DNA from: Chloroflexota bacterium
GTDB lineage: Bacteria; Chloroflexota; Anaerolineae; Anaerolineales; UBA11579
Assembly (NCBI GenBank): GCA_039714215.1
Contig: JBDLJU010000002.1
Coordinates: 1-50,242, forward strand
Direction: 5' to 3'
Length of the DNA: 50,242 nt
Part shown: positions 1 through 50,242 of the stretch, one piece after another
Numbering within the stretch: the stretch's first letter is position 1
How the letters are laid out: the number at the start of each line of letters is the position of its first letter
Program-made: the position numbers and the translations under genes
The notes under the pieces: model-generated
What the model was told of the DNA's origin: nothing
Databases searched by the model: none
The model's input: the letters and a program-made list of their open reading frames with translations, nothing else

Positions 1-476
1 GCACTGTAGAAATTATCTGTGTCCTGGTAGCGGCAGATCACACCAAAAAAATTGTTATCTCCGCCCCCTATTTTTCTCGCATCTACCATGATCCGCACAT
101 CTGAATAGTCAAATCCGAGAATTGACCATGCAGCTTTATCTGGTGCATTGATCGAGATTCGGTAACCTTCCTGGTAATAATCAAGGATCCAGAATTCCGC
201 ATACTGCACTGACCAACCACTCGATCGTACTGAGAAATCATCCAGGAAAGGTGTCCCTGGTTCAATGGTTTTCACTTCAGGAGTCGCCTCTACTATACTG
301 AAATCCTCCGTCGGAACGACCGGAGGCGCAGTGGTTGGGATTACTGTTGCAGTCGGATCACTGCCAACAATCTCCCCAATAACATTTTCACCTGTGAGAT
401 TTTGCAGATTGCTGCATGCCAACGAAACAGCAAGCAGTGCGGTTGTAAAAAAAACCAACCGGAAATGTTTTCTCAT
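1..476 (-). CDS. secreted lipoprotein-like protein, N-terminal ~158 codons only (3' end lies beyond window start); paralog of the next gene
   Basis: Absent from the ORF track because no stop codon lies in the window. Hand translation from the reverse-strand ATG at 474-476 gives MRKHFRLVFFTTALLAVSLACSNLQ..., a signal peptide with a lipobox-like LAC. It continues with FLDDFSVRSSGW and GVICRYQDTDNFY. These motifs recur in the 510-1175 protein as FQDDFSNAESGW and GVICRMQNSSDFY. Confidence 0.6.
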   Translation of the reverse strand, partial: MRKHFRLVFFTTALLAVSLACSNLQNLTGENVIGEIVGSDPTATVIPTTAPPVVPTEDFSIVEATPEVKTIEPGTPFLDDFSVRSSGWSVQYAEFWILDYYQEGYRISINAPDKAAWSILGFDYSDVRIMVDARKIGGGDNNFFGVICRYQDTDNFYS

Positions 477-509
477 CGATTTTACCTCTCCCCAAATTAT
501 AAATGCTTT

Positions 510-1175
510 TTATCCCTCCGGGCGGGAAACAATGAAATTGTCGAAGAACACATTAACATCCGGTTGGTCAAAAGCCCCCACGATCAGACCCAGATCTCCG
601 ACCTGATAGCTGCTGTCCTGCACTACTGCCAGCTGCGTGCCGTTGACTGAGAGGCTGAGCTGATCGCCAACACAGCGCGCTTCGATATGATTTGTATTTA
701 ATCCCGAGTTGATCGCCGGGCTGAATTGGTAGCCATCCATGCCCAGGAAGAATTCACTCCCCTGGTACATCTTGAAGATCGCGTAAGCCCCATCTGAGCG
801 GATCGAGAAAAAGTAAAAATCAGAACTGTTCTGCATCCGGCAGATCACCCCCATCTCGGCCAGCTCAGCAGACCCCGTGTAAGCGGCATCTGCTGCCACG
901 ACCACATCCCCCATCGACTGCTGTGCGACGCTCCATGAAAACATATTGGCGCTTAAGATGTTGATATGATAGGTGCCCGAGTAGTAATCTTTCCTGCCGC
1001 CCTGCGCCGACCGCTCCCAGCCGCTCTCCGCGTTGGAGAAATCATCCTGGAAAAGGATCGGCGATGCATCCGGCGGGGTCGCTTCTAACAAAGTGCTGCC
1101 AAGCTCGCAAGCCAGGCTTGAGATCACGATCAGCAGGATTGCTCCCCATGTTTTGAATTTCGGTTTTACTGCCAT
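510..1175 (-). CDS. secreted/membrane-anchored protein with probable beta-jelly-roll (DUF1080/LamG-like) domain
   Basis: Track ORF 510..1292 trimmed to the ATG at 1173-1175 (MAVKPKFKTWGAILLIVISSLAC...), which gives a normal signal/anchor. The 39 upstream codons are Trp/Cys-rich and look non-coding. The domain call rests on motif resemblance only. Confidence 0.6.
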   Translation of the reverse strand: MAVKPKFKTWGAILLIVISSLACELGSTLLEATPPDASPILFQDDFSNAESGWERSAQGGRKDYYSGTYHINILSANMFSWSVAQQSMGDVVVAADAAYTGSAELAEMGVICRMQNSSDFYFFSIRSDGAYAIFKMYQGSEFFLGMDGYQFSPAINSGLNTNHIEARCVGDQLSLSVNGTQLAVVQDSSYQVGDLGLIVGAFDQPDVNVFFDNFIVSRPEG

Positions 1176-1352
1176 AACAGATTCTCCGCAGTTGGTTCTT
1201 TCAAGGCTGGAAATTATCCAAACCAGGTATCTGATCCATATATTGCAAGAAGCAGGCCACCAAACCTGGAAAACCGCTTCCCAACCTTGCAACTTTTCTG
1301 GAAGAACAGCGTATTAATATAGTGACAGCACAACTACTTATGGAGTTAAGCA

Positions 1353-1721
1353 ATGACCGACAATTTAGAGAAAGATAACAAGAACGATAAGTTTTCTGAG
1401 TGGATCACCTGGGACGATAACTGGGCAGTTGGAATTGCCCTGATCCTGGTTGGCGGCTTATACCTGCTGCACACATTTGACATCATCCGGCTGGTGGTCG
1501 GCAACTGGTGGGCAGTTTTCATCCTGATTCCCGGGCTGAATATGATGCTGAAAGGTTTTCGAGATTTCCGTAATACAGGATCCCGATCAGCTCGCAATAC
1601 CGGCTTTTGGGGCATGATCTTGATCCTGGCAGCCTTCAGCTTCTTTATCGGGATCAGCTGGAACTACCTGTTCCCCATATTCTTAATCGGGATCGGGATC
1701 TTTATCCTGCTGAGCAAATAA
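1353..1721 (+). CDS. small multi-pass membrane protein, LiaI/LiaF-like TM domain type
   Basis: 122 aa with about four hydrophobic helices (WAVGIALILVGGLYLL, WWAVFILIPGL, ILILAAFSFFIGI, FLIGIGIFILL). Lies next to a LiaF-like gene. Confidence 0.5.
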   Translation: MTDNLEKDNKNDKFSEWITWDDNWAVGIALILVGGLYLLHTFDIIRLVVGNWWAVFILIPGLNMMLKGFRDFRNTGSRSARNTGFWGMILILAAFSFFIGISWNYLFPIFLIGIGIFILLSK

Positions 1722-1811
1722 ATAGTTTGGGCGCACCCGAACTATTTTCCAAATCGAACAGCCTCTTTCAAAACAGAAAATAACTGATTGGCACCACCTA
1801 GGAGAGCACAA

Positions 1812-2342
1812 ATGAACAAGAAAAGTCAACAAATCTTAGCCTTTATCCTGATCGCCCTTGGGGGATTGTACCTCGCGGCAAATTTCATCAATATCGACCC
1901 CTCAGACATTTTCTGGCCGCTGGCGATGATCATGATTGGGCTGTTTTTCATCTTTCGCCCCAAAGGGATTACCGCAGAGAATGCACAATTTTTCTTCGCC
2001 GGCGATAAAGATTACGCCGCCAACTGGCAGGTCCAGGACGAAAACCTGAACATGTTTGCCGGCGATATCTTCATCGATTTAGGCAAAGCCGACCTGCCCG
2101 CAGGGAGAACAACTATCGGCGTGCGCTGCTTTGCCAGCGACATCGATATCAACCTACCGGAGGATGTCGGCCTGCGGGTTTCCTCCACAGGCTTTGTGGT
2201 TGAGACCAAAATCAAGGGTGAGAACACCTCACATGTGATGACCGGGTTTAACTACAAATCCCCGAATTACGACAGCGCCGAGAAAAAATTTGACCTGATC
2301 ACCCAGAGCTTCGCCATCGAACTCAGCGTCCGGGAAGTGTAA
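1812..2342 (+). CDS. LiaF-like cell-envelope stress protein (two N-terminal TM helices plus DUF2154-type beta-rich C-terminal domain)
   Basis: Track ORF begins at TTG 1788. The ATG at 1812 is preceded by GGAGAG at 1801-1806 and gives MNKKSQQILAFILIALGGLYL. The C-terminal pattern FAGDIFIDLGKADLPAGRTTIGVRCFASDIDINLPEDVGLRV is typical of LiaF/YvqF-like proteins. Confidence 0.55.
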   Translation: MNKKSQQILAFILIALGGLYLAANFINIDPSDIFWPLAMIMIGLFFIFRPKGITAENAQFFFAGDKDYAANWQVQDENLNMFAGDIFIDLGKADLPAGRTTIGVRCFASDIDINLPEDVGLRVSSTGFVVETKIKGENTSHVMTGFNYKSPNYDSAEKKFDLITQSFAIELSVREV

Positions 2343-2427
2343 TTTAGCGATCAATTTTATCTCCTCCAGACCCGGAAAGCCTTGTTCTGCTATCCTTTCC
2401 AGGCTACACGAAGTTCGAATTAACCAG

Positions 2428-2460
2428 ACCTGTCAGGTTTTGAAAACCTGACAGGTTTTT
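2428..2460 (+). terminator. rho-independent terminator after the LiaF-like gene
   Basis: acctgtcagg-ttttgaaaa-cctgacaggt followed by ttttt. Confidence 0.7.
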
Positions 2461-2604
2461 GATTATAAGCTTTGGCAAGCCCAAACTTATTTGCCGAGAA
2501 TCACCGGCAATCCATTTAACTGCAGCGAGAAATCTCCCTGAAACGAAATTTTAAATTACAATATTGTTGAGTTATCCTCAGTAACTATCCGTCAGGAGAG
2601 GTTG

Positions 2605-3408
2605 ATGCAGGCAAAATTCACCCGCCCACAGCAAATCAGATCCGCATTGCTCTTTCCCTTCAATTTAATCGCATCAGCCATCGAGTTGATCTTTTCGATT
2701 CCGTGGGTCGGGCGGTTTTTGAAAATGCTGTGGAATTCGGTGGTCACCGCACTGCATTTTGCCGTTGGCCTGATTGAGTACGCCGCCTGGCAATTTGGCA
2801 TCCAGCCAGTCAAAAAACTCAAGGTGGGGGTGGTGATCCTCTCTGACGAAGAGCATCAACCGCTCGAAGACCCGACCCGGTTAATCGCCGCCCTCGAGCG
2901 CACCGCTGAGATCTTCGAACAGGCAAAAGTGAAGCTGCTCCCCGCTGCCCACATCCCCGAGCCATTGGCCAATCACAACCAGCCCTGCGAGCACTGGCTG
3001 ACCTACGCTGACCCACGCATCTCAAAACAGATCCTCGACGTCAGCTGTGATCTGCGGGCGATCCTCGAAGATTTCTCATTGGCGGGGGCCAACTACCAGT
3101 GGATCAACCTGCGAAAATTTTTCTTCACCAGCTTCAGGCGCGTGTTTGGCTACGGCTCGCCGGTCACCATTTTTATTGTGCGGAAGGTAGCCGACAAAGG
3201 TGGATGCTCCATGGGCTGGTTCTCAGACTATGTCACGATCCCACACCGGCATCTGAGGTGCATCCCCCATGAGCTGGGACATGCCTGCAATCTCTTCCAC
3301 CGCCCCGACCCAACCAACCTGATGTACCCCCGCAGCTGCTCAGTATCTGAACTGACTCCCTGGCAAATTGCCGTACTGCGATCCTCAAGACACGTTACAA
3401 TACTTTAA
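2605..3408 (+). CDS. membrane-associated zinc metallopeptidase-like protein (metzincin-type HExxHxxxxxH plus Met-turn)
   Basis: ATG at 2605 lies 5 nt after AGGAGAG (2594-2600). HELGHACNLFH is encoded at 3268-3300, followed by NLMYP. The N-terminal ~70 aa contain two hydrophobic helices. Its stop overlaps the next gene's start (TAATG at 3406-3410). Confidence 0.55.
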   Translation: MQAKFTRPQQIRSALLFPFNLIASAIELIFSIPWVGRFLKMLWNSVVTALHFAVGLIEYAAWQFGIQPVKKLKVGVVILSDEEHQPLEDPTRLIAALERTAEIFEQAKVKLLPAAHIPEPLANHNQPCEHWLTYADPRISKQILDVSCDLRAILEDFSLAGANYQWINLRKFFFTSFRRVFGYGSPVTIFIVRKVADKGGCSMGWFSDYVTIPHRHLRCIPHELGHACNLFHRPDPTNLMYPRSCSVSELTPWQIAVLRSSRHVTIL

Positions 3409-4610
3409 TGATCAAACCTTCGAATACTCCGCCAATTGAGCTGCAGCTCTCCCGAGACCTGGTAAAAACGATCAAACGCGGGCATGCCTGGGTGTATGCC
3501 GACGCCCTCCGCAGGCTGCCAAAAGCCTCCCCTGGTAGCCAGGCTGTGCTGCTCGACAACCGCGGCGGCAGGAAGATCGCCCGGGGATACTACGAACCCG
3601 CCAGCCCGATCGCTTTCCGGGCCTGCACCACCCAACCCGAAGATAAGTTGACTCATTCCTGGGCGGAAAAACAATTGGAACAGGCTCTGGCGCTGCGGAA
3701 ATTAATCGGATTTGAAGAACAGCAAACTACTGCCTACCGGTTGTTCAATGGCGAGGGGGATGGTCTCCCCGGCCTGGTATGCGACATCTATGCCGGGCAT
3801 GCCGTGCTTGCCACCGATGGAGAGGGGGCCAACCAGTTTTGGGACGCGCCAGCCATCGCCCGCTGGCTCAACCAGCGCCTGGGGATCGAAAGCGTGCTGC
3901 TGAAAAGCCGCTCCACACAGGGCAAATCGATTTCCCCCGTGTTTGGCAGTACCCCAGAGGAGCCGGTAGATTTCACCGAGAACGGGGTGAAATTCAGCGC
4001 CGACCTGCTCCACGGGCAGAAGACCGGCTTTTATCTCGACCAGCGTGACAACCGCCATCGCATCCGCCAGCTGGCCAGGGGGAAGCGCGTGCTGAACGTG
4101 TTTGGCTATACCGGGGGTTTTTCAGTGTATGCCGGTCTCGGCGGCGCGGCAGAAGTCACTACCGCAGACCAGGCCCAGCCTGCCCTGGAGGCTGCCGAAG
4201 CACATTGGGTCCAAAACGGGATGGATCCCGCTCAGCACCACACCGCCCCGGGAGATGCTTTTGAATTTTTGAAAACTGCCGTAAAACAAAATCAGCAATG
4301 GGACCTGGTGATCCTTGACCCGCCCTCTTTCGCTCCTTCCGAAGCAGCCCTGCCGCAGGCCAAACAGGCCTATACCCGCCTGATCGAAATGGGCGCTAAA
4401 CTGACCTCATCCGGTGGACTGCTCGCCGCGGCGTCCTGCTCCAGCCATGTGGACCGTGCCATGTTTCTGCAGATCATCGAACAGAGCATCTCTCAGGCGC
4501 GGCGCAAGGCCACCCTGCTTGGCTTCCACGGCCAGCCGGCCGACCACCCTGCTCCGCTGGTGATGTCAGAATTGAGCTATTTAAAATTCGTACTGCTCAG
4601 GTTAGATTAG
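3408..4610 (+). CDS. rlmI: class I SAM-dependent rRNA (cytosine-C5) methyltransferase, RlmI/RlmK-like, with N-terminal PUA-like region
   Basis: 400 aa. Motifs YRLFNGEGDGLPGLVCDIY, LNVFGYTGGFSVYAGLGGA (SAM-binding loop), ILDPPSFA, and C-terminal LKFVLLRL. Confidence 0.7.
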   Translation: MIKPSNTPPIELQLSRDLVKTIKRGHAWVYADALRRLPKASPGSQAVLLDNRGGRKIARGYYEPASPIAFRACTTQPEDKLTHSWAEKQLEQALALRKLIGFEEQQTTAYRLFNGEGDGLPGLVCDIYAGHAVLATDGEGANQFWDAPAIARWLNQRLGIESVLLKSRSTQGKSISPVFGSTPEEPVDFTENGVKFSADLLHGQKTGFYLDQRDNRHRIRQLARGKRVLNVFGYTGGFSVYAGLGGAAEVTTADQAQPALEAAEAHWVQNGMDPAQHHTAPGDAFEFLKTAVKQNQQWDLVILDPPSFAPSEAALPQAKQAYTRLIEMGAKLTSSGGLLAAASCSSHVDRAMFLQIIEQSISQARRKATLLGFHGQPADHPAPLVMSELSYLKFVLLRLD

Positions 4611-6039
4611 CCTGCTTTTCCAGGTCGTAGAGCAGCTGCTCTGTTGGGAACCAATACCCCCGCGCATCCCCAATCATATACAGCGAACCGGTCACCAGGA
4701 TGATCTCATCAGGGCCTGCGGCATCTAACGCCGCCCGCAGACCGCCAAGTACGTCATCCGCTTCAAGCACCTCCGCCTGAGAGTCGACCTTAAGGATTGC
4801 GCCCGCCAGCTGCTCCGGTGAAGCGGAGGGCTTGCCGAACACTTTCGGCTGGGTGGCGATCCATTTTGCCGTGATCGGATGGAGCGCTTCGATGATCCCC
4901 CCGAAATCTTTGATCGAGAGCGTGCCGAGCACCACCGTCATCTTCTTACCGGGATAGAGCTCCTCCAGGCTTTCGACCAGGGTCAGCGCTTTGTGGTGGT
5001 TGTGGGCCCCATCGAGGATCACCAACGGCTGCTGCTGCATCACTTCCAGCCTGCCGCCGTAGCGCACAGAACCCAGTCCCGCCCTTACTGATTCCTCGGT
5101 TAGCTCCAGCTCATCTTCACCGGACAGCAGGTCCAGGCTGGCGACCGCCAGGGCGGCGTTTTCCAGCTGGAATTTCCCCCGCATGGCTACACGCAGGTCT
5201 CGATAAGTGTGATTAACGCCCTCAACGGTGAGGGCCTGCTCCCCCGCTGTCTCGCTGATTTTGAAGTTAAAATCTTCCCCCAGAACGTACAGGCGAGCGC
5301 CTTTCGCCGCCGCTTCCCCCCGGATCACCGCCAGCGCCTCAGGTTTACGCTCCGCCGTGATCGCCAATCCGCCGGGTTTAATGATCCCAGCTTTGTGGGC
5401 GGCGATTTCCGGCAGGGTCTCCCCCAGCACTTCCACATGGTCGTAGTCCACGTTGGTGATCACCGCAAGTTTGGCGGGGACCACGTTGGTGGGGTCATAG
5501 CGCCCGCCCAGGCCTGTTTCAATCACCGCCCAATCGACCTTTTGCTTCGCCATCCAGATAAAGGTCAGCGCCACCCAGGCTTCGCCGTATTTGATCGTCG
5601 CGTACTTACCCCCGGCAGCCTGCCAGCGTCCGTAATCCGCGCGCAGCTCTTCGACCAGGGTGACAAACTCAGAAGGCGGGATCAGCTGCCGGTCGACGAT
5701 CAGCTTTTCATTGCAGACCTGTAAGTACGGGCTGACGTGGTAGCCAACCCGCTGCCCGGCGCTGGAGAGCATCTCGGCGAGCAGATAAACCACCGAACCT
5801 TTCCCGCTGGTCCCTGCCACATGGATCGAGGAATACTGCCCCTCAGGATTTCCGACGAAATCGAGGAACAGCGCCATGCGTTCGATCTGCTCTTTGAACT
5901 CCTGCAGGCGGGTTGCTTTGGATTTAACTTCAAAATAGCGCGAGCCGGTCGGGTCGGTGATCAGCGTCCACAGCCATTTTTCTTCCGCGCGGAAGCGTTG
6001 GATTGCATCCAGGATTGGGTCGGTTTCAGGAGTAGTCAT
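4597..6039 (-). CDS. folC: bifunctional folylpolyglutamate synthase / dihydrofolate synthase (Mur ligase family)
   Basis: 480 aa. P-loop HVAGTSGKGS, ITNVDYDHVEVLG, LDGAHN. Its 3' end overlaps the convergent rlmI-like gene by 14 nt. Confidence 0.85.
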   Translation of the reverse strand: MTTPETDPILDAIQRFRAEEKWLWTLITDPTGSRYFEVKSKATRLQEFKEQIERMALFLDFVGNPEGQYSSIHVAGTSGKGSVVYLLAEMLSSAGQRVGYHVSPYLQVCNEKLIVDRQLIPPSEFVTLVEELRADYGRWQAAGGKYATIKYGEAWVALTFIWMAKQKVDWAVIETGLGGRYDPTNVVPAKLAVITNVDYDHVEVLGETLPEIAAHKAGIIKPGGLAITAERKPEALAVIRGEAAAKGARLYVLGEDFNFKISETAGEQALTVEGVNHTYRDLRVAMRGKFQLENAALAVASLDLLSGEDELELTEESVRAGLGSVRYGGRLEVMQQQPLVILDGAHNHHKALTLVESLEELYPGKKMTVVLGTLSIKDFGGIIEALHPITAKWIATQPKVFGKPSASPEQLAGAILKVDSQAEVLEADDVLGGLRAALDAAGPDEIILVTGSLYMIGDARGYWFPTEQLLYDLEKQANLT

Positions 6040-6132
6040 GTTTCAAATTATACGCCGAGATTTCCATCTCCGCACCTTTTTTTCCGTTCTGGCAGATTCT
6101 TCATAACAACAATAACCGAACGGATTTGCCTG

Positions 6133-6260
6133 GTCATTCTGAGCGCAGCGGACGCATCAGATATGCGAAGAAACATTGTTGCGCCAGGAGCTAAGCCTGG
6201 CCAGAATTAATCACAATCTCAATAATGATTCTTCGGCTCGCTTCGCTCGCTCAGAATGAC
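6133..6260 (+). repeat. 128-nt hairpin-forming (MITE/REP-like) element, copy 1
   Basis: Matches 6446-6573 at 124 of 128 positions (hand alignment). Perfect 13-nt terminal inverted repeat gtcattctgagcg / cgctcagaatgac. Inner pairing cgaagaaacatt / aatgattcttcg. Apical hairpin gccagg-agctaag-cctggc. Confidence 0.85.
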
Positions 6261-6445
6261 AGCACATGGAAACTGTGTTCTATACGGGCTGCACCCTCCC
6301 AGTTAGCCACCCAATAAATTTACCAGCCAGCCATTCCCCATCTACCATCGCTTTAATTATTCCTGTGCCCGGATTGTCAGTAATTTTTAGGTCCGTTCCG
6401 GCGTACCTATGCAGGACGATAGGCTCAAGATATTGTTTAATCTAC

Positions 6446-6573
6446 GTCATTCTGAGCGCAGCGGACGCATTAGAGATGCGAAGAAACATTGTTGCGCCAG
6501 GAGCTAAGCCTGGCCAGAATTTATCACAATCTCTATAATGATTCTTCGGCTCGCTTCGCTCGCTCAGAATGAC
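6446..6573 (+). repeat. 128-nt hairpin-forming (MITE/REP-like) element, copy 2
   Basis: Same orientation as copy 1 and 313 nt downstream of it. Differs at four positions (C>T, T>G, A>T, A>T). Flanking sequence is unrelated, so this is not a simple tandem duplication. Confidence 0.85.
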
Positions 6574-6674
6574 AGAACTTTTTGGCATTCCGCAAGAGAA
6601 GCAAGTGCTGTGAGCCTTCGAGTGGAGAAATTATTGCGGCCTGATTCCTGGATCAAATCTCATTCAATCAAAAA

Positions 6675-6703
6675 AGCCTGGCAGAGAATATTTCTGCCAG
6701 GCT
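6675..6703 (-). terminator. rho-independent terminator (works in both directions) after the NBR1-like lipoprotein gene
   Basis: agcctggcaga-gaatatt-tctgccaggct, an 11-bp stem. Flanked by an A-run on the left (a T-run on the minus strand) and ttatt on the right. Confidence 0.7.
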
Positions 6704-6730
6704 TTATTATTTAACTATTAGTTATCTGCG

Positions 6731-7660
6731 CTACGGCGCCGGGACAAACGGCGGAGCAGTCGAGATCGGGTCGGTGTAGATCGGGGCGGACTGCCCAGGC
6801 ACCACCACCTGCAACAGCAGCGGCTCGTCGCCGTTCTCCCCACCACCGAACAAATTCCCGCTCGAATCGCGCAGGAACCAGTAGCTGTTGTAGGTTCCCG
6901 GCTGGGGCGGGGTGTAAAAATGAATTGTCAGGGTCACATACTGCTGAGTGCTGACTGCCACTGTTCCGCCAAACACCTGCGGAGAAGCGCCGCCCATCTG
7001 GTAACCATCATAATGCACCAGGGCGTAATTCGAATTCCATGTGCAGTTGCCGGTGTTCTGTACCTGCCAGCTTTTATAGAAATATGTCTCCGGCTCCACG
7101 ATGCTGCCGAGCGGATAGGTCACATGGGCGACAAAGCGGAAGGAGTTGCACGCATTCGGTTCCACCGGGATCGGGGTAGGCGTCTCTTCAGCCTGATCAC
7201 CGCCGCCGGTACCCTGCTCGCCCGCGGGTGTGGCATCCTCCGCGCCAGGTGTGGTCACCATTGCGGTCAAAGTTTGAGCTAATGCAGTGAATTGATAGCC
7301 CGGCACGGTTGGGGTTACATTCGGGTCTTGAGTTGGCGTCGGGGAGGCGGTTGCTGTCGGTGATTCGGTCGGCAGCGGGGTCCAGGTAAAAGTCGGACTG
7401 GACTGCGGGGTTTGCGAAGTATATGCTGCCAGGGTTTCCGCCAGTGCAGTCGCCATCTCTTCAGGAGACAGGCTTTTACTGTCATCCGCACCATCGCCAA
7501 CGGCATCCAGGGTTGCTTGCGCAAACATCGTATCAACTTCATATCCCAACGCTGCCGCAGTCCCGTCTGCCAGCCTCTGCTGGAGGGGTCCGCAGCCAGT
7601 GGCCAGCAGCAAAATCACAGCGGCCAGCAGCAAATATCCAATTTGGTTTTTCTTTTTCAT
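6731..7660 (-). CDS. lipoprotein with Pro/Thr-rich linker and C-terminal NBR1-like (N_BRCA1_IG / FW-type) Ig domain
   Basis: Track ORF trimmed to the ATG at 7658-7660, preceded by GGAG, giving MKKKNQIGYLLLAAVILLLATGCG (lipobox). The C-terminus FRFVAHVTYPLGSIVEPETYFYKSWQVQNTGNCTWNSNYALVHYDG...GTYNSYWFLRDSSGNLFG fits the NBR1-like domain pattern. Confidence 0.7.
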   Translation of the reverse strand: MKKKNQIGYLLLAAVILLLATGCGPLQQRLADGTAAALGYEVDTMFAQATLDAVGDGADDSKSLSPEEMATALAETLAAYTSQTPQSSPTFTWTPLPTESPTATASPTPTQDPNVTPTVPGYQFTALAQTLTAMVTTPGAEDATPAGEQGTGGGDQAEETPTPIPVEPNACNSFRFVAHVTYPLGSIVEPETYFYKSWQVQNTGNCTWNSNYALVHYDGYQMGGASPQVFGGTVAVSTQQYVTLTIHFYTPPQPGTYNSYWFLRDSSGNLFGGGENGDEPLLLQVVVPGQSAPIYTDPISTAPPFVPAP

Positions 7661-7756
7661 AATAATCTCCAATAATCCGCGAGTATCCACCACCACTATA
7701 CAAGAGGTCTGTTTTGCCCGCAACTGAACTAAATCATCTAAAATACGGCTCCGTGA

Positions 7757-9934
7757 TTAGCTGCTCTCTTCTAAGGCACCCTGGAGTGCGGAGCGCTGCT
7801 GTTCGCTGAGGCGCAGGAATTCAGTCACCTGGGGACCGCGGTACGGCTTAAAACGCGATGCCCGGTTTTTATTAAGATACGCCATCCCCGATGCATCCAG
7901 CCACTGCTGACCGCTCTGACCGGCATTGGCGGCAGCTTGATGGAATAAATTGATAATATCGAGGTTGACCAGCCCGGGGTATGGCTCTCCAATTTCAGGG
8001 GGTTTTGCCAGCGATTTTTTGTTATCGATCCCCAGGGCATCGACGACCAATTCAGCGACATCTTCACCAATCTGTTCGATTTTTTCAGCGGCCAGCCCGG
8101 CGAAACGCCCGGTGCGGTCGAGGTCCAGGTCGAGCAGTCCAGCCTGTTCCAGCAGCGACCAGCCTTCCCGGCCTAGGCGCTCTGCCGCCTGGAAAAAGGC
8201 CTCAATCACCTCCTGGTTGCTGAAGGTCGGGAACCAGGAGCGTTCTTCTTTCTCTTCTTCTACCGGTTGAGTAAGATCAACCTCCGGCAGCTGGTCTTCA
8301 AGGTGATCCGTATCCGGGTATTCAACCGTCGGTGCTGGCGGGATCACTTCTGGCAGTTCCAGCTCGACGAGTTCTTCCTCAATCTCCGCCTCTACAGGTA
8401 TCTCGACGGCAGGTTCAGGTTCCGGTTCAACTGGCGTCTCGGCAGGCGGTTCCCCTTCACCCTGGTCAAGATTGATTTGATCCTCTGGGATCACAATCGA
8501 GACGTTCAGCAGGCCAGCCAGATGCACTTTAATTTCCCAGCTTAACCCGGGCAAGTCCTCAATGATCGGACCTGAATACACCAGCTTGCGCGCATCCCCG
8601 AGCCCTTCTAAACCGGCAGCAGCGATCATCATCTGACCGTTAACATCAAGCTCAAGCGCCATCAGGTAAAAGGCATTAATCACTGCCTGGTTGTCCATCT
8701 CTGCGCCATAGGTCGGAGGCAGTCCAGGATCAATCACTTCTACTTCTGGCTCAGGAGTCTCTTCTTCCGGCAGTTCAACCTCCTCTTGCGATTCTGGAGG
8801 ATTGATTTCTTCGACGCCAAGATAGGCAGCGATCGCTTCTTTTTGTGCCCAGCTGAGACTGTGCAGTTCATTGAGCGCAGGTCCAGTATAGATTTGGGTG
8901 CGGTTTTTCCCAATGTAGCCCAGCCCAGCTTTCTCGACCAGATCCCAACCGCCGATATTCCCCAGGCTGGCGGCATAATAGAACGCGTTGACCATATCCT
9001 GGTGGGTGATCCCCAGTGCGGCAAAATTAAGACTGTAGCCTTCAATCGCTTTATAGAGCGCTCGTTTTTCGCGCTTGTTCAGGGGCAGTTCCTCAATCGC
9101 CGGTCCGTCGTAGGGACGCAGGCTGTTGCCAATCGGATCGACCAGGTAGCGCAGTTTGGTGCGCGCCACCCACTCGTCGGATGAGCCGCCCTGGGCATCG
9201 GCAGCATCAATCAACCCCGCCATCATGTCACCATTGGTGATCGCCGGCGGCACGGACCGCGGCGCATCAATCTTCAAGGATGCCTTCAGGCTGTCCAGGT
9301 CGCTGATGTAATAATTCAAATCCACACAGGCAGCCTCGTCTCTGATCCCCGGGACGACACCGCGGTTGGTATGCTGCCAGAAGGTCCAGCCCCTACCCCC
9401 CCAATTCTCTGCCGGCACCTTGGGCCGCTCCACCTTGTAGTTCGCAATCCACAATGGGTAGCGGGTCAGCTCCATGTTGTTACCCAAAAAATCCCGCCAG
9501 GTATAGAACTCGGTGTAAATTATCGGCAGGCGTCCGGTTGCCGCCTCTACAGTTTGCAGCCAGATCTTTACCCGCTGCTGGCGTTCTCTGCTGGATATTC
9601 TCTTATACTCGTTCTTGATAAAATCCGGGTAGACCTCAACATCCAGCACAGGCGGCAGGTCGGTCTTGTGCAGAATATCCCCGGCAATCCGCAAAAAATG
9701 CTGCGCCTGGGCGACAGGATCGGCCAGCGGTCGGAAAAAGTGATAGGCGCCGCGGATCAACCCCACCCGGCGCGCCTGCGTCCAGTTATAATCGAAACGC
9801 GAGTCCACGAAATTATCGCTTTCGGTACATTTCAGCACCGCATAGGTTACCCCGCTCTCTTTGACCCGTTTCCAATCGATTTGATTTTTGTAATGACTTA
9901 CATCTATTCCAGGAGCCTGCTTTCCATTCGTCAA
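7757..9934 (-). CDS. GH25 muramidase (lysozyme) with five C-terminal ~60-aa repeats and acidic Pro/Glu linkers; no signal peptide
   Basis: GH25 signature GIDVSHYKNQIDW...GAYHFFRP...DLPPVLDVE. The track start GTG 9967 is unlikely: a strong GGAAGGAGG sits inside it, 9 nt upstream of the TTG at 9932-9934 (MTNGKQAPGIDVSHY). The start codon remains uncertain (9934 or 9967). Confidence 0.8.
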   Translation of the reverse strand: MTNGKQAPGIDVSHYKNQIDWKRVKESGVTYAVLKCTESDNFVDSRFDYNWTQARRVGLIRGAYHFFRPLADPVAQAQHFLRIAGDILHKTDLPPVLDVEVYPDFIKNEYKRISSRERQQRVKIWLQTVEAATGRLPIIYTEFYTWRDFLGNNMELTRYPLWIANYKVERPKVPAENWGGRGWTFWQHTNRGVVPGIRDEAACVDLNYYISDLDSLKASLKIDAPRSVPPAITNGDMMAGLIDAADAQGGSSDEWVARTKLRYLVDPIGNSLRPYDGPAIEELPLNKREKRALYKAIEGYSLNFAALGITHQDMVNAFYYAASLGNIGGWDLVEKAGLGYIGKNRTQIYTGPALNELHSLSWAQKEAIAAYLGVEEINPPESQEEVELPEEETPEPEVEVIDPGLPPTYGAEMDNQAVINAFYLMALELDVNGQMMIAAAGLEGLGDARKLVYSGPIIEDLPGLSWEIKVHLAGLLNVSIVIPEDQINLDQGEGEPPAETPVEPEPEPAVEIPVEAEIEEELVELELPEVIPPAPTVEYPDTDHLEDQLPEVDLTQPVEEEKEERSWFPTFSNQEVIEAFFQAAERLGREGWSLLEQAGLLDLDLDRTGRFAGLAAEKIEQIGEDVAELVVDALGIDNKKSLAKPPEIGEPYPGLVNLDIINLFHQAAANAGQSGQQWLDASGMAYLNKNRASRFKPYRGPQVTEFLRLSEQQRSALQGALEESS
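7769..9238 (-). repeat. protein-level repeats (5 copies) within the GH25 gene
   Basis: Repeat cores: MMAGLIDAADAQGG..RPYDGPAIEELPL; MVNAFYYAASLGNIGGWDLVEKAGLGYIGKNRTQIYTGPALNELHSLSW; VINAFYLMALELDVNGQ..AAGLEGLGDARKLVYSGPIIEDLPGLSW; VIEAFFQAAERLGREGWSLLEQAGLLDL; IINLFHQAAANAGQSGQQWLDASGMAYLNKNRASRFKPYRGPQVTEFLRLS. Confidence 0.7.
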
Positions 9935-10085
9935 GGTTGCGGCCCTCCTTCCAATTGTGATTCTCACTCTCTTGTTGCAGGTTTAATGCCAGAGCGAGAC
10001 TTTTATCACAATGGGGTTGAAGTGCGATACAAATCAAGGTAAGATTGGTCTAAAATTATCAACATGGATAAATGAGGAGAAAGCA

Positions 10086-10454
10086 ATGGGCTGTATTGGC
10101 AACACGGTTTGGATGATTTTTGGCGGCTTTTTTGCCGGACTTGGCCACATCCTGGGAGGTTTACTGATCTCCCTGACTATCGTAGGGATTCCGATCGGCA
10201 AGCAGGCGATCAAGCTCGGGATGGCCACGATGGCGCCCTTCGGCCTGGAGATTGTGCCTTCAGAGCAAGCTGGAGAAGCATCCTATGTGATCATCAATGT
10301 CATCTGGGCGATCTTGTTTGGCTGGGAAATCGCCGTGACACATTTTATCGGTGGGATCATCCTGGGGATCACCGTCGTGGGAATCCCTTTCGCAAAGCAG
10401 CACTTTAAATTGATCCCCCTGGCAATGGCGCCTTTCGGACGCGAGCTTCGATAA
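10086..10454 (+). CDS. yccF: YccF-family inner membrane protein (DUF307, internally duplicated)
   Basis: ATG at 10086 is preceded by GAGGAGA (10074-10080). The half-repeats GIPIGKQAIKLGMATMAPFG and GIPFAKQHFKLIPLAMAPFG are characteristic of the family. Confidence 0.75.
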   Translation: MGCIGNTVWMIFGGFFAGLGHILGGLLISLTIVGIPIGKQAIKLGMATMAPFGLEIVPSEQAGEASYVIINVIWAILFGWEIAVTHFIGGIILGITVVGIPFAKQHFKLIPLAMAPFGRELR

Positions 10455-10484
10455 AGATTTCTTGTTTTAAGATAGACAGCATGC

Positions 10485-10514
10485 AGGAGAGCTAAGCCTC
10501 TCCTGTTTTTTTTG
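10485..10514 (+). terminator. rho-independent terminator of yccF, overlapping the 3' end of the convergent MFS gene
   Basis: caggagag-ctaagc-ctctcctg followed by T8. Confidence 0.7.
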
Positions 10515-11733
10515 TCCCCCGCTGCCGGCCCGCAGTGATTGCGAGAACCACCCCCATCGCAAATGAGGCGGCAGCAAAAAAGGTCAACATTCCTCGCGGT
10601 TCGACTCTGAAACTGTCCAGGAAAATCCCGGTAAGCAGCACCGAAGTCGAGTTCGCCAGGGTGAACAGCCCAAGGTCAATCGAGAACACTCTCCCCAGGA
10701 ACCGGTCCGGCACCTGGTACTGGATCAACACATTGCTGTAAGTCCAATTGATTGAAACTCCCATCATGCGGACCGCCGCACCCACGCAAACCACCCACAG
10801 CGATGGCGCCAGGGCAAAAATGATCCAACCCAGGGGGATCAGTAAATAGCTTTTCTGGATCAGCCCGCGCAGCTGCCCCGAAGTTGTCCCGCTGAAAACC
10901 CTGGCAATCAGCGGGCCGATGATCGAGCCCAGCCCGGCCGCCGCGAACATGATTCCCAGAGAGGTAGCCCCCTCCTCCCCCAGCGGGAAGTAGCGCTCAG
11001 CAAAAACGACCATGAGGATATCCCCGCTGCCAATCTGCCCGATGGACTTGATCATTACTAAAAAGCCCATCCCCCGTTCCTTAACCACATACTTAAAACC
11101 ATCAATCAAATCACGGAACCCGCTCGTTACAGCCTGCGTTTCAACCGCGGCCTGGTCATACTTCACCCGGAGCACCAGAACCGCAGAGACCAGGAAGGTC
11201 CCTGAGTCAATAACCAGGGCGGCTTCAGCGCCGAACAACCCGGCAACCACACCCCCGGCAGCGGCGCCCAGCGCCAGCATCGCAGACCAGGTAATGCTGC
11301 TGAGCACGTTGGCGGTGACCAGCTCTTCCTCGCCTTCCACCAAACCAGGCAAGATCGCCGAGGAGGCGGGCTCAAAGAAAGAAGCCACAATAAACTGCGC
11401 CACGGTGAGCGCGTAGATCAACCAGACCCGCTCGGGGCGGTCGACGAACAAGAAGCTTAGTACGATCCCGGCGCGAAGCACGTCGCTGGCGAACATCACC
11501 CACTTGCGGTTGACCCGGTCGGCGAGCACCCCCGCCAGCGGGCCGAGGAAAAAGCGCGGCAGCGTTTTAGCGATCAGTATCCAGCTGATCGCCAGATCTG
11601 TTTCAGTGTAGCGGTTGACGATCATCACACTGGCGATCGTGTTGAACCAATCCCCCAGCAGGCTGACCACCGAGGCAAACCACAGGTTGCGAAAACCTGG
11701 GCGCTTCTTAAGTAATTCGAGATATTCTTTCAT
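10492..11733 (-). CDS. MFS transporter (MFS_3 / EntS-like efflux type)
   Basis: 413 aa with about 12 TM helices. The N-terminus FRNLWFASVVSLLGDWFNTIA is typical of this MFS subfamily. Confidence 0.75.
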   Translation of the reverse strand: MKEYLELLKKRPGFRNLWFASVVSLLGDWFNTIASVMIVNRYTETDLAISWILIAKTLPRFFLGPLAGVLADRVNRKWVMFASDVLRAGIVLSFLFVDRPERVWLIYALTVAQFIVASFFEPASSAILPGLVEGEEELVTANVLSSITWSAMLALGAAAGGVVAGLFGAEAALVIDSGTFLVSAVLVLRVKYDQAAVETQAVTSGFRDLIDGFKYVVKERGMGFLVMIKSIGQIGSGDILMVVFAERYFPLGEEGATSLGIMFAAAGLGSIIGPLIARVFSGTTSGQLRGLIQKSYLLIPLGWIIFALAPSLWVVCVGAAVRMMGVSINWTYSNVLIQYQVPDRFLGRVFSIDLGLFTLANSTSVLLTGIFLDSFRVEPRGMLTFFAAASFAMGVVLAITAGRQRGTKKTGEA

Positions 11734-11748
11734 CTGGAGGTCTGGGTG

Positions 11749-12264
11749 TCAGTCAAGCCAGTGAGCACACAAATTATACGACTGAAGCAGCGCGCGGGTA
11801 TCCGCTTCGATAGTATCCCCATTGACCAGCACTTGATGCGGGATGAGCATCTCCTCCCAATAATCGTTCATGTACTCATACACTTCGGGGGTGATTGGGT
11901 TTCCCTGTGTGCTGCGGTCGTACAGCCGCGCTTTCAGGAGGAACTCATCCGCAGTTTTGACCCACACAAAACGGATGTCTGGCTGGAAACATTCGTAAAT
12001 CGTCTGGCGGAACTGCTCCTGGTAAATCCCCTGGCTGACCACGAAGTTGTTTGAACGCTTTTGAAAGCCGAAAATATCCGAGATCACCCGGTCATAATAC
12101 CTGGTCATGTCCAGCTCATGGAACGTGCGCGTATGGATCGCCCCCAACATTTTTTTATCAAAGTGAATATCGGCTTCTACATGAGAGATGCCGCAGTGCT
12201 CCTCGATTAAATTCCCCACGTAGGATTTTCCGGAACCCCAGGTGCCGATCAGAAAGATAATCAT
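11749..12264 (-). CDS. P-loop kinase-like protein (AAA_33 / gluconokinase-shikimate kinase-like fold)
   Basis: 171 aa with an N-terminal Walker A, IIFLIGTWGSGKSYVG. Substrate cannot be inferred. Confidence 0.5.
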   Translation of the reverse strand: MIIFLIGTWGSGKSYVGNLIEEHCGISHVEADIHFDKKMLGAIHTRTFHELDMTRYYDRVISDIFGFQKRSNNFVVSQGIYQEQFRQTIYECFQPDIRFVWVKTADEFLLKARLYDRSTQGNPITPEVYEYMNDYWEEMLIPHQVLVNGDTIEADTRALLQSYNLCAHWLD

Positions 12265-12343
12265 CGTGTCGTGAAAGTCTCCATGTTTGCTGCTAGAAAA
12301 CCAGTTATCCTATTCTATTACAAATTTCTAATTAGTCAAAAAT

Positions 12344-12910
12344 TTATTTCGATGTGCTGCCCAATGCCTTGATTGCCAATGCGATCAGCAGACCAATCAC
12401 CAGCAAAAAACTGCCCCCCACCAGCAGCCATTTGACCGGCGTAAACACAGATGACAGCCAGGCAAGCCAGGTTAGCTTTTGGGGATAAGCGGCCATCACC
12501 CCGCTGGCGGCAATATTTTCAAGGAAGTCAAAGAGCATCGCAAAGAGCGGAACCAGGTTGAGCATCATCCAGGGACTGTACTGATCGATTGTTTTCTTGA
12601 CCAGCAGGCTGGTCGCCGATGCCAGGAAAGCCGTGTAGACCAGCGGCCAGGCCACATCGAAGGTCCAGCGAGCGCGGATGTAGGCATCACGCCCCTCTTT
12701 GCCATACCCTTCGGCAATCTCGATAAGTTGATCAGGCGTGTAATACATGCTGGTGTCCACGGTGCCAACCTCCTCGCCAAATTGGTCAGCCTGGGCAGCC
12801 TGCCCCGGCAGAACCAGCGAAGTGAAGGCGATGAAGATTAACAGGGTGACCAGCACCACCTTCCCATTTGAAATTTTATGGAACCAGGCAGAAATTTTTT
12901 GCATGATCAT
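12344..12910 (-). CDS. membrane protein of unknown function
   Basis: 188 aa with an N-terminal anchor plus about four TM helices. ATGA start/stop overlap with the upstream thioesterase gene at 12907-12910. Confidence 0.6.
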   Translation of the reverse strand: MIMQKISAWFHKISNGKVVLVTLLIFIAFTSLVLPGQAAQADQFGEEVGTVDTSMYYTPDQLIEIAEGYGKEGRDAYIRARWTFDVAWPLVYTAFLASATSLLVKKTIDQYSPWMMLNLVPLFAMLFDFLENIAASGVMAAYPQKLTWLAWLSSVFTPVKWLLVGGSFLLVIGLLIALAIKALGSTSK

Positions 12911-13344
12911 TGTCCTTTGACTGGCTTATAGAAATTGGTCACCCGGACCGAGGAGAGCAGCTTTTTGCTCCTGTGATCGATAATCTCGACCTGGTGTACG
13001 ATCAAAGATTTTGAACGGCGCACGACACTGCCAACCGCCCTCACCTCTCCCTCGCTGGCAGAACGCACATGTGAGCCGCTGATCTCAATCCCCACCGGCT
13101 GAACCCTGGAAAGGTCAACACCCCAGGTGGCATGCACGCTGGCGGCCGTCTCGGCGAGCAGCATGCTGACCCCGCCGTGAAGCAGGCCGTATGGCTGGCG
13201 AGTTTTTTCGCTAATCGGCATGCGCAGTTCAATGTGATCTTCGTCGATATCGACCAGCTTGATCTCCAGATTTTCTACTGCCGTGTTGAGGTGAATGCGG
13301 TCAAAATCCTGCAGCCACAGCTCTTTATTGGTCGGAAATTCCAT
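12907..13344 (-). CDS. PaaI/YbdB-type hotdog-fold acyl-CoA thioesterase
   Basis: 145 aa. YGLLHGGVSMLLAETAASVHA motif with a typical hotdog C-terminus. Confidence 0.75.
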   Translation of the reverse strand: MEFPTNKELWLQDFDRIHLNTAVENLEIKLVDIDEDHIELRMPISEKTRQPYGLLHGGVSMLLAETAASVHATWGVDLSRVQPVGIEISGSHVRSASEGEVRAVGSVVRRSKSLIVHQVEIIDHRSKKLLSSVRVTNFYKPVKGQ

Positions 13345-13368
13345 CGGACGATCTCCTTGTTGATTGTG

Positions 13369-13956
13369 CTATCCTTCTACGCCCATTAAATAGCTGATCA
13401 AAATACTAACTACACCAGCTGTCACCGTTCTAATCCCGCTGACGATCAACCTGCCCCGAGAAATCATCCCAAGGAATATCCCCAGCCCAAATAAGGCCAA
13501 CAGCGCCATCGCGATTGAGGAATAGTAAGCCCAGGTGATTGATGGAAGCAGGGAAACAAAAAAGAAGGGGATTAAAACAATCACCGCGCCGAGGAAAGGG
13601 GAGAGCCCATCCACAACAGCCACGGCAACCACCGCTGTTTTGGAAGCGCGGCCCACCCTGGTATCATCCATATCGGTCAGCGTCTGGCGGCTTAATTCGT
13701 CCAATTCGCGCTCACGTTCTGCTGATTCTGTCAGGTAGGCACCCCATAGGCCCGAAACACCCATCGCCACACAGGTCGACATCCCGGTAATAACGACCAC
13801 TCTAGGATTGTCCACGCCCGCGGTCATGTTGCCCATTAACACGCCGATAATCGTCAGAACACCATCAAAAGCATTCATCGCGAAATAACGCCGGGCAATT
13901 TCGCTGAATTTTACCAGGCGGTCAAACTTACGAAAACGATCTATTAAGTTCGTCAA
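13369..13956 (-). CDS. short VIT1/CCC1-family membrane protein (TIGR00267-like; putative Fe/Mn transporter)
   Basis: 195 aa. FAMNAFDGVLTIIGVLMG, GVSGLWGAYLTESAERERE, and C-terminal TM helices. Lacks the N-terminal ferritin-like domain found in long VIT proteins. Confidence 0.6.
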   Translation of the reverse strand: MTNLIDRFRKFDRLVKFSEIARRYFAMNAFDGVLTIIGVLMGNMTAGVDNPRVVVITGMSTCVAMGVSGLWGAYLTESAERERELDELSRQTLTDMDDTRVGRASKTAVVAVAVVDGLSPFLGAVIVLIPFFFVSLLPSITWAYYSSIAMALLALFGLGIFLGMISRGRLIVSGIRTVTAGVVSILISYLMGVEG

Positions 13957-13968
13957 AATAATCCCAGA

Positions 13969-14256
13969 TTAGTCTTGTAGTGTTTCCGCATCGTCGATGA
14001 TCCGCGCCCCAGCGACGACCTCATCAATTGAGTGAATTGCTCCGCCCAGGTCCTGGATCAAAGCAGAGATTTGTTCATAATTGATATTGTCTCCTTCGAT
14101 GGTGATCTTGGCATTCTCAACCTTGTGGTCAATCTCATAAATGCTAATATTCACCGCAGCAACACCTGCAAGATCACTGATCTGGTCAGCCATATCGATG
14201 ATGCTCGGTTCATAAGGTTTTAACGTATCTAAAACTAACCTGCGAATTTGTGCCAT
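13969..14256 (-). CDS. DUF211-family protein (COG1888, mostly archaeal, function unknown)
   Basis: 95 aa. IRRLVLDTLKPYEPSIIDMA...GVAAVNISIYEIDHKVENAKITIEGDNINYEQI...LGGAIHSIDEVVAG matches the family pattern as I remember it. GGAGA sits 7 nt upstream of the ATG. Confidence 0.65.
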   Translation of the reverse strand: MAQIRRLVLDTLKPYEPSIIDMADQISDLAGVAAVNISIYEIDHKVENAKITIEGDNINYEQISALIQDLGGAIHSIDEVVAGARIIDDAETLQD

Positions 14257-14294
14257 TGTTTTATCTCCATGGATATATAGTTTCTCAAATTAAT

Positions 14295-14304
14295 ATCATA
14301 TGAT
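14295..14304. promoter_or_regulatory. perfect 10-bp palindrome ATCATATGAT in the divergent promoter region of the DUF211/VIT operon (candidate operator)
   Basis: Read directly from the sequence. Lies 39-48 nt upstream of the DUF211 start codon in an AT-rich region. Confidence 0.3.
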
Positions 14305-14399
14305 GAAATCTGGTTTCCTACCATCATAGAAAACAAGACAACCTCTAGATTAAATCAACTGGTATGATTAAACTATACCAAAAAATTGAGGACAAGAAC

Positions 14400-14810
14400 A
14401 TGAAAGAGAGCCGATTAGATTCATCTGGAATATTTAAAATCCTGGGGGTGGTCTATGCCCTATTTGGCGTCTTCGCCTTGCTCGGCTCAGTTTTCCTCTG
14501 GGGGCAGGGATTTATCCTCAATCCCCCCGAAGGAGTCGACCTGGCATTTCCCGTGGCAGACACATTGATCAATGCCCCCGCATCGATCCTCACCGGGATT
14601 GGCTTTTGGCGGATGCGCAAATGGGGTTTTGCCCTCGCCTGGTTCACCGCCGGGTTTTATCTCTACGCTTCGGTGGAAATCTTCGTACACGCCTTGCAGG
14701 AAGGGATCCTCACCAGTGCCCTGGAGATCACCATCCCGCAGGTCGCCGCTGTGCTGGTTGCGCTAGTCACGATGGTGGTAACCTGGAAAAATCGGGAGAA
14801 ATTTATTTAG
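14400..14810 (+). CDS. four-TM membrane protein of unknown function
   Basis: ATG at 14400 is preceded by GAGGA (14388-14392). The track start at 14364 lacks an SD sequence. Confidence 0.55.
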   Translation: MKESRLDSSGIFKILGVVYALFGVFALLGSVFLWGQGFILNPPEGVDLAFPVADTLINAPASILTGIGFWRMRKWGFALAWFTAGFYLYASVEIFVHALQEGILTSALEITIPQVAAVLVALVTMVVTWKNREKFI

Positions 14811-14880
14811 CATTCCCACATGCCCCGCTGCTGCAGGTCGGCCAAAGATTGCGAACCGAATAGTTTGTCAATCTAAAGAC

Positions 14881-17490
14881 TTACTCATCACTCTGTGAAT
14901 CAACAAACCTCTTCTGCCACTCATACAGCTTGTTAAGCGCCTCCATTGGACTGAGGGCGTTGATGTCGATCTTTTTCAACTCATCGACCAGCGGGTTGGT
15001 CTCCGGGAAGAGGGCGACCTGCTTGGCCGCCTCGGGGTTGATCCGCACCGCGCTGCCTGAAGATGCCTCCAACTGCTGGAGGATCTCCTGCGCACGCCCC
15101 ACCACCGCTTTTGGTAAGCCAGCCAGCTGGCCGACATGGATCCCGTAGGAGCGGTCCGCTCCGCCGGGGATGATCTTATGCAAAAAGACCACTTTGGCAT
15201 CCGCCTCACTGACCGCCACATTGTAGTTGTGCACCCCGGGGAGCAGCTCGGAGAGCTGGGTCAGCTCGTGGTAGTGGGTGGCAAACAGGGTCTTGGCGCG
15301 CAGCTCCGGGTGGTTGTGGATATACTCGACTACCGCCCAGGCAATCGAGACGCCATCATAAGTGCTCGTCCCACGTCCTATCTCATCGAGCACCAGCAAG
15401 CTGCGCTCGGTAGCGTGGTTGAGAATATTGGCAGTTTCAACCATTTCAACCATGAAAGTCGACTGACCGGAGTGGATCTCATCCTGAGCACCGATGCGGG
15501 TAAAAATGCGGTCAACCAGCCCAATCGTGGCTGAATCAGCCGGTACGTAGCTGCCCATCTGGGCCAGCAAGGCGACCAAAGCGACCTGGCGTAAGTAAGT
15601 GGATTTTCCGCTCATGTTCGGACCGGTAATAATCCTGATCCGTTCGCCCGGCTCGAAGATCACATCATTGGGCACGAAGCGCTCCCCACCACGCAAGGTA
15701 TGTTCCACTACCGGATGGCGGCTGTCCACCACGTCAATCACATCCTCGGCGACCACCTGCGGGCAGACATAGCCCTGCACTGCGGCGACTTCGGCCAGAG
15801 TAGTGAGCACGTCAATCTCACCGATCACCCGGGCAGTTTCCAACAAAATTTCTGAAGAGCCGGCTAGCTGAATGCACAGCTCTCGGAATAAACGGGTCTC
15901 AATCTCATGGATCCGCTCTTCGGCGTTGAGCACATGCGATTCGTAATCCTTCATCTCGGGGGTGATATAGCGCTCGGCATTCACCAAAGTCTGCTTGCGA
16001 ATATAGTCCTCTGGGGCAAGGTGGGCGTTCGACTTGGTGATCTCAATATAATAACCGTGAACTTTGTTGTAACCCACCTTGAGGGATTTGATCCCCAGCC
16101 GGTCGCGTTCAACACCTTCCAGGTTGGAAATCCATTCCCTGGCAAAGCGAGAAGATTCAAGCACATCGTCCAATTCCTCAGAATAACCCGGGCGGATCAC
16201 CCCGGTATTTTGAAGCGTTGCAGGTGGTTCGACCGCCAGGGCTCGCTCAAGCAGCGCAAGCTGGCCTTCACATAAATCAAAACGCTTCAACGCCGCCTTG
16301 ATCCCGTCCTGGGAATCCGGGAGCAAACCGCGCAGTGCAGGCAGCATCATGATCGTTTCTCGAATCGCAACCAAATCACGCGGCATGGCACTGCCGCCGA
16401 TCACCCGGTTGGTGAGACGTTCCAGGTCATTCAGCGGTTTGAGCGTGGTCCGAATCTCGGCACGCAGCAGTCCATCTTCAAAAAAGCTGGTTACTGCTGC
16501 CTGGCGGGCATGGATCGCCTCTAAATCAAGCAGCGGACGGCTGACCCACTGGCGCAGCAGCCTGCCGCCCATCGGGGTGATCGTCAGGTCGAGCACGCCC
16601 AGCAAAGAGCCTTTCACCCTGCCGCCCCGGATCGTCTCGGTCAGCTCCAGGTTCCGGCGGGTGTTGGCATCTAAAACCATATATTGATCAAGGCTGTAAT
16701 AGCTGAGCCTGGTCAATAAATTCAAGGCTGCCGGTTGGGTTTCTCGTAAATACTGCAGTATCCCACCAGCAGCACGCACTGCCCAGGCACGTCCCTTGAG
16801 TCCATACCCATCCAATGAGGCGACCTCAAAATGCTGTTTGAGAGCATCCTCACAGCGCCCAGGCTCAAAGCGCCAGCTAGGCCACTCGGTGTGGTGTCCG
16901 GGCAGCCCATTATCGTGATCATCGAGTTCAAGAGTATCAGGGATCAGCAGCTCGGCTGGATGCAGGCGGTGAACTTCAGCGCGCAGGGCGTTAATCAACC
17001 CGGTGCCTGAGTACTCGGTAGCTGAGAATTCCCCGGTGGTAATATCGACATAAGCCAATCCGGCATGTTCTTCACCAAGCACCAGCGAAACCAGGTAATT
17101 GTTGCCATCTCCAGGGAGTAAGCCCGGTTCTACAATCGTACCTGGGGTCACCGTACGGACAACCTCCCGCGGCATCAACCCGTTGACCGGTTCGGTGCCG
17201 ACCTGCTCGCAGATTGCCACATGGAAGCCGCGTTCAATCAGCCTTGAGAGGTAGTTCTCGGCAGCATGGTGCGGGATCCCAGCCATTGGCACTCTTGTGC
17301 CCTTGGCCACATTTCGGGAAGTCAGCACAATATCGAGCACCTCCGAAACTTTGACGGCATCCTCGTCGAAGGTCTCGTAGAAATCTCCCAATCTAAAAAA
17401 AACGATCGAGTTTGGATGCTGCGCTTTGATATCCAGATACTGCTTGCGTACCGGGCTGATCTTGCTTGTGGTCGAAGACTGCTTTGCCAT
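14881..17490 (-). CDS. mutS: DNA mismatch repair protein MutS
   Basis: GDFYETF, Walker A GPNMSGKST, STFMVEM, DEIGRGTSTYDG. Start is either the ATG at 17490 or the GTG at 17496. Confidence 0.95.
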   Translation of the reverse strand: MAKQSSTTSKISPVRKQYLDIKAQHPNSIVFFRLGDFYETFDEDAVKVSEVLDIVLTSRNVAKGTRVPMAGIPHHAAENYLSRLIERGFHVAICEQVGTEPVNGLMPREVVRTVTPGTIVEPGLLPGDGNNYLVSLVLGEEHAGLAYVDITTGEFSATEYSGTGLINALRAEVHRLHPAELLIPDTLELDDHDNGLPGHHTEWPSWRFEPGRCEDALKQHFEVASLDGYGLKGRAWAVRAAGGILQYLRETQPAALNLLTRLSYYSLDQYMVLDANTRRNLELTETIRGGRVKGSLLGVLDLTITPMGGRLLRQWVSRPLLDLEAIHARQAAVTSFFEDGLLRAEIRTTLKPLNDLERLTNRVIGGSAMPRDLVAIRETIMMLPALRGLLPDSQDGIKAALKRFDLCEGQLALLERALAVEPPATLQNTGVIRPGYSEELDDVLESSRFAREWISNLEGVERDRLGIKSLKVGYNKVHGYYIEITKSNAHLAPEDYIRKQTLVNAERYITPEMKDYESHVLNAEERIHEIETRLFRELCIQLAGSSEILLETARVIGEIDVLTTLAEVAAVQGYVCPQVVAEDVIDVVDSRHPVVEHTLRGGERFVPNDVIFEPGERIRIITGPNMSGKSTYLRQVALVALLAQMGSYVPADSATIGLVDRIFTRIGAQDEIHSGQSTFMVEMVETANILNHATERSLLVLDEIGRGTSTYDGVSIAWAVVEYIHNHPELRAKTLFATHYHELTQLSELLPGVHNYNVAVSEADAKVVFLHKIIPGGADRSYGIHVGQLAGLPKAVVGRAQEILQQLEASSGSAVRINPEAAKQVALFPETNPLVDELKKIDINALSPMEALNKLYEWQKRFVDSQSDE

Positions 17491-17641
17491 ACTCACATTC
17501 TAAAGCGGGGAGGCGTTTTGAGCAAGCAGATCACGACTTTCCAGACTTCTTTGTGAATATTTATACAAGATTCTAGGCACAGTTATTCAACTGGGGTATA
17601 ATTTGATCACTATACATGCGACGAAAGCGAGGTACAAGATC

Positions 17642-18742
17642 ATGGCAAGTGTTACGTACGATCACGTTACAAAGAAGTTTGGCGAGGTAATCGCCGTCAA
17701 TGACCTGAATATTGAGGTCGAAGATAAAGAGTTTTTGGTATTGGTAGGTCCTTCTGGGTGCGGAAAATCAACAGCATTGCGTTGTTTGGCCGGGCTTGAA
17801 GAAATCGACGAAGGCGAGATCAAGATTGGCGAAAAAATCGTCAACGACATCGCCCCGAAAGACCGTGACATTGCGATGGTCTTTCAATCCTACGCTCTCT
17901 ATCCCCACATGTCCGTTTTTGACAACATGGCCTTCGGGCTGAAGCTGCGCAAAATGGACAAAACCGAGATAAAGCGCCGAGTAGATAATGCCGCAGCGAT
18001 CCTCGGTATTGAGGAACTGCTCAAGCGCAAACCCCGCCAGCTTTCTGGTGGTCAGCGCCAGCGTGTGGCAGTCGGGCGAGCCATCGTTCGGGAACCGAAC
18101 GTGTTCCTCCTCGACGAACCGCTCTCCAACCTGGATGCAAAATTGCGCGTGCAGATGCGTGCTGAGATCAGCAAGCTGCACAAACGCCTGGAAACTACCT
18201 TCATCTATGTGACCCATGACCAGGTAGAGGCAATGACGATGGCTTCCCGGATCGCGGTGATGAACCTCGGCTTGCTCCAGCAAATCGACACACCGAGGAC
18301 ACTGTATGACCGCCCAGCGAATAAATTTGTTGCTGGCTTCATCGGCTCTCCATCAATGAATTTCTTCCCTGCAAAAATCATTAAAAACGACCACAATATG
18401 TTCATCGATACCGGCGATTTCAGCCTGGTGATCCCTTCCGAAAAAGCAGCCCCCTTCAAAGACTACATCGACAAAGAGGTGACCTTTGGGATCCGCCCAG
18501 AAGATGTGCATGACCCCGACTTTGCACCCGGCGGGATCATTGAGGCTAAACTAAAAGCCAAGGTGGATGTGATTGAGATGATGGGTAACGAAAGCTTTAC
18601 CTACTTCTCCACTGGCAACCATGAGTTCATCGGGCGGATCGACCCCCGTTCGACCTTTGCATATGGTGATGAAATTGAAGTTGCCATCGATATGAGCAAC
18701 TTCCAAATCTTTGACAAAGATACTGAACTAGCCATTCGCTAA
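17642..18742 (+). CDS. sugar ABC transporter ATP-binding protein (MalK/UgpC/MsiK type)
   Basis: ATG at 17642 gives [47 protein letters not shown], and a C-terminal MalK-like regulatory domain. No permease or binding-protein gene lies nearby. Confidence 0.9.
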
Positions 18743-18761
18743 TCAATCAACTATTATTAAA

Positions 18762-18791
18762 ATATCCCTGCCTTCGCAGGGATATTTTTTT
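18762..18791 (+). terminator. rho-independent terminator
   Basis: atatccctg-ccttcg-cagggatat followed by a T-run. Confidence 0.75.
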
Positions 18792-18816
18792 CTACTCAGA
18801 ATAGAAGGAGAACTCT

Positions 18817-20025
18817 ATGCCATTTAACTACCTTCCCCCGCTCCACCAACCCAACGAGACCAAGATCGCTTTGTTGATCCTTGATGGTCTTGGCGGTCTG
18901 CCAATCCAGCCCGGCGGAAAGACTGAGCTGGAAACCGCCAATACCCCGGTGATGGATCGCTTGGCGGCCGAAGGCACCCTCGGTCAAATTGTTCCCATCC
19001 GTCCAGGGATCACCCCGGGATCAGGCCCTGCCCACCTGGCATTATTTGGCTACGATCCGATTCAGTACATGGTTGGCCGCGGCGCGCTTTCTGCCAGCGG
19101 TGTCGGGATCAAGATTAAGCCCGGTGATATCGCTGTGCGAGGTAATTTTTGCTCTTTGGACAGCAGCGGTAAGATCACCGACCGGCGCGCTGGTCGGATT
19201 TCTACCGAAACCGCCCTCCCCCTCGTGGAAAAGCTCAACCAGATCACACTGCCAGATGTTGAAATCGAAGTAAAAGTAGTCAAAGAATACCGCTTTACCG
19301 TGGTGATCCGTGGAGAAAATTTGCATGCAGAGATCGAGGATACCGATCCACAGACCACGGGCGTCCCCCCACTGAAAGTCACGGCAATCGAACCCCATGC
19401 GGAAGCCACCGCAGCAATATTCCAGGATTTTGTTGATGCTGCCAACGCAGAATTGGCTGATCAGCCTCAGGCAAACGGAATCACCCTGCGGGGTTTTGCA
19501 ACCAACCCCGGCCTGCCCCAATTCCAGGAAATTTACGGGCTGGACCCAGCCTGTGTCGCCGTTTACCCAATGTACCGCGGCGTTTCCCATCTCGTGGGCA
19601 TGGATGTGATCCAATTTGATGGCGAATATCCCACCGATGAATTCGCTGCCACAGCCAAACACTGGGACCAGCATAACTTTTTCTTCATCCATATCAAAAA
19701 GACGGACAGTATGGGCGAAGACGGGAACTTTGACGGCAAAGTCAAAATCATCGAGAGCGTCGATCAGGCATTAGAACAACTGCTGGCACTTAAGCCAGAT
19801 GTGCTGGTAATCACCGGAGACCATTCCACTCCCGCCAAGATGCGGGCACACTCCTGGCACCCGGTTCCTCTACTTTTATGGGCGCCCGAAACCCACCTGG
19901 CAGACACACAAACCACCTTCGGGGAGCGCGCCTGCGCCCAGGGCGGTCTGGGCACTTTCCCGGCCACTGATATCATTCCCCTGATGCTCGGTCATGCCGG
20001 GAAACTGACGAAGTACGGTGCATAA
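18817..20025 (+). CDS. apgM: cofactor-independent phosphoglycerate mutase, archaeal type
   Basis: 402 aa. LLILDGLGG, PGSGPAHLALFGYDP, ITGDHSTP. GGAG lies upstream. Confidence 0.75.
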   Translation: MPFNYLPPLHQPNETKIALLILDGLGGLPIQPGGKTELETANTPVMDRLAAEGTLGQIVPIRPGITPGSGPAHLALFGYDPIQYMVGRGALSASGVGIKIKPGDIAVRGNFCSLDSSGKITDRRAGRISTETALPLVEKLNQITLPDVEIEVKVVKEYRFTVVIRGENLHAEIEDTDPQTTGVPPLKVTAIEPHAEATAAIFQDFVDAANAELADQPQANGITLRGFATNPGLPQFQEIYGLDPACVAVYPMYRGVSHLVGMDVIQFDGEYPTDEFAATAKHWDQHNFFFIHIKKTDSMGEDGNFDGKVKIIESVDQALEQLLALKPDVLVITGDHSTPAKMRAHSWHPVPLLLWAPETHLADTQTTFGERACAQGGLGTFPATDIIPLMLGHAGKLTKYGA

Positions 20026-20160
20026 GCCACCCATCTGGTTGGTGAACAGCCTGGTAAAAAGCTCGGCAACAGACCTGTTACGCTATTGAAACGTCCTCTT
20101 ACCCGGTCTATGGCACACTTATCCTACGCCTTCATGTTAATTACTGGTTAAGGAACAAGC

Positions 20161-20583
20161 ATGGTATCAAACAGCCCAGATAGCTCAAAACCTATCGCTG
20201 CCGCGTATTTGATCGTCAACAGCGAAGTTTTTGCGATCAGTGGAGGTTTGACCAATATCGGGCGCAAACTCGATAACCATATCGTGCTGAATGACCCACG
20301 CGTTTCCCGCAACCATGCCCAAATCCGGATAGTGGACAACCAGTACATCTTACTGGACCTCAACTCCACCGGTGGGACCACGGTCAACGACCTGAAAGTT
20401 TCCAAGAGCGTGCTGTACTCTGGTGATGCGATCTCACTGGCAGGGGTCGCAATCAAATTTGTGCAAGACGCTCCCCGGATGATCTCAAAATCACTCGACC
20501 GCACGGGCCCGCTGGCAAATTTCAAAGTTGAAGAGGAATCCACCAAAGTAATCGATAACCAGGATGACCGTCAACCTGAATAA
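20161..20583 (+). CDS. FHA domain-containing protein
   Basis: 140 aa. NIGRKLDNHIVLNDPRVSRNHAQIRIVDNQYILLDLNSTGGTTVN is a canonical FHA core. Confidence 0.8.
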   Translation: MVSNSPDSSKPIAAAYLIVNSEVFAISGGLTNIGRKLDNHIVLNDPRVSRNHAQIRIVDNQYILLDLNSTGGTTVNDLKVSKSVLYSGDAISLAGVAIKFVQDAPRMISKSLDRTGPLANFKVEEESTKVIDNQDDRQPE

Positions 20584-20608
20584 ATCTACCACCGTCTAAG
20601 ATAAAAAT

Positions 20609-20645
20609 AAACGCCACCAGCCTGATCATTCCGCTGGTGGCGTTT
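20609..20645. terminator. bidirectional rho-independent terminator between convergent genes
   Basis: aaacgccaccagc-(11 nt)-gctggtggcgttt, a 13-bp stem with A/T runs on both sides. Confidence 0.75.
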
Positions 20646-20663
20646 CTATTTTGAAATATTTGT

Positions 20664-21332
20664 TTAGCTTTTAATACGAACCGGAGCCCAACGCCAAATC
20701 CCCAATCCCAACACAAAAGTGAATACCCCAACGAAGGTGAAGGCATCCTGCCAAAAGCGGATCGGGAATAAGCGGATCAAGGTATCCGAATATAAGAACA
20801 GCCAGCTGTCCCCTTCAAAAAAGAGATGGTGGAAGCTGGTGAAAACCTGATTGAAATTCAAGAAAACCAGGAATACCAGCGTGCCCAGCAGCACCACAGT
20901 AAATACCCCCCCCACCGAGAGCATTTTTCGGAAATCATTCCACCATCCCCCGAACCAGGCCCAGGCGGCTAAACCCGCAAACACTCCCAGGCTCCAATAC
21001 CAGCCCTTCAGCACGGATTGGGTCAGAACCTTCACGTCGACCATATGGCGAAGCTCACGATCGTTGTATGCGGGGGTGCCGTCGGCAAACGAAACCTCCT
21101 CCAGGAAAGTAATATCCTCAGCATTGAGCAGATACGCCAATGCAAACGAAGCCATCCCCAGGCGTTCTTCCTGGCTCATGCCATAATTATCTTCCGGGAA
21201 ATACGGCATGCCGTACTCTACCGTGACAAAAGTGTCGGTGAGCAGCATCCGCACCCCGGTGAGCAGCAGAATAAAGAGCAGCAGTATCGCCACCACTACC
21301 TGGAGAATATTTTTTAGAATTTTGTTGTCCAT
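20664..21332 (-). CDS. TIGR01906/DUF1461-family integral membrane protein (family of the lipoprotein intramolecular transacylase Lit)
   Basis: 222 aa. Layout is one TM helix, a ~90-aa loop containing ELRHMVDVKVL, then three TM helices with FHHLFFEGDSWLF. Its start overlaps the upstream gene's stop by 1 nt at 21332. Confidence 0.55.
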   Translation of the reverse strand: MDNKILKNILQVVVAILLLFILLLTGVRMLLTDTFVTVEYGMPYFPEDNYGMSQEERLGMASFALAYLLNAEDITFLEEVSFADGTPAYNDRELRHMVDVKVLTQSVLKGWYWSLGVFAGLAAWAWFGGWWNDFRKMLSVGGVFTVVLLGTLVFLVFLNFNQVFTSFHHLFFEGDSWLFLYSDTLIRLFPIRFWQDAFTFVGVFTFVLGLGIWRWAPVRIKS

Positions 21333-22885
21333 TATTTTAGTTCCTGATAATCACCGGAAAAGACATAGGTGAGCACCATCCGGTTGACCACCCATTCGAT
21401 CGGCGCTTTGTCGTCTGTAAATACAATTGTTGGTCTGGGCAGCGGTTGGTAATTGACCGCAGTCCGCTCAATCGCCGTGACCAGCAGCGGATGCACGCCA
21501 GGCTGGACGATCAGCTCCCCGTAATTTTGCACCAGGTTCTCAAGCGAAGTTGGCTGAATCGTAGCGTAGACCATCGAGTTAAAGGTATAGGGAATATCCA
21601 TCACATGGATGCTGGGATAAACCTGCGCGAGGGTGGTTACCAGGGCATCGATCAGGCTGCGGTCGTTGTTGGAGCGCCCCACATTGATCACCAGCACGCC
21701 ATTTTCGGTGAGGTGCTCACGGGTGACTTCAAAAAACTCTACTGTGGTGAGATGCCAGGGAATATATGGCGGCCGGTAAGCATCGATCCCGATTAAGGAG
21801 TATTGATATTCGCTGTGGGCCAACCCCCAACGGCCATCGGCGGCGACGGCATTCAGATTGGGCATCGTCATCCCGAAGTACTCCTGCCCGACGGCGATGA
21901 TCGCCGGATCAATTTCATAGCCATCGATCGGGATTTCTCCAAACACGGCTGTGGCCTGCCGGGCAGTTGTCCCCGCGGCCAGACCAATAATTGCGATCCG
22001 TTCCACATCCTCGGGTTTGTACCCGGGGGAATTAAAAAAAGGGCCAACCAGGAACTGGCTCCACGGCCCAGCATAATCCAGGACCTGCGGGTGATACATC
22101 GAGTGCACCCCCTGCCCATCATTCAAGCGCAGCATCACATACTCGTTCCTCTCCACAACTTCAATGTAATTGTAGGAGGATTCCTGTTCAAATACCTGAC
22201 CTTCAGTAGTTTTTAACGGTCCGCTGGCCCACAGCCAGACAAAGGCCGCCAGCAGCAGCGGCATCCACAGCCAGCGAAGCGCCTGCTTCCAGCCCTCTGA
22301 TTTCGCCATCCCGAACAATGCCACCGCCATCAGGTAGCCGCTCATGATCACAAAGGTATAAGTGGTCCCCACCAGGGGAATGAAAAGCAAGACTGGTAAA
22401 AACGTCCCGATGAAGGATCCCAGGGTCGAGGTGGCGTAGATCCGACCAGAGGTTTTCCCTGCCTCGTCGGCATCCGTGATCGCCAATCTGATCGCAAACG
22501 GGGACATCGTGCCAAATAATGTGATCGGGATGATGAATAAGATCATCACTGTGGCAAAAGAGCCAAACAGCACGCCGAGTTCCAGGCTATCAAATGCGCT
22601 CGCAGCAAAACGGAGCACTGGCTTGGATGCCAAAGGCACGACCCCCGCGGTAAATGCTCCAAGCAGCATGATTAGAAAGAAGGTTTTGTAGTTTGGGTGT
22701 TTATCCGCCAATCTGCCCCCCACGAAATAACCAGCAGTCAGGTAAATCAAGATCAACCCAATGATGCTCGACCAGACCAGGTTGCTGGTGCCAAACACGT
22801 TCCCAAGCAATCGTTCAGCCGTCATTTCAACTGCCAATGTCACCAGACCAGAGGAAAATACAGAAAAATATAAATAACGCCTCAA
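21332..22885 (-). CDS. fused MFS-like membrane domain / spermidine synthase-like protein
   Basis: Track start is TTG 22915. AAAGGAGAA followed 8 nt later by the TTG at 22883-22885 gives MRRYLYFSVFSSGLVTLAVEM. The C-terminal methyltransferase-fold region carries IAIIGLAAGTTARQ and GYEIDPAII. Confidence 0.7.
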   Translation of the reverse strand: MRRYLYFSVFSSGLVTLAVEMTAERLLGNVFGTSNLVWSSIIGLILIYLTAGYFVGGRLADKHPNYKTFFLIMLLGAFTAGVVPLASKPVLRFAASAFDSLELGVLFGSFATVMILFIIPITLFGTMSPFAIRLAITDADEAGKTSGRIYATSTLGSFIGTFLPVLLFIPLVGTTYTFVIMSGYLMAVALFGMAKSEGWKQALRWLWMPLLLAAFVWLWASGPLKTTEGQVFEQESSYNYIEVVERNEYVMLRLNDGQGVHSMYHPQVLDYAGPWSQFLVGPFFNSPGYKPEDVERIAIIGLAAGTTARQATAVFGEIPIDGYEIDPAIIAVGQEYFGMTMPNLNAVAADGRWGLAHSEYQYSLIGIDAYRPPYIPWHLTTVEFFEVTREHLTENGVLVINVGRSNNDRSLIDALVTTLAQVYPSIHVMDIPYTFNSMVYATIQPTSLENLVQNYGELIVQPGVHPLLVTAIERTAVNYQPLPRPTIVFTDDKAPIEWVVNRMVLTYVFSGDYQELK

Positions 22886-23029
22886 ATTAACTTCTCCTTT
22901 GATTGTTTCGGTCAAACGGTTGGATTATATCCTACTTAATTCGCAAATTCTGCGTTTTTTAGTGCATAATAGAAGGGAGGTTGAACGCGCGCTCACTGAC
23001 AGGTTCAAAAAGAGAGTAAACCAACCACG

Positions 23030-23584
23030 ATGAAAAATCTAAACTACAAACCTTACCCGGTCTGCTACACGCCAATGGATAGTTCCCTTCTGGGGAGGAT
23101 TTGGATCGCGGCGCGTGAAAGTGGTGTGGTATTTCTAGACTTCAGTGAATCCGAAGCCGGCTTTATTGCCATCCTCAGTGAGTATCTGGAGAATTTCAAA
23201 GGTGAACCACAGCTCCGCCTCGACCCGACCAGCCTTTCGCCGTACCTGGAAACCCTGAACGCGTATTTTGATCACAAAACCCCGATTCCAGGTGATTTTC
23301 CTTTAGAAACTGCCTGCCTGACCGATTTCCAATGCGATGTGCTCAAACTCGTCCAGGCAATCCCTTTTGGCACGGTGGCTACATACGGTGATCTCGCCGA
23401 TAAGCTTTCCAATCCCAATGCCTCCCGAGCAGTCGGGCAGGTGCTCCGCCGCAACCCGCTGCCGATCATTATCCCCTGCCATCGGATCGTGAAAGCAGGC
23501 GGAAATATTGGGGGATATGGGGGCATTTTAGGGAGTGAGCGAAAAGTCGCCCTCCTCAAGCATGAAGGCGTGATTTTAGCCTAA
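23030..23584 (+). CDS. ogt: methylated-DNA--protein-cysteine methyltransferase
   Basis: 184 aa with the IPCHRIV active site and ATYGDLA. Confidence 0.9.
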   Translation: MKNLNYKPYPVCYTPMDSSLLGRIWIAARESGVVFLDFSESEAGFIAILSEYLENFKGEPQLRLDPTSLSPYLETLNAYFDHKTPIPGDFPLETACLTDFQCDVLKLVQAIPFGTVATYGDLADKLSNPNASRAVGQVLRRNPLPIIIPCHRIVKAGGNIGGYGGILGSERKVALLKHEGVILA

Positions 23585-23709
23585 AAACCAGCTTTTTCAC
23601 CATCATAATTTTGTCATGGGGTTGGTACTATTGTAAGATTGTTGCCCCCTTCTTTATCTAATATAATACCGTTAACAAAATTTGATTTTATTGGTATTTA
23701 AGGTGATTT

Positions 23710-23946
23710 ATGATTTCAACCGTAGTAACTGCATCGACTGCCTCAATAGCTACTAACATAACAGGGCCCCTGACCGTTATTGGTGTGGTCTTATTAATTG
23801 CTGTTCTGATTCAAAAAGAGTTAATTGGCTCAAGTGAGTCCGCAATCAGCAAGCGCATCAATCAAGTATTGAATATCGCTGTGCCCCCACTGGTCTTATC
23901 ATTTATTGGCTTGGTTGTTGTCAAAGTGATGACCTTCTTTAACTAA
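23710..23946 (+). CDS. small two-TM membrane protein, unknown function
   Basis: 78 aa. AAGGTGA lies upstream and a terminator downstream. AT-rich like the adjacent island. Coding status is not independently supported. Confidence 0.45.
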   Translation: MISTVVTASTASIATNITGPLTVIGVVLLIAVLIQKELIGSSESAISKRINQVLNIAVPPLVLSFIGLVVVKVMTFFN

Positions 23947-23967
23947 GTATACTACCCAGAAATATTG

Positions 23968-23997
23968 AGAGCTCCGGGCTCCCCGAGCTCTTTTTTT
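23968..23997. terminator. rho-independent terminator between convergent genes
   Basis: agagctccggg-ctc-cccgagctct followed by T7. Confidence 0.65.
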
Positions 23998-24035
23998 AAT
24001 CGAACGTATTTCTAATATAAAAACAGCAAGCTGCT

Positions 24036-24941
24036 CTATATTAATGGACTAATCCAATTGAGAATATAATCAATAAGCTGATTAAAACTCATATCTCCTA
24101 TAAGGTGAGGGAACACCAGGAGCAAACCGATATTGGTGAGCCCATGTGCGATTGAAACTCCCAGGAGGGAACCCGAGGAATTTGTTACCAACCCAAATAA
24201 GATCGCTACCCCGAAAACAAACAGCACATCAGCGATGGAGCCATAACCAACATGAAGTACCGCAAACAAAATTGCGCTGAAAGTAATCCCATACCGCCCG
24301 TAAACTGTGATCGCCGCCTGCTGGATCAAACCTCGAAAGAGGACCTCCTCCAATACCCCGGTGAAAATTATCAGCACGAACGCAGGAACCAGCATCGCCT
24401 CAATCGTGAATTCTGGGACAACAGGTGCAGGTTTCAGAATATAATACTCCCACAACCCCAGTGGAACTCCGACAACACCGAACAACAATTGAAAAGGGAG
24501 TTTCCCTAAATTGATCCCCAGTCGTTTGGCAGAGATCCTGGAAAACCGGTTAGCAAAAAACATGCCAATATAAACCAACACGCCAACCCAGAAATACGAT
24601 AACAGTGGATCTGGTTTCTTATCTTGAGCAAGTTTTAAGCTGGCGAGGGCAACCGGTAAAGATAAACTAATCACCCGCATCAGCGGGGCGACAGAAAGGG
24701 TGAGATACAATCTTCGAAAACGGATGGAATTGTCCAACGCACCGTGGATCATCAAAGCGACCAATACAATACTGTGCAGGATCAGCCCAAGGGACGGAGC
24801 CCGCAAATTGGTTAACACCTCCGCAACGATCAGCAATTGTAAGTAAAATAAAGGGGTGAAGTTGGCACCCTCAGGGAGTTTAAAATATTCGCCAAAAATG
24901 GCGAACCGACCTTGATTCGATCCTGAATCGTCTATCATCAT
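24036..24941 (-). CDS. CPBP-family intramembrane glutamic endopeptidase (CAAX protease/Abi type)
   Basis: 301 aa with EEVLFRGLIQ, FAVLHV and AHGLTN motifs in successive TM helices. Its start overlaps the upstream stop (TGATG at 24941). Confidence 0.8.
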   Translation of the reverse strand: MMIDDSGSNQGRFAIFGEYFKLPEGANFTPLFYLQLLIVAEVLTNLRAPSLGLILHSIVLVALMIHGALDNSIRFRRLYLTLSVAPLMRVISLSLPVALASLKLAQDKKPDPLLSYFWVGVLVYIGMFFANRFSRISAKRLGINLGKLPFQLLFGVVGVPLGLWEYYILKPAPVVPEFTIEAMLVPAFVLIIFTGVLEEVLFRGLIQQAAITVYGRYGITFSAILFAVLHVGYGSIADVLFVFGVAILFGLVTNSSGSLLGVSIAHGLTNIGLLLVFPHLIGDMSFNQLIDYILNWISPLI

Positions 24942-25762
24942 CAGTTAAGATCCTCTTCCCCCGATTCAATAACAGTTACCCAGGATGTAAGCTGACGGTA
25001 GGGAAAGTCACAACCTTCACATGAGAGGTAAATCTTGACTTTCAGGTTTTCCCCTATAGAATCCAACGTGATCATCAATTTGTCCTCCCACTGGGCGCCA
25101 TCTGGGACTAGAACCGATTCAATATGACCGACCACTCCGGCCTCAGTCAAGGCAAACACACTGTAATTCATTCCTTCACCCTCATGATTTTCTATGCCCA
25201 CATTGATTTCAAAAGGGGAATTGACCTCAACCTCGGAGACATAATCTGCAGCCCTGCCCTCCATTCCGAGGATATAAAACTCGGTGAACTCAGCAGTAGT
25301 TTCCTCTGTCTTTCCCCAAAACCAGGAGAAGGATATAAAGATCAGGAAGAGTGCAATCAAAAACGAAACCACCAGGACTGTTTCAGATTTTCCTCGCTTC
25401 AACAAATTTGGAATATTGGAAGTTTTAATATCTTGTTTATGAAACAATCTGATACCCATTGAAATCAGGCCAAGGATATTTAGCAGATACAGCACAAATT
25501 GGAGCGATTGTCTTGAAATGCCGAAGAAAGAGAGCAGCAATAGGGTCAAACCTGAGATCACTACACTCAAACCGAAGCTGGTCGGATACTTCAGCTGTTC
25601 AGTAAAAGGAAATTTTTCTGCGAACATCAAATTTAATAAGAAATACCCTGGGGCAAAAAAGAGAGAAATGAAAGCTGCACTAACATTTAACGCTACTCCC
25701 AGATCTAAAAACCAGTTCAGATTGATCAGGATTAATAGGAATAAATCAAAAACAATCCACAT
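24941..25762 (-). CDS. DUF1616-like membrane protein (four N-terminal TM helices plus beta-rich C-terminal domain)
   Basis: 273 aa. FYILGMEGRAADYVSEVEVNSPFEINVGIENHEGEGMNYSVFAL resembles the DUF1616 core as I recall it from archaeal proteins. Confidence 0.5.
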   Translation of the reverse strand: MWIVFDLFLLILINLNWFLDLGVALNVSAAFISLFFAPGYFLLNLMFAEKFPFTEQLKYPTSFGLSVVISGLTLLLLSFFGISRQSLQFVLYLLNILGLISMGIRLFHKQDIKTSNIPNLLKRGKSETVLVVSFLIALFLIFISFSWFWGKTEETTAEFTEFYILGMEGRAADYVSEVEVNSPFEINVGIENHEGEGMNYSVFALTEAGVVGHIESVLVPDGAQWEDKLMITLDSIGENLKVKIYLSCEGCDFPYRQLTSWVTVIESGEEDLN

Positions 25763-25791
25763 ACTACCCGGCTCCTACATTTACATTCATC

Positions 25792-27621
25792 TCAATCATT
25801 GTCTCTCCATGCCCATAATGTAAAATCTCCCGATTGGTAAACTCGGTTCCAGCTGGGATCATTATCTAGTAACTCAAAATCCTCCGGTGTAAACAAGCCG
25901 CCAGTGGTCCACAATTCAGAATAGTATGCAGCTCCATACCCAGTCAGGAACAGGTATTCAGGATCTTCAAAGCCCTCACCATTTGCCTCGCTATATCCAA
26001 AATGCGGGGGAGGAACTTTCACTCTCCAGCTTTCGTTCCCCTGGAGGAGAGCCGCAATTTCACCAATTGGCATCAAACCTCGAAAAATCCGTTCCCGTGC
26101 TGAAATTGAGTAAATGTTCCCTGGCTCGTCACTCGCATATTCTAGAAAATACTCGGCACCTGCAGCCCGCGCATATGTGTACTGATTGTTGGGCTGACCA
26201 ATTATCGAAGAGAAAGATACATTAAAAACCCCAATGATTCCAACTGCAATCGTTGCGGTGGAAAAAATTACGAAGATTAATGTCCGAATATTTTTTTTGA
26301 TGCTGTTCTTTTCATCCATGATCTCAAAGATAAGCGGCCCAATAATCAGGGGAGCCAAAAATACCGCAAAATTTAAGTATCTAATTGGATTTGAAGTTAT
26401 GATATCCCGGAATAAGGAAGAAACCGCTAGACTCAAAAAGAATATCATAAAAACTGGAAACACAACCAGATCACTTCTCAGCTGGTTCCACTTCCAATTC
26501 CTTCCAATTAAATAAACTGCAACACATATCAAAGCAATCAATACAATCCCCCCCCCAGACCCATATGTAAAAACTATCAGAGAAAGAATCTTTGAAATTT
26601 CTAAGCTCGCTCTTTCACTGGCGGAGACAAAAGATTCAAGCGAATTAAATCCTAGAATCCCATCACGGATCACGGACACAAGATGGATGATTGTTTTACC
26701 AAATGCCCTGAAAGTTGAAAACCACAAAAACCATGATGCCAATAAAGTCAGAAAACCAGGATAGATCGGTTGTAAGACCCTATTAATTTTACTGAAAAAT
26801 GATTTCTGTTCTCTTTGTCCAGATTTGATTAGGGGAATCAGGTAAATGAGCAAGAAAACCAGTGGACTAACTACAGCCAGAGGATGAAGGTAAGGCAAAA
26901 ACAGCAGGACCAGGATAAATATGATCACCTCTTTCCAGGTCCGATCAGTCTGCCTGGTTTTCAGGAACCAGGCAAGAAAATAAAGCAGCATATAGATCGA
27001 ATACTGCACAGGGAAATACATAGACTGGTAGTTGGAATAGATCAACAAACTTGACAAAGCTAAAAGAATTCCACGCACACCCGGTCGAGAATCATAGACC
27101 CAGGCTAAAAAGAAAACATTCATCACCCCGATAAGATAGAAGAATATCGTAGTGAAATGCATAGAGTTGGGAACACTTTGCCCAGAGATTATAGAAAAAA
27201 CCGCGGTAATCAAATGCGAGAATGGATAAAAGTCTTCCTTAAATGAGTGTCCCGTTTGCCTGATTGTCAGGATCATGCTGTGGTGATTTGGCGAATCCCA
27301 CTGGCCGTTAAACATATAATCCCGGAAATACGGCAGCGAAATTATGAACAAATTTACCATCACGATTAATAATAATCCCAACCACCATCGGTAGCTGTTT
27401 GGACGCTGGAAAACCACCAACAAAATCTGGACAAGTCCTAAAACTAACACACTGATGATCCCTGCCCAAAATAATGGAGGGTAGGCTGAATATAAACTGC
27501 TCTCGTAAGAACCATCACCAATTGATTTGCTCGCCAGGACGATGACCCCGGCGAAAATCACCATTCCGAGGATAGCTAGAAAATCAACTTTGCTGGTTTT
27601 TGGTTGGTTTTCGCTCTGCAA
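25792..27621 (-). CDS. large polytopic membrane protein with C-terminal soluble tail; candidate GT-C-type glycosyltransferase or glycan polymerase
   Basis: 609 aa. TTG start 10 nt after AGGAG. About 13-14 hydrophobic segments by eye, then a ~140-aa tail ending NRVYQSGDFTLWAWRDND. No STT3 WWDxG motif seen. Confidence 0.45.
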   Translation of the reverse strand: MQSENQPKTSKVDFLAILGMVIFAGVIVLASKSIGDGSYESSLYSAYPPLFWAGIISVLVLGLVQILLVVFQRPNSYRWWLGLLLIVMVNLFIISLPYFRDYMFNGQWDSPNHHSMILTIRQTGHSFKEDFYPFSHLITAVFSIISGQSVPNSMHFTTIFFYLIGVMNVFFLAWVYDSRPGVRGILLALSSLLIYSNYQSMYFPVQYSIYMLLYFLAWFLKTRQTDRTWKEVIIFILVLLFLPYLHPLAVVSPLVFLLIYLIPLIKSGQREQKSFFSKINRVLQPIYPGFLTLLASWFLWFSTFRAFGKTIIHLVSVIRDGILGFNSLESFVSASERASLEISKILSLIVFTYGSGGGIVLIALICVAVYLIGRNWKWNQLRSDLVVFPVFMIFFLSLAVSSLFRDIITSNPIRYLNFAVFLAPLIIGPLIFEIMDEKNSIKKNIRTLIFVIFSTATIAVGIIGVFNVSFSSIIGQPNNQYTYARAAGAEYFLEYASDEPGNIYSISARERIFRGLMPIGEIAALLQGNESWRVKVPPPHFGYSEANGEGFEDPEYLFLTGYGAAYYSELWTTGGLFTPEDFELLDNDPSWNRVYQSGDFTLWAWRDND

Positions 27622-27775
27622 AATAATTGAACTCCTGATTTAAGTCTTCCTCTTGACAATTTAAATTTATTGTTACCTGAGCGGCTCACGCGAGCGGACC
27701 AGTCAAGCTGGAACAAACATTTATCTAACAATCATATCAAATCAAACAGAAAAGTATTCCTCTCTTTTGCTTTAG

Positions 27776-28975
27776 CTAGTATGTCCCAAGTTCATCAATA
27801 ATTTGTTTATACTTGGTCACGGATGTCTCGAGGCTGTATTTCTCAACAAGAATTGCCCGAGCATTCTGAGAAATTTTTTCCAGGTCAACGCCTTCTTCAG
27901 TTGCCGATTCAAGCCCCTCAGCAATTTCCTCAGGAGTGATTCCTTTGAAAAGAAACCCAGTTTCACCTTCAATGATCATGTCCGTGATTCCACCAACATC
28001 TGTCGAAATCACCGGTGTCCCACAGCTGAAGGCTTCCATGATTACATTTGGCACACCTTCGTTTTTCGAGGGCAGGGCCATCAATTTCATCTTGTTTAAA
28101 TAATCCTGGACTTCTTCATATTTCACCCAATCGAGCCTGGTGATCCTGCTGCTCCACCTGCTTTCCGAAATGATTTTATCAACCTGCTCAGCAAGCTCTC
28201 CAACCCCAATCAAAAGGAAGTGATAATCAGGGTGCTTTTCGAGAAAAATAATAATTCCTTGCACCAATTCGAGGACACTTTTATCATTTGTCATTCGGCC
28301 TAAGAAGCCAACAGTGTTGTCTCGCTGCGATATCGGCACGATTTGCTGAAATAACCCCGCATTCCCAAAAAACTGAGCCCATTGCCGAATTTTTTTCTTC
28401 CAGATCGATAAAGGGTCATTCTTAAGATATTTCATACTTCCTACAGTGATCAGATCAGCAAAGAAGTAGTTCCATTGGGTTAGCAGGATGATAACAAATT
28501 TACCAAATCCTCCGTAAATATTCCTGGCAGGTTCAACATCTGATCCAGCCACATGATAAATGTACTTTTTCCCCAACAGTTTTGCTACCAGGATCGGCAG
28601 CTGGTAATAACTGCCGAAATAATTGGTCACAATCCCAATTTCACGACGAAGCCTGATAATTACATACGCCATTTTCACCTGGATAGCAACTAGCTTGGCA
28701 AACCAGGCTATCGCGGAAAATATTAAGGGACGGATGTCACGCAAATGATGAATCCGAATCCCAATATCGATAGGGGTGGTATTTGGATGCAGCGAGATGT
28801 TTTCTGGAATTTTACCGCTAATAAAAAAAGAGGAATATCCTGATTCTCCAATCACGTAATTTAATTTTGGAGGTACAGAATAAATATTGTCCGTCGCATA
28901 TGGAAAGACTAAAACGGCAATCTTCTTTCCTTTTAAATCACATCTACTCATAATTTTCCAATTCTTATTATCCAA
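27776..28975 (-). CDS. GT4-family (GT-B fold) glycosyltransferase
   Basis: 399 aa. EGVPNVIMEAFSCGTPVISTDVGGITDMIIEGETGFL (EX7E region). TTG start 7 nt after GAGGA. Confidence 0.8.
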   Translation of the reverse strand: MDNKNWKIMSRCDLKGKKIAVLVFPYATDNIYSVPPKLNYVIGESGYSSFFISGKIPENISLHPNTTPIDIGIRIHHLRDIRPLIFSAIAWFAKLVAIQVKMAYVIIRLRREIGIVTNYFGSYYQLPILVAKLLGKKYIYHVAGSDVEPARNIYGGFGKFVIILLTQWNYFFADLITVGSMKYLKNDPLSIWKKKIRQWAQFFGNAGLFQQIVPISQRDNTVGFLGRMTNDKSVLELVQGIIIFLEKHPDYHFLLIGVGELAEQVDKIISESRWSSRITRLDWVKYEEVQDYLNKMKLMALPSKNEGVPNVIMEAFSCGTPVISTDVGGITDMIIEGETGFLFKGITPEEIAEGLESATEEGVDLEKISQNARAILVEKYSLETSVTKYKQIIDELGTY

Positions 28976-28994
28976 AGCGGATTCCTCGTAAAAA

Positions 28995-29939
28995 TTACTT
29001 TTTAAGGTAGCGTAATCGAAGCTGATTTATTTGAGCTTGAAAAAATTCCAGGATCATGTTTATGAGAGCTTTCCCAAGCTCGCTGTACCTCAAGGTTGTC
29101 TTTCGGCCTTCAAATTTCAGCGGATAGCCCAAATATTCCAACATGTCTCCAGTCAAAGATTCGAACACGTGGATTTGCCGGGAAGACAACTTGTGTTCCC
29201 ACGCAGAGATTCTGCTGGAATCTATTGCCCGCCCCACAAGTTTGTGATCCTTTTGCGAGTACATGGGTAATGTTAACCCACTTGCCTGCAGCATTTTGGC
29301 TTCAAATTGAAGCCCGAGGAATTCGCATAATCTTTTAATTTCGCGCTCTGGATCTGATAGAAGATCCTCATATCGGATTTGAATGATTTCTCTCTCATTC
29401 AAAAGCTTTTCTGCCGCCAGGCCATAAGCAAGATTGTTTACCCAAAAATTTGCAGCGCGATCAATCGTTCGTGGTCCCCAGGAAACCGAGAGCAGCGAAG
29501 ACGCTACTGCCCGCCCATCACGGACCAGATGAACAAACTTCGCCTTAGGGAAAATTTCAAGAAGTTTTCTAACATGTTTAATATTTGCCGGCACATGATC
29601 GATCCAAAGGAGATTTTCAGTCTCTCCGGTTTGATCTGCATATTCACCAATGATAAAATTTATCATCTCCGAATACGGAGCTTCAGACTTTGGGAATTCT
29701 CTAAGCTGAATATTCCACAGCTGAAAGCGTGGATGTTCCTTGATTTTTTGCAGAATTTCCTGGCTCGTTAAATCTGCTCCCTTCCGTTCTTTACCCAGAG
29801 AAAGATAGCCGTCCAGTACAAACTGTGCTTCAGGTACACAAACTACTTGTTGGTGCGAGCCCAAGATCGCACCTAATAAGGTCGTTCCGCTTCTGTCGCA
29901 ACCTCCGACGAACACAGGATCAGCTGAAAATTTTGCCAT
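28995..29939 (-). CDS. sulfotransferase family protein
   Basis: 314 aa. A 5'-PSB-like loop GGCDRSGTTLLG and a 3'-PB-like VRDGRAVASS. Its start lies 20 nt inside the 3' end of the flippase gene. Confidence 0.75.
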   Translation of the reverse strand: MAKFSADPVFVGGCDRSGTTLLGAILGSHQQVVCVPEAQFVLDGYLSLGKERKGADLTSQEILQKIKEHPRFQLWNIQLREFPKSEAPYSEMINFIIGEYADQTGETENLLWIDHVPANIKHVRKLLEIFPKAKFVHLVRDGRAVASSLLSVSWGPRTIDRAANFWVNNLAYGLAAEKLLNEREIIQIRYEDLLSDPEREIKRLCEFLGLQFEAKMLQASGLTLPMYSQKDHKLVGRAIDSSRISAWEHKLSSRQIHVFESLTGDMLEYLGYPLKFEGRKTTLRYSELGKALINMILEFFQAQINQLRLRYLKK

Positions 29940-31209
29940 AAATATTCCCTAGTTTATTTTTATTATAATAGATGAAAAATAGTCCTAGAATGCATAGGTT
30001 GGCCCATACCCAGCCAAAACCAATCGATATCAAGCCCTTCGAAGCAAAAAGCAGCGGGAAAGAAATTGAAATAAGCGCCAACAATGCCGAGCTGCCCACC
30101 AGCCAAACTTTCTCTTTACGTACTTTTAGTCCTGAGAAAAACAAATTATTTACACTCGCAATTGGGGCAGCAATGATGATCACCCTCAGCAGCTCAATTG
30201 CGTCTAGGGTATATTCAAAACCAAAAAGGGACATGATAAATTCTGAAAATAGCAGTCCAAGGAAGGAAAGCACTCCGGTAATTGCCATGGCATAAACAGC
30301 TGCCCGCATCCAAATTTTCTCAAACCGTTCTGAATCGTGCGATCCTTCGGCAAAAGCCGATCCTGCCAATGCAATCCCCGGGCTGATCAGCAGAGCGCCA
30401 ATCATCCAGACAATATAAACAAAAGCAGAATCTTCTCCTCCCCACAATTCGAAAGCAAGAGGTGGAATTAACCAGGTAGGGATTTTATACAAATTGTTCG
30501 CCAAGAAATTACTGATTGAGAAAATTAAGATTTCTTTTTTATTCTCGATTGGCTGACTGTTTACTTCTCTGTACTGCGGAAAAATTTGTTTAACGAAAAC
30601 CACAAAGCTAAGTGTTATTGCAATCAGATAAGCAAAAATATTCGAGAGAATAATTCCATAAATACCCAACCCAACCAGAACAAATACCAAAACTAACCTG
30701 ACTAGATTGAATAAGAAAGTTTGCTGAAGAGTAAATTTCGATTCTCTAAAACTTAGAAATATCTGGCTGAAAAGATTAAAAATCGCCAATAGGGAAACAG
30801 CAGCCAACAAACAGATTATAAAATACAGATCATTGAAGCTGTCCAGCAGAGAAAAATTCCAAACTCTCATTACCAGGTAATACAGGACCGACAAGCCCAT
30901 ACTGACCATTATGCTAACCTTGAGTGCATAATTAATCAGCTCTTTTGGATTTTTTACATCCGATAAATATCTAACCAGGCCTGCACCCAGACCCAGACTT
31001 GAAAACCCGCTGAGGAAACCTACCACAGAGATCATTGATGAAGAAACACCGATGATTTCTGCTGAGAATAAATAAGATGCGAAGATCCAAAATGCATACC
31101 CGACAGCTCCCGCAAGCAGGTTGGCAGCAAAGATGTATACCGCATTCGAGATGAAATGACTGGAAAGAAAGGATTGATAAAATTCCTTGATTTTCTGCTG
31201 AATGCTCAT
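29920..31209 (-). CDS. oligosaccharide/polysaccharide flippase (Wzx-like, MOP superfamily)
   Basis: 429 aa with about 12 TM helices. The N-terminus NAVYIFAANLLAGAVGYAFWIFASYLFSAEIIGV is typical of polysaccharide biosynthesis proteins. Confidence 0.65.
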   Translation of the reverse strand: MSIQQKIKEFYQSFLSSHFISNAVYIFAANLLAGAVGYAFWIFASYLFSAEIIGVSSSMISVVGFLSGFSSLGLGAGLVRYLSDVKNPKELINYALKVSIMVSMGLSVLYYLVMRVWNFSLLDSFNDLYFIICLLAAVSLLAIFNLFSQIFLSFRESKFTLQQTFLFNLVRLVLVFVLVGLGIYGIILSNIFAYLIAITLSFVVFVKQIFPQYREVNSQPIENKKEILIFSISNFLANNLYKIPTWLIPPLAFELWGGEDSAFVYIVWMIGALLISPGIALAGSAFAEGSHDSERFEKIWMRAAVYAMAITGVLSFLGLLFSEFIMSLFGFEYTLDAIELLRVIIIAAPIASVNNLFFSGLKVRKEKVWLVGSSALLALISISFPLLFASKGLISIGFGWVWANLCILGLFFIYYNKNKLGNIYGKIFS

Positions 31210-31257
31210 CTGATTACTTCGCCTTTTACGGTCTGCTTCACTTTAGCCGAAGATCTC

Positions 31258-32406
31258 TCATTTACTTCCGCTTTTTGGTAATAATTCTTGATATAGATTC
31301 AGCAGCTTTTTTGCCGATTTTTTCCAGGTAAAATTATTTGCGATTTGCTTTCTCCCCTTTACGCCCATTTTTTTACGAAGCTGGGGATTTTCAACCAGCT
31401 CCCTGATTTTTCCAGCCAATTCTGGGACATCATCGTAAGGCACCAAGAATCCGCTCACATTATCCTGGATCACCATTCTCACTCCGGGGTTGTTTGTCGC
31501 AATCGCCGGTAGACCACATGCCATCCCTTCGGCAACTGCCAGACCAAATGATTCGGCGATAGAGGGAATCACAACCAGGTTGCCAGCATTGTAATATTTA
31601 GGTAGTTGGTGATGTAGAATTCTACCGGAAAACTTAACTTTATCAGCTATACCTAGTTCCGACGCTCTAGACTGGTACTCTGTAAGCATTTCCCCGCCAC
31701 CAATCACAAGAAGTTTCAGAGCATCAATGTCACACAGTTTAGAAATTGCCTCCAACAAAAAAAACAAACCTTTATTGACATGCGCTCTATCCAACGAACT
31801 GACAAATAAAACAACCACATCCTTATTGGAAAAACCAAATTGTTCTCTGATCTTAGTGGATGCTAATCCGGGTTTGAAGGATTCCACATCCACACCGCTG
31901 GGCACCTCCACCAGCTGATCGCGTTTGTCTTTGAAAATCTTCTCGTAAAAAATAGAGGATTCGGCATGGTCAAATGAATTGAAAGTTATCCAGTCTGCTC
32001 GTTTGAACAGCAGAGGAGTAAAAATTTTCTGGTAAATCAAAAATAAAACGCCCTTCACACCTCTGCCGATCAAGTCATTATGATAGGTCACCACCAGAGG
32101 AACCTGATTTCTCACCAGATTGAGAAGAATTAATTCCGAACCAAAAATATACGGGTTATGCAAATGGACCAGGTCAAACCCCGAGAGTTTTAACAGGTCA
32201 GGGGTTAAAAAGGCGTTCTGGATGGACAGAAAGGAGTGAAAATAACAGTAAATACTCTGATCGTAGTCCTTTTGTGGGACACCTTTATCGGGAACAAAGA
32301 CCTCAACGTCCACACCAAGGTCTTGCAGTCCTTTTGCATAGTAATAGGCTACTGTCCCGGTTCCCTCGTTGAAGGGTGAATGGGCAACTACATGAGCAAC
32401 TCTCAC
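31258..32406 (-). CDS. GT4-family glycosyltransferase
   Basis: 382 aa with a GTG start (MRVAHVV). ESFGLAVAEGMACGLPAIATNNPGVRMVIQDNVSGFLV. Confidence 0.8.
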   Translation of the reverse strand: MRVAHVVAHSPFNEGTGTVAYYYAKGLQDLGVDVEVFVPDKGVPQKDYDQSIYCYFHSFLSIQNAFLTPDLLKLSGFDLVHLHNPYIFGSELILLNLVRNQVPLVVTYHNDLIGRGVKGVLFLIYQKIFTPLLFKRADWITFNSFDHAESSIFYEKIFKDKRDQLVEVPSGVDVESFKPGLASTKIREQFGFSNKDVVVLFVSSLDRAHVNKGLFFLLEAISKLCDIDALKLLVIGGGEMLTEYQSRASELGIADKVKFSGRILHHQLPKYYNAGNLVVIPSIAESFGLAVAEGMACGLPAIATNNPGVRMVIQDNVSGFLVPYDDVPELAGKIRELVENPQLRKKMGVKGRKQIANNFTWKKSAKKLLNLYQELLPKSGSK

Positions 32407-32463
32407 CTGGAAATTATTCTCCTCAAATCTAATGAAAATCCCATCAATAAATAACGATTCTCT

Positions 32464-33588
32464 CTACCCATTAATTTCTGATAAATAGCATTGTTCATAT
32501 TCATTGACCATTGTATCCCAATTAAAATCCTTCGCTTTGAGATAATCCAGATCCCCATTAAATACACGGACCACCCCTTCAGCAATCGCGGTGGCACTCC
32601 CAGCTTCAACCAATACAAAGTTGCCAAAAACCACCTCTGGAATGGATCCGGATGCTGAAGCGACCACAGGAACATCCAGGCTGCTGGCTTCAACCGTAGT
32701 AAACCCAAAACCTTCAGTGAGTGATGGGATCACGATACAATTAGATTGACTTAAAAAAGCGAACAGGTCTTTCCGGTCGGAGAACGTTGGAACAAGGGTT
32801 ACCTTATCAACTAACTTTTTTTCCCGAATTGCCAGCTTGATTTTCTCGTATTCTGCTGCAGGGCTTGAAGATAAGATCATCAGTAATTGTGATCCAGGAA
32901 TTTTTCTGCTGATTTCAGGTACAGCATCAACCAGATAATGGACCCCTTTCGTGACCCCTGGACGACCGTAATAAACATAATTGAAGTCCGCCTGTGAGAA
33001 CAGGTTGCTGAGTTCATTTTCGCTGGAGGGTTGGATTTCTTCTCCCTCCAAATCCACACCCGGATAAATTACTTGAACCTGACCTGCTTCCACTCCTGTC
33101 TGAATTAAATCGTTCTTCGTAGCATTAGAAATGCACACATGATGGTCATATGGCAAACTGACGATCATTTTTTCGATAAACTGATAAATAAATGATTTTC
33201 GTTTAGAGGCTAAAACAAATTCCCACCGCTCGCCTAATACCTCATGACAGGTGATCACAATCTTTGCCTTCCCAAAAAGAGAACCAAGATAAGCTGCTAA
33301 GGCCGAATAATTTGAACTGGTTTGAATGATCTCAAATTGAGAAACTTGTTTGATCAATCGCGGGATGCTTACCAGAGTAAATAAGAATGGATTTTCCGAA
33401 ATCGGCAATTTCACCCGCTCAACATCCACACCATGAATTCTTTCGTGTTTAGCCAATCCCGGTTTTCCTGAGGTGATAACCTTGACATAATGCCCCTTTT
33501 TAACCAACCCTTCAGCGAGTCTCTGAAATAACAATTCAGACCCACCAACATAGGGATAATAATTGGCTAAAACAAATAATATATTCAT
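32464..33588 (-). CDS. GT4-family glycosyltransferase
   Basis: 374 aa. MNILFVLANYYPYVGGSE and EGFGFTTVEASSLDVPVVASASGSIPEVV. Confidence 0.8.
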   Translation of the reverse strand: MNILFVLANYYPYVGGSELLFQRLAEGLVKKGHYVKVITSGKPGLAKHERIHGVDVERVKLPISENPFLFTLVSIPRLIKQVSQFEIIQTSSNYSALAAYLGSLFGKAKIVITCHEVLGERWEFVLASKRKSFIYQFIEKMIVSLPYDHHVCISNATKNDLIQTGVEAGQVQVIYPGVDLEGEEIQPSSENELSNLFSQADFNYVYYGRPGVTKGVHYLVDAVPEISRKIPGSQLLMILSSSPAAEYEKIKLAIREKKLVDKVTLVPTFSDRKDLFAFLSQSNCIVIPSLTEGFGFTTVEASSLDVPVVASASGSIPEVVFGNFVLVEAGSATAIAEGVVRVFNGDLDYLKAKDFNWDTMVNEYEQCYLSEING

Positions 33589-33609
33589 TTAGAAAGTTAT
33601 TTGAGATTG

Positions 33610-34575
33610 TTATAGTTTTCGGTTTTTATAAAATTCATTCAGCAAACCTCGCACGGAGTGCAGCGTGATGCCGGTTGAGATCATCACTGCCCCGATAATC
33701 GCCAGCATTACGCTGATCATTGCCGTACCAACCGCGATCTGGGTTGTCCTGCGGAAAATTTCCACCACCCGCAGGCCAGCAAAAAAGCCACCACCGAGCA
33801 GTAAGGCTCCTGGCATCCCAAAGAACAGCAGCGGACGATATTGTCCCACCAGCTGTATGATCCCGGCAAGCACATTCATGCCCTGCCGCCACACCGAGCG
33901 TTTCGGTTTGTCCAGGTATTGGATCGTTACCGGTACTTCTTTTACCCGTAAATCTAATTCCTTGGCAATAAACTGCATTTCCGATTCGACCGAAAATCCT
34001 TTTGAGCTAAAGGCGAATTCTTTCAGTGCTTTCTCAGAAAAAGCACGGTAGCCATTCTGGGAATCCGAAGATTGCGTGCCTGAAAATGATTTCGTGAATA
34101 AATTAAAAAACCAATGCCCAATGACCCGATGCTTCGGCACTTCTGATTTTTCGTCGAGGTAGCGGGAGCCAATCACAAGATCAGCACTGCCGTCGAGAAT
34201 TGGTCCAACAATCTCGGGGAGATCATCTACCTGATGCTGTCCATCCGCATCGAGCATCACGACTGCTTCAGGTGAAAACTTTTGCGCTTCCTGGAAGCCG
34301 CGGTTGAGGGCAACACCTTTTCCCTGGTTCCCCTGATTTCTGACCACCAGCGCTCCGGCTGTGCGAGCTATCTCACCAGTATTGTCCGTTGAGCCATCAT
34401 CAACAACGATGATGTTTGAGACGTATTTTTCCAAACCCAGAATTACGCTCCCTATAAATCGAGCTTCATTGTATGCAGGGATAACGACCACGATATTTTT
34501 TCCGAGCAGCAGCTCATATCGTTTCATTTCTTCGGGATCTAAAACAAATACTGATGAATCTGGTACTGCAGCCAT
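33610..34575 (-). CDS. GT2 polyprenyl-phosphate glycosyltransferase (GtrB/DPM1/ArnC-like) with two C-terminal TM helices
   Basis: 321 aa. VVVIPAYNE, VDDGSTDNT, LDADGQH. C-terminal TM pair LLFFGMPGALLLGGGFFAGL and AMISVMLAIIGAVMISTGI. AGAGG lies 5 nt upstream of the ATG. Confidence 0.8.
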   Translation of the reverse strand: MAAVPDSSVFVLDPEEMKRYELLLGKNIVVVIPAYNEARFIGSVILGLEKYVSNIIVVDDGSTDNTGEIARTAGALVVRNQGNQGKGVALNRGFQEAQKFSPEAVVMLDADGQHQVDDLPEIVGPILDGSADLVIGSRYLDEKSEVPKHRVIGHWFFNLFTKSFSGTQSSDSQNGYRAFSEKALKEFAFSSKGFSVESEMQFIAKELDLRVKEVPVTIQYLDKPKRSVWRQGMNVLAGIIQLVGQYRPLLFFGMPGALLLGGGFFAGLRVVEIFRRTTQIAVGTAMISVMLAIIGAVMISTGITLHSVRGLLNEFYKNRKL

Positions 34576-34741
34576 AACTACCTCTTTCTTTACTACGCCT
34601 CAATTTTATTATACCTGCCGCAATCAGCCATCTGCTTTCAATTTCGTGATGGTTATTACACAAAACTGTCATGGTCGGGGGAAATATCCGCCAAATGCTG
34701 ACAATTTTCCGGTTAAGAGATAGAATAACCAGCTTCACCCA

Positions 34742-34770
34742 TTGCCCCATTCCCTATGTTTGCTTATAAT
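34742..34770 (+). promoter_or_regulatory. candidate sigma-70-type promoter for alaS
   Basis: TTGCCC (34742-34747), a 17-nt spacer, then TATAAT (34765-34770). The pattern ends 71 nt upstream of the alaS ATG. Pattern match only. Confidence 0.35.
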
Positions 34771-34840
34771 TGATAGGTCAGGTATGATCTATGATCAATG
34801 CCTGTCAGCAGACAATATATTAACGAAGGATACTTTTCTT

Positions 34841-37573
34841 ATGCCCCAATCACCAAGCGGAAACGAGATTCGAAAACAATTTATTGATTTTTTTGAAGAG
34901 AAGCATGCGCATACCTTTGTGCAGTCTTCTTCTCTGGTACCCGGAAATGACGCCACCCTGCTGTTCACCAATTCTGGAATGGTGCAGTTCAAGGATGTTT
35001 TCCTCGGAACCGATAAACGCGATTATCTGCGCGCAGTCAACTCCCAGAAGTGCATGCGCGTTGCTGGAAAGCACAACGACCTGGAAGATGTTGGATTCGA
35101 TGACACCCACCACACCTTTTTTGAGATGCTGGGCAACTGGTCATTCGGCGACTACTACAAAAAAGAAGCAATTGAATGGGCCTGGGAACTGCTTACCGAG
35201 GTATGGGGGCTGAACAAAGACGATTTATACGTCACGGTATTCAAAGATGAAAAAGGCGAAATCCCCACCGATGACGAAGCCCTCGAGCATTGGAAAAATC
35301 AACCCGGTCTCTCCCAAGACCACATCCTCTATTATGGACGCAAGGACAATTTCTGGGAGATGGCAGCCACCGGACCGTGTGGGCCAAACTCAGAGATCCA
35401 CATTGACCGCGGACCCAAGTACGGCGAATTGACCTACCTTGAAAATGGTCAGCCCGACCTGGACGGACCACGCTTCCTCGAGCTGTGGAACCTGGTATTC
35501 ATGCAGTACAACCGCATTGATGAAAGCACCCTCGATCCCCTGCCTGCCACCCACGTAGATACCGGGTTGGGCTTTGAACGGATCGTTTCTGTACTTCAGG
35601 ATCAATCCTCCAACTACCGCACAGACCTGTTCTGGCCGGTAATCGAAAAAATCCAAGAGCTTGCCGGTCACAGCGATAAGCAGCGTGACAAGCAGTTCAC
35701 CCCTTACCGGGTAATCGCCGATCACGTCCGCGCCGCCACCTTTTTGATCGCCGATGGCGTCATCCCTGGCAATATGGGACGCAACTACATCACCCGCATG
35801 GTGGTGCGCCGGGCAGCGCGCTTCGCCAGCAAGCTCGGGCTTCATGATCCTTTCCTTGCTGAGGTTGCCAAAATCGTGATCAAGAACTATGGAGATGCCT
35901 TCCCTGAGCTGGCCAAAAATAAAACCATCATCCTCGACAGCCTCACCAGAGAAGAAAAACAATTTAAGCAAACCGTCGATCGCGGCGTCGCCCAGCTCGA
36001 AAATTTGATTGCCGAATCCAAAAAGAACAAAGAAACCGTGCTTGACGGTGAGAAATCCTTCCGCTTGTATGATACCCACGGACTGCCCCTGGAAATCACC
36101 CGCGACATTGTCCAGGAAGTCGGGCTCAGCGTGGATGAAGCGGGATTCAAAGCCGCCATGGAAGCCCACCGGATTGCATCAGGCGGCGGCAGCGCCATGG
36201 GCGCCCTCGGCGGTGAGGATGCAGAGGCATTTCAGAAAATATTCACTGCCCTGCAGGCAGAAAACAAACTCAAAGCTAAAGGGGTCAGCTATGACCCGTA
36301 CGATTCCCTGGAGACCAGTGGTGAAGTCCTCGCCCTCGTGCAGGACGGCAGCGTGGTGAAATCTGCCAAAAAAGGCGAACAGTTAGAAATCATTCTCCCC
36401 GCCACAAGTTTTTATGTCGCTGCAGGCGGCCAGGTGGCAGACACCGGAACAATTTCCGCGGAAGATGGCAGCTGGACATTCGAAGTCAGCGACATCCGCC
36501 AGCCAGCCGCGGGGATCATTGCCCATCGCGGCAAGGTGACGACCGGTACGCTCAAAGTCGGAAATCAGGTTCAGGCCCAGGTAGACCAGCAGCGCAGACA
36601 GGATATTATCCGCAATCACACCGCCACCCACCTGCTGCACGCTGAACTGCACCGTGTGCTCGGCGACCATGCCAGGCAGGCCGGTTCGCTGGTTGCCCCC
36701 GACCGTTTGCGCTTCGACTTCCAGCATCCGGAAGCAGTCACCCCAACTGAGTTGGTGGAGATCGAAGCCGGAGTAAACAAGCGTATTTTGGAGAACCATG
36801 AATTAAAAATTGAAAAGAAAACTCTCGATGAAGCCAAATCCGAAGGCGCAACTGCACTTTTTGGTGAAAAATACGGCGAGATCGTCCGCACCATTCAGAT
36901 TGGCGGAGAAAAGCCTTTCTCCTATGAACTCTGCGGCGGCACCCATGTGACTTCCACCGGAGAGATCGGCACCTTCCTGATCATCAGCGAAGGCAGCGTG
37001 GCATCCGGCATCCGGCGTATCGAGGCGATCACCGGGCGGGAAGCCTACCAACGCATTCAAAAACGGAACGCAGACATTGCCAGGCTCGCCGTCCTGCTGA
37101 AAACCACCCCAGACCAGGTCCTGGAGAAAACCAAAACCCTTTCTAAAGAGCTGATCGAGGCGCAAAAAGCGATTTCCGGATTAAAACACAGCCAGGCTGC
37201 CGGTTCCTTCAGCCAGCAGATCGAGAATGCCCCAGAGATCAACGGCGTGCGCGTGCTCGCCAGCATCCTCCCAGAAGCAGACCGGGATACGCTCCGTGAG
37301 CTGGCCGACCGCTTCCGCCAGAAGTACCCCACCGGTGTGACCGTACTCGCCAGTGTGATCGACGATAAACCAGCAATCATCGCGGCAGTCACCGACGACC
37401 TTGTCAAACAAGGCTGGCATGCCGGCGAGCTGGTCAAGGTAGTTTCCGAACCGGTCGGCGGCAGCGGTGGCGGACGCCCCAATCTGGCACAGGCTGGCGG
37501 CAAAGATGCCTCCAAGTTAGAGAGCGCCATCGCTTTGGTGGCTGACTGGGTCACCGAAAAAACTCAGGGATAA
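34841..37573 (+). CDS. alaS: alanine--tRNA ligase
   Basis: Track ORF trimmed to the ATG at 34841 (MPQSPSGNEIRKQFIDFFEEKHAH). FTNSGMVQFKDVFLG, FFEMLGNWSFGDYYK, HTATHLLH editing motif, and C-terminal GGGRPNLAQAGG. Confidence 0.95.
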   Translation: MPQSPSGNEIRKQFIDFFEEKHAHTFVQSSSLVPGNDATLLFTNSGMVQFKDVFLGTDKRDYLRAVNSQKCMRVAGKHNDLEDVGFDDTHHTFFEMLGNWSFGDYYKKEAIEWAWELLTEVWGLNKDDLYVTVFKDEKGEIPTDDEALEHWKNQPGLSQDHILYYGRKDNFWEMAATGPCGPNSEIHIDRGPKYGELTYLENGQPDLDGPRFLELWNLVFMQYNRIDESTLDPLPATHVDTGLGFERIVSVLQDQSSNYRTDLFWPVIEKIQELAGHSDKQRDKQFTPYRVIADHVRAATFLIADGVIPGNMGRNYITRMVVRRAARFASKLGLHDPFLAEVAKIVIKNYGDAFPELAKNKTIILDSLTREEKQFKQTVDRGVAQLENLIAESKKNKETVLDGEKSFRLYDTHGLPLEITRDIVQEVGLSVDEAGFKAAMEAHRIASGGGSAMGALGGEDAEAFQKIFTALQAENKLKAKGVSYDPYDSLETSGEVLALVQDGSVVKSAKKGEQLEIILPATSFYVAAGGQVADTGTISAEDGSWTFEVSDIRQPAAGIIAHRGKVTTGTLKVGNQVQAQVDQQRRQDIIRNHTATHLLHAELHRVLGDHARQAGSLVAPDRLRFDFQHPEAVTPTELVEIEAGVNKRILENHELKIEKKTLDEAKSEGATALFGEKYGEIVRTIQIGGEKPFSYELCGGTHVTSTGEIGTFLIISEGSVASGIRRIEAITGREAYQRIQKRNADIARLAVLLKTTPDQVLEKTKTLSKELIEAQKAISGLKHSQAAGSFSQQIENAPEINGVRVLASILPEADRDTLRELADRFRQKYPTGVTVLASVIDDKPAIIAAVTDDLVKQGWHAGELVKVVSEPVGGSGGGRPNLAQAGGKDASKLESAIALVADWVTEKTQG

Positions 37574-37598
37574 ACCAACCCTGTTTTAATAAACTTAT

Positions 37599-39119
37599 AT
37601 GAAAACTCAGATCCTTCACCTCGAGGTTTACGACGACCGCCATTCCATTTCCGATAAATTGGATTGGGGTCGCGCTGACCGTGCCATTCTGATTTGGCCG
37701 CTGCGGGGGCAGCCGCTCTCAAATAAGTTGGATCTGAATTTAATCCAGCGGCGCTGCCAGACTGCCGGGATGAAGCTTGCCCTGGTCTGCCGCGATCCCT
37801 CTATCAAAGAATATGCCCTCGGCTTAGATATTCCCGTATTTCGATCGCTGCGAAAAGCCCAACAGGTCGCCTGGGAATACTCCCTGCCCCCAGAAGATGC
37901 ACTTGCAGACTACCAGCCGGAGCGCAAGCTCACCCGTCAGGAGTTGAAGCAGCAGATCACCCCAACCCAAGAAACCAACTGGATGGAACTACCCCAGGCG
38001 CGCATCTCCGCGGTGGTGATCAGCCTGCTTGCCCTGCTCACCATGGTGATCTTCCTCGTGCCAAGCGCACAGATCACCTACCTGCCCAAGTTGGAAACTC
38101 AATCACTGCAGCTCGAGATCCTCGCTGACCCAAAGATCAGTGCGTTTAACCTTTCAGGCACCCTTCCGGTAGAAAATGTGACTGTCAGCGTTGAAGGACG
38201 ATCGGAGCTTGATGTCAGCGGTGAGTTGGGAATTCCTTTCCAATCCGCCAGCGGCTTAATCGAATTCACCAACATCACCAATCGAGCGCTGACCATTCCC
38301 ACCGGCACGGAGATCCGCACCACAGACCCGGCCTCCACGATCCGCTTCATTACCTCAACAGCAGCCAGCCTGCCAGGTGAGGTTGGCGCAGCAGTCAGTG
38401 TGCCGATTGAGGCGGTCAACCCCGGCTCAAACAGCAACCTGCCTGAGAATACGTTAGTAGTTGTCGATGGCGAGCTTTCCCTCAGCCTGACTGCGGTCAA
38501 CCCGCAGCCGACCAGCGGAGGTACCGAGCAGCTCAGCGCCGCACCGACCCTCGAAGATTACGACCTGCTGCACGACCAGCTGATCACCTCGCTGCAGGAG
38601 AATGCCCTCGCGGAACTAGAAACCACCAACGCAGCGCTGGATATTATCCTCTTCAACCAGCCCGCCCATATTACGATCAGCGAGGAAACCTATTTGCCCG
38701 AACAGCCTCAGCCGACCGATTCGCTCTCGCTGCTGCTGCGGGTCGATTTTGATGTGTACGTCATCCGCTGGGAAACCTTTCAGGCAATGGGAAACGCGAT
38801 CCTCGATGCAACCCTCGCCGAGGAATTCACCAGCCAGCCTGATACCTTCTCAATGTCACAAGTTTCAGACCCAATCCTTGGCGCTGACGATACCTCAACC
38901 TGGGAAGTGATTATCTTTCGGCAGGTGTTTGCTTCGCGGGACCTCCCCGAAGCGCTGAAAATGATCACCGGTAAATCTACAGACCAAGCCAGCCTAATCC
39001 TGACCGACGAGCTTGACCTCGCTGCTGATCCAGATATCATCATCTCTCCTTCATGGTGGCCGTGGCTGCCGCTGCTGGGTACCCGGATCACTCTGAATGA
39101 TATTTGGGTATCCCCATAA
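37599..39119 (+). CDS. single-pass membrane protein of unknown function (cytoplasmic N-domain, ~350-aa extracytoplasmic region)
   Basis: 506 aa with a TM helix at ISAVVISLLALLTMVIFLV. A weak, unverified resemblance of the ...PTSGGTEQLSAAPTLEDYDLL... segment to baseplate J/gp47-like proteins. Its stop overlaps the ruvX start (TAATG at 39117-39121). Confidence 0.6.
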   Translation: MKTQILHLEVYDDRHSISDKLDWGRADRAILIWPLRGQPLSNKLDLNLIQRRCQTAGMKLALVCRDPSIKEYALGLDIPVFRSLRKAQQVAWEYSLPPEDALADYQPERKLTRQELKQQITPTQETNWMELPQARISAVVISLLALLTMVIFLVPSAQITYLPKLETQSLQLEILADPKISAFNLSGTLPVENVTVSVEGRSELDVSGELGIPFQSASGLIEFTNITNRALTIPTGTEIRTTDPASTIRFITSTAASLPGEVGAAVSVPIEAVNPGSNSNLPENTLVVVDGELSLSLTAVNPQPTSGGTEQLSAAPTLEDYDLLHDQLITSLQENALAELETTNAALDIILFNQPAHITISEETYLPEQPQPTDSLSLLLRVDFDVYVIRWETFQAMGNAILDATLAEEFTSQPDTFSMSQVSDPILGADDTSTWEVIIFRQVFASRDLPEALKMITGKSTDQASLILTDELDLAADPDIIISPSWWPWLPLLGTRITLNDIWVSP

Positions 39120-39538
39120 TGCGGATTCTGTGTATCGACCCCGGAGACCGGCGCATCGGTTTGGCAATTAGCGACCCGACCAATACCCTCGCCCGTCCTT
39201 ATAAGGTCATTCGCCACGTCAACCGGCAGGCGGATGCTGCCGCCTTGGTAAAAGCTGCTGACGAGGAACAGGTTGAACTGATCGTGGTGGGCCAGGCTAC
39301 TGATTTTGATGGCAGACCAAACCTCTCTGGACGCAAGTCTCGCCGCCTGGCGGGGGCAATCCGAACGATGACTGAAATCCCGGTCATCTTGTGGGATGAA
39401 AGCTACTCTACTCGCGATGCCCAGCGCAATCAGAAGGAATTAGGTTCAAAAAAAGCAACCCTTACCCGTCATATGGATGACCGCGCCGCAGCGATCATTT
39501 TACAGTCCTACCTCGACGCCCAGGCAGACAATAAATGA
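39119..39538 (+). CDS. ruvX: YqgF/RuvX family nuclease (pre-16S rRNA nuclease / putative Holliday junction resolvase)
   Basis: MRILCIDPGDRRIGLAISD... and LWDESYST. ATG at 39119. Confidence 0.85.
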   Translation: MRILCIDPGDRRIGLAISDPTNTLARPYKVIRHVNRQADAAALVKAADEEQVELIVVGQATDFDGRPNLSGRKSRRLAGAIRTMTEIPVILWDESYSTRDAQRNQKELGSKKATLTRHMDDRAAAIILQSYLDAQADNK

Positions 39539-40677
39539 ACCGCTCGCGTTCCTCCTGTGCTAGATTTTTTGTGCTGATCGTTATCGGGCTGGCGATCCTC
39601 GCAGTTGGTTTGGTGTTCAATGTCATCTCCGCGATCCCAACCAAAGCCGAAAATCTTTTTGGCCCCGCCACAAGCCGCCTCTCTACCAGTCAGCACTACC
39701 TGCTCAGCTACAAGCTGGTCAACAGCCAGGACTTGCTGCTCACCCCCGTCGACCCGACCGGCGCAGAGGTGCCGTTCACCATCACTCCCGATGAGCCCAT
39801 TAACTCGATCCTGCTGCGCCTGCAAAGCCACGGGCTGATCCCTGACAGCGAAGCCGCCCGCAATTACCTGGTCTATACAGGCCTGGACACACGCATTCAA
39901 ACTGGAGAATTCACTCTCAGCCCGGCAGCCGCCCCTATCGAAGTGATCACCGCCCTGCTCGATACCACCCCAGGAGACGCAACCCTGGTGATCCTGCCTG
40001 GGTGGCGGCTCGAAGAAATCGCGGAGAGCCTGCCGACCACCGGGCTGGAGATCTCAGCGCAGGAATTTATCCAGGCAGCCAACGGGAGAGGATATCACTT
40101 CTCATTTATCGGGGAGGTCCCCACCGGCGCCAAGCTGGAAGGCTTCTTTCCACCCGGCAGCTATCAGCTCGAACGGGGGTTGAGCGCCGAACAGGTAATC
40201 TCCTACCTGTTGGACCAATTTGACCAGCTGCTGCCCAATGAAATCGAAGAGGGCATCCAGCAGCAAGGTTTAACCGTGTACCAAGCAGTCGTTTTGGCTT
40301 CAATCATTGAACGCGAAGCCGTGCTCGAGGAAGAAATGCCGATCATCGCCTCCGTGTTCTACAACCGGCTTGCCATTGGGATGAAACTCGAGACCGACCC
40401 CACTGTGCAGTATGCCCTGGGTTACAACACCAGCCAGGCGACCTGGTGGACCAATCCGCTGAGCTACACCGACCTGACCTTCGATGGCCCGCATAATACC
40501 TATCTCTACAACGGTCTGCCGCCGACCCCAATCGCCAATCCCAGCCTGACCGCTTTGCAGGCGGTCGCCTACCCCGCCCAGACGCCCTATTATTATTTCC
40601 GAGCCGCCTGTGATGGTTCCGGACGGCATCAGTTTTCGCAATCATTTGAAGAGCATCTTGGTAACGCCTGCCAATAA
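39535..40677 (+). CDS. mltG: endolytic murein transglycosylase MltG (YceG-like)
   Basis: 380 aa with an N-terminal TM helix. ASIIEREA and NTYLYNGLPPTPIANPS. ATGA overlap with ruvX. Confidence 0.9.
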   Translation: MNRSRSSCARFFVLIVIGLAILAVGLVFNVISAIPTKAENLFGPATSRLSTSQHYLLSYKLVNSQDLLLTPVDPTGAEVPFTITPDEPINSILLRLQSHGLIPDSEAARNYLVYTGLDTRIQTGEFTLSPAAAPIEVITALLDTTPGDATLVILPGWRLEEIAESLPTTGLEISAQEFIQAANGRGYHFSFIGEVPTGAKLEGFFPPGSYQLERGLSAEQVISYLLDQFDQLLPNEIEEGIQQQGLTVYQAVVLASIIEREAVLEEEMPIIASVFYNRLAIGMKLETDPTVQYALGYNTSQATWWTNPLSYTDLTFDGPHNTYLYNGLPPTPIANPSLTALQAVAYPAQTPYYYFRAACDGSGRHQFSQSFEEHLGNACQ

Positions 40678-40724
40678 GTAACATCATCCCCGGTCAAAAC
40701 ATCTAAACAGCAACGGATCAACTT

Positions 40725-41552
40725 ATGACGATATCAAACCAATACCCTAACCTGCAAATTGTCCCCCTGGATAAAGTCCACCTGCATGAGAACCATGACC
40801 CGCAGCGTACTGCCCCACTGATTGAGCGCTTGACATCAGAAGGCATTTTGCTCAATCCCCCAATCATTTCCTATTTCCAAAATGGGGACGAAGAGTACAT
40901 GGTACTCGACGGCGCTAACCGGGTGACCTCCTTCCGGGAGATGGGCATTCCCCACATCTTGGCCCAAATTGTCGAACCAGATTCACCCTCCCTGCGGCTG
41001 CAAACCTGGAACCATGTCATCTGGGGAATCGAGCAGGAAAAATTCCTGGAGTTGGTTGCCGAGATTGATGGGATCGAGGCCCGACCGTACTCCGGCGAAC
41101 TGTTGAATTTCACTGAAAATACGCTGGCGCTGATGCAGATGCCCAACCTGGGCTTGTTCAAATTGGTGGTCAGCGATGCTGCAGAGCGGATCGCGATGCT
41201 CAACCAGATCGTGGACGCCTACAAGTCAGTCGCCCGCTACGACCGCACCCACATCGAAGAAATCCGCAAGATCATCAACCTGTATTCCGACCTGGCCGCT
41301 CTGGTGGTTTACCCCAATTTCACCATCGAAGAAATCCTCGAGACCTGCCGGCTCAACAACCTGCTCCCAGCCGGGGTGACCCGCTTCCTGGTCTCTCCAC
41401 GTGCGCTGCGGATCAAATATCCGCTCGAGCGGTTGACCAGCAAGCAATCCCTGGAAGAAAAAAACCAGGACCTGCAGGCTTTCATCCAGCAGAGGTTGGA
41501 AATCAAAGGGGTGCGGATTTACACCGAAACCACCGCGATCTACGATGAGTAA
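40725..41552 (+). CDS. ParB/Srx-fold protein, possibly SbnI/SerK-like (free serine kinase family)
   Basis: 275 aa. LQIVPLDKVHLHENHDP, ILLNPPII, and YMVLDGANRVTS (a DGxxR-type ParB/Srx motif). The C-terminal LPAGVTRFLVSPRALRI and VRIYTETTAIYDE resemble SbnI as I recall it. Not verified. Confidence 0.5.
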   Translation: MTISNQYPNLQIVPLDKVHLHENHDPQRTAPLIERLTSEGILLNPPIISYFQNGDEEYMVLDGANRVTSFREMGIPHILAQIVEPDSPSLRLQTWNHVIWGIEQEKFLELVAEIDGIEARPYSGELLNFTENTLALMQMPNLGLFKLVVSDAAERIAMLNQIVDAYKSVARYDRTHIEEIRKIINLYSDLAALVVYPNFTIEEILETCRLNNLLPAGVTRFLVSPRALRIKYPLERLTSKQSLEEKNQDLQAFIQQRLEIKGVRIYTETTAIYDE

Positions 41553-41637
41553 CCTCAAAAATTATCCGGCGAGTTCGTTAAATATCTAAGGTGGTGTATA
41601 ATTACTCGCTTGCTGTTCCGCGGCGAAAATAAACCCT

Positions 41638-42036
41638 ATGGATATATTTTTTAACGACCCAAATGATGTCCCCCTCCCCCCAGATCAGATCGAGGTCAGG
41701 GAGCTTACCGGCACACCCAATCAAGAAGGAAATCGTGTGCTGGTCAATTTTGAGATCACCCCGTTCCAGGACCGCCCGAACATTGAAGTTGCCCTGCTCA
41801 ACGAAGCCGGCAAGCAAGCTGCCGCCTTCAGCGTCGTTGAGGCGATTGAAAACAAGATGGACTTCACCCTGCATCTCAGGGATGCTGAGACCAAGGGAAA
41901 ATACACACTTCTTATTGAAGTAATCTACACCGACCTATCTACTCTCGATGAAGCAGAGGGTCCACCAATCCAAGAAACGATTGCCAACACCAAGCGCGTG
42001 GTCGCCAGCGCTAAGTCTACCTTCGAGATCAAATAA
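41638..42036 (+). CDS. hypothetical protein (132 aa, probably beta-rich, cytoplasmic)
   Basis: Clean ORF 21 nt upstream of the ABC exporter pair. No motif recognised. Confidence 0.55.
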   Translation: MDIFFNDPNDVPLPPDQIEVRELTGTPNQEGNRVLVNFEITPFQDRPNIEVALLNEAGKQAAAFSVVEAIENKMDFTLHLRDAETKGKYTLLIEVIYTDLSTLDEAEGPPIQETIANTKRVVASAKSTFEIK

Positions 42037-42057
42037 CTGCTCAAAAATTAATAGTCG

Positions 42058-43830
42058 ATGAAACCATTACTGAAAATTGGCAATTTTATCCGTCCATATT
42101 GGCTTTATCTGCTCGGGGCTTTCTTCGCCCTGATCGGGGTGACCGCCACGCAGCTTGCAATCCCGACAATCATTGGTCAGGTGATTGATGTTGGTTTGGA
42201 ATCCGGCGAAGTCTCCTATATGCTTAACGCTGCCCTGCTGATCCTGGCAATTGGGTTTGGGCGGGCGGTGATCTCCTTTTTTCAGCGCTATTTTTCGTCA
42301 GTCGTCTCGATTCAGGTCGGATTTGACGTGCGCAACCGGTTATTCAGCCATATTCAAAACCTGAGCTTCTCCTTCCACGACCACAACCAGACCGGCCAGT
42401 TAATGAGCCGCTGCACCGAAGATGTGCGCTCCATCCAGGAGTTTATTGGCATGGGGATCGTAGAACTGGTTCAAATTATCCTGATGTTGATCGGCACAAT
42501 CGTGCTGATGATCCTTGAAAGCCCCAAGCTGACCCTGATCGCCCTTGCCCCATTAATCCCGCTGCTTTTCATTACTGCCGATTTTGGCGGTCGGGTAAGC
42601 GCTTTGTTTTACACAGTTGATCACGCCCTCGGCGAGCTCTCATCTAAGCTGCAAGAAAATGTCACCGGCGTGCAGGTCGTGCGGGCATTTACCAGGGAGG
42701 GTCACGAAATCGACCGCTTTGACCGCTCTAACAAAGAGCTGTTCGAGGCCCGCATCCATGTGATCAACGAGTGGTCCAAGATCATGCCGACCACCAATTT
42801 CCTGGTCGCCGCTGGCACAATCATGATCTTGTGGTTCGGCGGCCAGATGGTGATCGACGGCCAGCTGACCATTGGGCAGATCGTGCAGTTCAATGCCTAC
42901 ATGCTGCTGATTGCCTCCCCTGCGCAGCAGCTCACCTGGCAGGTCAATGCCGCCGGAGAAGCTGCCGCGGGTAGTCAACGCATCTTTGAAATCCTGGACG
43001 ATCAGCCAGACATCCAAAGCCCCCCCAATGCGATTTCCCCAGAGCAACTCTCCGGGAAAGTCGCATTCAAGAATGTCGAGTTTACCTACCAGGGAGAAAG
43101 CGAACCTGCTCTCAGCGAGATCAATTTCACTGCCGAACCAAACCAAACCATCGCCCTGATCGGCGCTACCGGCTCAGGTAAAACCACACTGATCAATTTG
43201 CTGCCCCGCTTCTACGACACCTCTGCCGGCGAGGTGCTCTTTGACGGGATTGATGTCCGTCAATATGACCTGCACCAGCTCCGCCGCCAGATCGGGATTG
43301 TGCTGCAGTCCTCGCTGTTATTTTCCGCCACCATCCAGGAGAACATCGCCTTCGGCTTGCCTGGAGCCAGTCAGGAACAAATCATTGCCGCCGCCAAGGC
43401 CGCCCAGGCAGATGATTTCATTACCAGCTTCCCCGATGGCTATCAAACCGTGGTCGGCGAGCGCGGCGTGACGCTCTCCGGTGGTCAGCGCCAGCGGGTG
43501 GCAATTGCTCGTGCCCTGCTGATCAACCCACGCTTCTTAATCCTTGACGACTCAACTTCCAGCGTGGATACCGAGACCGAGCACTTGATCCAAAAAGCCC
43601 TCGATAATTTGATGAAGGACCGCACCACATTCATCATCGCCCAGCGTTTATCTTCGGTGCGCGCTGCAGACCTGATTCTGGTGCTCGACCACGGAAAGAT
43701 TGCCGAACGCGGCACCCATCAGGAATTGATCAAGACCGACGGTTTGTATAAAGAGATCCATGATTTACAGCTCACCCAGCACGACCAGGCCCAGGCAGAC
43801 ATTCAGGCTGCCGACCAGGAAGGGAGCTAA
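42058..43830 (+). CDS. ABC exporter permease/ATPase half-transporter, degenerate-site subunit
   Basis: 590 aa. GATGSGKTT and [15 protein letters not shown] are canonical. Walker B is LILDDSTSS (Asp in place of the catalytic Glu) and the H-loop is IIAQRLS (Gln in place of His). Confidence 0.9.
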   Translation: MKPLLKIGNFIRPYWLYLLGAFFALIGVTATQLAIPTIIGQVIDVGLESGEVSYMLNAALLILAIGFGRAVISFFQRYFSSVVSIQVGFDVRNRLFSHIQNLSFSFHDHNQTGQLMSRCTEDVRSIQEFIGMGIVELVQIILMLIGTIVLMILESPKLTLIALAPLIPLLFITADFGGRVSALFYTVDHALGELSSKLQENVTGVQVVRAFTREGHEIDRFDRSNKELFEARIHVINEWSKIMPTTNFLVAAGTIMILWFGGQMVIDGQLTIGQIVQFNAYMLLIASPAQQLTWQVNAAGEAAAGSQRIFEILDDQPDIQSPPNAISPEQLSGKVAFKNVEFTYQGESEPALSEINFTAEPNQTIALIGATGSGKTTLINLLPRFYDTSAGEVLFDGIDVRQYDLHQLRRQIGIVLQSSLLFSATIQENIAFGLPGASQEQIIAAAKAAQADDFITSFPDGYQTVVGERGVTLSGGQRQRVAIARALLINPRFLILDDSTSSVDTETEHLIQKALDNLMKDRTTFIIAQRLSSVRAADLILVLDHGKIAERGTHQELIKTDGLYKEIHDLQLTQHDQAQADIQAADQEGS

Positions 43831-43832
43831 GC

Positions 43833-45653
43833 ATGCGGAAAGTTAAATCGCAGCCAATGCCCAGCCTGCCGGCCCACTATCAGCTGGAGGACGAGAAATA
43901 CGAGGGCTACAACCGGGATGTTTTCCAGGGCGTGTTCAGTTTCATCACGCCGTATAAGCGTGAGCTGATCATCTCGATGATCCTGATGATGATTGGCTCG
44001 GCTGCTTCTGTGGCCGGACCATATCTCACAAAAATTGCGCTGGATGATGGCATCGCCGGAAAAAACGTACCGGTGTTGAGAAACGCGATCCTGCTCTACC
44101 TCGGAATCGCTCTGCTGCAGTGGGCGGTTACCTATGTGAGGATCAATATCATGGCGCGCGCCGGGCAGTCGGCGATCTACGATATGCGCTCCCGGCTGTT
44201 CAACTATATCCAGCAGCTCTCGATGAGTTTCTTCTCGCATTACAGCGTGGGACGCCTGATCTCCCGGGTGATCAACGATGTCAGCGTGCTGCGCCAATTC
44301 GTTACCTGGGCAATTGTCGCCTCACTGCGCAACCTGCTGACCCTGTTTGGGATTATCTTTGCGATGCTCAGCCTCAACGTGCGGCTTTCGCTGTTCAGCT
44401 TTGCAGTGATCCCGCTGATCTTCCTGGCAACCTTCGTGTTCCGCAAGCTGGTCCGTGAGCTGTACCGCAACGTGCGTGCCGGGATGAGCTGGGTGAACTC
44501 CGTACTGGCAGAGAACATTAACGGCGTGCGGGTGATCCAGGCATTCAGCCGGGAAGAACACAACTACGACCAATTTAATAACACGGTCAATCGCTTTCAG
44601 CTGGTCTATAACCTCAAAGTTGCCCGGCTGGTGGCGGTATTCTTCCCCAGCATCGACCTGATCGGCACCCTCGCCACCTTCCTGGTGATCTGGCTGGGCG
44701 GCGCAGCAGTACTCGGCGAACAGGTCACAGCCGGCGTGCTGGTCGCTTTTGTGCTGTATATTGAAAGCTTCTTCCGCCCGATCCAGGACCTCAGCCGGCG
44801 CTATGACCAGTTCCAGTCATCAATGATCGCCGGGGAACGGATCCTCGACCTGCTGGGAACCCCGGTAGAAATCCAGGATCAACCCAAAGCCCAGCCGCTG
44901 CCCCCCATTGAAGGATACGTCGAATTTAAGGATGTCAGCTTCCATTATGCCGACGACCCCAGCACGATGGTGCTGAGCGAGATCAGCCTGGCAGCCACAC
45001 CTGGAGAGACGATCGCCCTGGTCGGCGAGACCGGCGCAGGGAAATCAACGATGATCCGCTTACTGGGCCGCTTCTATGACCCCACCAGCGGTCAGCTCTC
45101 GATCGATGGGCACGACATCCGCAGCGTCACCCAGGCGAGCTTACGCGGTCAAATGGGGATCGTGCTGCAGGAGCCATTTTTATTTGGCGGCTCGGTGCTT
45201 GAAAATATCCGCTTTGGCCGTTTAGACGCCAGGATCGAAGATGTCGAAGCCGCCGCCAAAGCAGTTGGCGCCCACGAGTTCATCACCGCCCTGAGGGATG
45301 GCTACCAGACCTCGGTTGAAGAAGGCGGCGCGCTGCTCTCCGTTGGGCAGCGCCAGCTGATCTCCTTCGCCCGTGCCCTGCTGGCAGACCCGCGTATCCT
45401 GATCCTTGATGAGGCCACCTCAAGCGTCGACACCCAGACGGAACAAATCATCCAGGCAGCCCTGGCGAAACTGCTTAAAGGACGCACCTCGTTCGTGATT
45501 GCCCACCGGCTCTCCACGATCATTAACGCCGACCAGATCATTGTGCTCAGCCAGGGAAAAATTGTAGAACAAGGCCGCCACCACGAGCTGCTCCAGCTCA
45601 AGGGCACCTACTACAATTTATACAATATGGGATTTCAAGAGAAACCAGAGTAA
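43833..45653 (+). CDS. ABC exporter permease/ATPase half-transporter, consensus-site subunit
   Basis: 606 aa. GETGAGKST, LILDEATSS and VIAHRLS are canonical. The signature motif is LSVGQRQ rather than LSGGQ. AGGAAGGGAG lies upstream and the gap to the partner gene is 2 nt. Confidence 0.9.
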   Translation: MRKVKSQPMPSLPAHYQLEDEKYEGYNRDVFQGVFSFITPYKRELIISMILMMIGSAASVAGPYLTKIALDDGIAGKNVPVLRNAILLYLGIALLQWAVTYVRINIMARAGQSAIYDMRSRLFNYIQQLSMSFFSHYSVGRLISRVINDVSVLRQFVTWAIVASLRNLLTLFGIIFAMLSLNVRLSLFSFAVIPLIFLATFVFRKLVRELYRNVRAGMSWVNSVLAENINGVRVIQAFSREEHNYDQFNNTVNRFQLVYNLKVARLVAVFFPSIDLIGTLATFLVIWLGGAAVLGEQVTAGVLVAFVLYIESFFRPIQDLSRRYDQFQSSMIAGERILDLLGTPVEIQDQPKAQPLPPIEGYVEFKDVSFHYADDPSTMVLSEISLAATPGETIALVGETGAGKSTMIRLLGRFYDPTSGQLSIDGHDIRSVTQASLRGQMGIVLQEPFLFGGSVLENIRFGRLDARIEDVEAAAKAVGAHEFITALRDGYQTSVEEGGALLSVGQRQLISFARALLADPRILILDEATSSVDTQTEQIIQAALAKLLKGRTSFVIAHRLSTIINADQIIVLSQGKIVEQGRHHELLQLKGTYYNLYNMGFQEKPE

Positions 45654-45686
45654 AAATAGTTGACCGGTCTCCCCTCCTAAATTGAC

Positions 45687-45804
45687 GTCATTCCAAACGC
45701 TCGCCCGCGAGCGTCGGAATCATTATTCACTCGTTGTTAGAACCAGCCAGATTAATTAACTATCTCAATAATGATCCCTCCAGCGATCCGCTGTTCGGGA
45801 TGGT
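45687..45804 (+). repeat. diverged third copy of the hairpin-forming element seen at 6133 and 6446
   Basis: Shares the 5' end gtcattc and the internal core ccaga(a)ttaat..atctcaataatgat. Has its own inner pairing ggaatcattatt / aataatgatccc. The 3' boundary is approximate. Confidence 0.55.
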
Positions 45805-45897
45805 ATTAACATTCATGTTCACTTTCTTACCTCTAGCCCCAATTACCCTGACCCCACACCAAGCCCAATTCTCGTTTTTATGGTTTAATCACCATTG

Positions 45898-47733
45898 ATG
45901 GCAAACAAAGACAAAAACCACTTTCCGATCAACAGCCGGCCGAGACGCTCGCGCCTCTCGCTGATCAGCAGACTGCTGCTGCTCTTGATCAATATTGTAA
46001 TCCTCGCATTTCTGGGCTGGAACGCCTGGATGGCTGGCATCTTGAACGCCTACCTGCCGGTGAAATACCAGATTACCCCGACAGAAGCAGTTCAAAGCGC
46101 ACCCGATCCAACGCCCACTCCCAGCCCGGAAGCATCCCCCACTGCAGAAAACACCTCAACCCCGCCGCCGACCGCGGCTGCTGCCCAGGCGATCCCCACA
46201 ATCCCAGACCTCCCGGGGATGATCGTGCTCTCGATCAACCAGGCGGGCTACAACCATCTGTTCGCCTACCACCCGCAAAACCTGCCCCTCACCCGCCTGA
46301 CCTACGGCGCATGGGACGACCTCGAACCCGCCCTCAGCCCGGACGGCAACCAGGTGGCCTACTCCTCCAACCGCACCGGGCAGTGGGACATCTACGTGCT
46401 CGACCTCTACAGCGGCGAGCTCAACCAGGTCACCGATGATTTGGCCTATAACGGCAGTCCTGCCTGGTCCCCGGACGGCGTCTGGTTGGCATACGAAAAA
46501 TATCTCGACGGCAACCTCGACATTTTCATGCAGACCGTTGACCACTCGATCGCCGAGACGCGGATCACCTCCCACGGCGCAGCAGACTTTGACCCTGCCT
46601 GGCATCCCGGCGGTTCGCTGATCGCCTTCACCTCGACCCGCACAGGCGCCCAGGACATCCACGTCTCCGACATTGATCAGCTCGGCAGGGCTGGTTTCGT
46701 CACAAACTTCACCCACAACTCTACGATCAATCAAAACCACCCCTCCTGGTCTCCAGACGGCAGCCAGCTGGCTTTCTCTGCGCCGCACCAGGGTTACCCC
46801 GCCATCTACATCGCCGAGTACGTCCAGGGCTCAACCAGCGCCCGCTATCTCACCAACGGCAGCGCGATGAAGTGGTCTCCTGATTCCCGAAATGTACTGG
46901 TCTTACAGGCAACCATTGAAGCAACTTTTATCACCGTACTTGATGCTGTTACCCACAATTATTTGCTGCCGCCCTTTATGCTCAATGGGCGGATCAGCCA
47001 GATCAGCTGGGGCGCCGACCTCTTCCCCGATATTCTCCCTGCCTCCATCGAGCAAGCCGCCAATGCAGACACAAGCGCTTCCTGGCAGATCGAGCTGACC
47101 CCGGATGCCGGATCGCTCTACGGCCGCCAAAACGTGATCGAGCTTCCCGACATCGAAGCCCCCTACCCATCCTTTATCGCCCTGGCGATCGAGCCATTCT
47201 ATGCCCTCAAGGACCGCACCGAGCACGCCCTCGGTTGGGACCTGCTCTCTGGGCTGGAAAATGCGTTTATTCCGCTCTCCACAGCCATGCCGCCCGGCCG
47301 CGCCCAGGATTGGCTCTATACCGGTCGCGCTTTTGCGCTCGACAGCGTGCTCTTCGACCTGGAATGGATGCTGCTGACCCGCGAGGATTACGGCGGGGAA
47401 ACCTACTGGCGGGTATTTATCAAGACCAACAAACAAGACGGTTCTCAGGGCAAGCCGCTCACTGACCTGCCCTGGGTTTTCAGCACCCGCATTACCAATT
47501 CCACCGCATTCCTGGGAGGTGGCGAGCAGGCCAGTATCATCCCAGAGGGCTACTGGTTAGATTTCACCACCCTTGCCGGGGACTACGGCTGGCAGCGCTT
47601 CCCCGCCTTATACAACTGGCAGAGCTATTTCCCCGGGACACGTTTCAACCTCTTCGCGATCACCTCGGGGCTGACCTGGGAAGATGCCATGCTCCAGCTC
47701 TGGCCGCCAGAGATTTTCGAAACCCAGCCATAA
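45898..47733 (+). CDS. membrane-anchored TolB-like beta-propeller (PD40/WD40-like repeats) protein with uncharacterised C-terminal half
   Basis: ATG at 45898 (TTG at 45895 in the track). TM helix LLLLLINIVILAFLGW and a Pro/Thr linker. Repeats PALSPDGNQVAYSSNRTGQWDIYV, PAWSPDGVWLAYEK, PAWHPGGSLIAFTSTRTG, PSWSPDGSQLAFSA. Confidence 0.75.
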   Translation: MANKDKNHFPINSRPRRSRLSLISRLLLLLINIVILAFLGWNAWMAGILNAYLPVKYQITPTEAVQSAPDPTPTPSPEASPTAENTSTPPPTAAAAQAIPTIPDLPGMIVLSINQAGYNHLFAYHPQNLPLTRLTYGAWDDLEPALSPDGNQVAYSSNRTGQWDIYVLDLYSGELNQVTDDLAYNGSPAWSPDGVWLAYEKYLDGNLDIFMQTVDHSIAETRITSHGAADFDPAWHPGGSLIAFTSTRTGAQDIHVSDIDQLGRAGFVTNFTHNSTINQNHPSWSPDGSQLAFSAPHQGYPAIYIAEYVQGSTSARYLTNGSAMKWSPDSRNVLVLQATIEATFITVLDAVTHNYLLPPFMLNGRISQISWGADLFPDILPASIEQAANADTSASWQIELTPDAGSLYGRQNVIELPDIEAPYPSFIALAIEPFYALKDRTEHALGWDLLSGLENAFIPLSTAMPPGRAQDWLYTGRAFALDSVLFDLEWMLLTREDYGGETYWRVFIKTNKQDGSQGKPLTDLPWVFSTRITNSTAFLGGGEQASIIPEGYWLDFTTLAGDYGWQRFPALYNWQSYFPGTRFNLFAITSGLTWEDAMLQLWPPEIFETQP

Positions 47734-47737
47734 ACTG

Positions 47738-48733
47738 ATGAAACGACCTCGCCTGACTCCTTTAATCCTGCCTGCGCTGATCCTGATCGTAGCGATCGGC
47801 ATCTCTGCTGGCGCGGGTCCCGCGATGGCGCAAACTCCCGGAAACACGCCGACACCAACGCTGACCCCTGGCCCTCCTCCAGAGCTGTACCCGATCCCCT
47901 GGTCGATTGTCCCTCACGATCACTTCTTCTTCAGCCGGCCGATTGCTTCGACAGAAAACTCCCTGCCGCTGCCGAGCTACCGGTACGGCGGGGTGTTCTT
48001 CGCCCCAGACCAGCCGCATACCGGCGTTGACTTTGGCGTCGATGCCGGCACTGAGGTGCTGGCCGCCGCGGATGGGCAGGTGCTTTGGGTTGGATATGGC
48101 TTGCTCTATGGTTACGAAGACGAGGAAGACCCCTACGGCCTGGCGATTGCGATCGAGCATGATTTTGGTTACGACAACAAACGCCTTTACACCTTGTATG
48201 CCCATTTATCCGAAGCGAAGGTGGTCAAAGGTCAGCAGGTCAAAACTGGCGAGCTGATTGCACTCTCTGGCAACACCGGGTTCACCACCGCTCCCCATCT
48301 GCATTTCGAAGTCCGTTTGGGAACGAATAATTTTTACCGCACCTACAATCCCGAGCTGTGGCTGACCCCCTTCCAGGGACGCGGCGTGTTAACCGGTAAG
48401 GTCACCGACAATATTGGCAACGAACTCCTCGACCACCCGGTCCATTTACGCAGCCTGGCAACCGAAGAAGAGTTTTTCCTGACCACCTACGGCAACGACC
48501 AGGCAATCAACCCGGATCCATATTACAAAGAAAATTTTGCGATCAGCGACCTGCCCGCCGGTGAGTATGAGATCACGATCACCTTTGAGCTCTACTACTA
48601 CCGTGATACAGTGCGCGTCTATCCCGGAACGGTCAGCTATTTCCGATATTTGGGTCATTGGGGGTTTGTCGATAGCCCGCCCCCGTTAATCATTCCAGAC
48701 TACCTGCCTACCGCCGAAGAAACTCACCCCTGA
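47738..48733 (+). CDS. secreted M23-family (LytM-type) metalloendopeptidase with C-terminal beta-sandwich domain
   Basis: ATG at 47738 gives MKRPRLTPLILPALILIVAIGISAGAGPAMAQ. HTGVDFGVDAGTEV, YAHLSEAKV, GNTGFTTAPHLHFEV. Lies 4 nt after the TolB-like gene. Confidence 0.85.
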   Translation: MKRPRLTPLILPALILIVAIGISAGAGPAMAQTPGNTPTPTLTPGPPPELYPIPWSIVPHDHFFFSRPIASTENSLPLPSYRYGGVFFAPDQPHTGVDFGVDAGTEVLAAADGQVLWVGYGLLYGYEDEEDPYGLAIAIEHDFGYDNKRLYTLYAHLSEAKVVKGQQVKTGELIALSGNTGFTTAPHLHFEVRLGTNNFYRTYNPELWLTPFQGRGVLTGKVTDNIGNELLDHPVHLRSLATEEEFFLTTYGNDQAINPDPYYKENFAISDLPAGEYEITITFELYYYRDTVRVYPGTVSYFRYLGHWGFVDSPPPLIIPDYLPTAEETHP

Positions 48734-48808
48734 GAAAACTTGACACTCAGAACAATTGTGCTAAAATAAGGCACGGTTCATTAATTGATATTTGGAGGTA
48801 CAAATAAA

Positions 48809-49912
48809 ATGGCAGCAAAGAAAAAATCTAAACCTCCAGAGAAAAGTTCAGGCAGCGCACGTGAAGTTGCTTTGGAAAAAGCTCTGGGTGATATTACCAA
48901 ACGCTTCGGCGATGGCGCGATCATGCGCCTGGGGGAAGCCTCCAGCCTGCAGGTTGAAGCAATCCCCACTGGATGTTTATCGATCGATATCGCTCTCGGC
49001 GTTGGCGGGATTCCCCGCGGCCGGGTAACCGAGATCTACGGTCCGGAATCTTCCGGGAAAACCACGCTGTGCCTGCACATCATTGCTGAAGCGCAGAAGC
49101 TAGGCGGGGCGGCCGCATTCATCGACATGGAGCATGCCCTTGACCCGGCTTACGCCAAAGTGCTTGGCGTGGATGTCGATAACCTGATCATCGCCCAGCC
49201 CGATATGGGTGAGCAGGCCCTGGAAATCACCGAGACCCTGGTGCGCTCGGGGGCTGTCGATATCGTCGTGGTCGACTCAGTTGCTGCCCTGGTGCCCCGC
49301 TCGGAGCTCGAAGGCGATATGGGCGATGCCACCATGGGGATGCAGGCCCGCCTGATGTCCCAGGCGCTGCGCAAGCTCTCTGGAGCGATCAAACAGACCA
49401 ACACCGCAGTAGTTTTCACCAACCAGCTCCGCCAAAAGATCGGCGTAATGTTCGGAAACCCCGAAACCACCACCGGCGGGATGGCGCTCAAATTCTACTC
49501 TTCGGTACGGCTGGATATAAGAAAAATTCAGCAGATCAAGAGCGGATCAGAAGTGATCGGCAACCGCACCCGCGTGCGGGTGGTCAAAAATAAAGTAGCC
49601 CCCCCGTTCCGCACTGTGGAATTCGACATCATGTATAATGAAGGCATCTCAAAAGCTGGCGACCTGCTTGACCTGGCAGTCGAGCTTGACGTGATCGATA
49701 AGCGCGGTTCCTTCTACTCCTACGGCGAACTCCGCCTGGGACAGGGACGCGAAAACAGCAAGCAGTTCCTCCGTGAAAACGGAGAAATGGCCGCTGAAAT
49801 CGAAGGAATCATCCGTCAAGAACTGCTCACCAGCCTGGCTGATATGCCACTGGAAGAAATTGATGAAGAAATCCCTGAGGAACTATTGGAAGAAACAGCC
49901 GCAAAAGAATAA
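48809..49912 (+). CDS. recA: recombinase RecA
   Basis: ATG at 48809 lies 10 nt after [47 protein letters not shown]. Confidence 0.95.
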
Positions 49913-49946
49913 CCTGAGGTTTTCCCCTGCTCGAGTTGGAATACTC

Positions 49947-50242
49947 TTGTTACTTACCGCCTTGCTCTCCGCCTGTGGAGAGCAAGCTGCGGTTAACAAC
50001 CCCGATTACTATCTCCCCCCGACCCTCAGCCACCACCCCACCGAGATCCCGCTGGCAACACCGACCGAAATTCAACCCACCGCCACACCCTACTGCGAAA
50101 ACGATCTGACCTTCATCGAGGATGTCAACTATCCCGACAACACTGAAGTCACTCCCGGCACGCTGGTAGACAAGATCTGGCTGGTGGAGAATTCAGGCAC
50201 CTGCAGCTGGGACTCGCAGTACCGCATCCGCTTTGTGGAAGG
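49947..50242 (+). CDS. lipoprotein with NBR1-like Ig domain, N-terminal part only (continues beyond window end)
   Basis: Absent from the track because it has no stop in the window. Hand translation gives (L)LLTALLSACGEQAAVNN...TPYCENDLTFIEDVNYPDNTEVTPGTLVDKIWLVENSGTCSWDSQYRIRFVEG. This parallels the C-terminal domain of the 6731-7660 protein. The only in-frame start candidate after the upstream TGA is the TTG at 49947, so the start is uncertain. Confidence 0.5.
   Translation, partial: MLLTALLSACGEQAAVNNPDYYLPPTLSHHPTEIPLATPTEIQPTATPYCENDLTFIEDVNYPDNTEVTPGTLVDKIWLVENSGTCSWDSQYRIRFVE

Follow-up and report, generated by a model that had tools for sequence, protein, structure and literature searches.

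An inserted, diversifying surface-glycan locus between ogt and alaS in an Anaerolineales genome

Gene content and composition

The window, a 50,242-nucleotide stretch of contig JBDLJU010000002.1 from a Chloroflexota bacterium (order Anaerolineales), contains a low-GC block of about 11 kb with nine co-directional minus-strand genes (24036 to 34575) and one small plus-strand gene (23710 to 23946). The nine minus-strand reading frames and the 154-nt gap ahead of the polytopic gene (27622 to 27775) that a first-pass annotation had listed were all recovered in place; the plus-strand gene, which is conserved and also lies inside the block, was missing from its list. Identities are given to counterparts in two metagenomic relatives, L001 and L091.

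The left insertion boundary is marked by the backbone gene ogt (O6-methylguanine-DNA methyltransferase; 23030 to 23584, plus strand; Pfam DNA_binding_1, 106 bits, and Methyltransf_1N; GC3, 0.57), which in relatives lies 135 to 280 nt upstream of alaS. Inside it, the plus-strand gene (23710 to 23946; GC3, 0.44) encodes a 78-aa protein with a Ser/Thr-rich N terminus and two hydrophobic segments, taken as transmembrane (TM) helices. This protein is 67% identical to its L001 counterpart, has one in L091 too, and is without a match in Pfam or in 80 genomes lacking the cluster.

The minus-strand operon starts with a GT2 gene (33610 to 34575; Glycos_transf_2, 99.8 bits), probably for a polyprenyl-phosphate glycosyltransferase, followed by GT4a (32464 to 33588; Glyco_transf_4, 90.1 bits, and Glycos_transf_1, 71.7 bits; 53% identity to L001) and GT4b (31258 to 32406; Glycos_transf_1, 140 bits), which is kept in all three loci (63 to 67% identity). 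A flippase candidate of Wzx type (MOP superfamily; 29920 to 31209) has ten hydrophobic segments and is assigned by a Polysacc_synt score barely over threshold (30.0 bits; cut-off, 28.2); its gene overlaps by 20 nt that of a soluble, PAPS-type sulfotransferase (28995 to 29939; Sulfotransfer_3, 133.8 bits). GT4c (27776 to 28975; Glycos_transf_1, 102.9 bits) belongs to the variable part of the locus (77% identity to L091, just 33% to L001). The 609-aa polytopic protein (25792 to 27621; only a sub-threshold DUF6541 match in Pfam) and a DUF1616 membrane protein (24941 to 25762; 70.2 bits) come next, and the last operon gene encodes a CPBP (Rce1-like) intramembrane glutamic protease (24036 to 24941; 55.4 bits; 59% identity to L001). 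All matches of this protease to Mrt and myxosortase models were under cut-off. CPBP genes recur near related clusters (window, L001, L091, L092, and L094); the protease and the 78-aa membrane protein are taken as conserved accessories.

The right insertion boundary is the divergent GT2-alaS intergenic region (34576 to 34841), delimited from the sequence and a homologue-inferred alaS start. Homologues align from about residue 33, so the most likely alaS start is ATG 34842 rather than TTG 34742, which would leave a spacer of about 266 nt. A promoter scan of this spacer gave no excess over shuffled sequence.

Composition changes sharply at the block in GC, GC3, and tetranucleotide scans, in agreement with the G+C counts of the first-pass annotation. 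GC is 0.43 and GC3 0.45, versus 0.55 and 0.66 in the 31 other genes of the window; the GC3 ranges are disjoint (0.395 to 0.51 for the nine minus-strand genes, 0.568 to 0.75 for the 31 others), a full separation with a rank probability of 1/C(40,9), or about 4e-9. In 1-kb windows, GC is 0.39 to 0.47 across 23.5 to 35 kb and 0.48 to 0.60 in most of the flanks (single dip to 0.46 at 13.5 to 14.5 kb). Tetranucleotide distance from the backbone is about twofold higher in the block (29 to 40 versus 14 to 23). GT2 is indeed intermediate (GC3, 0.50), and CPBP is likewise (0.51).

Pfam searches of the nine genes and 30 other window reading frames gave no integrase, phosphoglycosyltransferase, Wzz/Wza, or nucleotide-sugar gene; no tRNA was found in the window, and a repeat scan gave no meaningful flanking repeat, all in agreement with the first-pass reading. 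A linked initiating transferase and common nucleotide-sugar genes are often missing (E. coli O-antigen loci use an unlinked wecA), and Wza-type export is not expected if the Chloroflexi envelope is single-membrane, as proposed.

Insertion site and relatives

Of 80 Anaerolineales loci, 46 retain the MutS...SpdSyn-(Ogt)-AlaS backbone, AlaS being separated from SpdSyn/(Ogt) by 100 bp to 7.3 kb, and none of these 46 genomes carries any of the nine block genes at the site; the block is thus foreign to the local backbone, as had been claimed. The two diverged relatives (AlaS identity, 88% and 76%) have the locus at the identical ogt|alaS site, with a matching GC dip. Flanking proteins are 76 to 88% identical between the window and these relatives, versus 26 to 77% for cluster proteins, and whole genes are swapped: GT4a is replaced in L091 by a non-orthologous GT4 (26% identity), and GT4c, the sulfotransferase, and Wzx are replaced in L001 by non-orthologous genes, alongside an extra deacetylase and methyltransferase. 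No characterised locus matched the block, as the first-pass annotation had anticipated; a plasmid collection gave no DNA match to 24036 to 31209, and a search of 5.8 billion proteins gave four matches to the 609-aa protein, one of them its own sequence.

Because it is absent from the 46 genomes, occupies the same site in two relatives, and has had its middle genes replaced, the block is an inserted, diversifying surface-glycan locus, GT2 included. The earlier proposal of a horizontally acquired block holds for its foreign, inserted character but not for a native GT2 outside it: GT2 orthologues (66 to 76% identity) are confined to the two relatives with the whole cluster. The alaS-adjacent GT2 of L068/L071 was rejected as a native counterpart, being an unrelated enzyme (259 aa, 27% identity, no TM helix, no DxDxQ).

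The insertion is neither recent nor one-off, since two diverged relatives share the locus, site, and low GC, and whole genes have been swapped. It is highly unlikely that the low GC marks one recent acquisition from an AT-rich donor, possibly an archaeon, rather than a long-resident, diversifying locus. The compositional step is sharp, the 609-aa family and DUF1616 (described by Pfam as archaeal) are shared with archaea, and archaeal-type clusters have a GC of 28 to 40%. Against this, three diverged lineages (AlaS, 76 to 88%) share the locus at one site, and the insertion therefore predates their split; integrase, tRNA, and repeats are absent; and the archaeal-type locus L086 also dips, to a GC of 0.28 to 0.39 versus 0.60 to 0.65 in its own flanks. 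The Anaerolineales locus L084 has a mild GC dip only, and no high-GC flank was visible for the remaining archaeal-type loci. Low GC and gene swaps fit long residence with diversifying selection and cassette exchange; O-antigen and capsule loci, likewise long-resident and cassette-exchanging, are a proposed parallel.

Candidate priming and transfer enzymes

GT2 has a DxDxQ motif (DADGQ, residues 109 to 113), a proposed hallmark of polyisoprenyl-phosphate GT2 enzymes (PMC10821137), and C-terminal TM segments at 249 to 267 and 280 to 298. Its best NCBIfam matches, both under cut-off, were AglJ (155.8 bits) and PpgS (125 bits); against the PDB, DPMS was the top match, and the ArnC alignment was near full length. 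From these features, it is probably an ArnC/DPMS/AglJ-like polyprenyl-phosphate glycosyltransferase that supplies a "missing" step. The first-pass statement that priming was not recognisable does not take this class into account, for which a priming role has been demonstrated in lactococcal PSP synthesis, where WpsA/B was shown experimentally to prime on C55-P (PMC10821137), and in archaeal N-glycosylation (PMC11980604).

The 609-aa protein, left unrecognised earlier, is confidently predicted to be a GT-C-fold transferase (AF2 model; mean pLDDT, 92.6; pTM, 0.92), with a proposed outer-face step. Its top PDB matches in Foldseek were STT3, PglB, AftA, ArnT, and AglB (E, 4e-7 to 1e-5; TM-score, 0.40 to 0.51), a structural group (STT3/PglB/ArnT/AftA) that we take to be the 'GT-C_A' class; the best 22 matches (E < 0.004) were all GT-C (OSTs, AftA, ArnT, AftD, DPY19, and Emb), with no Wzy- or WaaL-type structure among the 50 listed. 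These scores fail to separate en-bloc (STT3/PglB) from single-sugar (ArnT/AftA) transferases. The protein has neither a WWDXG motif nor a Pfam STT3 match. Its family comprises at least 2,181 clusters at 50% identity, with named members from Anaerolineales and Archaea, and has no Pfam or NCBIfam model; invariant residues are Y39, D109 (in a loop between membrane helices), Y132, P133, H246, and D581. On the modelled fold, this protein probably supplies the outer-face transfer step.

In L001, L091, L084, and the P0014 contig, the gene immediately downstream of the GT-C homologue encodes a DUF1616 protein, and we propose the window DUF1616 protein as a partner of the GT-C enzyme. It is modelled with five N-terminal TM helices (pLDDT, 50 to 70) and an outward Ig/CARDB-like beta-sandwich (residues 160 to 268; pLDDT, about 90) matching CARDB, a carbohydrate-binding module (CBM), and macroglobulin domains in Foldseek. 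In bacterial-type loci the sulfotransferase precedes the GT-C gene, adjacent or one gene off (L001, L091, L084, and P0014), and DUF1616 follows. The sulfotransferase has an N-terminal RSGTT PAPS-binding motif and no TM segment; its nearest solved relatives, TPST1/2 and the CurM sulfotransferase, sulfate tyrosine or a polyketide intermediate rather than sugars.

Proposed pathway and alternatives

The best reading, to which we give about an even chance, is a pathway resembling the lactococcal PSP or the archaeal Agl system, with donor linkage, acceptor, and sugars assigned by analogy; an acceptor made elsewhere was also the first-pass view. The membrane-anchored GT2 would load the first sugar on polyprenyl monophosphate, a linkage taken from the analogy; three soluble GT4 enzymes would extend it on the cytoplasmic face; the sulfotransferase, which has no signal peptide or TM helix, would sulfate the lipid-linked oligosaccharide in the cytoplasm; and the Wzx-type protein would flip it. 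The GT-C enzyme and DUF1616, its Ig-like domain outward, would then move the glycan from lipid to a cell-wall polysaccharide or surface protein made elsewhere. In lactococci, extension by cytoplasmic glycosyltransferases was shown experimentally, and in the proposed model a Wzx-type flippase then exports the unit, which the GT-C enzyme WpsJ joins to rhamnan (PMC10821137). Assembly of the Halobacterium N-glycan takes place on Dol-P, with sulfation at the lipid-bound stage (PMC11980604). Also in favour of this reading, Polysacc_synt-type (Wzx) genes occur in 9 of 11 independent GT-C family neighbourhoods, a count that takes in weak Pfam matches and, for L091, similarity to the window Wzx alone. 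Against it, clusters of the GT-C family do not all carry a GT2 with DxDxQ and a TM anchor, and priming on polyprenyl-PP by an unlinked phosphoglycosyltransferase is therefore equally possible in general.

A conventional Wzx/Wzy pathway is rather unlikely. In it, an unlinked WecA/WbaP-type enzyme would prime on polyprenyl diphosphate, the GT4s and sulfotransferase would finish the unit, Wzx would flip it, and the GT-C protein would substitute for Wzy, aided by DUF1616 in the role of co-polymerase or chain-length factor, GT2 feeding only a side-branch. Wzx-type genes are found in most GT-C family neighbourhoods, as counted above. No Wzy_C protein occurs in the window, L001, L091, or archaeal-type loci; the related Anaerolineales clusters of L084 and the P0014 contig encode a Wzy_C-TPR protein, a possible ligase, which would give the GT-C enzyme another job and could leave polymerisation to it. 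The tight GT-C-DUF1616 pair also recalls the lactococcal polymerase/regulator WpsH/WpsI (PMC10821137). However, the structural matches are of the STT3/PglB/ArnT/AftA group, and DUF1616, with five TM helices and a small Ig-like domain, lacks the long coiled coil of a Wzz-type co-polymerase. In L092/L093, moreover, a distantly related polytopic and DUF1616 pair lies in a Wzm/Wzt ABC-exporter cluster, where an outer-face polymerase is needless; this context fits a post-export step over repeat-unit polymerisation, although hhalign ties the 537-aa polytopic protein to the GT-C family only weakly (probability, 62%; 76 columns).

The locus might instead hold two modules, one (GT2, GT-C, perhaps DUF1616) adding a single sugar outside from a polyprenyl-P-monosaccharide, as in Gtr, CsbB-YfhO, or GacI-GacL, and the other (GT4s, Wzx, sulfotransferase) building another lipid-linked glycan whose priming and ligation would depend on genes elsewhere. 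Pairing of polyprenyl-phosphate GT2 and GT-C enzymes is the rule in systems of this kind (PMC8035078, PMC11127046, and PMC10821137), ArnT and AftA score nearly as well as the OSTs, and GT2, polytopic, and DUF1616 genes are back to back in L092/L093. However, a GT2 with DxDxQ or a TM anchor is missing from most clusters of the GT-C family, including L092/L093, whose GT2 has no TM helix or DxDxQ, and in the window GT2 and GT-C are six genes apart at opposite operon ends, with GT-C beside the sulfotransferase/GT4 part; together with the absence of a GtrA-type small flippase in Pfam searches, this makes the arrangement unlikely. Still less likely is protein glycosylation, with GT-C/DUF1616 as a non-STT3 oligosaccharyltransferase attaching the sulfated glycan to a surface protein of sheath or S-layer type, whose sorting signal CPBP would process. 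STT3 and PglB are the best structural matches, and the layout mirrors haloarchaeal Agl (AglJ-like first enzyme, flippase, lipid-bound sulfation; PMC11980604); CPBP genes recur as above, and Mrt-type sorting proteases are the best NCBIfam matches of the window CPBP. Yet those matches are far under cut-off, STT3 signatures are missing, the window showed no candidate acceptor protein bearing a sorting signal at its C terminus, and the NIT sequon of the 78-aa protein is not kept in L001.

Under the preferred PSP- or Agl-like reading, GT2, as a lipid-phosphate sugar transferase, and the GT-C membrane family probably supply two of the "missing" steps. On balanced odds, the chromosomally inserted block may then be a variable, serotype-like locus for the production of a sulfated surface glycan by an extended multi-component transmembrane glycosylation system.

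Composition, insertion, and variability of the cluster

The nine head-to-tail minus-strand genes of the low-GC block (24036 to 34575) were confirmed by ORF and Pfam/NCBIfam scans, at the coordinates and with the domains that the first-pass annotation had claimed. From the alaS side, they encode a GT2 glycosyltransferase, two GT4 enzymes (GT4a and GT4b), a Wzx-type flippase, a sulfotransferase, a third GT4 enzyme (GT4c), a 609-aa polytopic protein (25792 to 27621, minus strand; GT-C), a DUF1616 protein, and a CPBP protease. The composition shift seen earlier held in sliding-window analysis (GC, 0.39 to 0.47 at 23.5 to 35 kb; mostly 0.48 to 0.60 elsewhere), and the tetranucleotide distance from the backbone doubled over the block. 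GC3 was 0.395 to 0.51 in the nine cluster genes and 0.568 to 0.75 in the 31 other window genes, with zero overlap. The GT2 gene was intermediate in composition, as first described, and so was the CPBP gene at the opposite end; the reading of GT2 as a native gene beside the block was not upheld, and it belongs to the block. Its placement as a native backbone gene was rejected because the GT2 beside alaS in two related loci without the cluster (L068 and L071) is a different, soluble 259-aa enzyme, followed by an unrelated membrane protein.

Both flanks are ordinary housekeeping genes (upstream, mutS, a malK-type ABC ATPase, phosphoglycerate mutase, Lit, a fused MFS/spermidine synthase, and ogt; downstream, alaS, a Baseplate_J-like protein, yceG, two ABC exporters, and recA). 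The mechanical alaS frame opens at TTG 34742, but alignments with homologues begin only at residue ~33; the likely real start is ATG 34842, with which the divergent GT2-alaS spacer would grow to about 266 nt. Immediately 3′ of alaS (37599 to 39119, plus strand), a 506-aa protein carries a phage Baseplate_J-like domain, odd for a conserved housekeeping neighborhood; it is kept at this position (31 to 51% identity), followed by yceG, in many Anaerolineales genomes. Elsewhere in the window (6731 to 9967, minus strand), there is a 736-aa protein whose N-terminal domain is a GH25 muramidase and, after it, a 330-aa protein with an N_BRCA1_IG Ig-like domain; these may be a cell-wall remodeling pair, unrelated to the glycan block.

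The reported absences were confirmed. The window contained no tRNA and no meaningful flanking repeat (the repeat search returned short chance matches only), and none of the nine cluster genes and 30 other window ORFs scanned encoded an integrase, a phosphoglycosyltransferase, Wzz/Wza, or a sugar-nucleotide enzyme. The block has the deviant composition and the absence from syntenic relatives of a genomic island, and none of the mobility signatures of one (integrase, tRNA target, flanking direct repeats) was found in the window. A promoter/terminator scan gave no more signals than in shuffled sequence. No DNA resembling the cluster (24036 to 31209 searched) was found in a plasmid collection, in agreement with the earlier statement that it matches no characterized locus. 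An anti-phage defense system, prompted by “GT4-conflict” Pfam matches, was rejected, as PADLOC was empty for all ten proteins and the matches overlap generic GT4 domains.

The window is one complete contig of 50,242 bp. Its AlaS was at most 72% identical to that of any GTDB species representative retrieved, and its 80 best matches were all from Anaerolineales/Anaerolineae (Chloroflexota), for the most part metagenome-assembled genomes (MAGs). The backbone order MutS-MalK-(PGM)-Lit-SpdSyn-(Ogt)-AlaS was kept in 46 of the 80 related loci, with pre-alaS gaps of 100 bp to 7.3 kb, and none of the nine cluster genes lay at the ogt-alaS site in any of these 46. In the four nearest relatives (AlaS, 69 to 72%), the gaps were 0.2 to 1.5 kb; that of L004 held one unrelated membrane protein. 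Insertion of the block, as first proposed, is thus borne out by composition and by absence from 46 syntenic loci. The site also varies by itself, with an unrelated soluble GT2 and a membrane protein in L068. In the Anaerolineae MAG L010, the ogt-alaS gap (2690 to 9712) holds rfbA/B/C/D-like dTDP-rhamnose genes (named from ORF translations), along with genes for a 604-aa protein that resembles signal peptidases and for three small secreted paralogues. Surface-related cargo at this site therefore differs from lineage to lineage.

The cluster was found at exactly the ogt-alaS site in two metagenomic relatives, L001 (JGI 3300057016; AlaS, 76%) and L091 (ENA ERZ25039514; AlaS, 88%), and the GC dip was repeated in both. 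Since all three share one site, the block was inserted before these lineages split. Between the window and the two relatives, backbone proteins were 76 to 88% identical (Ogt and Lit lower) and cluster proteins 26 to 77%, with outright replacement of GT4a in L091 and of GT4c, Wzx, and the sulfotransferase in L001, whose cluster has an additional polysaccharide deacetylase and methyltransferase. So, since insertion, the block has acted like a serotype cassette, its ends conserved and its middle variable, and no mobility gene is left. In L091, the closest relative (2286 to 9965 and 10864 to 11686), each of the genes for GT4b, Wzx, GT-C, and CPBP, and that in the position of GT4a, is broken into at least two reading frames, which could be long-read assembly error or genuine decay of the cluster. 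A related cluster (L084) in Anaerolineales genome GCA_016935755.1 lies ~100 kb from an intact SpdSyn-alaS junction (L078) on the same contig; clusters of this type therefore belong in the order but keep no fixed position.

The low-GC block also includes a plus-strand gene (23710 to 23946) for a small two-TM protein of 78 aa with a Ser/Thr-rich N terminus (MISTVVTASTASIAT...). The gene is convergent with the operon, with a terminator-like hairpin (23967 to 23990) between them, and its product is 67% identical in L001, above the GT-C (54%) and DUF1616 (43%) proteins. Its NIT sequon was considered as an N-glycosylation acceptor site and discarded, as it is not conserved in L001.

Predicted enzymes of the cluster

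The sole Pfam signal in the 609-aa protein was a subthreshold match to DUF6541 (PF20176; 17.3 bits; gathering threshold, 29), and NCBIfam gave no family for it and no meaningful match among 60 aligned family members. DUF6541 matched 14/60 of these members at an E value of ≤0.01 (best, 2.8e-9), which makes a distant relationship with the GT-C family likely. The recorded gene begins 19 codons downstream of the ORF start. A word-indexed search of 5.8 billion proteins returned three relatives only, and the 60-sequence alignment as query gave no others; an HMMER profile search (1.84 billion cluster representatives) returned at least 2,181 at an E value of ≤1e-3 and 823 at ≤1e-30, family size being counted in 50%-identity clusters. 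Among the matches listed, most were full length, at about 600 aa, and source names of family members were Anaerolineales bacterium, “uncultured archaeon,” and Thermoplasmata archaeon. Literature searches for DUF1616 and DUF6541 found nothing beyond incidental mention.

A sequence search of the PDB with the GT-C profile gave zero matches even at an E value of 10, and fold comparison alone worked. The AlphaFold2 model (60-sequence alignment) had a mean pLDDT of 92.6 and a pTM of 0.92, and the 22 best Foldseek matches in the PDB (E < 0.004; probability, 1.00) were all GT-C enzymes, headed by yeast and human STT3, PglB, AftA, ArnT, AglB, AftD, DPY19, and EmbA/B (E values, 4e-7 to 3e-3; TM-scores, 0.36 to 0.51). 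Since all top fold matches are GT-C enzymes, the 609-aa protein is a GT-C-fold glycosyltransferase. Membership of the STT3/PglB/AglB family was ruled out; the protein has no WWDXG motif (no WWD or W.D.G string), and no STT3 model matched it or the 60 aligned members at an E value of ≤0.01. A Wzy_C (PF04932) identity was likewise ruled out, as Wzy_C matched none of the nine proteins. Y39, D109, Y132, P133, H246, and D581 are invariant in the alignment, and H113, H136, R414, and an H-F-G-Y motif (540 to 543) are nearly so. D109, which does not vary across the 60 sequences, is a candidate for the conserved acidic residue of an extracytoplasmic loop near the N terminus of GT-C enzymes; Y39-E40 (E in 46/60) falls in a putative first loop, and equivalence to PglB D56/D154 is putative.

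Two archaeal-type loci with family members were also recorded. On a probably archaeal contig (L086/L087; ~8000 to 21000), a glycan cluster of 28 to 39% GC sits next to flanks of 60 to 65%, a sharper island than that of the window, with pyruvyl-transferase, FemAB-like, and UDP-GlcNAc 2-epimerase genes. Near a Thermoplasmata-type member, L094 (928 to 1179 and 3611 to 4396) has an APS-kinase fragment (PAPS supply) and a CPBP protease, and the neighborhood also has a ParB-like gene and fragments of integrases and transposases, which hints that some clusters of the GT-C family sit in mobile regions.

The DUF1616 protein (PF07760; 70.2 bits; cutoff, 31.6) was modeled with a confident C-terminal beta-sandwich, and confidence was low for its five N-terminal helices. 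Fold matches of the sandwich were to CARDB, carbohydrate-binding-module, and macroglobulin domains; such a generic fold says little about function, and gene order tells more. DUF1616 lies directly 3′ of a GT-C homologue in the window, L001, L091, L084, and the contig P0014, which carries another Anaerolineales-type cluster. In L092/L093, it comes after a 537-aa polytopic protein that aligns with the GT-C family profile in the D109...YP motif region only (hhalign probability, 62%), and export there is by a Wzm/Wzt ABC exporter, not Wzx; this hints that the polytopic/DUF1616 pair acts after export, by whatever route. DUF1616 and sulfotransferases were missing from the archaeal-type neighborhoods examined. 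Two genes that the window-type cluster lacks come after DUF1616 in L084 (12636 to 14903) and the P0014 contig, one for a 673- to 755-aa Wzy_C + TPR protein that resembles O-antigen ligases/polymerases and one for a further GT2.

The sulfotransferase (Sulfotransfer_3; 133.8 bits; cutoff, 27) is soluble, with an N-terminal 5′-phosphosulfate-binding loop (CDRSGTTLLG, residues 14 to 23), and is predicted to be PAPS dependent; its acceptor is not readable from sequence. A sulfotransferase gene lies upstream of GT-C, adjoining or one gene off, in 5/5 bacterial-type loci with full visible gene order. The Wzx protein has ten hydrophobic segments, within the 10 to 14 or so TM helices expected of MOP flippases, and a marginal but above-threshold match to Polysacc_synt (PF01943; 30.0 bits; cutoff, 28.2). 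A gene of this type occurs in 9/11 independent GT-C neighborhoods (weak matches counted, and L091 only through similarity to the window's Wzx). The CPBP protease has a generic core match only (Pfam, 55.4 bits; cutoff, 22.4) and is not of the myxosortase-like Mrt type (best, MrtJ; 39.6; NCBIfam cutoff, 75); the window, L001, L091, L092, and L094 all have CPBP genes close to clusters of the related kind.

GT2 has a GT-A domain (Glycos_transf_2; 99.8 bits; cutoff, 23.3), two C-terminal TM helices (hydrophobic segments 249 to 267 and 280 to 298), and, at residues 109 to 113, a DADGQ sequence that is kept in the L001 and L091 orthologues. This corresponds to DxDxQ, the proposed hallmark of GT2 enzymes that load sugar onto polyisoprenyl phosphate (PMC10821137). 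Residues 26 to 308 align with ArnC over nearly the whole length, and the best matches were DPMS, AglJ, and PpgS. Scores for AglJ (TIGR04182; 155.8; cutoff, 325) and PpgS (NF058614; 125; cutoff, 370) were less than half the equivalog cutoffs, so GT2 is a relative rather than an equivalog. It has the features of the polyisoprenyl-phosphate GT2 class (GtrB/ArnC/DPMS/WpsA/AglJ), with putative sugar transfer to polyprenyl phosphate.

Candidate mechanisms and known pathways

The lactococcal pellicle (PSP) pathway is an extended four-component transmembrane glycosylation system of WpsA/WpsB, WpsC-F, WpsG (Wzx type), and WpsJ (GT-C), in which priming on C55 monophosphate and extension by a cytoplasmic glycosyltransferase are experimental, and in the proposed model, the GT-C enzyme then links this product to rhamnan that is made separately (PMC10821137). 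The parts list (polyprenyl-phosphate GT2 with DxDxQ, several cytoplasmic glycosyltransferases, Wzx-type flippase, and proposed GT-C-fold outer-face transferase) is complete in the window locus, which also shares the lack of a phosphoglycosyltransferase in the cluster, a putative acceptor from other genes, and glycosyltransferases that vary from strain to strain. In contrast to PSP, which uses a WpsB/GacJ partner, the window GT2 has its own two TM helices (GtrB/ArnC/DPMS-like), the glycosyltransferases are GT4, and there are an extra sulfotransferase, DUF1616, and CPBP protease in a Chloroflexota host; homology of the window GT-C to WpsJ/WpsH is putative.

In Halobacterium salinarum, the sulfated tetrasaccharide of Agl N-glycosylation is sulfated at the Dol-P-bound stage (PMC11980604). 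Common to both would be a glycan begun and built on polyprenyl (dolichyl) monophosphate, a dedicated flippase (Agl29 there), lipid-stage sulfation, and GT-C-fold transfer, all proposed steps for the window; AglJ is the best NCBIfam match of its GT2. The window GT-C differs in having no WWDXG motif or STT3 model match, the sulfotransferase is Sulfotransfer_3 whereas those of Halobacterium belong to the sulfatase/alkaline-phosphatase superfamily, and the host is bacterial with a putative acceptor.

Because the parts list has the PSP layout and also the logic of haloarchaeal N-glycosylation, we favor, at about even chances, a model in which a sulfated oligosaccharide would be built on polyprenyl phosphate, flipped, and moved by GT-C/DUF1616 to an acceptor encoded elsewhere; folds, motifs, gene linkage, insertion, and variability are shown by the analysis, and the monophosphate linkage, step order, en-bloc transfer, and acceptor are what we infer. 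Against it, most other clusters with the GT-C family have no DxDxQ or TM-anchored GT2, L084 and the P0014 contig have the Wzy_C-TPR protein as well, and Foldseek does not separate oligosaccharide from monosaccharide transferases. With this model, the earlier suggestion of an acceptor made elsewhere probably stands, but the oddity of the layout was overcalled, as the cluster holds a plausible primer (GT2) and transfer enzyme (GT-C).

It is unlikely that GT-C is instead a polymerase that substitutes for Wzy on a PP-linked unit. Like Wzx/Wzy O-antigen and capsule loci, the cluster is a low-GC cassette that occupies a fixed place in the chromosome, with housekeeping genes on either side, and it has conserved ends, a variable middle, glycosyltransferases, and Wzx; in such loci, it is common for the initiating transferase and the genes for common sugar nucleotides to be unlinked. 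It differs in having no Wzy_C, Wzz, WaaL, or Wza/Wzc homologue, the post-flippase position being filled by the GT-C-fold enzyme and DUF1616. A separate GT2 + GT-C module that adds a single sugar as decoration is rather improbable. GT2 and GT-C are co-encoded in three-component systems (GtrABC, CsbB/GtcA/YfhO, GacI/J/K/L), which add one sugar (PMC8035078, PMC11127046); in the window, three GT4 genes, a Wzx-type flippase, and the sulfotransferase separate them, and a GtrA-type flippase is absent from the cluster. Within the favored model, a protein acceptor is decidedly doubtful. Just as improbable is that GT-C/DUF1616 would be a new non-STT3 en-bloc oligosaccharyltransferase family, attaching a sulfated glycan built on polyprenyl monophosphate to a surface or sheath protein in filamentous Chloroflexota; no literature on oligosaccharyltransferase glycosylation of Chloroflexi S-layers was found. 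If true, this would be archaeal-style protein glycosylation in bacteria without AglB or PglB.

Relevance to Anaerolineales

Low-GC variable glycan cassettes without linked primer or sugar-nucleotide genes are common, and as a category, the locus is ordinary. What is new is modest but real, namely, an unannotated GT-C family that occurs with DUF1616 and sulfotransferases in Anaerolineales and is shared with archaea. A function-like label (GT-C-fold transferase after Wzx) is thereby given to a family of at least 2,181 50%-identity clusters without a Pfam or NCBIfam model, and DUF1616 gains a testable role as partner of a GT-C enzyme. Should the glycan prove to be assembled on polyprenyl monophosphate, this route, demonstrated so far mainly in lactococci and archaea, would extend beyond Firmicutes. 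Anaerolineales, an abundant group in anaerobic digesters and sediments, are for the most part uncultured, and little is known of the chemistry of their cell surface; for them, the locus predicts a sulfated surface glycan that differs between near relatives and could therefore be a serotype-like determinant for recognition by phages or partners.

Follow-up and report, generated by a model that had tools for sequence, protein, structure and literature searches.

A Horizontally Acquired Envelope-Glycan Island of an Anaerolineales Bacterium Joins a Predicted GT-C-Fold Enzyme, a DUF1616 Protein and a Predicted CPBP Protease

Introduction

Multicomponent systems that combine a GT2 with a GT-C enzyme are established in single-membrane bacteria (PMC8035078, PMC5836110, PMC11092751), and in streptococci membrane proteins have Ser/Thr-rich outward regions that a GtrB-type GT2 together with a GT-C enzyme glycosylates and thereby protects from proteolysis (PMC11092751). 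With respect to DUF1616, work from 2015 tied the family to a putative archaeal secretion system (arCOG01314/MoxR/vWA; PMC5898192), and a DUF1616 protein is among the membrane N-glycoproteins of Haloferax volcanii, the glycosylation of this protein depending on AglB and not on a member of the GT-C family described below, with its non-canonical site recorded in two spectra (PMC8241124). We here analyze a stretch of 50,242 nucleotides from an Anaerolineales (Chloroflexota) genome (contig JBDLJU010000002.1, hereafter the window), with an envelope-glycan island of low GC content at 23.6–34.7 kb that was acquired horizontally and in which predicted GT-C and CPBP genes flank a DUF1616 gene.

Results and Discussion

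Composition of the island and layout of the three-gene block

The GC content of the island is 41–44% compared to 52–57% in its flanks, and in the four closest relatives the corresponding site is empty, with MGMT adjoining AlaRS. Low GC content, together with absence of the 11-kb region at the same site in these relatives, identifies the region as an inserted island. At its head, on the minus strand as are all glycan genes that follow, lies a GT2 (33610..34575) with two C-terminal hydrophobic membrane helices in its translation, in line with the C-terminal TM pair ascribed to it in the initial annotation. Its best NCBIfam matches are AglJ (TIGR04182, 155.8 bits with a cut-off of 325) and PpgS (125 bits with a cut-off of 370), both below threshold. 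We regard it as a candidate polyprenyl-phosphate sugar transferase that could either initiate the pathway or make the donor. Two GT4 genes follow (32464..33588 and 31258..32406), each matching many GT4 NCBIfam models, every one under cut-off, and then a 429-aa polytopic Wzx-like flippase candidate (29920..31209; Pfam Polysacc_synt, E 4.6e-7, 30 bits, cut-off 28.2), a sulfotransferase (28995..29939; Pfam Sulfotransfer_3, E 1.4e-38) and a third GT4 (27776..28975; Pfam Glycos_transf_1, E 1.8e-29) directly upstream of the GT-C gene. A sulfotransferase is likewise encoded by three related clusters (L001, L005 and L172) and by the P0022 contig, and a GT4 lies directly 5' of GT-C family members in L003, L174, L175 and L177. 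Pfam and NCBIfam listings contain no initiating Bac_transf or Glycos_transf_4 enzyme in the window or in the L001 and L172 clusters, and no small GtrA/GtcA-type flippase was found in the island, the 429-aa Wzx-like protein being there instead.

The island ends with three minus-strand genes, encoding the GT-C protein (25792-27621, 609 aa with a TTG start codon; publicly called as 590 aa from M20, position 27564), the DUF1616 protein (24941-25762, 273 aa) and the CPBP protein (24036-24941, 301 aa). A gap of 154 nt (27622-27775) precedes the GT-C gene, 29 nt separate it from the DUF1616 gene, and the latter overlaps the CPBP gene by 1 nt (TGATG at 24941). Genes, coordinates and spacings as initially annotated all match the list of open reading frames. 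That the three form a sub-operon of their own could not be established, as a search of the 154-nt gap revealed no promoter-like site and spacing in relatives is tight, with the GT-C gene only 3–28 nt behind the upstream glycan gene. The annotated module, the three genes of which are real, also overlooked a fourth conserved gene, located at 23710..23946 on the plus strand and encoding a mini-protein of 78 aa that has two helices and, at its N-terminus, a Thr/Ser-rich tail (MISTVVTASTASIATNIT...). A GC-rich hairpin (23967..23990), followed by a T-run on the plus strand, sits between the convergent CPBP and mini-protein genes.

The 609-aa protein is predicted to be a GT-C enzyme

The AF2 model of the 609-aa protein (pLDDT 92.6, pTM 0.92) has some 13 membrane helices followed by a soluble C-terminal domain at about residues 470–609. 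In a Foldseek search against the PDB, ranks 1 to 17 are all taken by GT-C enzymes (ArnT, STT3/AglB, AftA/AftD, DPY19, EmbB), at probability 1.00 and query-normalized TM-scores of mostly 0.40–0.51. No Wzy, WaaL or transporter fold is among these top 17 matches, and the 50 matches listed include neither WaaL nor Wzy structures. Thus, the GT-C assignment of the initial annotation is borne out by a confident model, which resembles GT-C enzymes instead of the transporter or plain Wzy polymerase that this model was checked for, and we assign the protein, on its modeled fold, to a large unnamed family of GT-C-fold membrane glycosyltransferases counting 2,198 representatives (clusters at 50% identity). 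At the sequence level it matches no solved structure, and its one link to a Pfam or NCBIfam family is a sub-threshold match to DUF6541 (PF20176) of 17.3 bits (cut-off 29), on which score this identity was rejected; DUF6541 matches 11 of 60 family members at E ≤0.01 (best E 8.8e-10). Two further identities were discarded: STT3/AglB/PglB, for there is no STT3 match in Pfam or NCBIfam, no sequence match to solved OSTs and, as had been remarked for the WWDxG motif, no WWD in the translation; and Wzy/WaaL/PglL (Wzy_C, PF04932), for there is neither a Pfam match nor a WaaL/Wzy structure among the 50 fold matches listed.

Residues Y39, D109, Y132, P133, H246 and R414 are invariant in an alignment of 60 family members, which also contains a conserved C-terminal HFGY motif peculiar to the family. 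In the model D109 sits in a loop/helix (100–132) behind the third membrane helix and, going by the positive-inside rule, would face outward. Family members occur in clusters of glycosyltransferases and Wzx, mostly without a Wzy_C gene, a layout that resembles an oligosaccharyltransferase-type locus. The PpgS/AglJ-like GT2 and Wzx-like gene of the island make a polyprenyl-phosphate-linked sugar a candidate donor for the enzyme.

DUF1616, CPBP and mini-protein

The middle gene product is a DUF1616 protein, as annotated: it matches PF07760 (E 2.2e-19, 70.2 bits, cut-off 31.6) over residues 8–262. Its model comprises about five membrane helices, poorly predicted (pLDDT 50–70), and an extracytoplasmic Ig-like beta-sandwich, of which residues 160–265 reach a pLDDT of about 90 and resemble sandwiches of the CARDB, MG and CBM types. 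The motifs FxPGY, TEFYILG, NHE (within a conserved GIxNHE) and YRxLxLW are common to 37 relatives, and one non-canonical H. volcanii glycosite (PMC8241124) aligns with the near-invariant Asn of the family. The initial annotation took DUF1616 to be essentially archaeal, which does not hold: among the best 80 loci, 25 belong to bacteria (Chloroflexota, Clostridia, Aerophobetes).

The CPBP assignment is likewise upheld by a match to PF02517 (E 7.8e-15, 55.4 bits, cut-off 22.4) and by intact catalytic motifs EExxxR, FxxxH and HxxxN (LEEVLFR, FAVLH and HGLTN, respectively). From these features the protein is predicted to be an Rce1-like glutamic intramembrane protease, of a subfamily linked to DUF1616. 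A named myxosortase identity was rejected on scores of 39.6 for MrtJ (cut-off 75), 28.2 for MrtS (cut-off 130) and 26.2 for Mrt_core (cut-off 100); relatives of the protein likewise score below the NCBIfam Mrt cut-offs. DUF1616 and the mini-protein contain no conserved Cys, and no Cys-containing C-terminal sorting signal was identified in the 50-kb window. The mini-protein has no match in Pfam, NCBIfam or PADLOC. Its homologues adjoin DUF1616/CPBP in L001, L005, L006/7, L009-11, Clostridia and methanogens, and its gene lies within 4 kb of DUF1616 in 21 of 74 loci; we count it as a fourth module member.

DUF1616 takes part in two recurring gene linkages

These 74 usable DUF1616 loci are 53 archaeal and 21 bacterial ones. 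In 27 of them (18/53 archaeal, 9/21 bacterial) a CPBP gene of the same subfamily follows directly 3' of DUF1616 on the same strand, and in all 27 the encoded protein is a full-length match to the CPBP-subfamily HMM. DUF1616, CPBP and mini-protein thus make up a cassette conserved in archaea and in single-membrane bacteria including Clostridia. SLH proteins, exosortase and glycosyltransferases (GT2 and GT4) are frequent neighbors of the cassette, and EpsI beside exosortase and an S-layer-domain protein also occur, a setting that fits the envelope or S-layer theme put forward initially. The second linkage, GT-C followed by DUF1616, recurs in three more Anaerolineales lineages at 29–54% protein identity, with spacings of 29 nt in the window, 31 nt in L001 and 3 nt in L172 and an overlap on the P0022 contig. 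Both pairs therefore exist outside the source genome, and one Methanobacteriota contig (L071) carries members of all four in a span of about 10 kb, GT-C, DUF1616, CPBP and mini-protein.

Of the coupled three-gene module that had been proposed, co-occurrence of the families elsewhere stands; the conserved units are not a fixed triple, being two overlapping pairs, GT-C/DUF1616 and DUF1616/CPBP, that share DUF1616 and of which GT-C is the variable neighbor. In L001 a methyltransferase gene sits between DUF1616 and CPBP, and the place of CPBP behind DUF1616 is taken by a Wzy_C-TPR protein in L172 and on the P0022 contig. More distant GT-C family members, mostly archaeal, have no DUF1616 nearby, and DUF1616, CPBP and mini-protein are all absent near the GT-C genes of Methanolobus profundi (L174) and an uncultured archaeon (L003). 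DUF1616 is thus the hub of two recurring linkages, to GT-C in Anaerolineales glycan clusters and to CPBP in both domains. Since most DUF1616-CPBP cassettes lack a GT-C of the same family within 10 kb, these may be separate functions that share DUF1616 by chance.

Proposed role and alternatives

Most likely, the locus serves to attach a lipid-linked glycan, probably a sulfated one, to an envelope acceptor by outward-facing transfer, with this step tied to a maturation cassette containing a protease. The mechanism that we propose in full, plausible but tentative, has the following steps. A short, probably sulfated oligosaccharide would be built on polyprenyl phosphate at the cytoplasmic face, with the GT2 initiating and the GT4s extending (for three related clusters, no initiating phosphoglycosyltransferase of the WecA/WbaP type is listed). 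The Wzx-like protein would then flip the lipid-linked glycan, for use on the outer face by the GT-C enzyme as terminal transferase. DUF1616 would act as the tightly coupled membrane partner of the latter, either being the acceptor or presenting it as an adaptor. We infer that the island glycosylates a protein: the acceptor would most likely be an envelope protein, such as the DUF1616 ectodomain, the outward Thr-rich tail of the mini-protein or an S-layer-type protein. Finally, CPBP may cleave a membrane-anchored component of the same assembly.

Alternatively, the GT-C enzyme could substitute for Wzy and polymerize Wzx-flipped units into a sulfated polysaccharide, with DUF1616 as co-polymerase or chain-length partner and with CPBP and mini-protein serving an unrelated envelope function. 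GT4s and Wzx without recognizable Wzy_C in six of eight sampled GT-C cluster types speak for this, as do capsule/EPS-type sugar-nucleotide genes (UDP-glucose dehydrogenase, NeuB, CapK_C) in some clusters and the tight coupling of DUF1616 to the GT-C gene, reminiscent of that of Wzz to Wzy. However, we know of no GT-C enzyme that polymerizes repeat units en bloc, the fold matches listed include neither Wzy nor WaaL, a Wzy_C-TPR gene is additionally present in L172 and on the P0022 contig, and the widespread linkage of DUF1616, CPBP and mini-protein beside S-layer genes would be left unexplained, which together make this alternative doubtful, if worth keeping in view.

An unlikely option is that the GT-C enzyme adds a single sugar, donated by a polyprenyl-phosphate monosaccharide that the head GT2 would synthesize, to an outer-face glycan or protein, as do GtrB/GtrC, CsbB/YfhO, GtrB/PgtC2, ArnC/ArnT and Haloferax AglD/AglR/AglS. 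The C-terminal helix pair and PpgS/AglJ/DPM-type similarity of this GT2, typical of polyprenyl-phosphate sugar synthases, are consistent with such a reaction. So are two of the best fold matches, ArnT and AftA, which use monosaccharide donors, and the UniRef name of one family member, 'Glycosyltransferase RgtA/B/C/D-like domain-containing protein'. GT2 plus GT-C systems moreover have precedent in single-membrane bacteria (PMC8035078, PMC5836110, PMC11092751). Against this, such a GT2 is inconsistently found beside GT-C family members, the island has no GtrA-like small flippase, and a GT2 acting as donor synthase only would leave three GT4s and a Wzx without an initiating enzyme.

Finally, the hypothesis that GT-C, DUF1616 and CPBP are mere neighbors in a mosaic island can be all but set aside: the block does vary in L001 and L172, and distant GT-C family members do occur without DUF1616, but tight or overlapping GT-C/DUF1616 and DUF1616/CPBP spacing is kept at 25–54% protein identity and in two domains of life, and CPBP adjacency at the frequency found far exceeds chance given few CPBP genes per genome.

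A more far-reaching reading, which we consider improbable, holds that DUF1616, CPBP and mini-protein constitute a previously unrecognized envelope-assembly machine common to archaea and single-membrane bacteria, in which a membrane-anchored component is glycosylated and then processed by CPBP to anchor or mature the surface layer, with GT-C supplying glycosylation in Anaerolineales. If so, the outward poly-Thr tail of the mini-protein or the Ig-like domain of DUF1616, with its conserved Asn that carries a glycan in Haloferax, would be the glycosylated component, and the unnamed GT-C family would be a new family of protein glycosyltransferases.

Comparison with known systems

The 2015 study on DUF1616 (PMC5898192) deals with the same family in the same predicted envelope context; the terms CAAX and CPBP are absent from its text, and it came before the links to GT-C and the mini-protein, and before the bacterial members, found here. 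With the ArnT/STT3/AftA-like GT-C superfamily the 609-aa protein appears to share a polytopic membrane domain, a soluble outward C-terminal domain and an invariant Asp in a presumed outward loop. It differs in lacking the WWDxG of STT3/AglB/PglB and any sequence match to a solved structure, and in having an HFGY motif of its own. Myxosortases (MrtX, MrtC, MrtP, MrtJ, MrtS, MrtA; bioRxiv 10.1101/2023.06.07.544157; PMC11980579) share with the CPBP protein, the best NCBIfam matches of which are MrtJ and MrtS, an Rce1-like catalytic core and a genomic link to surface-protein genes. In contrast, all CPBP scores are below cut-off, no Cys-containing C-terminal sorting signal was identified here, and the partners, DUF1616 and a Thr-rich mini-protein, are not described in the paper on myxosortase systems.

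Compared to the H. volcanii Agl pathway (AglJ/G/I/E, AglB; AglD/AglR/AglS), the island is housed in a bacterium, its GT2 scores far under the AglJ cut-off, its GT-C enzyme is not AglB/STT3, and no match to an Agl model passes threshold. Yet AglJ is what this GT2 resembles most, and both combine a GT2 with additional glycosyltransferases, a Wzx-like protein and a GT-C enzyme, lack an initiator of the WecA/WbaP type, and have a sulfotransferase and a DUF1616 protein, itself a glycoprotein in H. volcanii. The GtrB/CsbB-type systems, finally, differ in that the flippase of the island is Wzx-type and not GtrA-type, that three GT4s and a sulfotransferase imply an oligosaccharide, and that DUF1616, CPBP and mini-protein are not among the known components. 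CsbB/GtcA/YfhO, GtrB/PgtC2 and Pgf (PMC5836110, PMC8035078, PMC11092751) nonetheless resemble the island in that a single-membrane bacterium encodes a membrane GT2 together with a GT-C enzyme at one locus, and the likeness to the GtrB/CsbB type extends to a Ser/Thr-rich outward tail on a co-encoded membrane protein and to an associated protease.

Gene Layout and the Inserted Glycan Island

The genes for the 609-aa membrane protein (25792-27621, TTG start; 590 aa with a start at M20 in the public gene call), the DUF1616 protein (24941-25762, 273 aa, Pfam DUF1616) and the CPBP protease (24036-24941, 301 aa, Pfam Rce1-like/CPBP) all lie on the minus strand. The ORF listing confirms the coordinates of the initial annotation and its spacings, namely 154 nt upstream of the first gene, 29 nt between the first and the second, and a 1-nt TGATG overlap between the second and the third. 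The proposal that the three form their own sub-operon is not supported: the 154-nt gap carries no promoter-like site, and in relatives 3-28 nt separate the upstream glycan gene from that of the large protein. Neither promoter nor terminator sites were enriched in the region in a site scan. A fourth module gene, at 23710-23946 on the plus strand, encodes a mini-protein of 78 aa and is convergent with the CPBP gene, a hairpin at 23967-23990 being common to both.

These genes belong to a glycan island in which the minus-strand order is GT2, two GT4s, a Wzx-like protein, a sulfotransferase, a third GT4, the 609-aa protein, DUF1616 and CPBP, the head GT2 having AglJ and PpgS as its best models and two C-terminal helices. 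GC content is 41-44% in the 24-35 kb region versus 52-57% in the flanks. The flanking MGMT gene ends at 23584 and the island spans 23585-34741, up to the alanyl-tRNA synthetase (AlaRS) gene. In the four closest Anaerolineales relatives (loci L092, L094, L095 and L096), MGMT and AlaRS are neighbours only 0.2-1.5 kb apart, so the ~11-kb segment between them in the window is an insertion. The AlaRS itself shares 72% identity with its counterpart in an Anaerolineales genome; the best 80 AlaRS loci are all from Chloroflexota, and none of the 80 has the module's families near AlaRS. A related island occupies the same site in two metagenomic relatives, L001 and L005. An Rfam search of the island returned no match, and PADLOC gave no defence match. 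The island is a clear example of horizontal transfer, in which an Anaerolineales genome has acquired genes for an envelope glycan. At 20664-22915 (minus strand), a fused MFS/spermidine-synthase-like gene (527 aa, NCBIfam NF037959, 182 bits) shares one base with the beginning of a gene of the Lit (lipoprotein intramolecular transacylase) family, and this pair is a conserved neighbour of MGMT in many Anaerolineales loci.

Fold and Family of the 609-aa Protein

Word-index searches yielded four relatives of the 609-aa protein, and the size of its family became visible only in an exhaustive HMMER profile search, which returned 2,198 representatives at an E-value of ≤0.001 and 857 at ≤1e-30. The family comprises ~2,200 clusters at 50% identity, nearly all full-length at ~600 aa. 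In a 60-sequence alignment Y39, D109, Y132, P133, H246 and R414 are invariant and a C-terminal HFGY motif is nearly so. Neither Pfam nor NCBIfam names the family; the sole Pfam hit, DUF6541, is sub-threshold (17.3 bits against a cut-off of 29) and membership was rejected, as it was for STT3 and Wzy_C. A profile search of PDB sequences matched no solved structure.

The AlphaFold model is confident (pLDDT 92.6, pTM 0.92), and its 17 best PDB fold matches are all GT-C enzymes: ArnT, yeast and human STT3, AftA, AglB, AftD, DPY19 and EmbA/EmbB. No Wzy, WaaL or transporter of comparable score appeared in this search. The modelled fold therefore supports the earlier impression of a GT-C enzyme, and in the glycan clusters of archaea and Chloroflexota its members can now be annotated as glycosyltransferases that face outward. 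In UniRef, one member (Methanolobus profundi) is named 'Glycosyltransferase RgtA/B/C/D-like domain-containing protein'.

DUF1616, CPBP and the Mini-protein

Pfam bears out the family calls for the other two genes, with 70.2 bits for DUF1616 (cut-off 31.6) and 55.4 bits for the Rce1-like/CPBP domain (cut-off 22.4). Structure prediction for DUF1616 (PF07760/COG4743/arCOG02884), from a 7-sequence run, is confident and usable only for the C-terminal β-sandwich (residues 160-265, pLDDT ~90), which resembles CARDB domains, complement MG domains and carbohydrate-binding modules, all generic Ig-like fold matches. Literature on the family is sparse. Makarova et al. (PMC5898192) tie DUF1616 to a different putative secretion system, in a text from which the terms CAAX and CPBP are absent; among the representatives of the family that this paper names is MMP0360 of Methanococcus maripaludis. 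HVO_2173 of Haloferax volcanii, a DUF1616 protein, is an AglB-dependent N-glycoprotein (Schulze et al., PMC8241124), with a non-canonical N-glycopeptide, LVRGEPASLVLGVGNQE, reported from two spectra (PMC8241124). The Asn of this glycopeptide, a site resting on those two spectra, aligns with a near-invariant family Asn, which is N192 of the window protein in a GIxNHE motif.

Large DUF1616 proteins of 900-1100 aa occur in Methanobacteriaceae (L022 7997-10804, L029 8033-10732, L050 6837-9725, L051 40-3342 and L065 435-3677). The idea that these are GT-C fusions was discarded, as they are tandem DUF1616 four-helix membrane modules joined by low-complexity and zinc-ribbon linkers. Three or four such N-terminal modules are separated by long, charged low-complexity stretches, with an Ig-like domain on the last copy only, and shorter multi-copy versions with zinc-ribbon-like CxxC...CxCGG linkers are found in L028, L057 and L071.

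The window CPBP protein has intact EExxxR, FxxxH and HxxxN motifs. A known sortase-like identity was not borne out, the named myxosortase families having been tried and rejected. One member of the DUF1616-linked subfamily (L006 10746-11858) carries a C-terminal XRE-type helix-turn-helix (HTH_31, E 3e-7) and has Gln in place of the FxxxH His, a hint that some members may serve in regulation instead of acting solely as proteases.

The mini-protein N-terminus, MISTVVTASTASIATNIT, opens with MISTV followed by a Thr-rich run; the protein further has two hydrophobic helices and a charged loop with KELIGS, the second helix containing an AVPPLVLSF motif. The positive-inside rule predicts a cytoplasmic loop and an outward Thr-rich tail. 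The family has no Pfam, NCBIfam or PADLOC match. Its homologues adjoin DUF1616 or CPBP genes in L001, L005, L006/7, L009-11, some ten Clostridia and many methanogens, and in clostridial homologues Thr makes up as many as 15 of the first 20 residues.

Conserved Neighbourhoods

A scan of one genome per species returned at least 575 DUF1616 relatives, and the best 80 loci were examined. Fifty-five of these are archaeal (Methanoperedens, Methanobacteriaceae, Methanosarcinales and Thermoplasmata among them) and 25 bacterial (including Dehalococcoidia, Chloroflexia, Peptococcaceae/Desulfotomaculum and Aerophobetes), so the family is not essentially archaeal, as had been stated. Local HMMs built from the window and its relatives were run against these loci. 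Enough downstream sequence is present in 53 archaeal and 21 bacterial loci, of which 18 and 9, respectively, have a same-subfamily CPBP gene directly downstream of DUF1616 and in the same orientation. The matches cover positions ~25-266 of the 287-position model, and the gap is -40 to +71 nt in all of the 27 but L032, where it is 383 nt. Within 4 kb, the mini-protein gene is present in 12/53 archaeal and 9/21 bacterial loci, and the cassette is conserved from methanogens to Clostridia.

In Clostridia, DUF1616 comes first, then CPBP and then the mini-protein, after which there is often a gene for an SLH-domain protein (840-920 aa) or for a geranylgeranyl-reductase-like flavoprotein (L012 12373-13596, L013 12105-13334, L032 3133-4338, L042 5428-6981 and L054 4023-5228). 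All four flavoproteins scanned (all but L054) contain FAD_binding_3, and three of these the geranylgeranyl-reductase catalytic domain. CPBP enzymes are related to the CAAX prenyl protease, so a connection between the cassette and prenyl lipids may merit testing. In Methanoperedens (L016 11729-14432; L031 11783-14514; L041, L061 and L043) the DUF1616-CPBP pair stands beside an exosortase (EpsH family), an EpsI-like DUF3485 protein and an S-layer-domain protein. This last neighbour combines a DUF1616-type sandwich and an archaeal S-layer domain (PF07752) in one protein. Glycosyltransferases and MacB-type ABC components recur near DUF1616 loci.

Neighbourhoods centred on the GT-C gene were sampled on 10 contigs. 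DUF1616 directly follows GT-C in the closest relatives: L001/L002 (54% identity), L005 (genes frameshifted), L172/L173 from an Anaerolineales genome (29% identity, 3-nt gap) and contig P0022, where the two genes overlap. A Wzy_C-TPR protein follows DUF1616 in two of these other Anaerolineales clusters, L172 (12636-14903) and P0022, in the position held by CPBP in the window; it has 673-755 aa, with Wzy_C (O-antigen ligase/polymerase-like) fused to TPR repeats. Around more distant members (L003 from an uncultured archaeon, L174 from Methanolobus profundi, and L175-L177) the clusters are rich in sugar-nucleotide genes and lack DUF1616 and Wzy_C; here the GT-C gene has a GT4 on one side and a Wzx-type gene on the other. 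All four families fall within ~10 kb in L071, a Methanobacteriota contig. Scans of sequence collections with GT-C alignments gave a single locus each or already known contigs, and two metagenome scans gave no GT-C relatives. The 537-aa and 507-aa DUF1616 neighbours in L006/L007 and L009/L010 were not counted as members, being at best remote relatives (hhalign 64% and 90%, N-terminal region only).

The postulated three-family association thus recurs as pairs, although distant GT-C members lack DUF1616. Two units are robust, and both contain DUF1616: GT-C-DUF1616, which occurs in an Anaerolineales subclade, and DUF1616-CPBP(-mini-protein), which spans the two domains. Overall, the structural and family calls of the initial annotation stand, as does its envelope theme, given the S-layer, exosortase and glycosyltransferase genes beside the cassette; its taxonomic statement and sub-operon claim fall, and it missed the fourth gene and the actual shape of the conserved module.

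Proposed Mechanism and Comparison with Known Systems

Beyond the fold class, family memberships, conserved linkages and island status shown here, we tentatively propose the following as the likeliest reading. A short sulfated oligosaccharide would be assembled on polyprenyl phosphate: no initiator of the WecA/WbaP type is listed for the clusters of the window, L001 and L172, and the GT2 resembles AglJ. The Wzx-like protein would flip it, and the GT-C protein would use it outside the membrane as a terminal transferase, with DUF1616 as its stoichiometric partner, either acceptor or adaptor, and CPBP processing a membrane-anchored member of the assembly. A Wzy-like polymerase role for the GT-C protein is less likely, and we consider it somewhat less likely still that it adds single sugars as branches. 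That the genes are mere neighbours is very unlikely beside the recurring pairs. The conserved cassette provides a concrete hypothesis for DUF1616, whose function has been unknown since the family was defined, and CAAX-type proteases of bacteria and archaea may have a new client system in it.

Glycosyltransferases, a flippase and a GT-C enzyme without a polymerase are the layout of oligosaccharyltransferase loci such as the pgl and agl clusters. The streptococcal GtrB/PgtC2 system is an example of a GT2 and GT-C pair that glycosylates Ser/Thr-rich regions on the outer side and shields them from proteolysis (PMC11092751). The family libraries and literature searched contained no description of the four-gene association. 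Its parts all fall within superfamilies already known, namely GT-C glycosyltransferases, Rce1-like proteases and Ig-like membrane proteins, but the GT-C family itself is unnamed.
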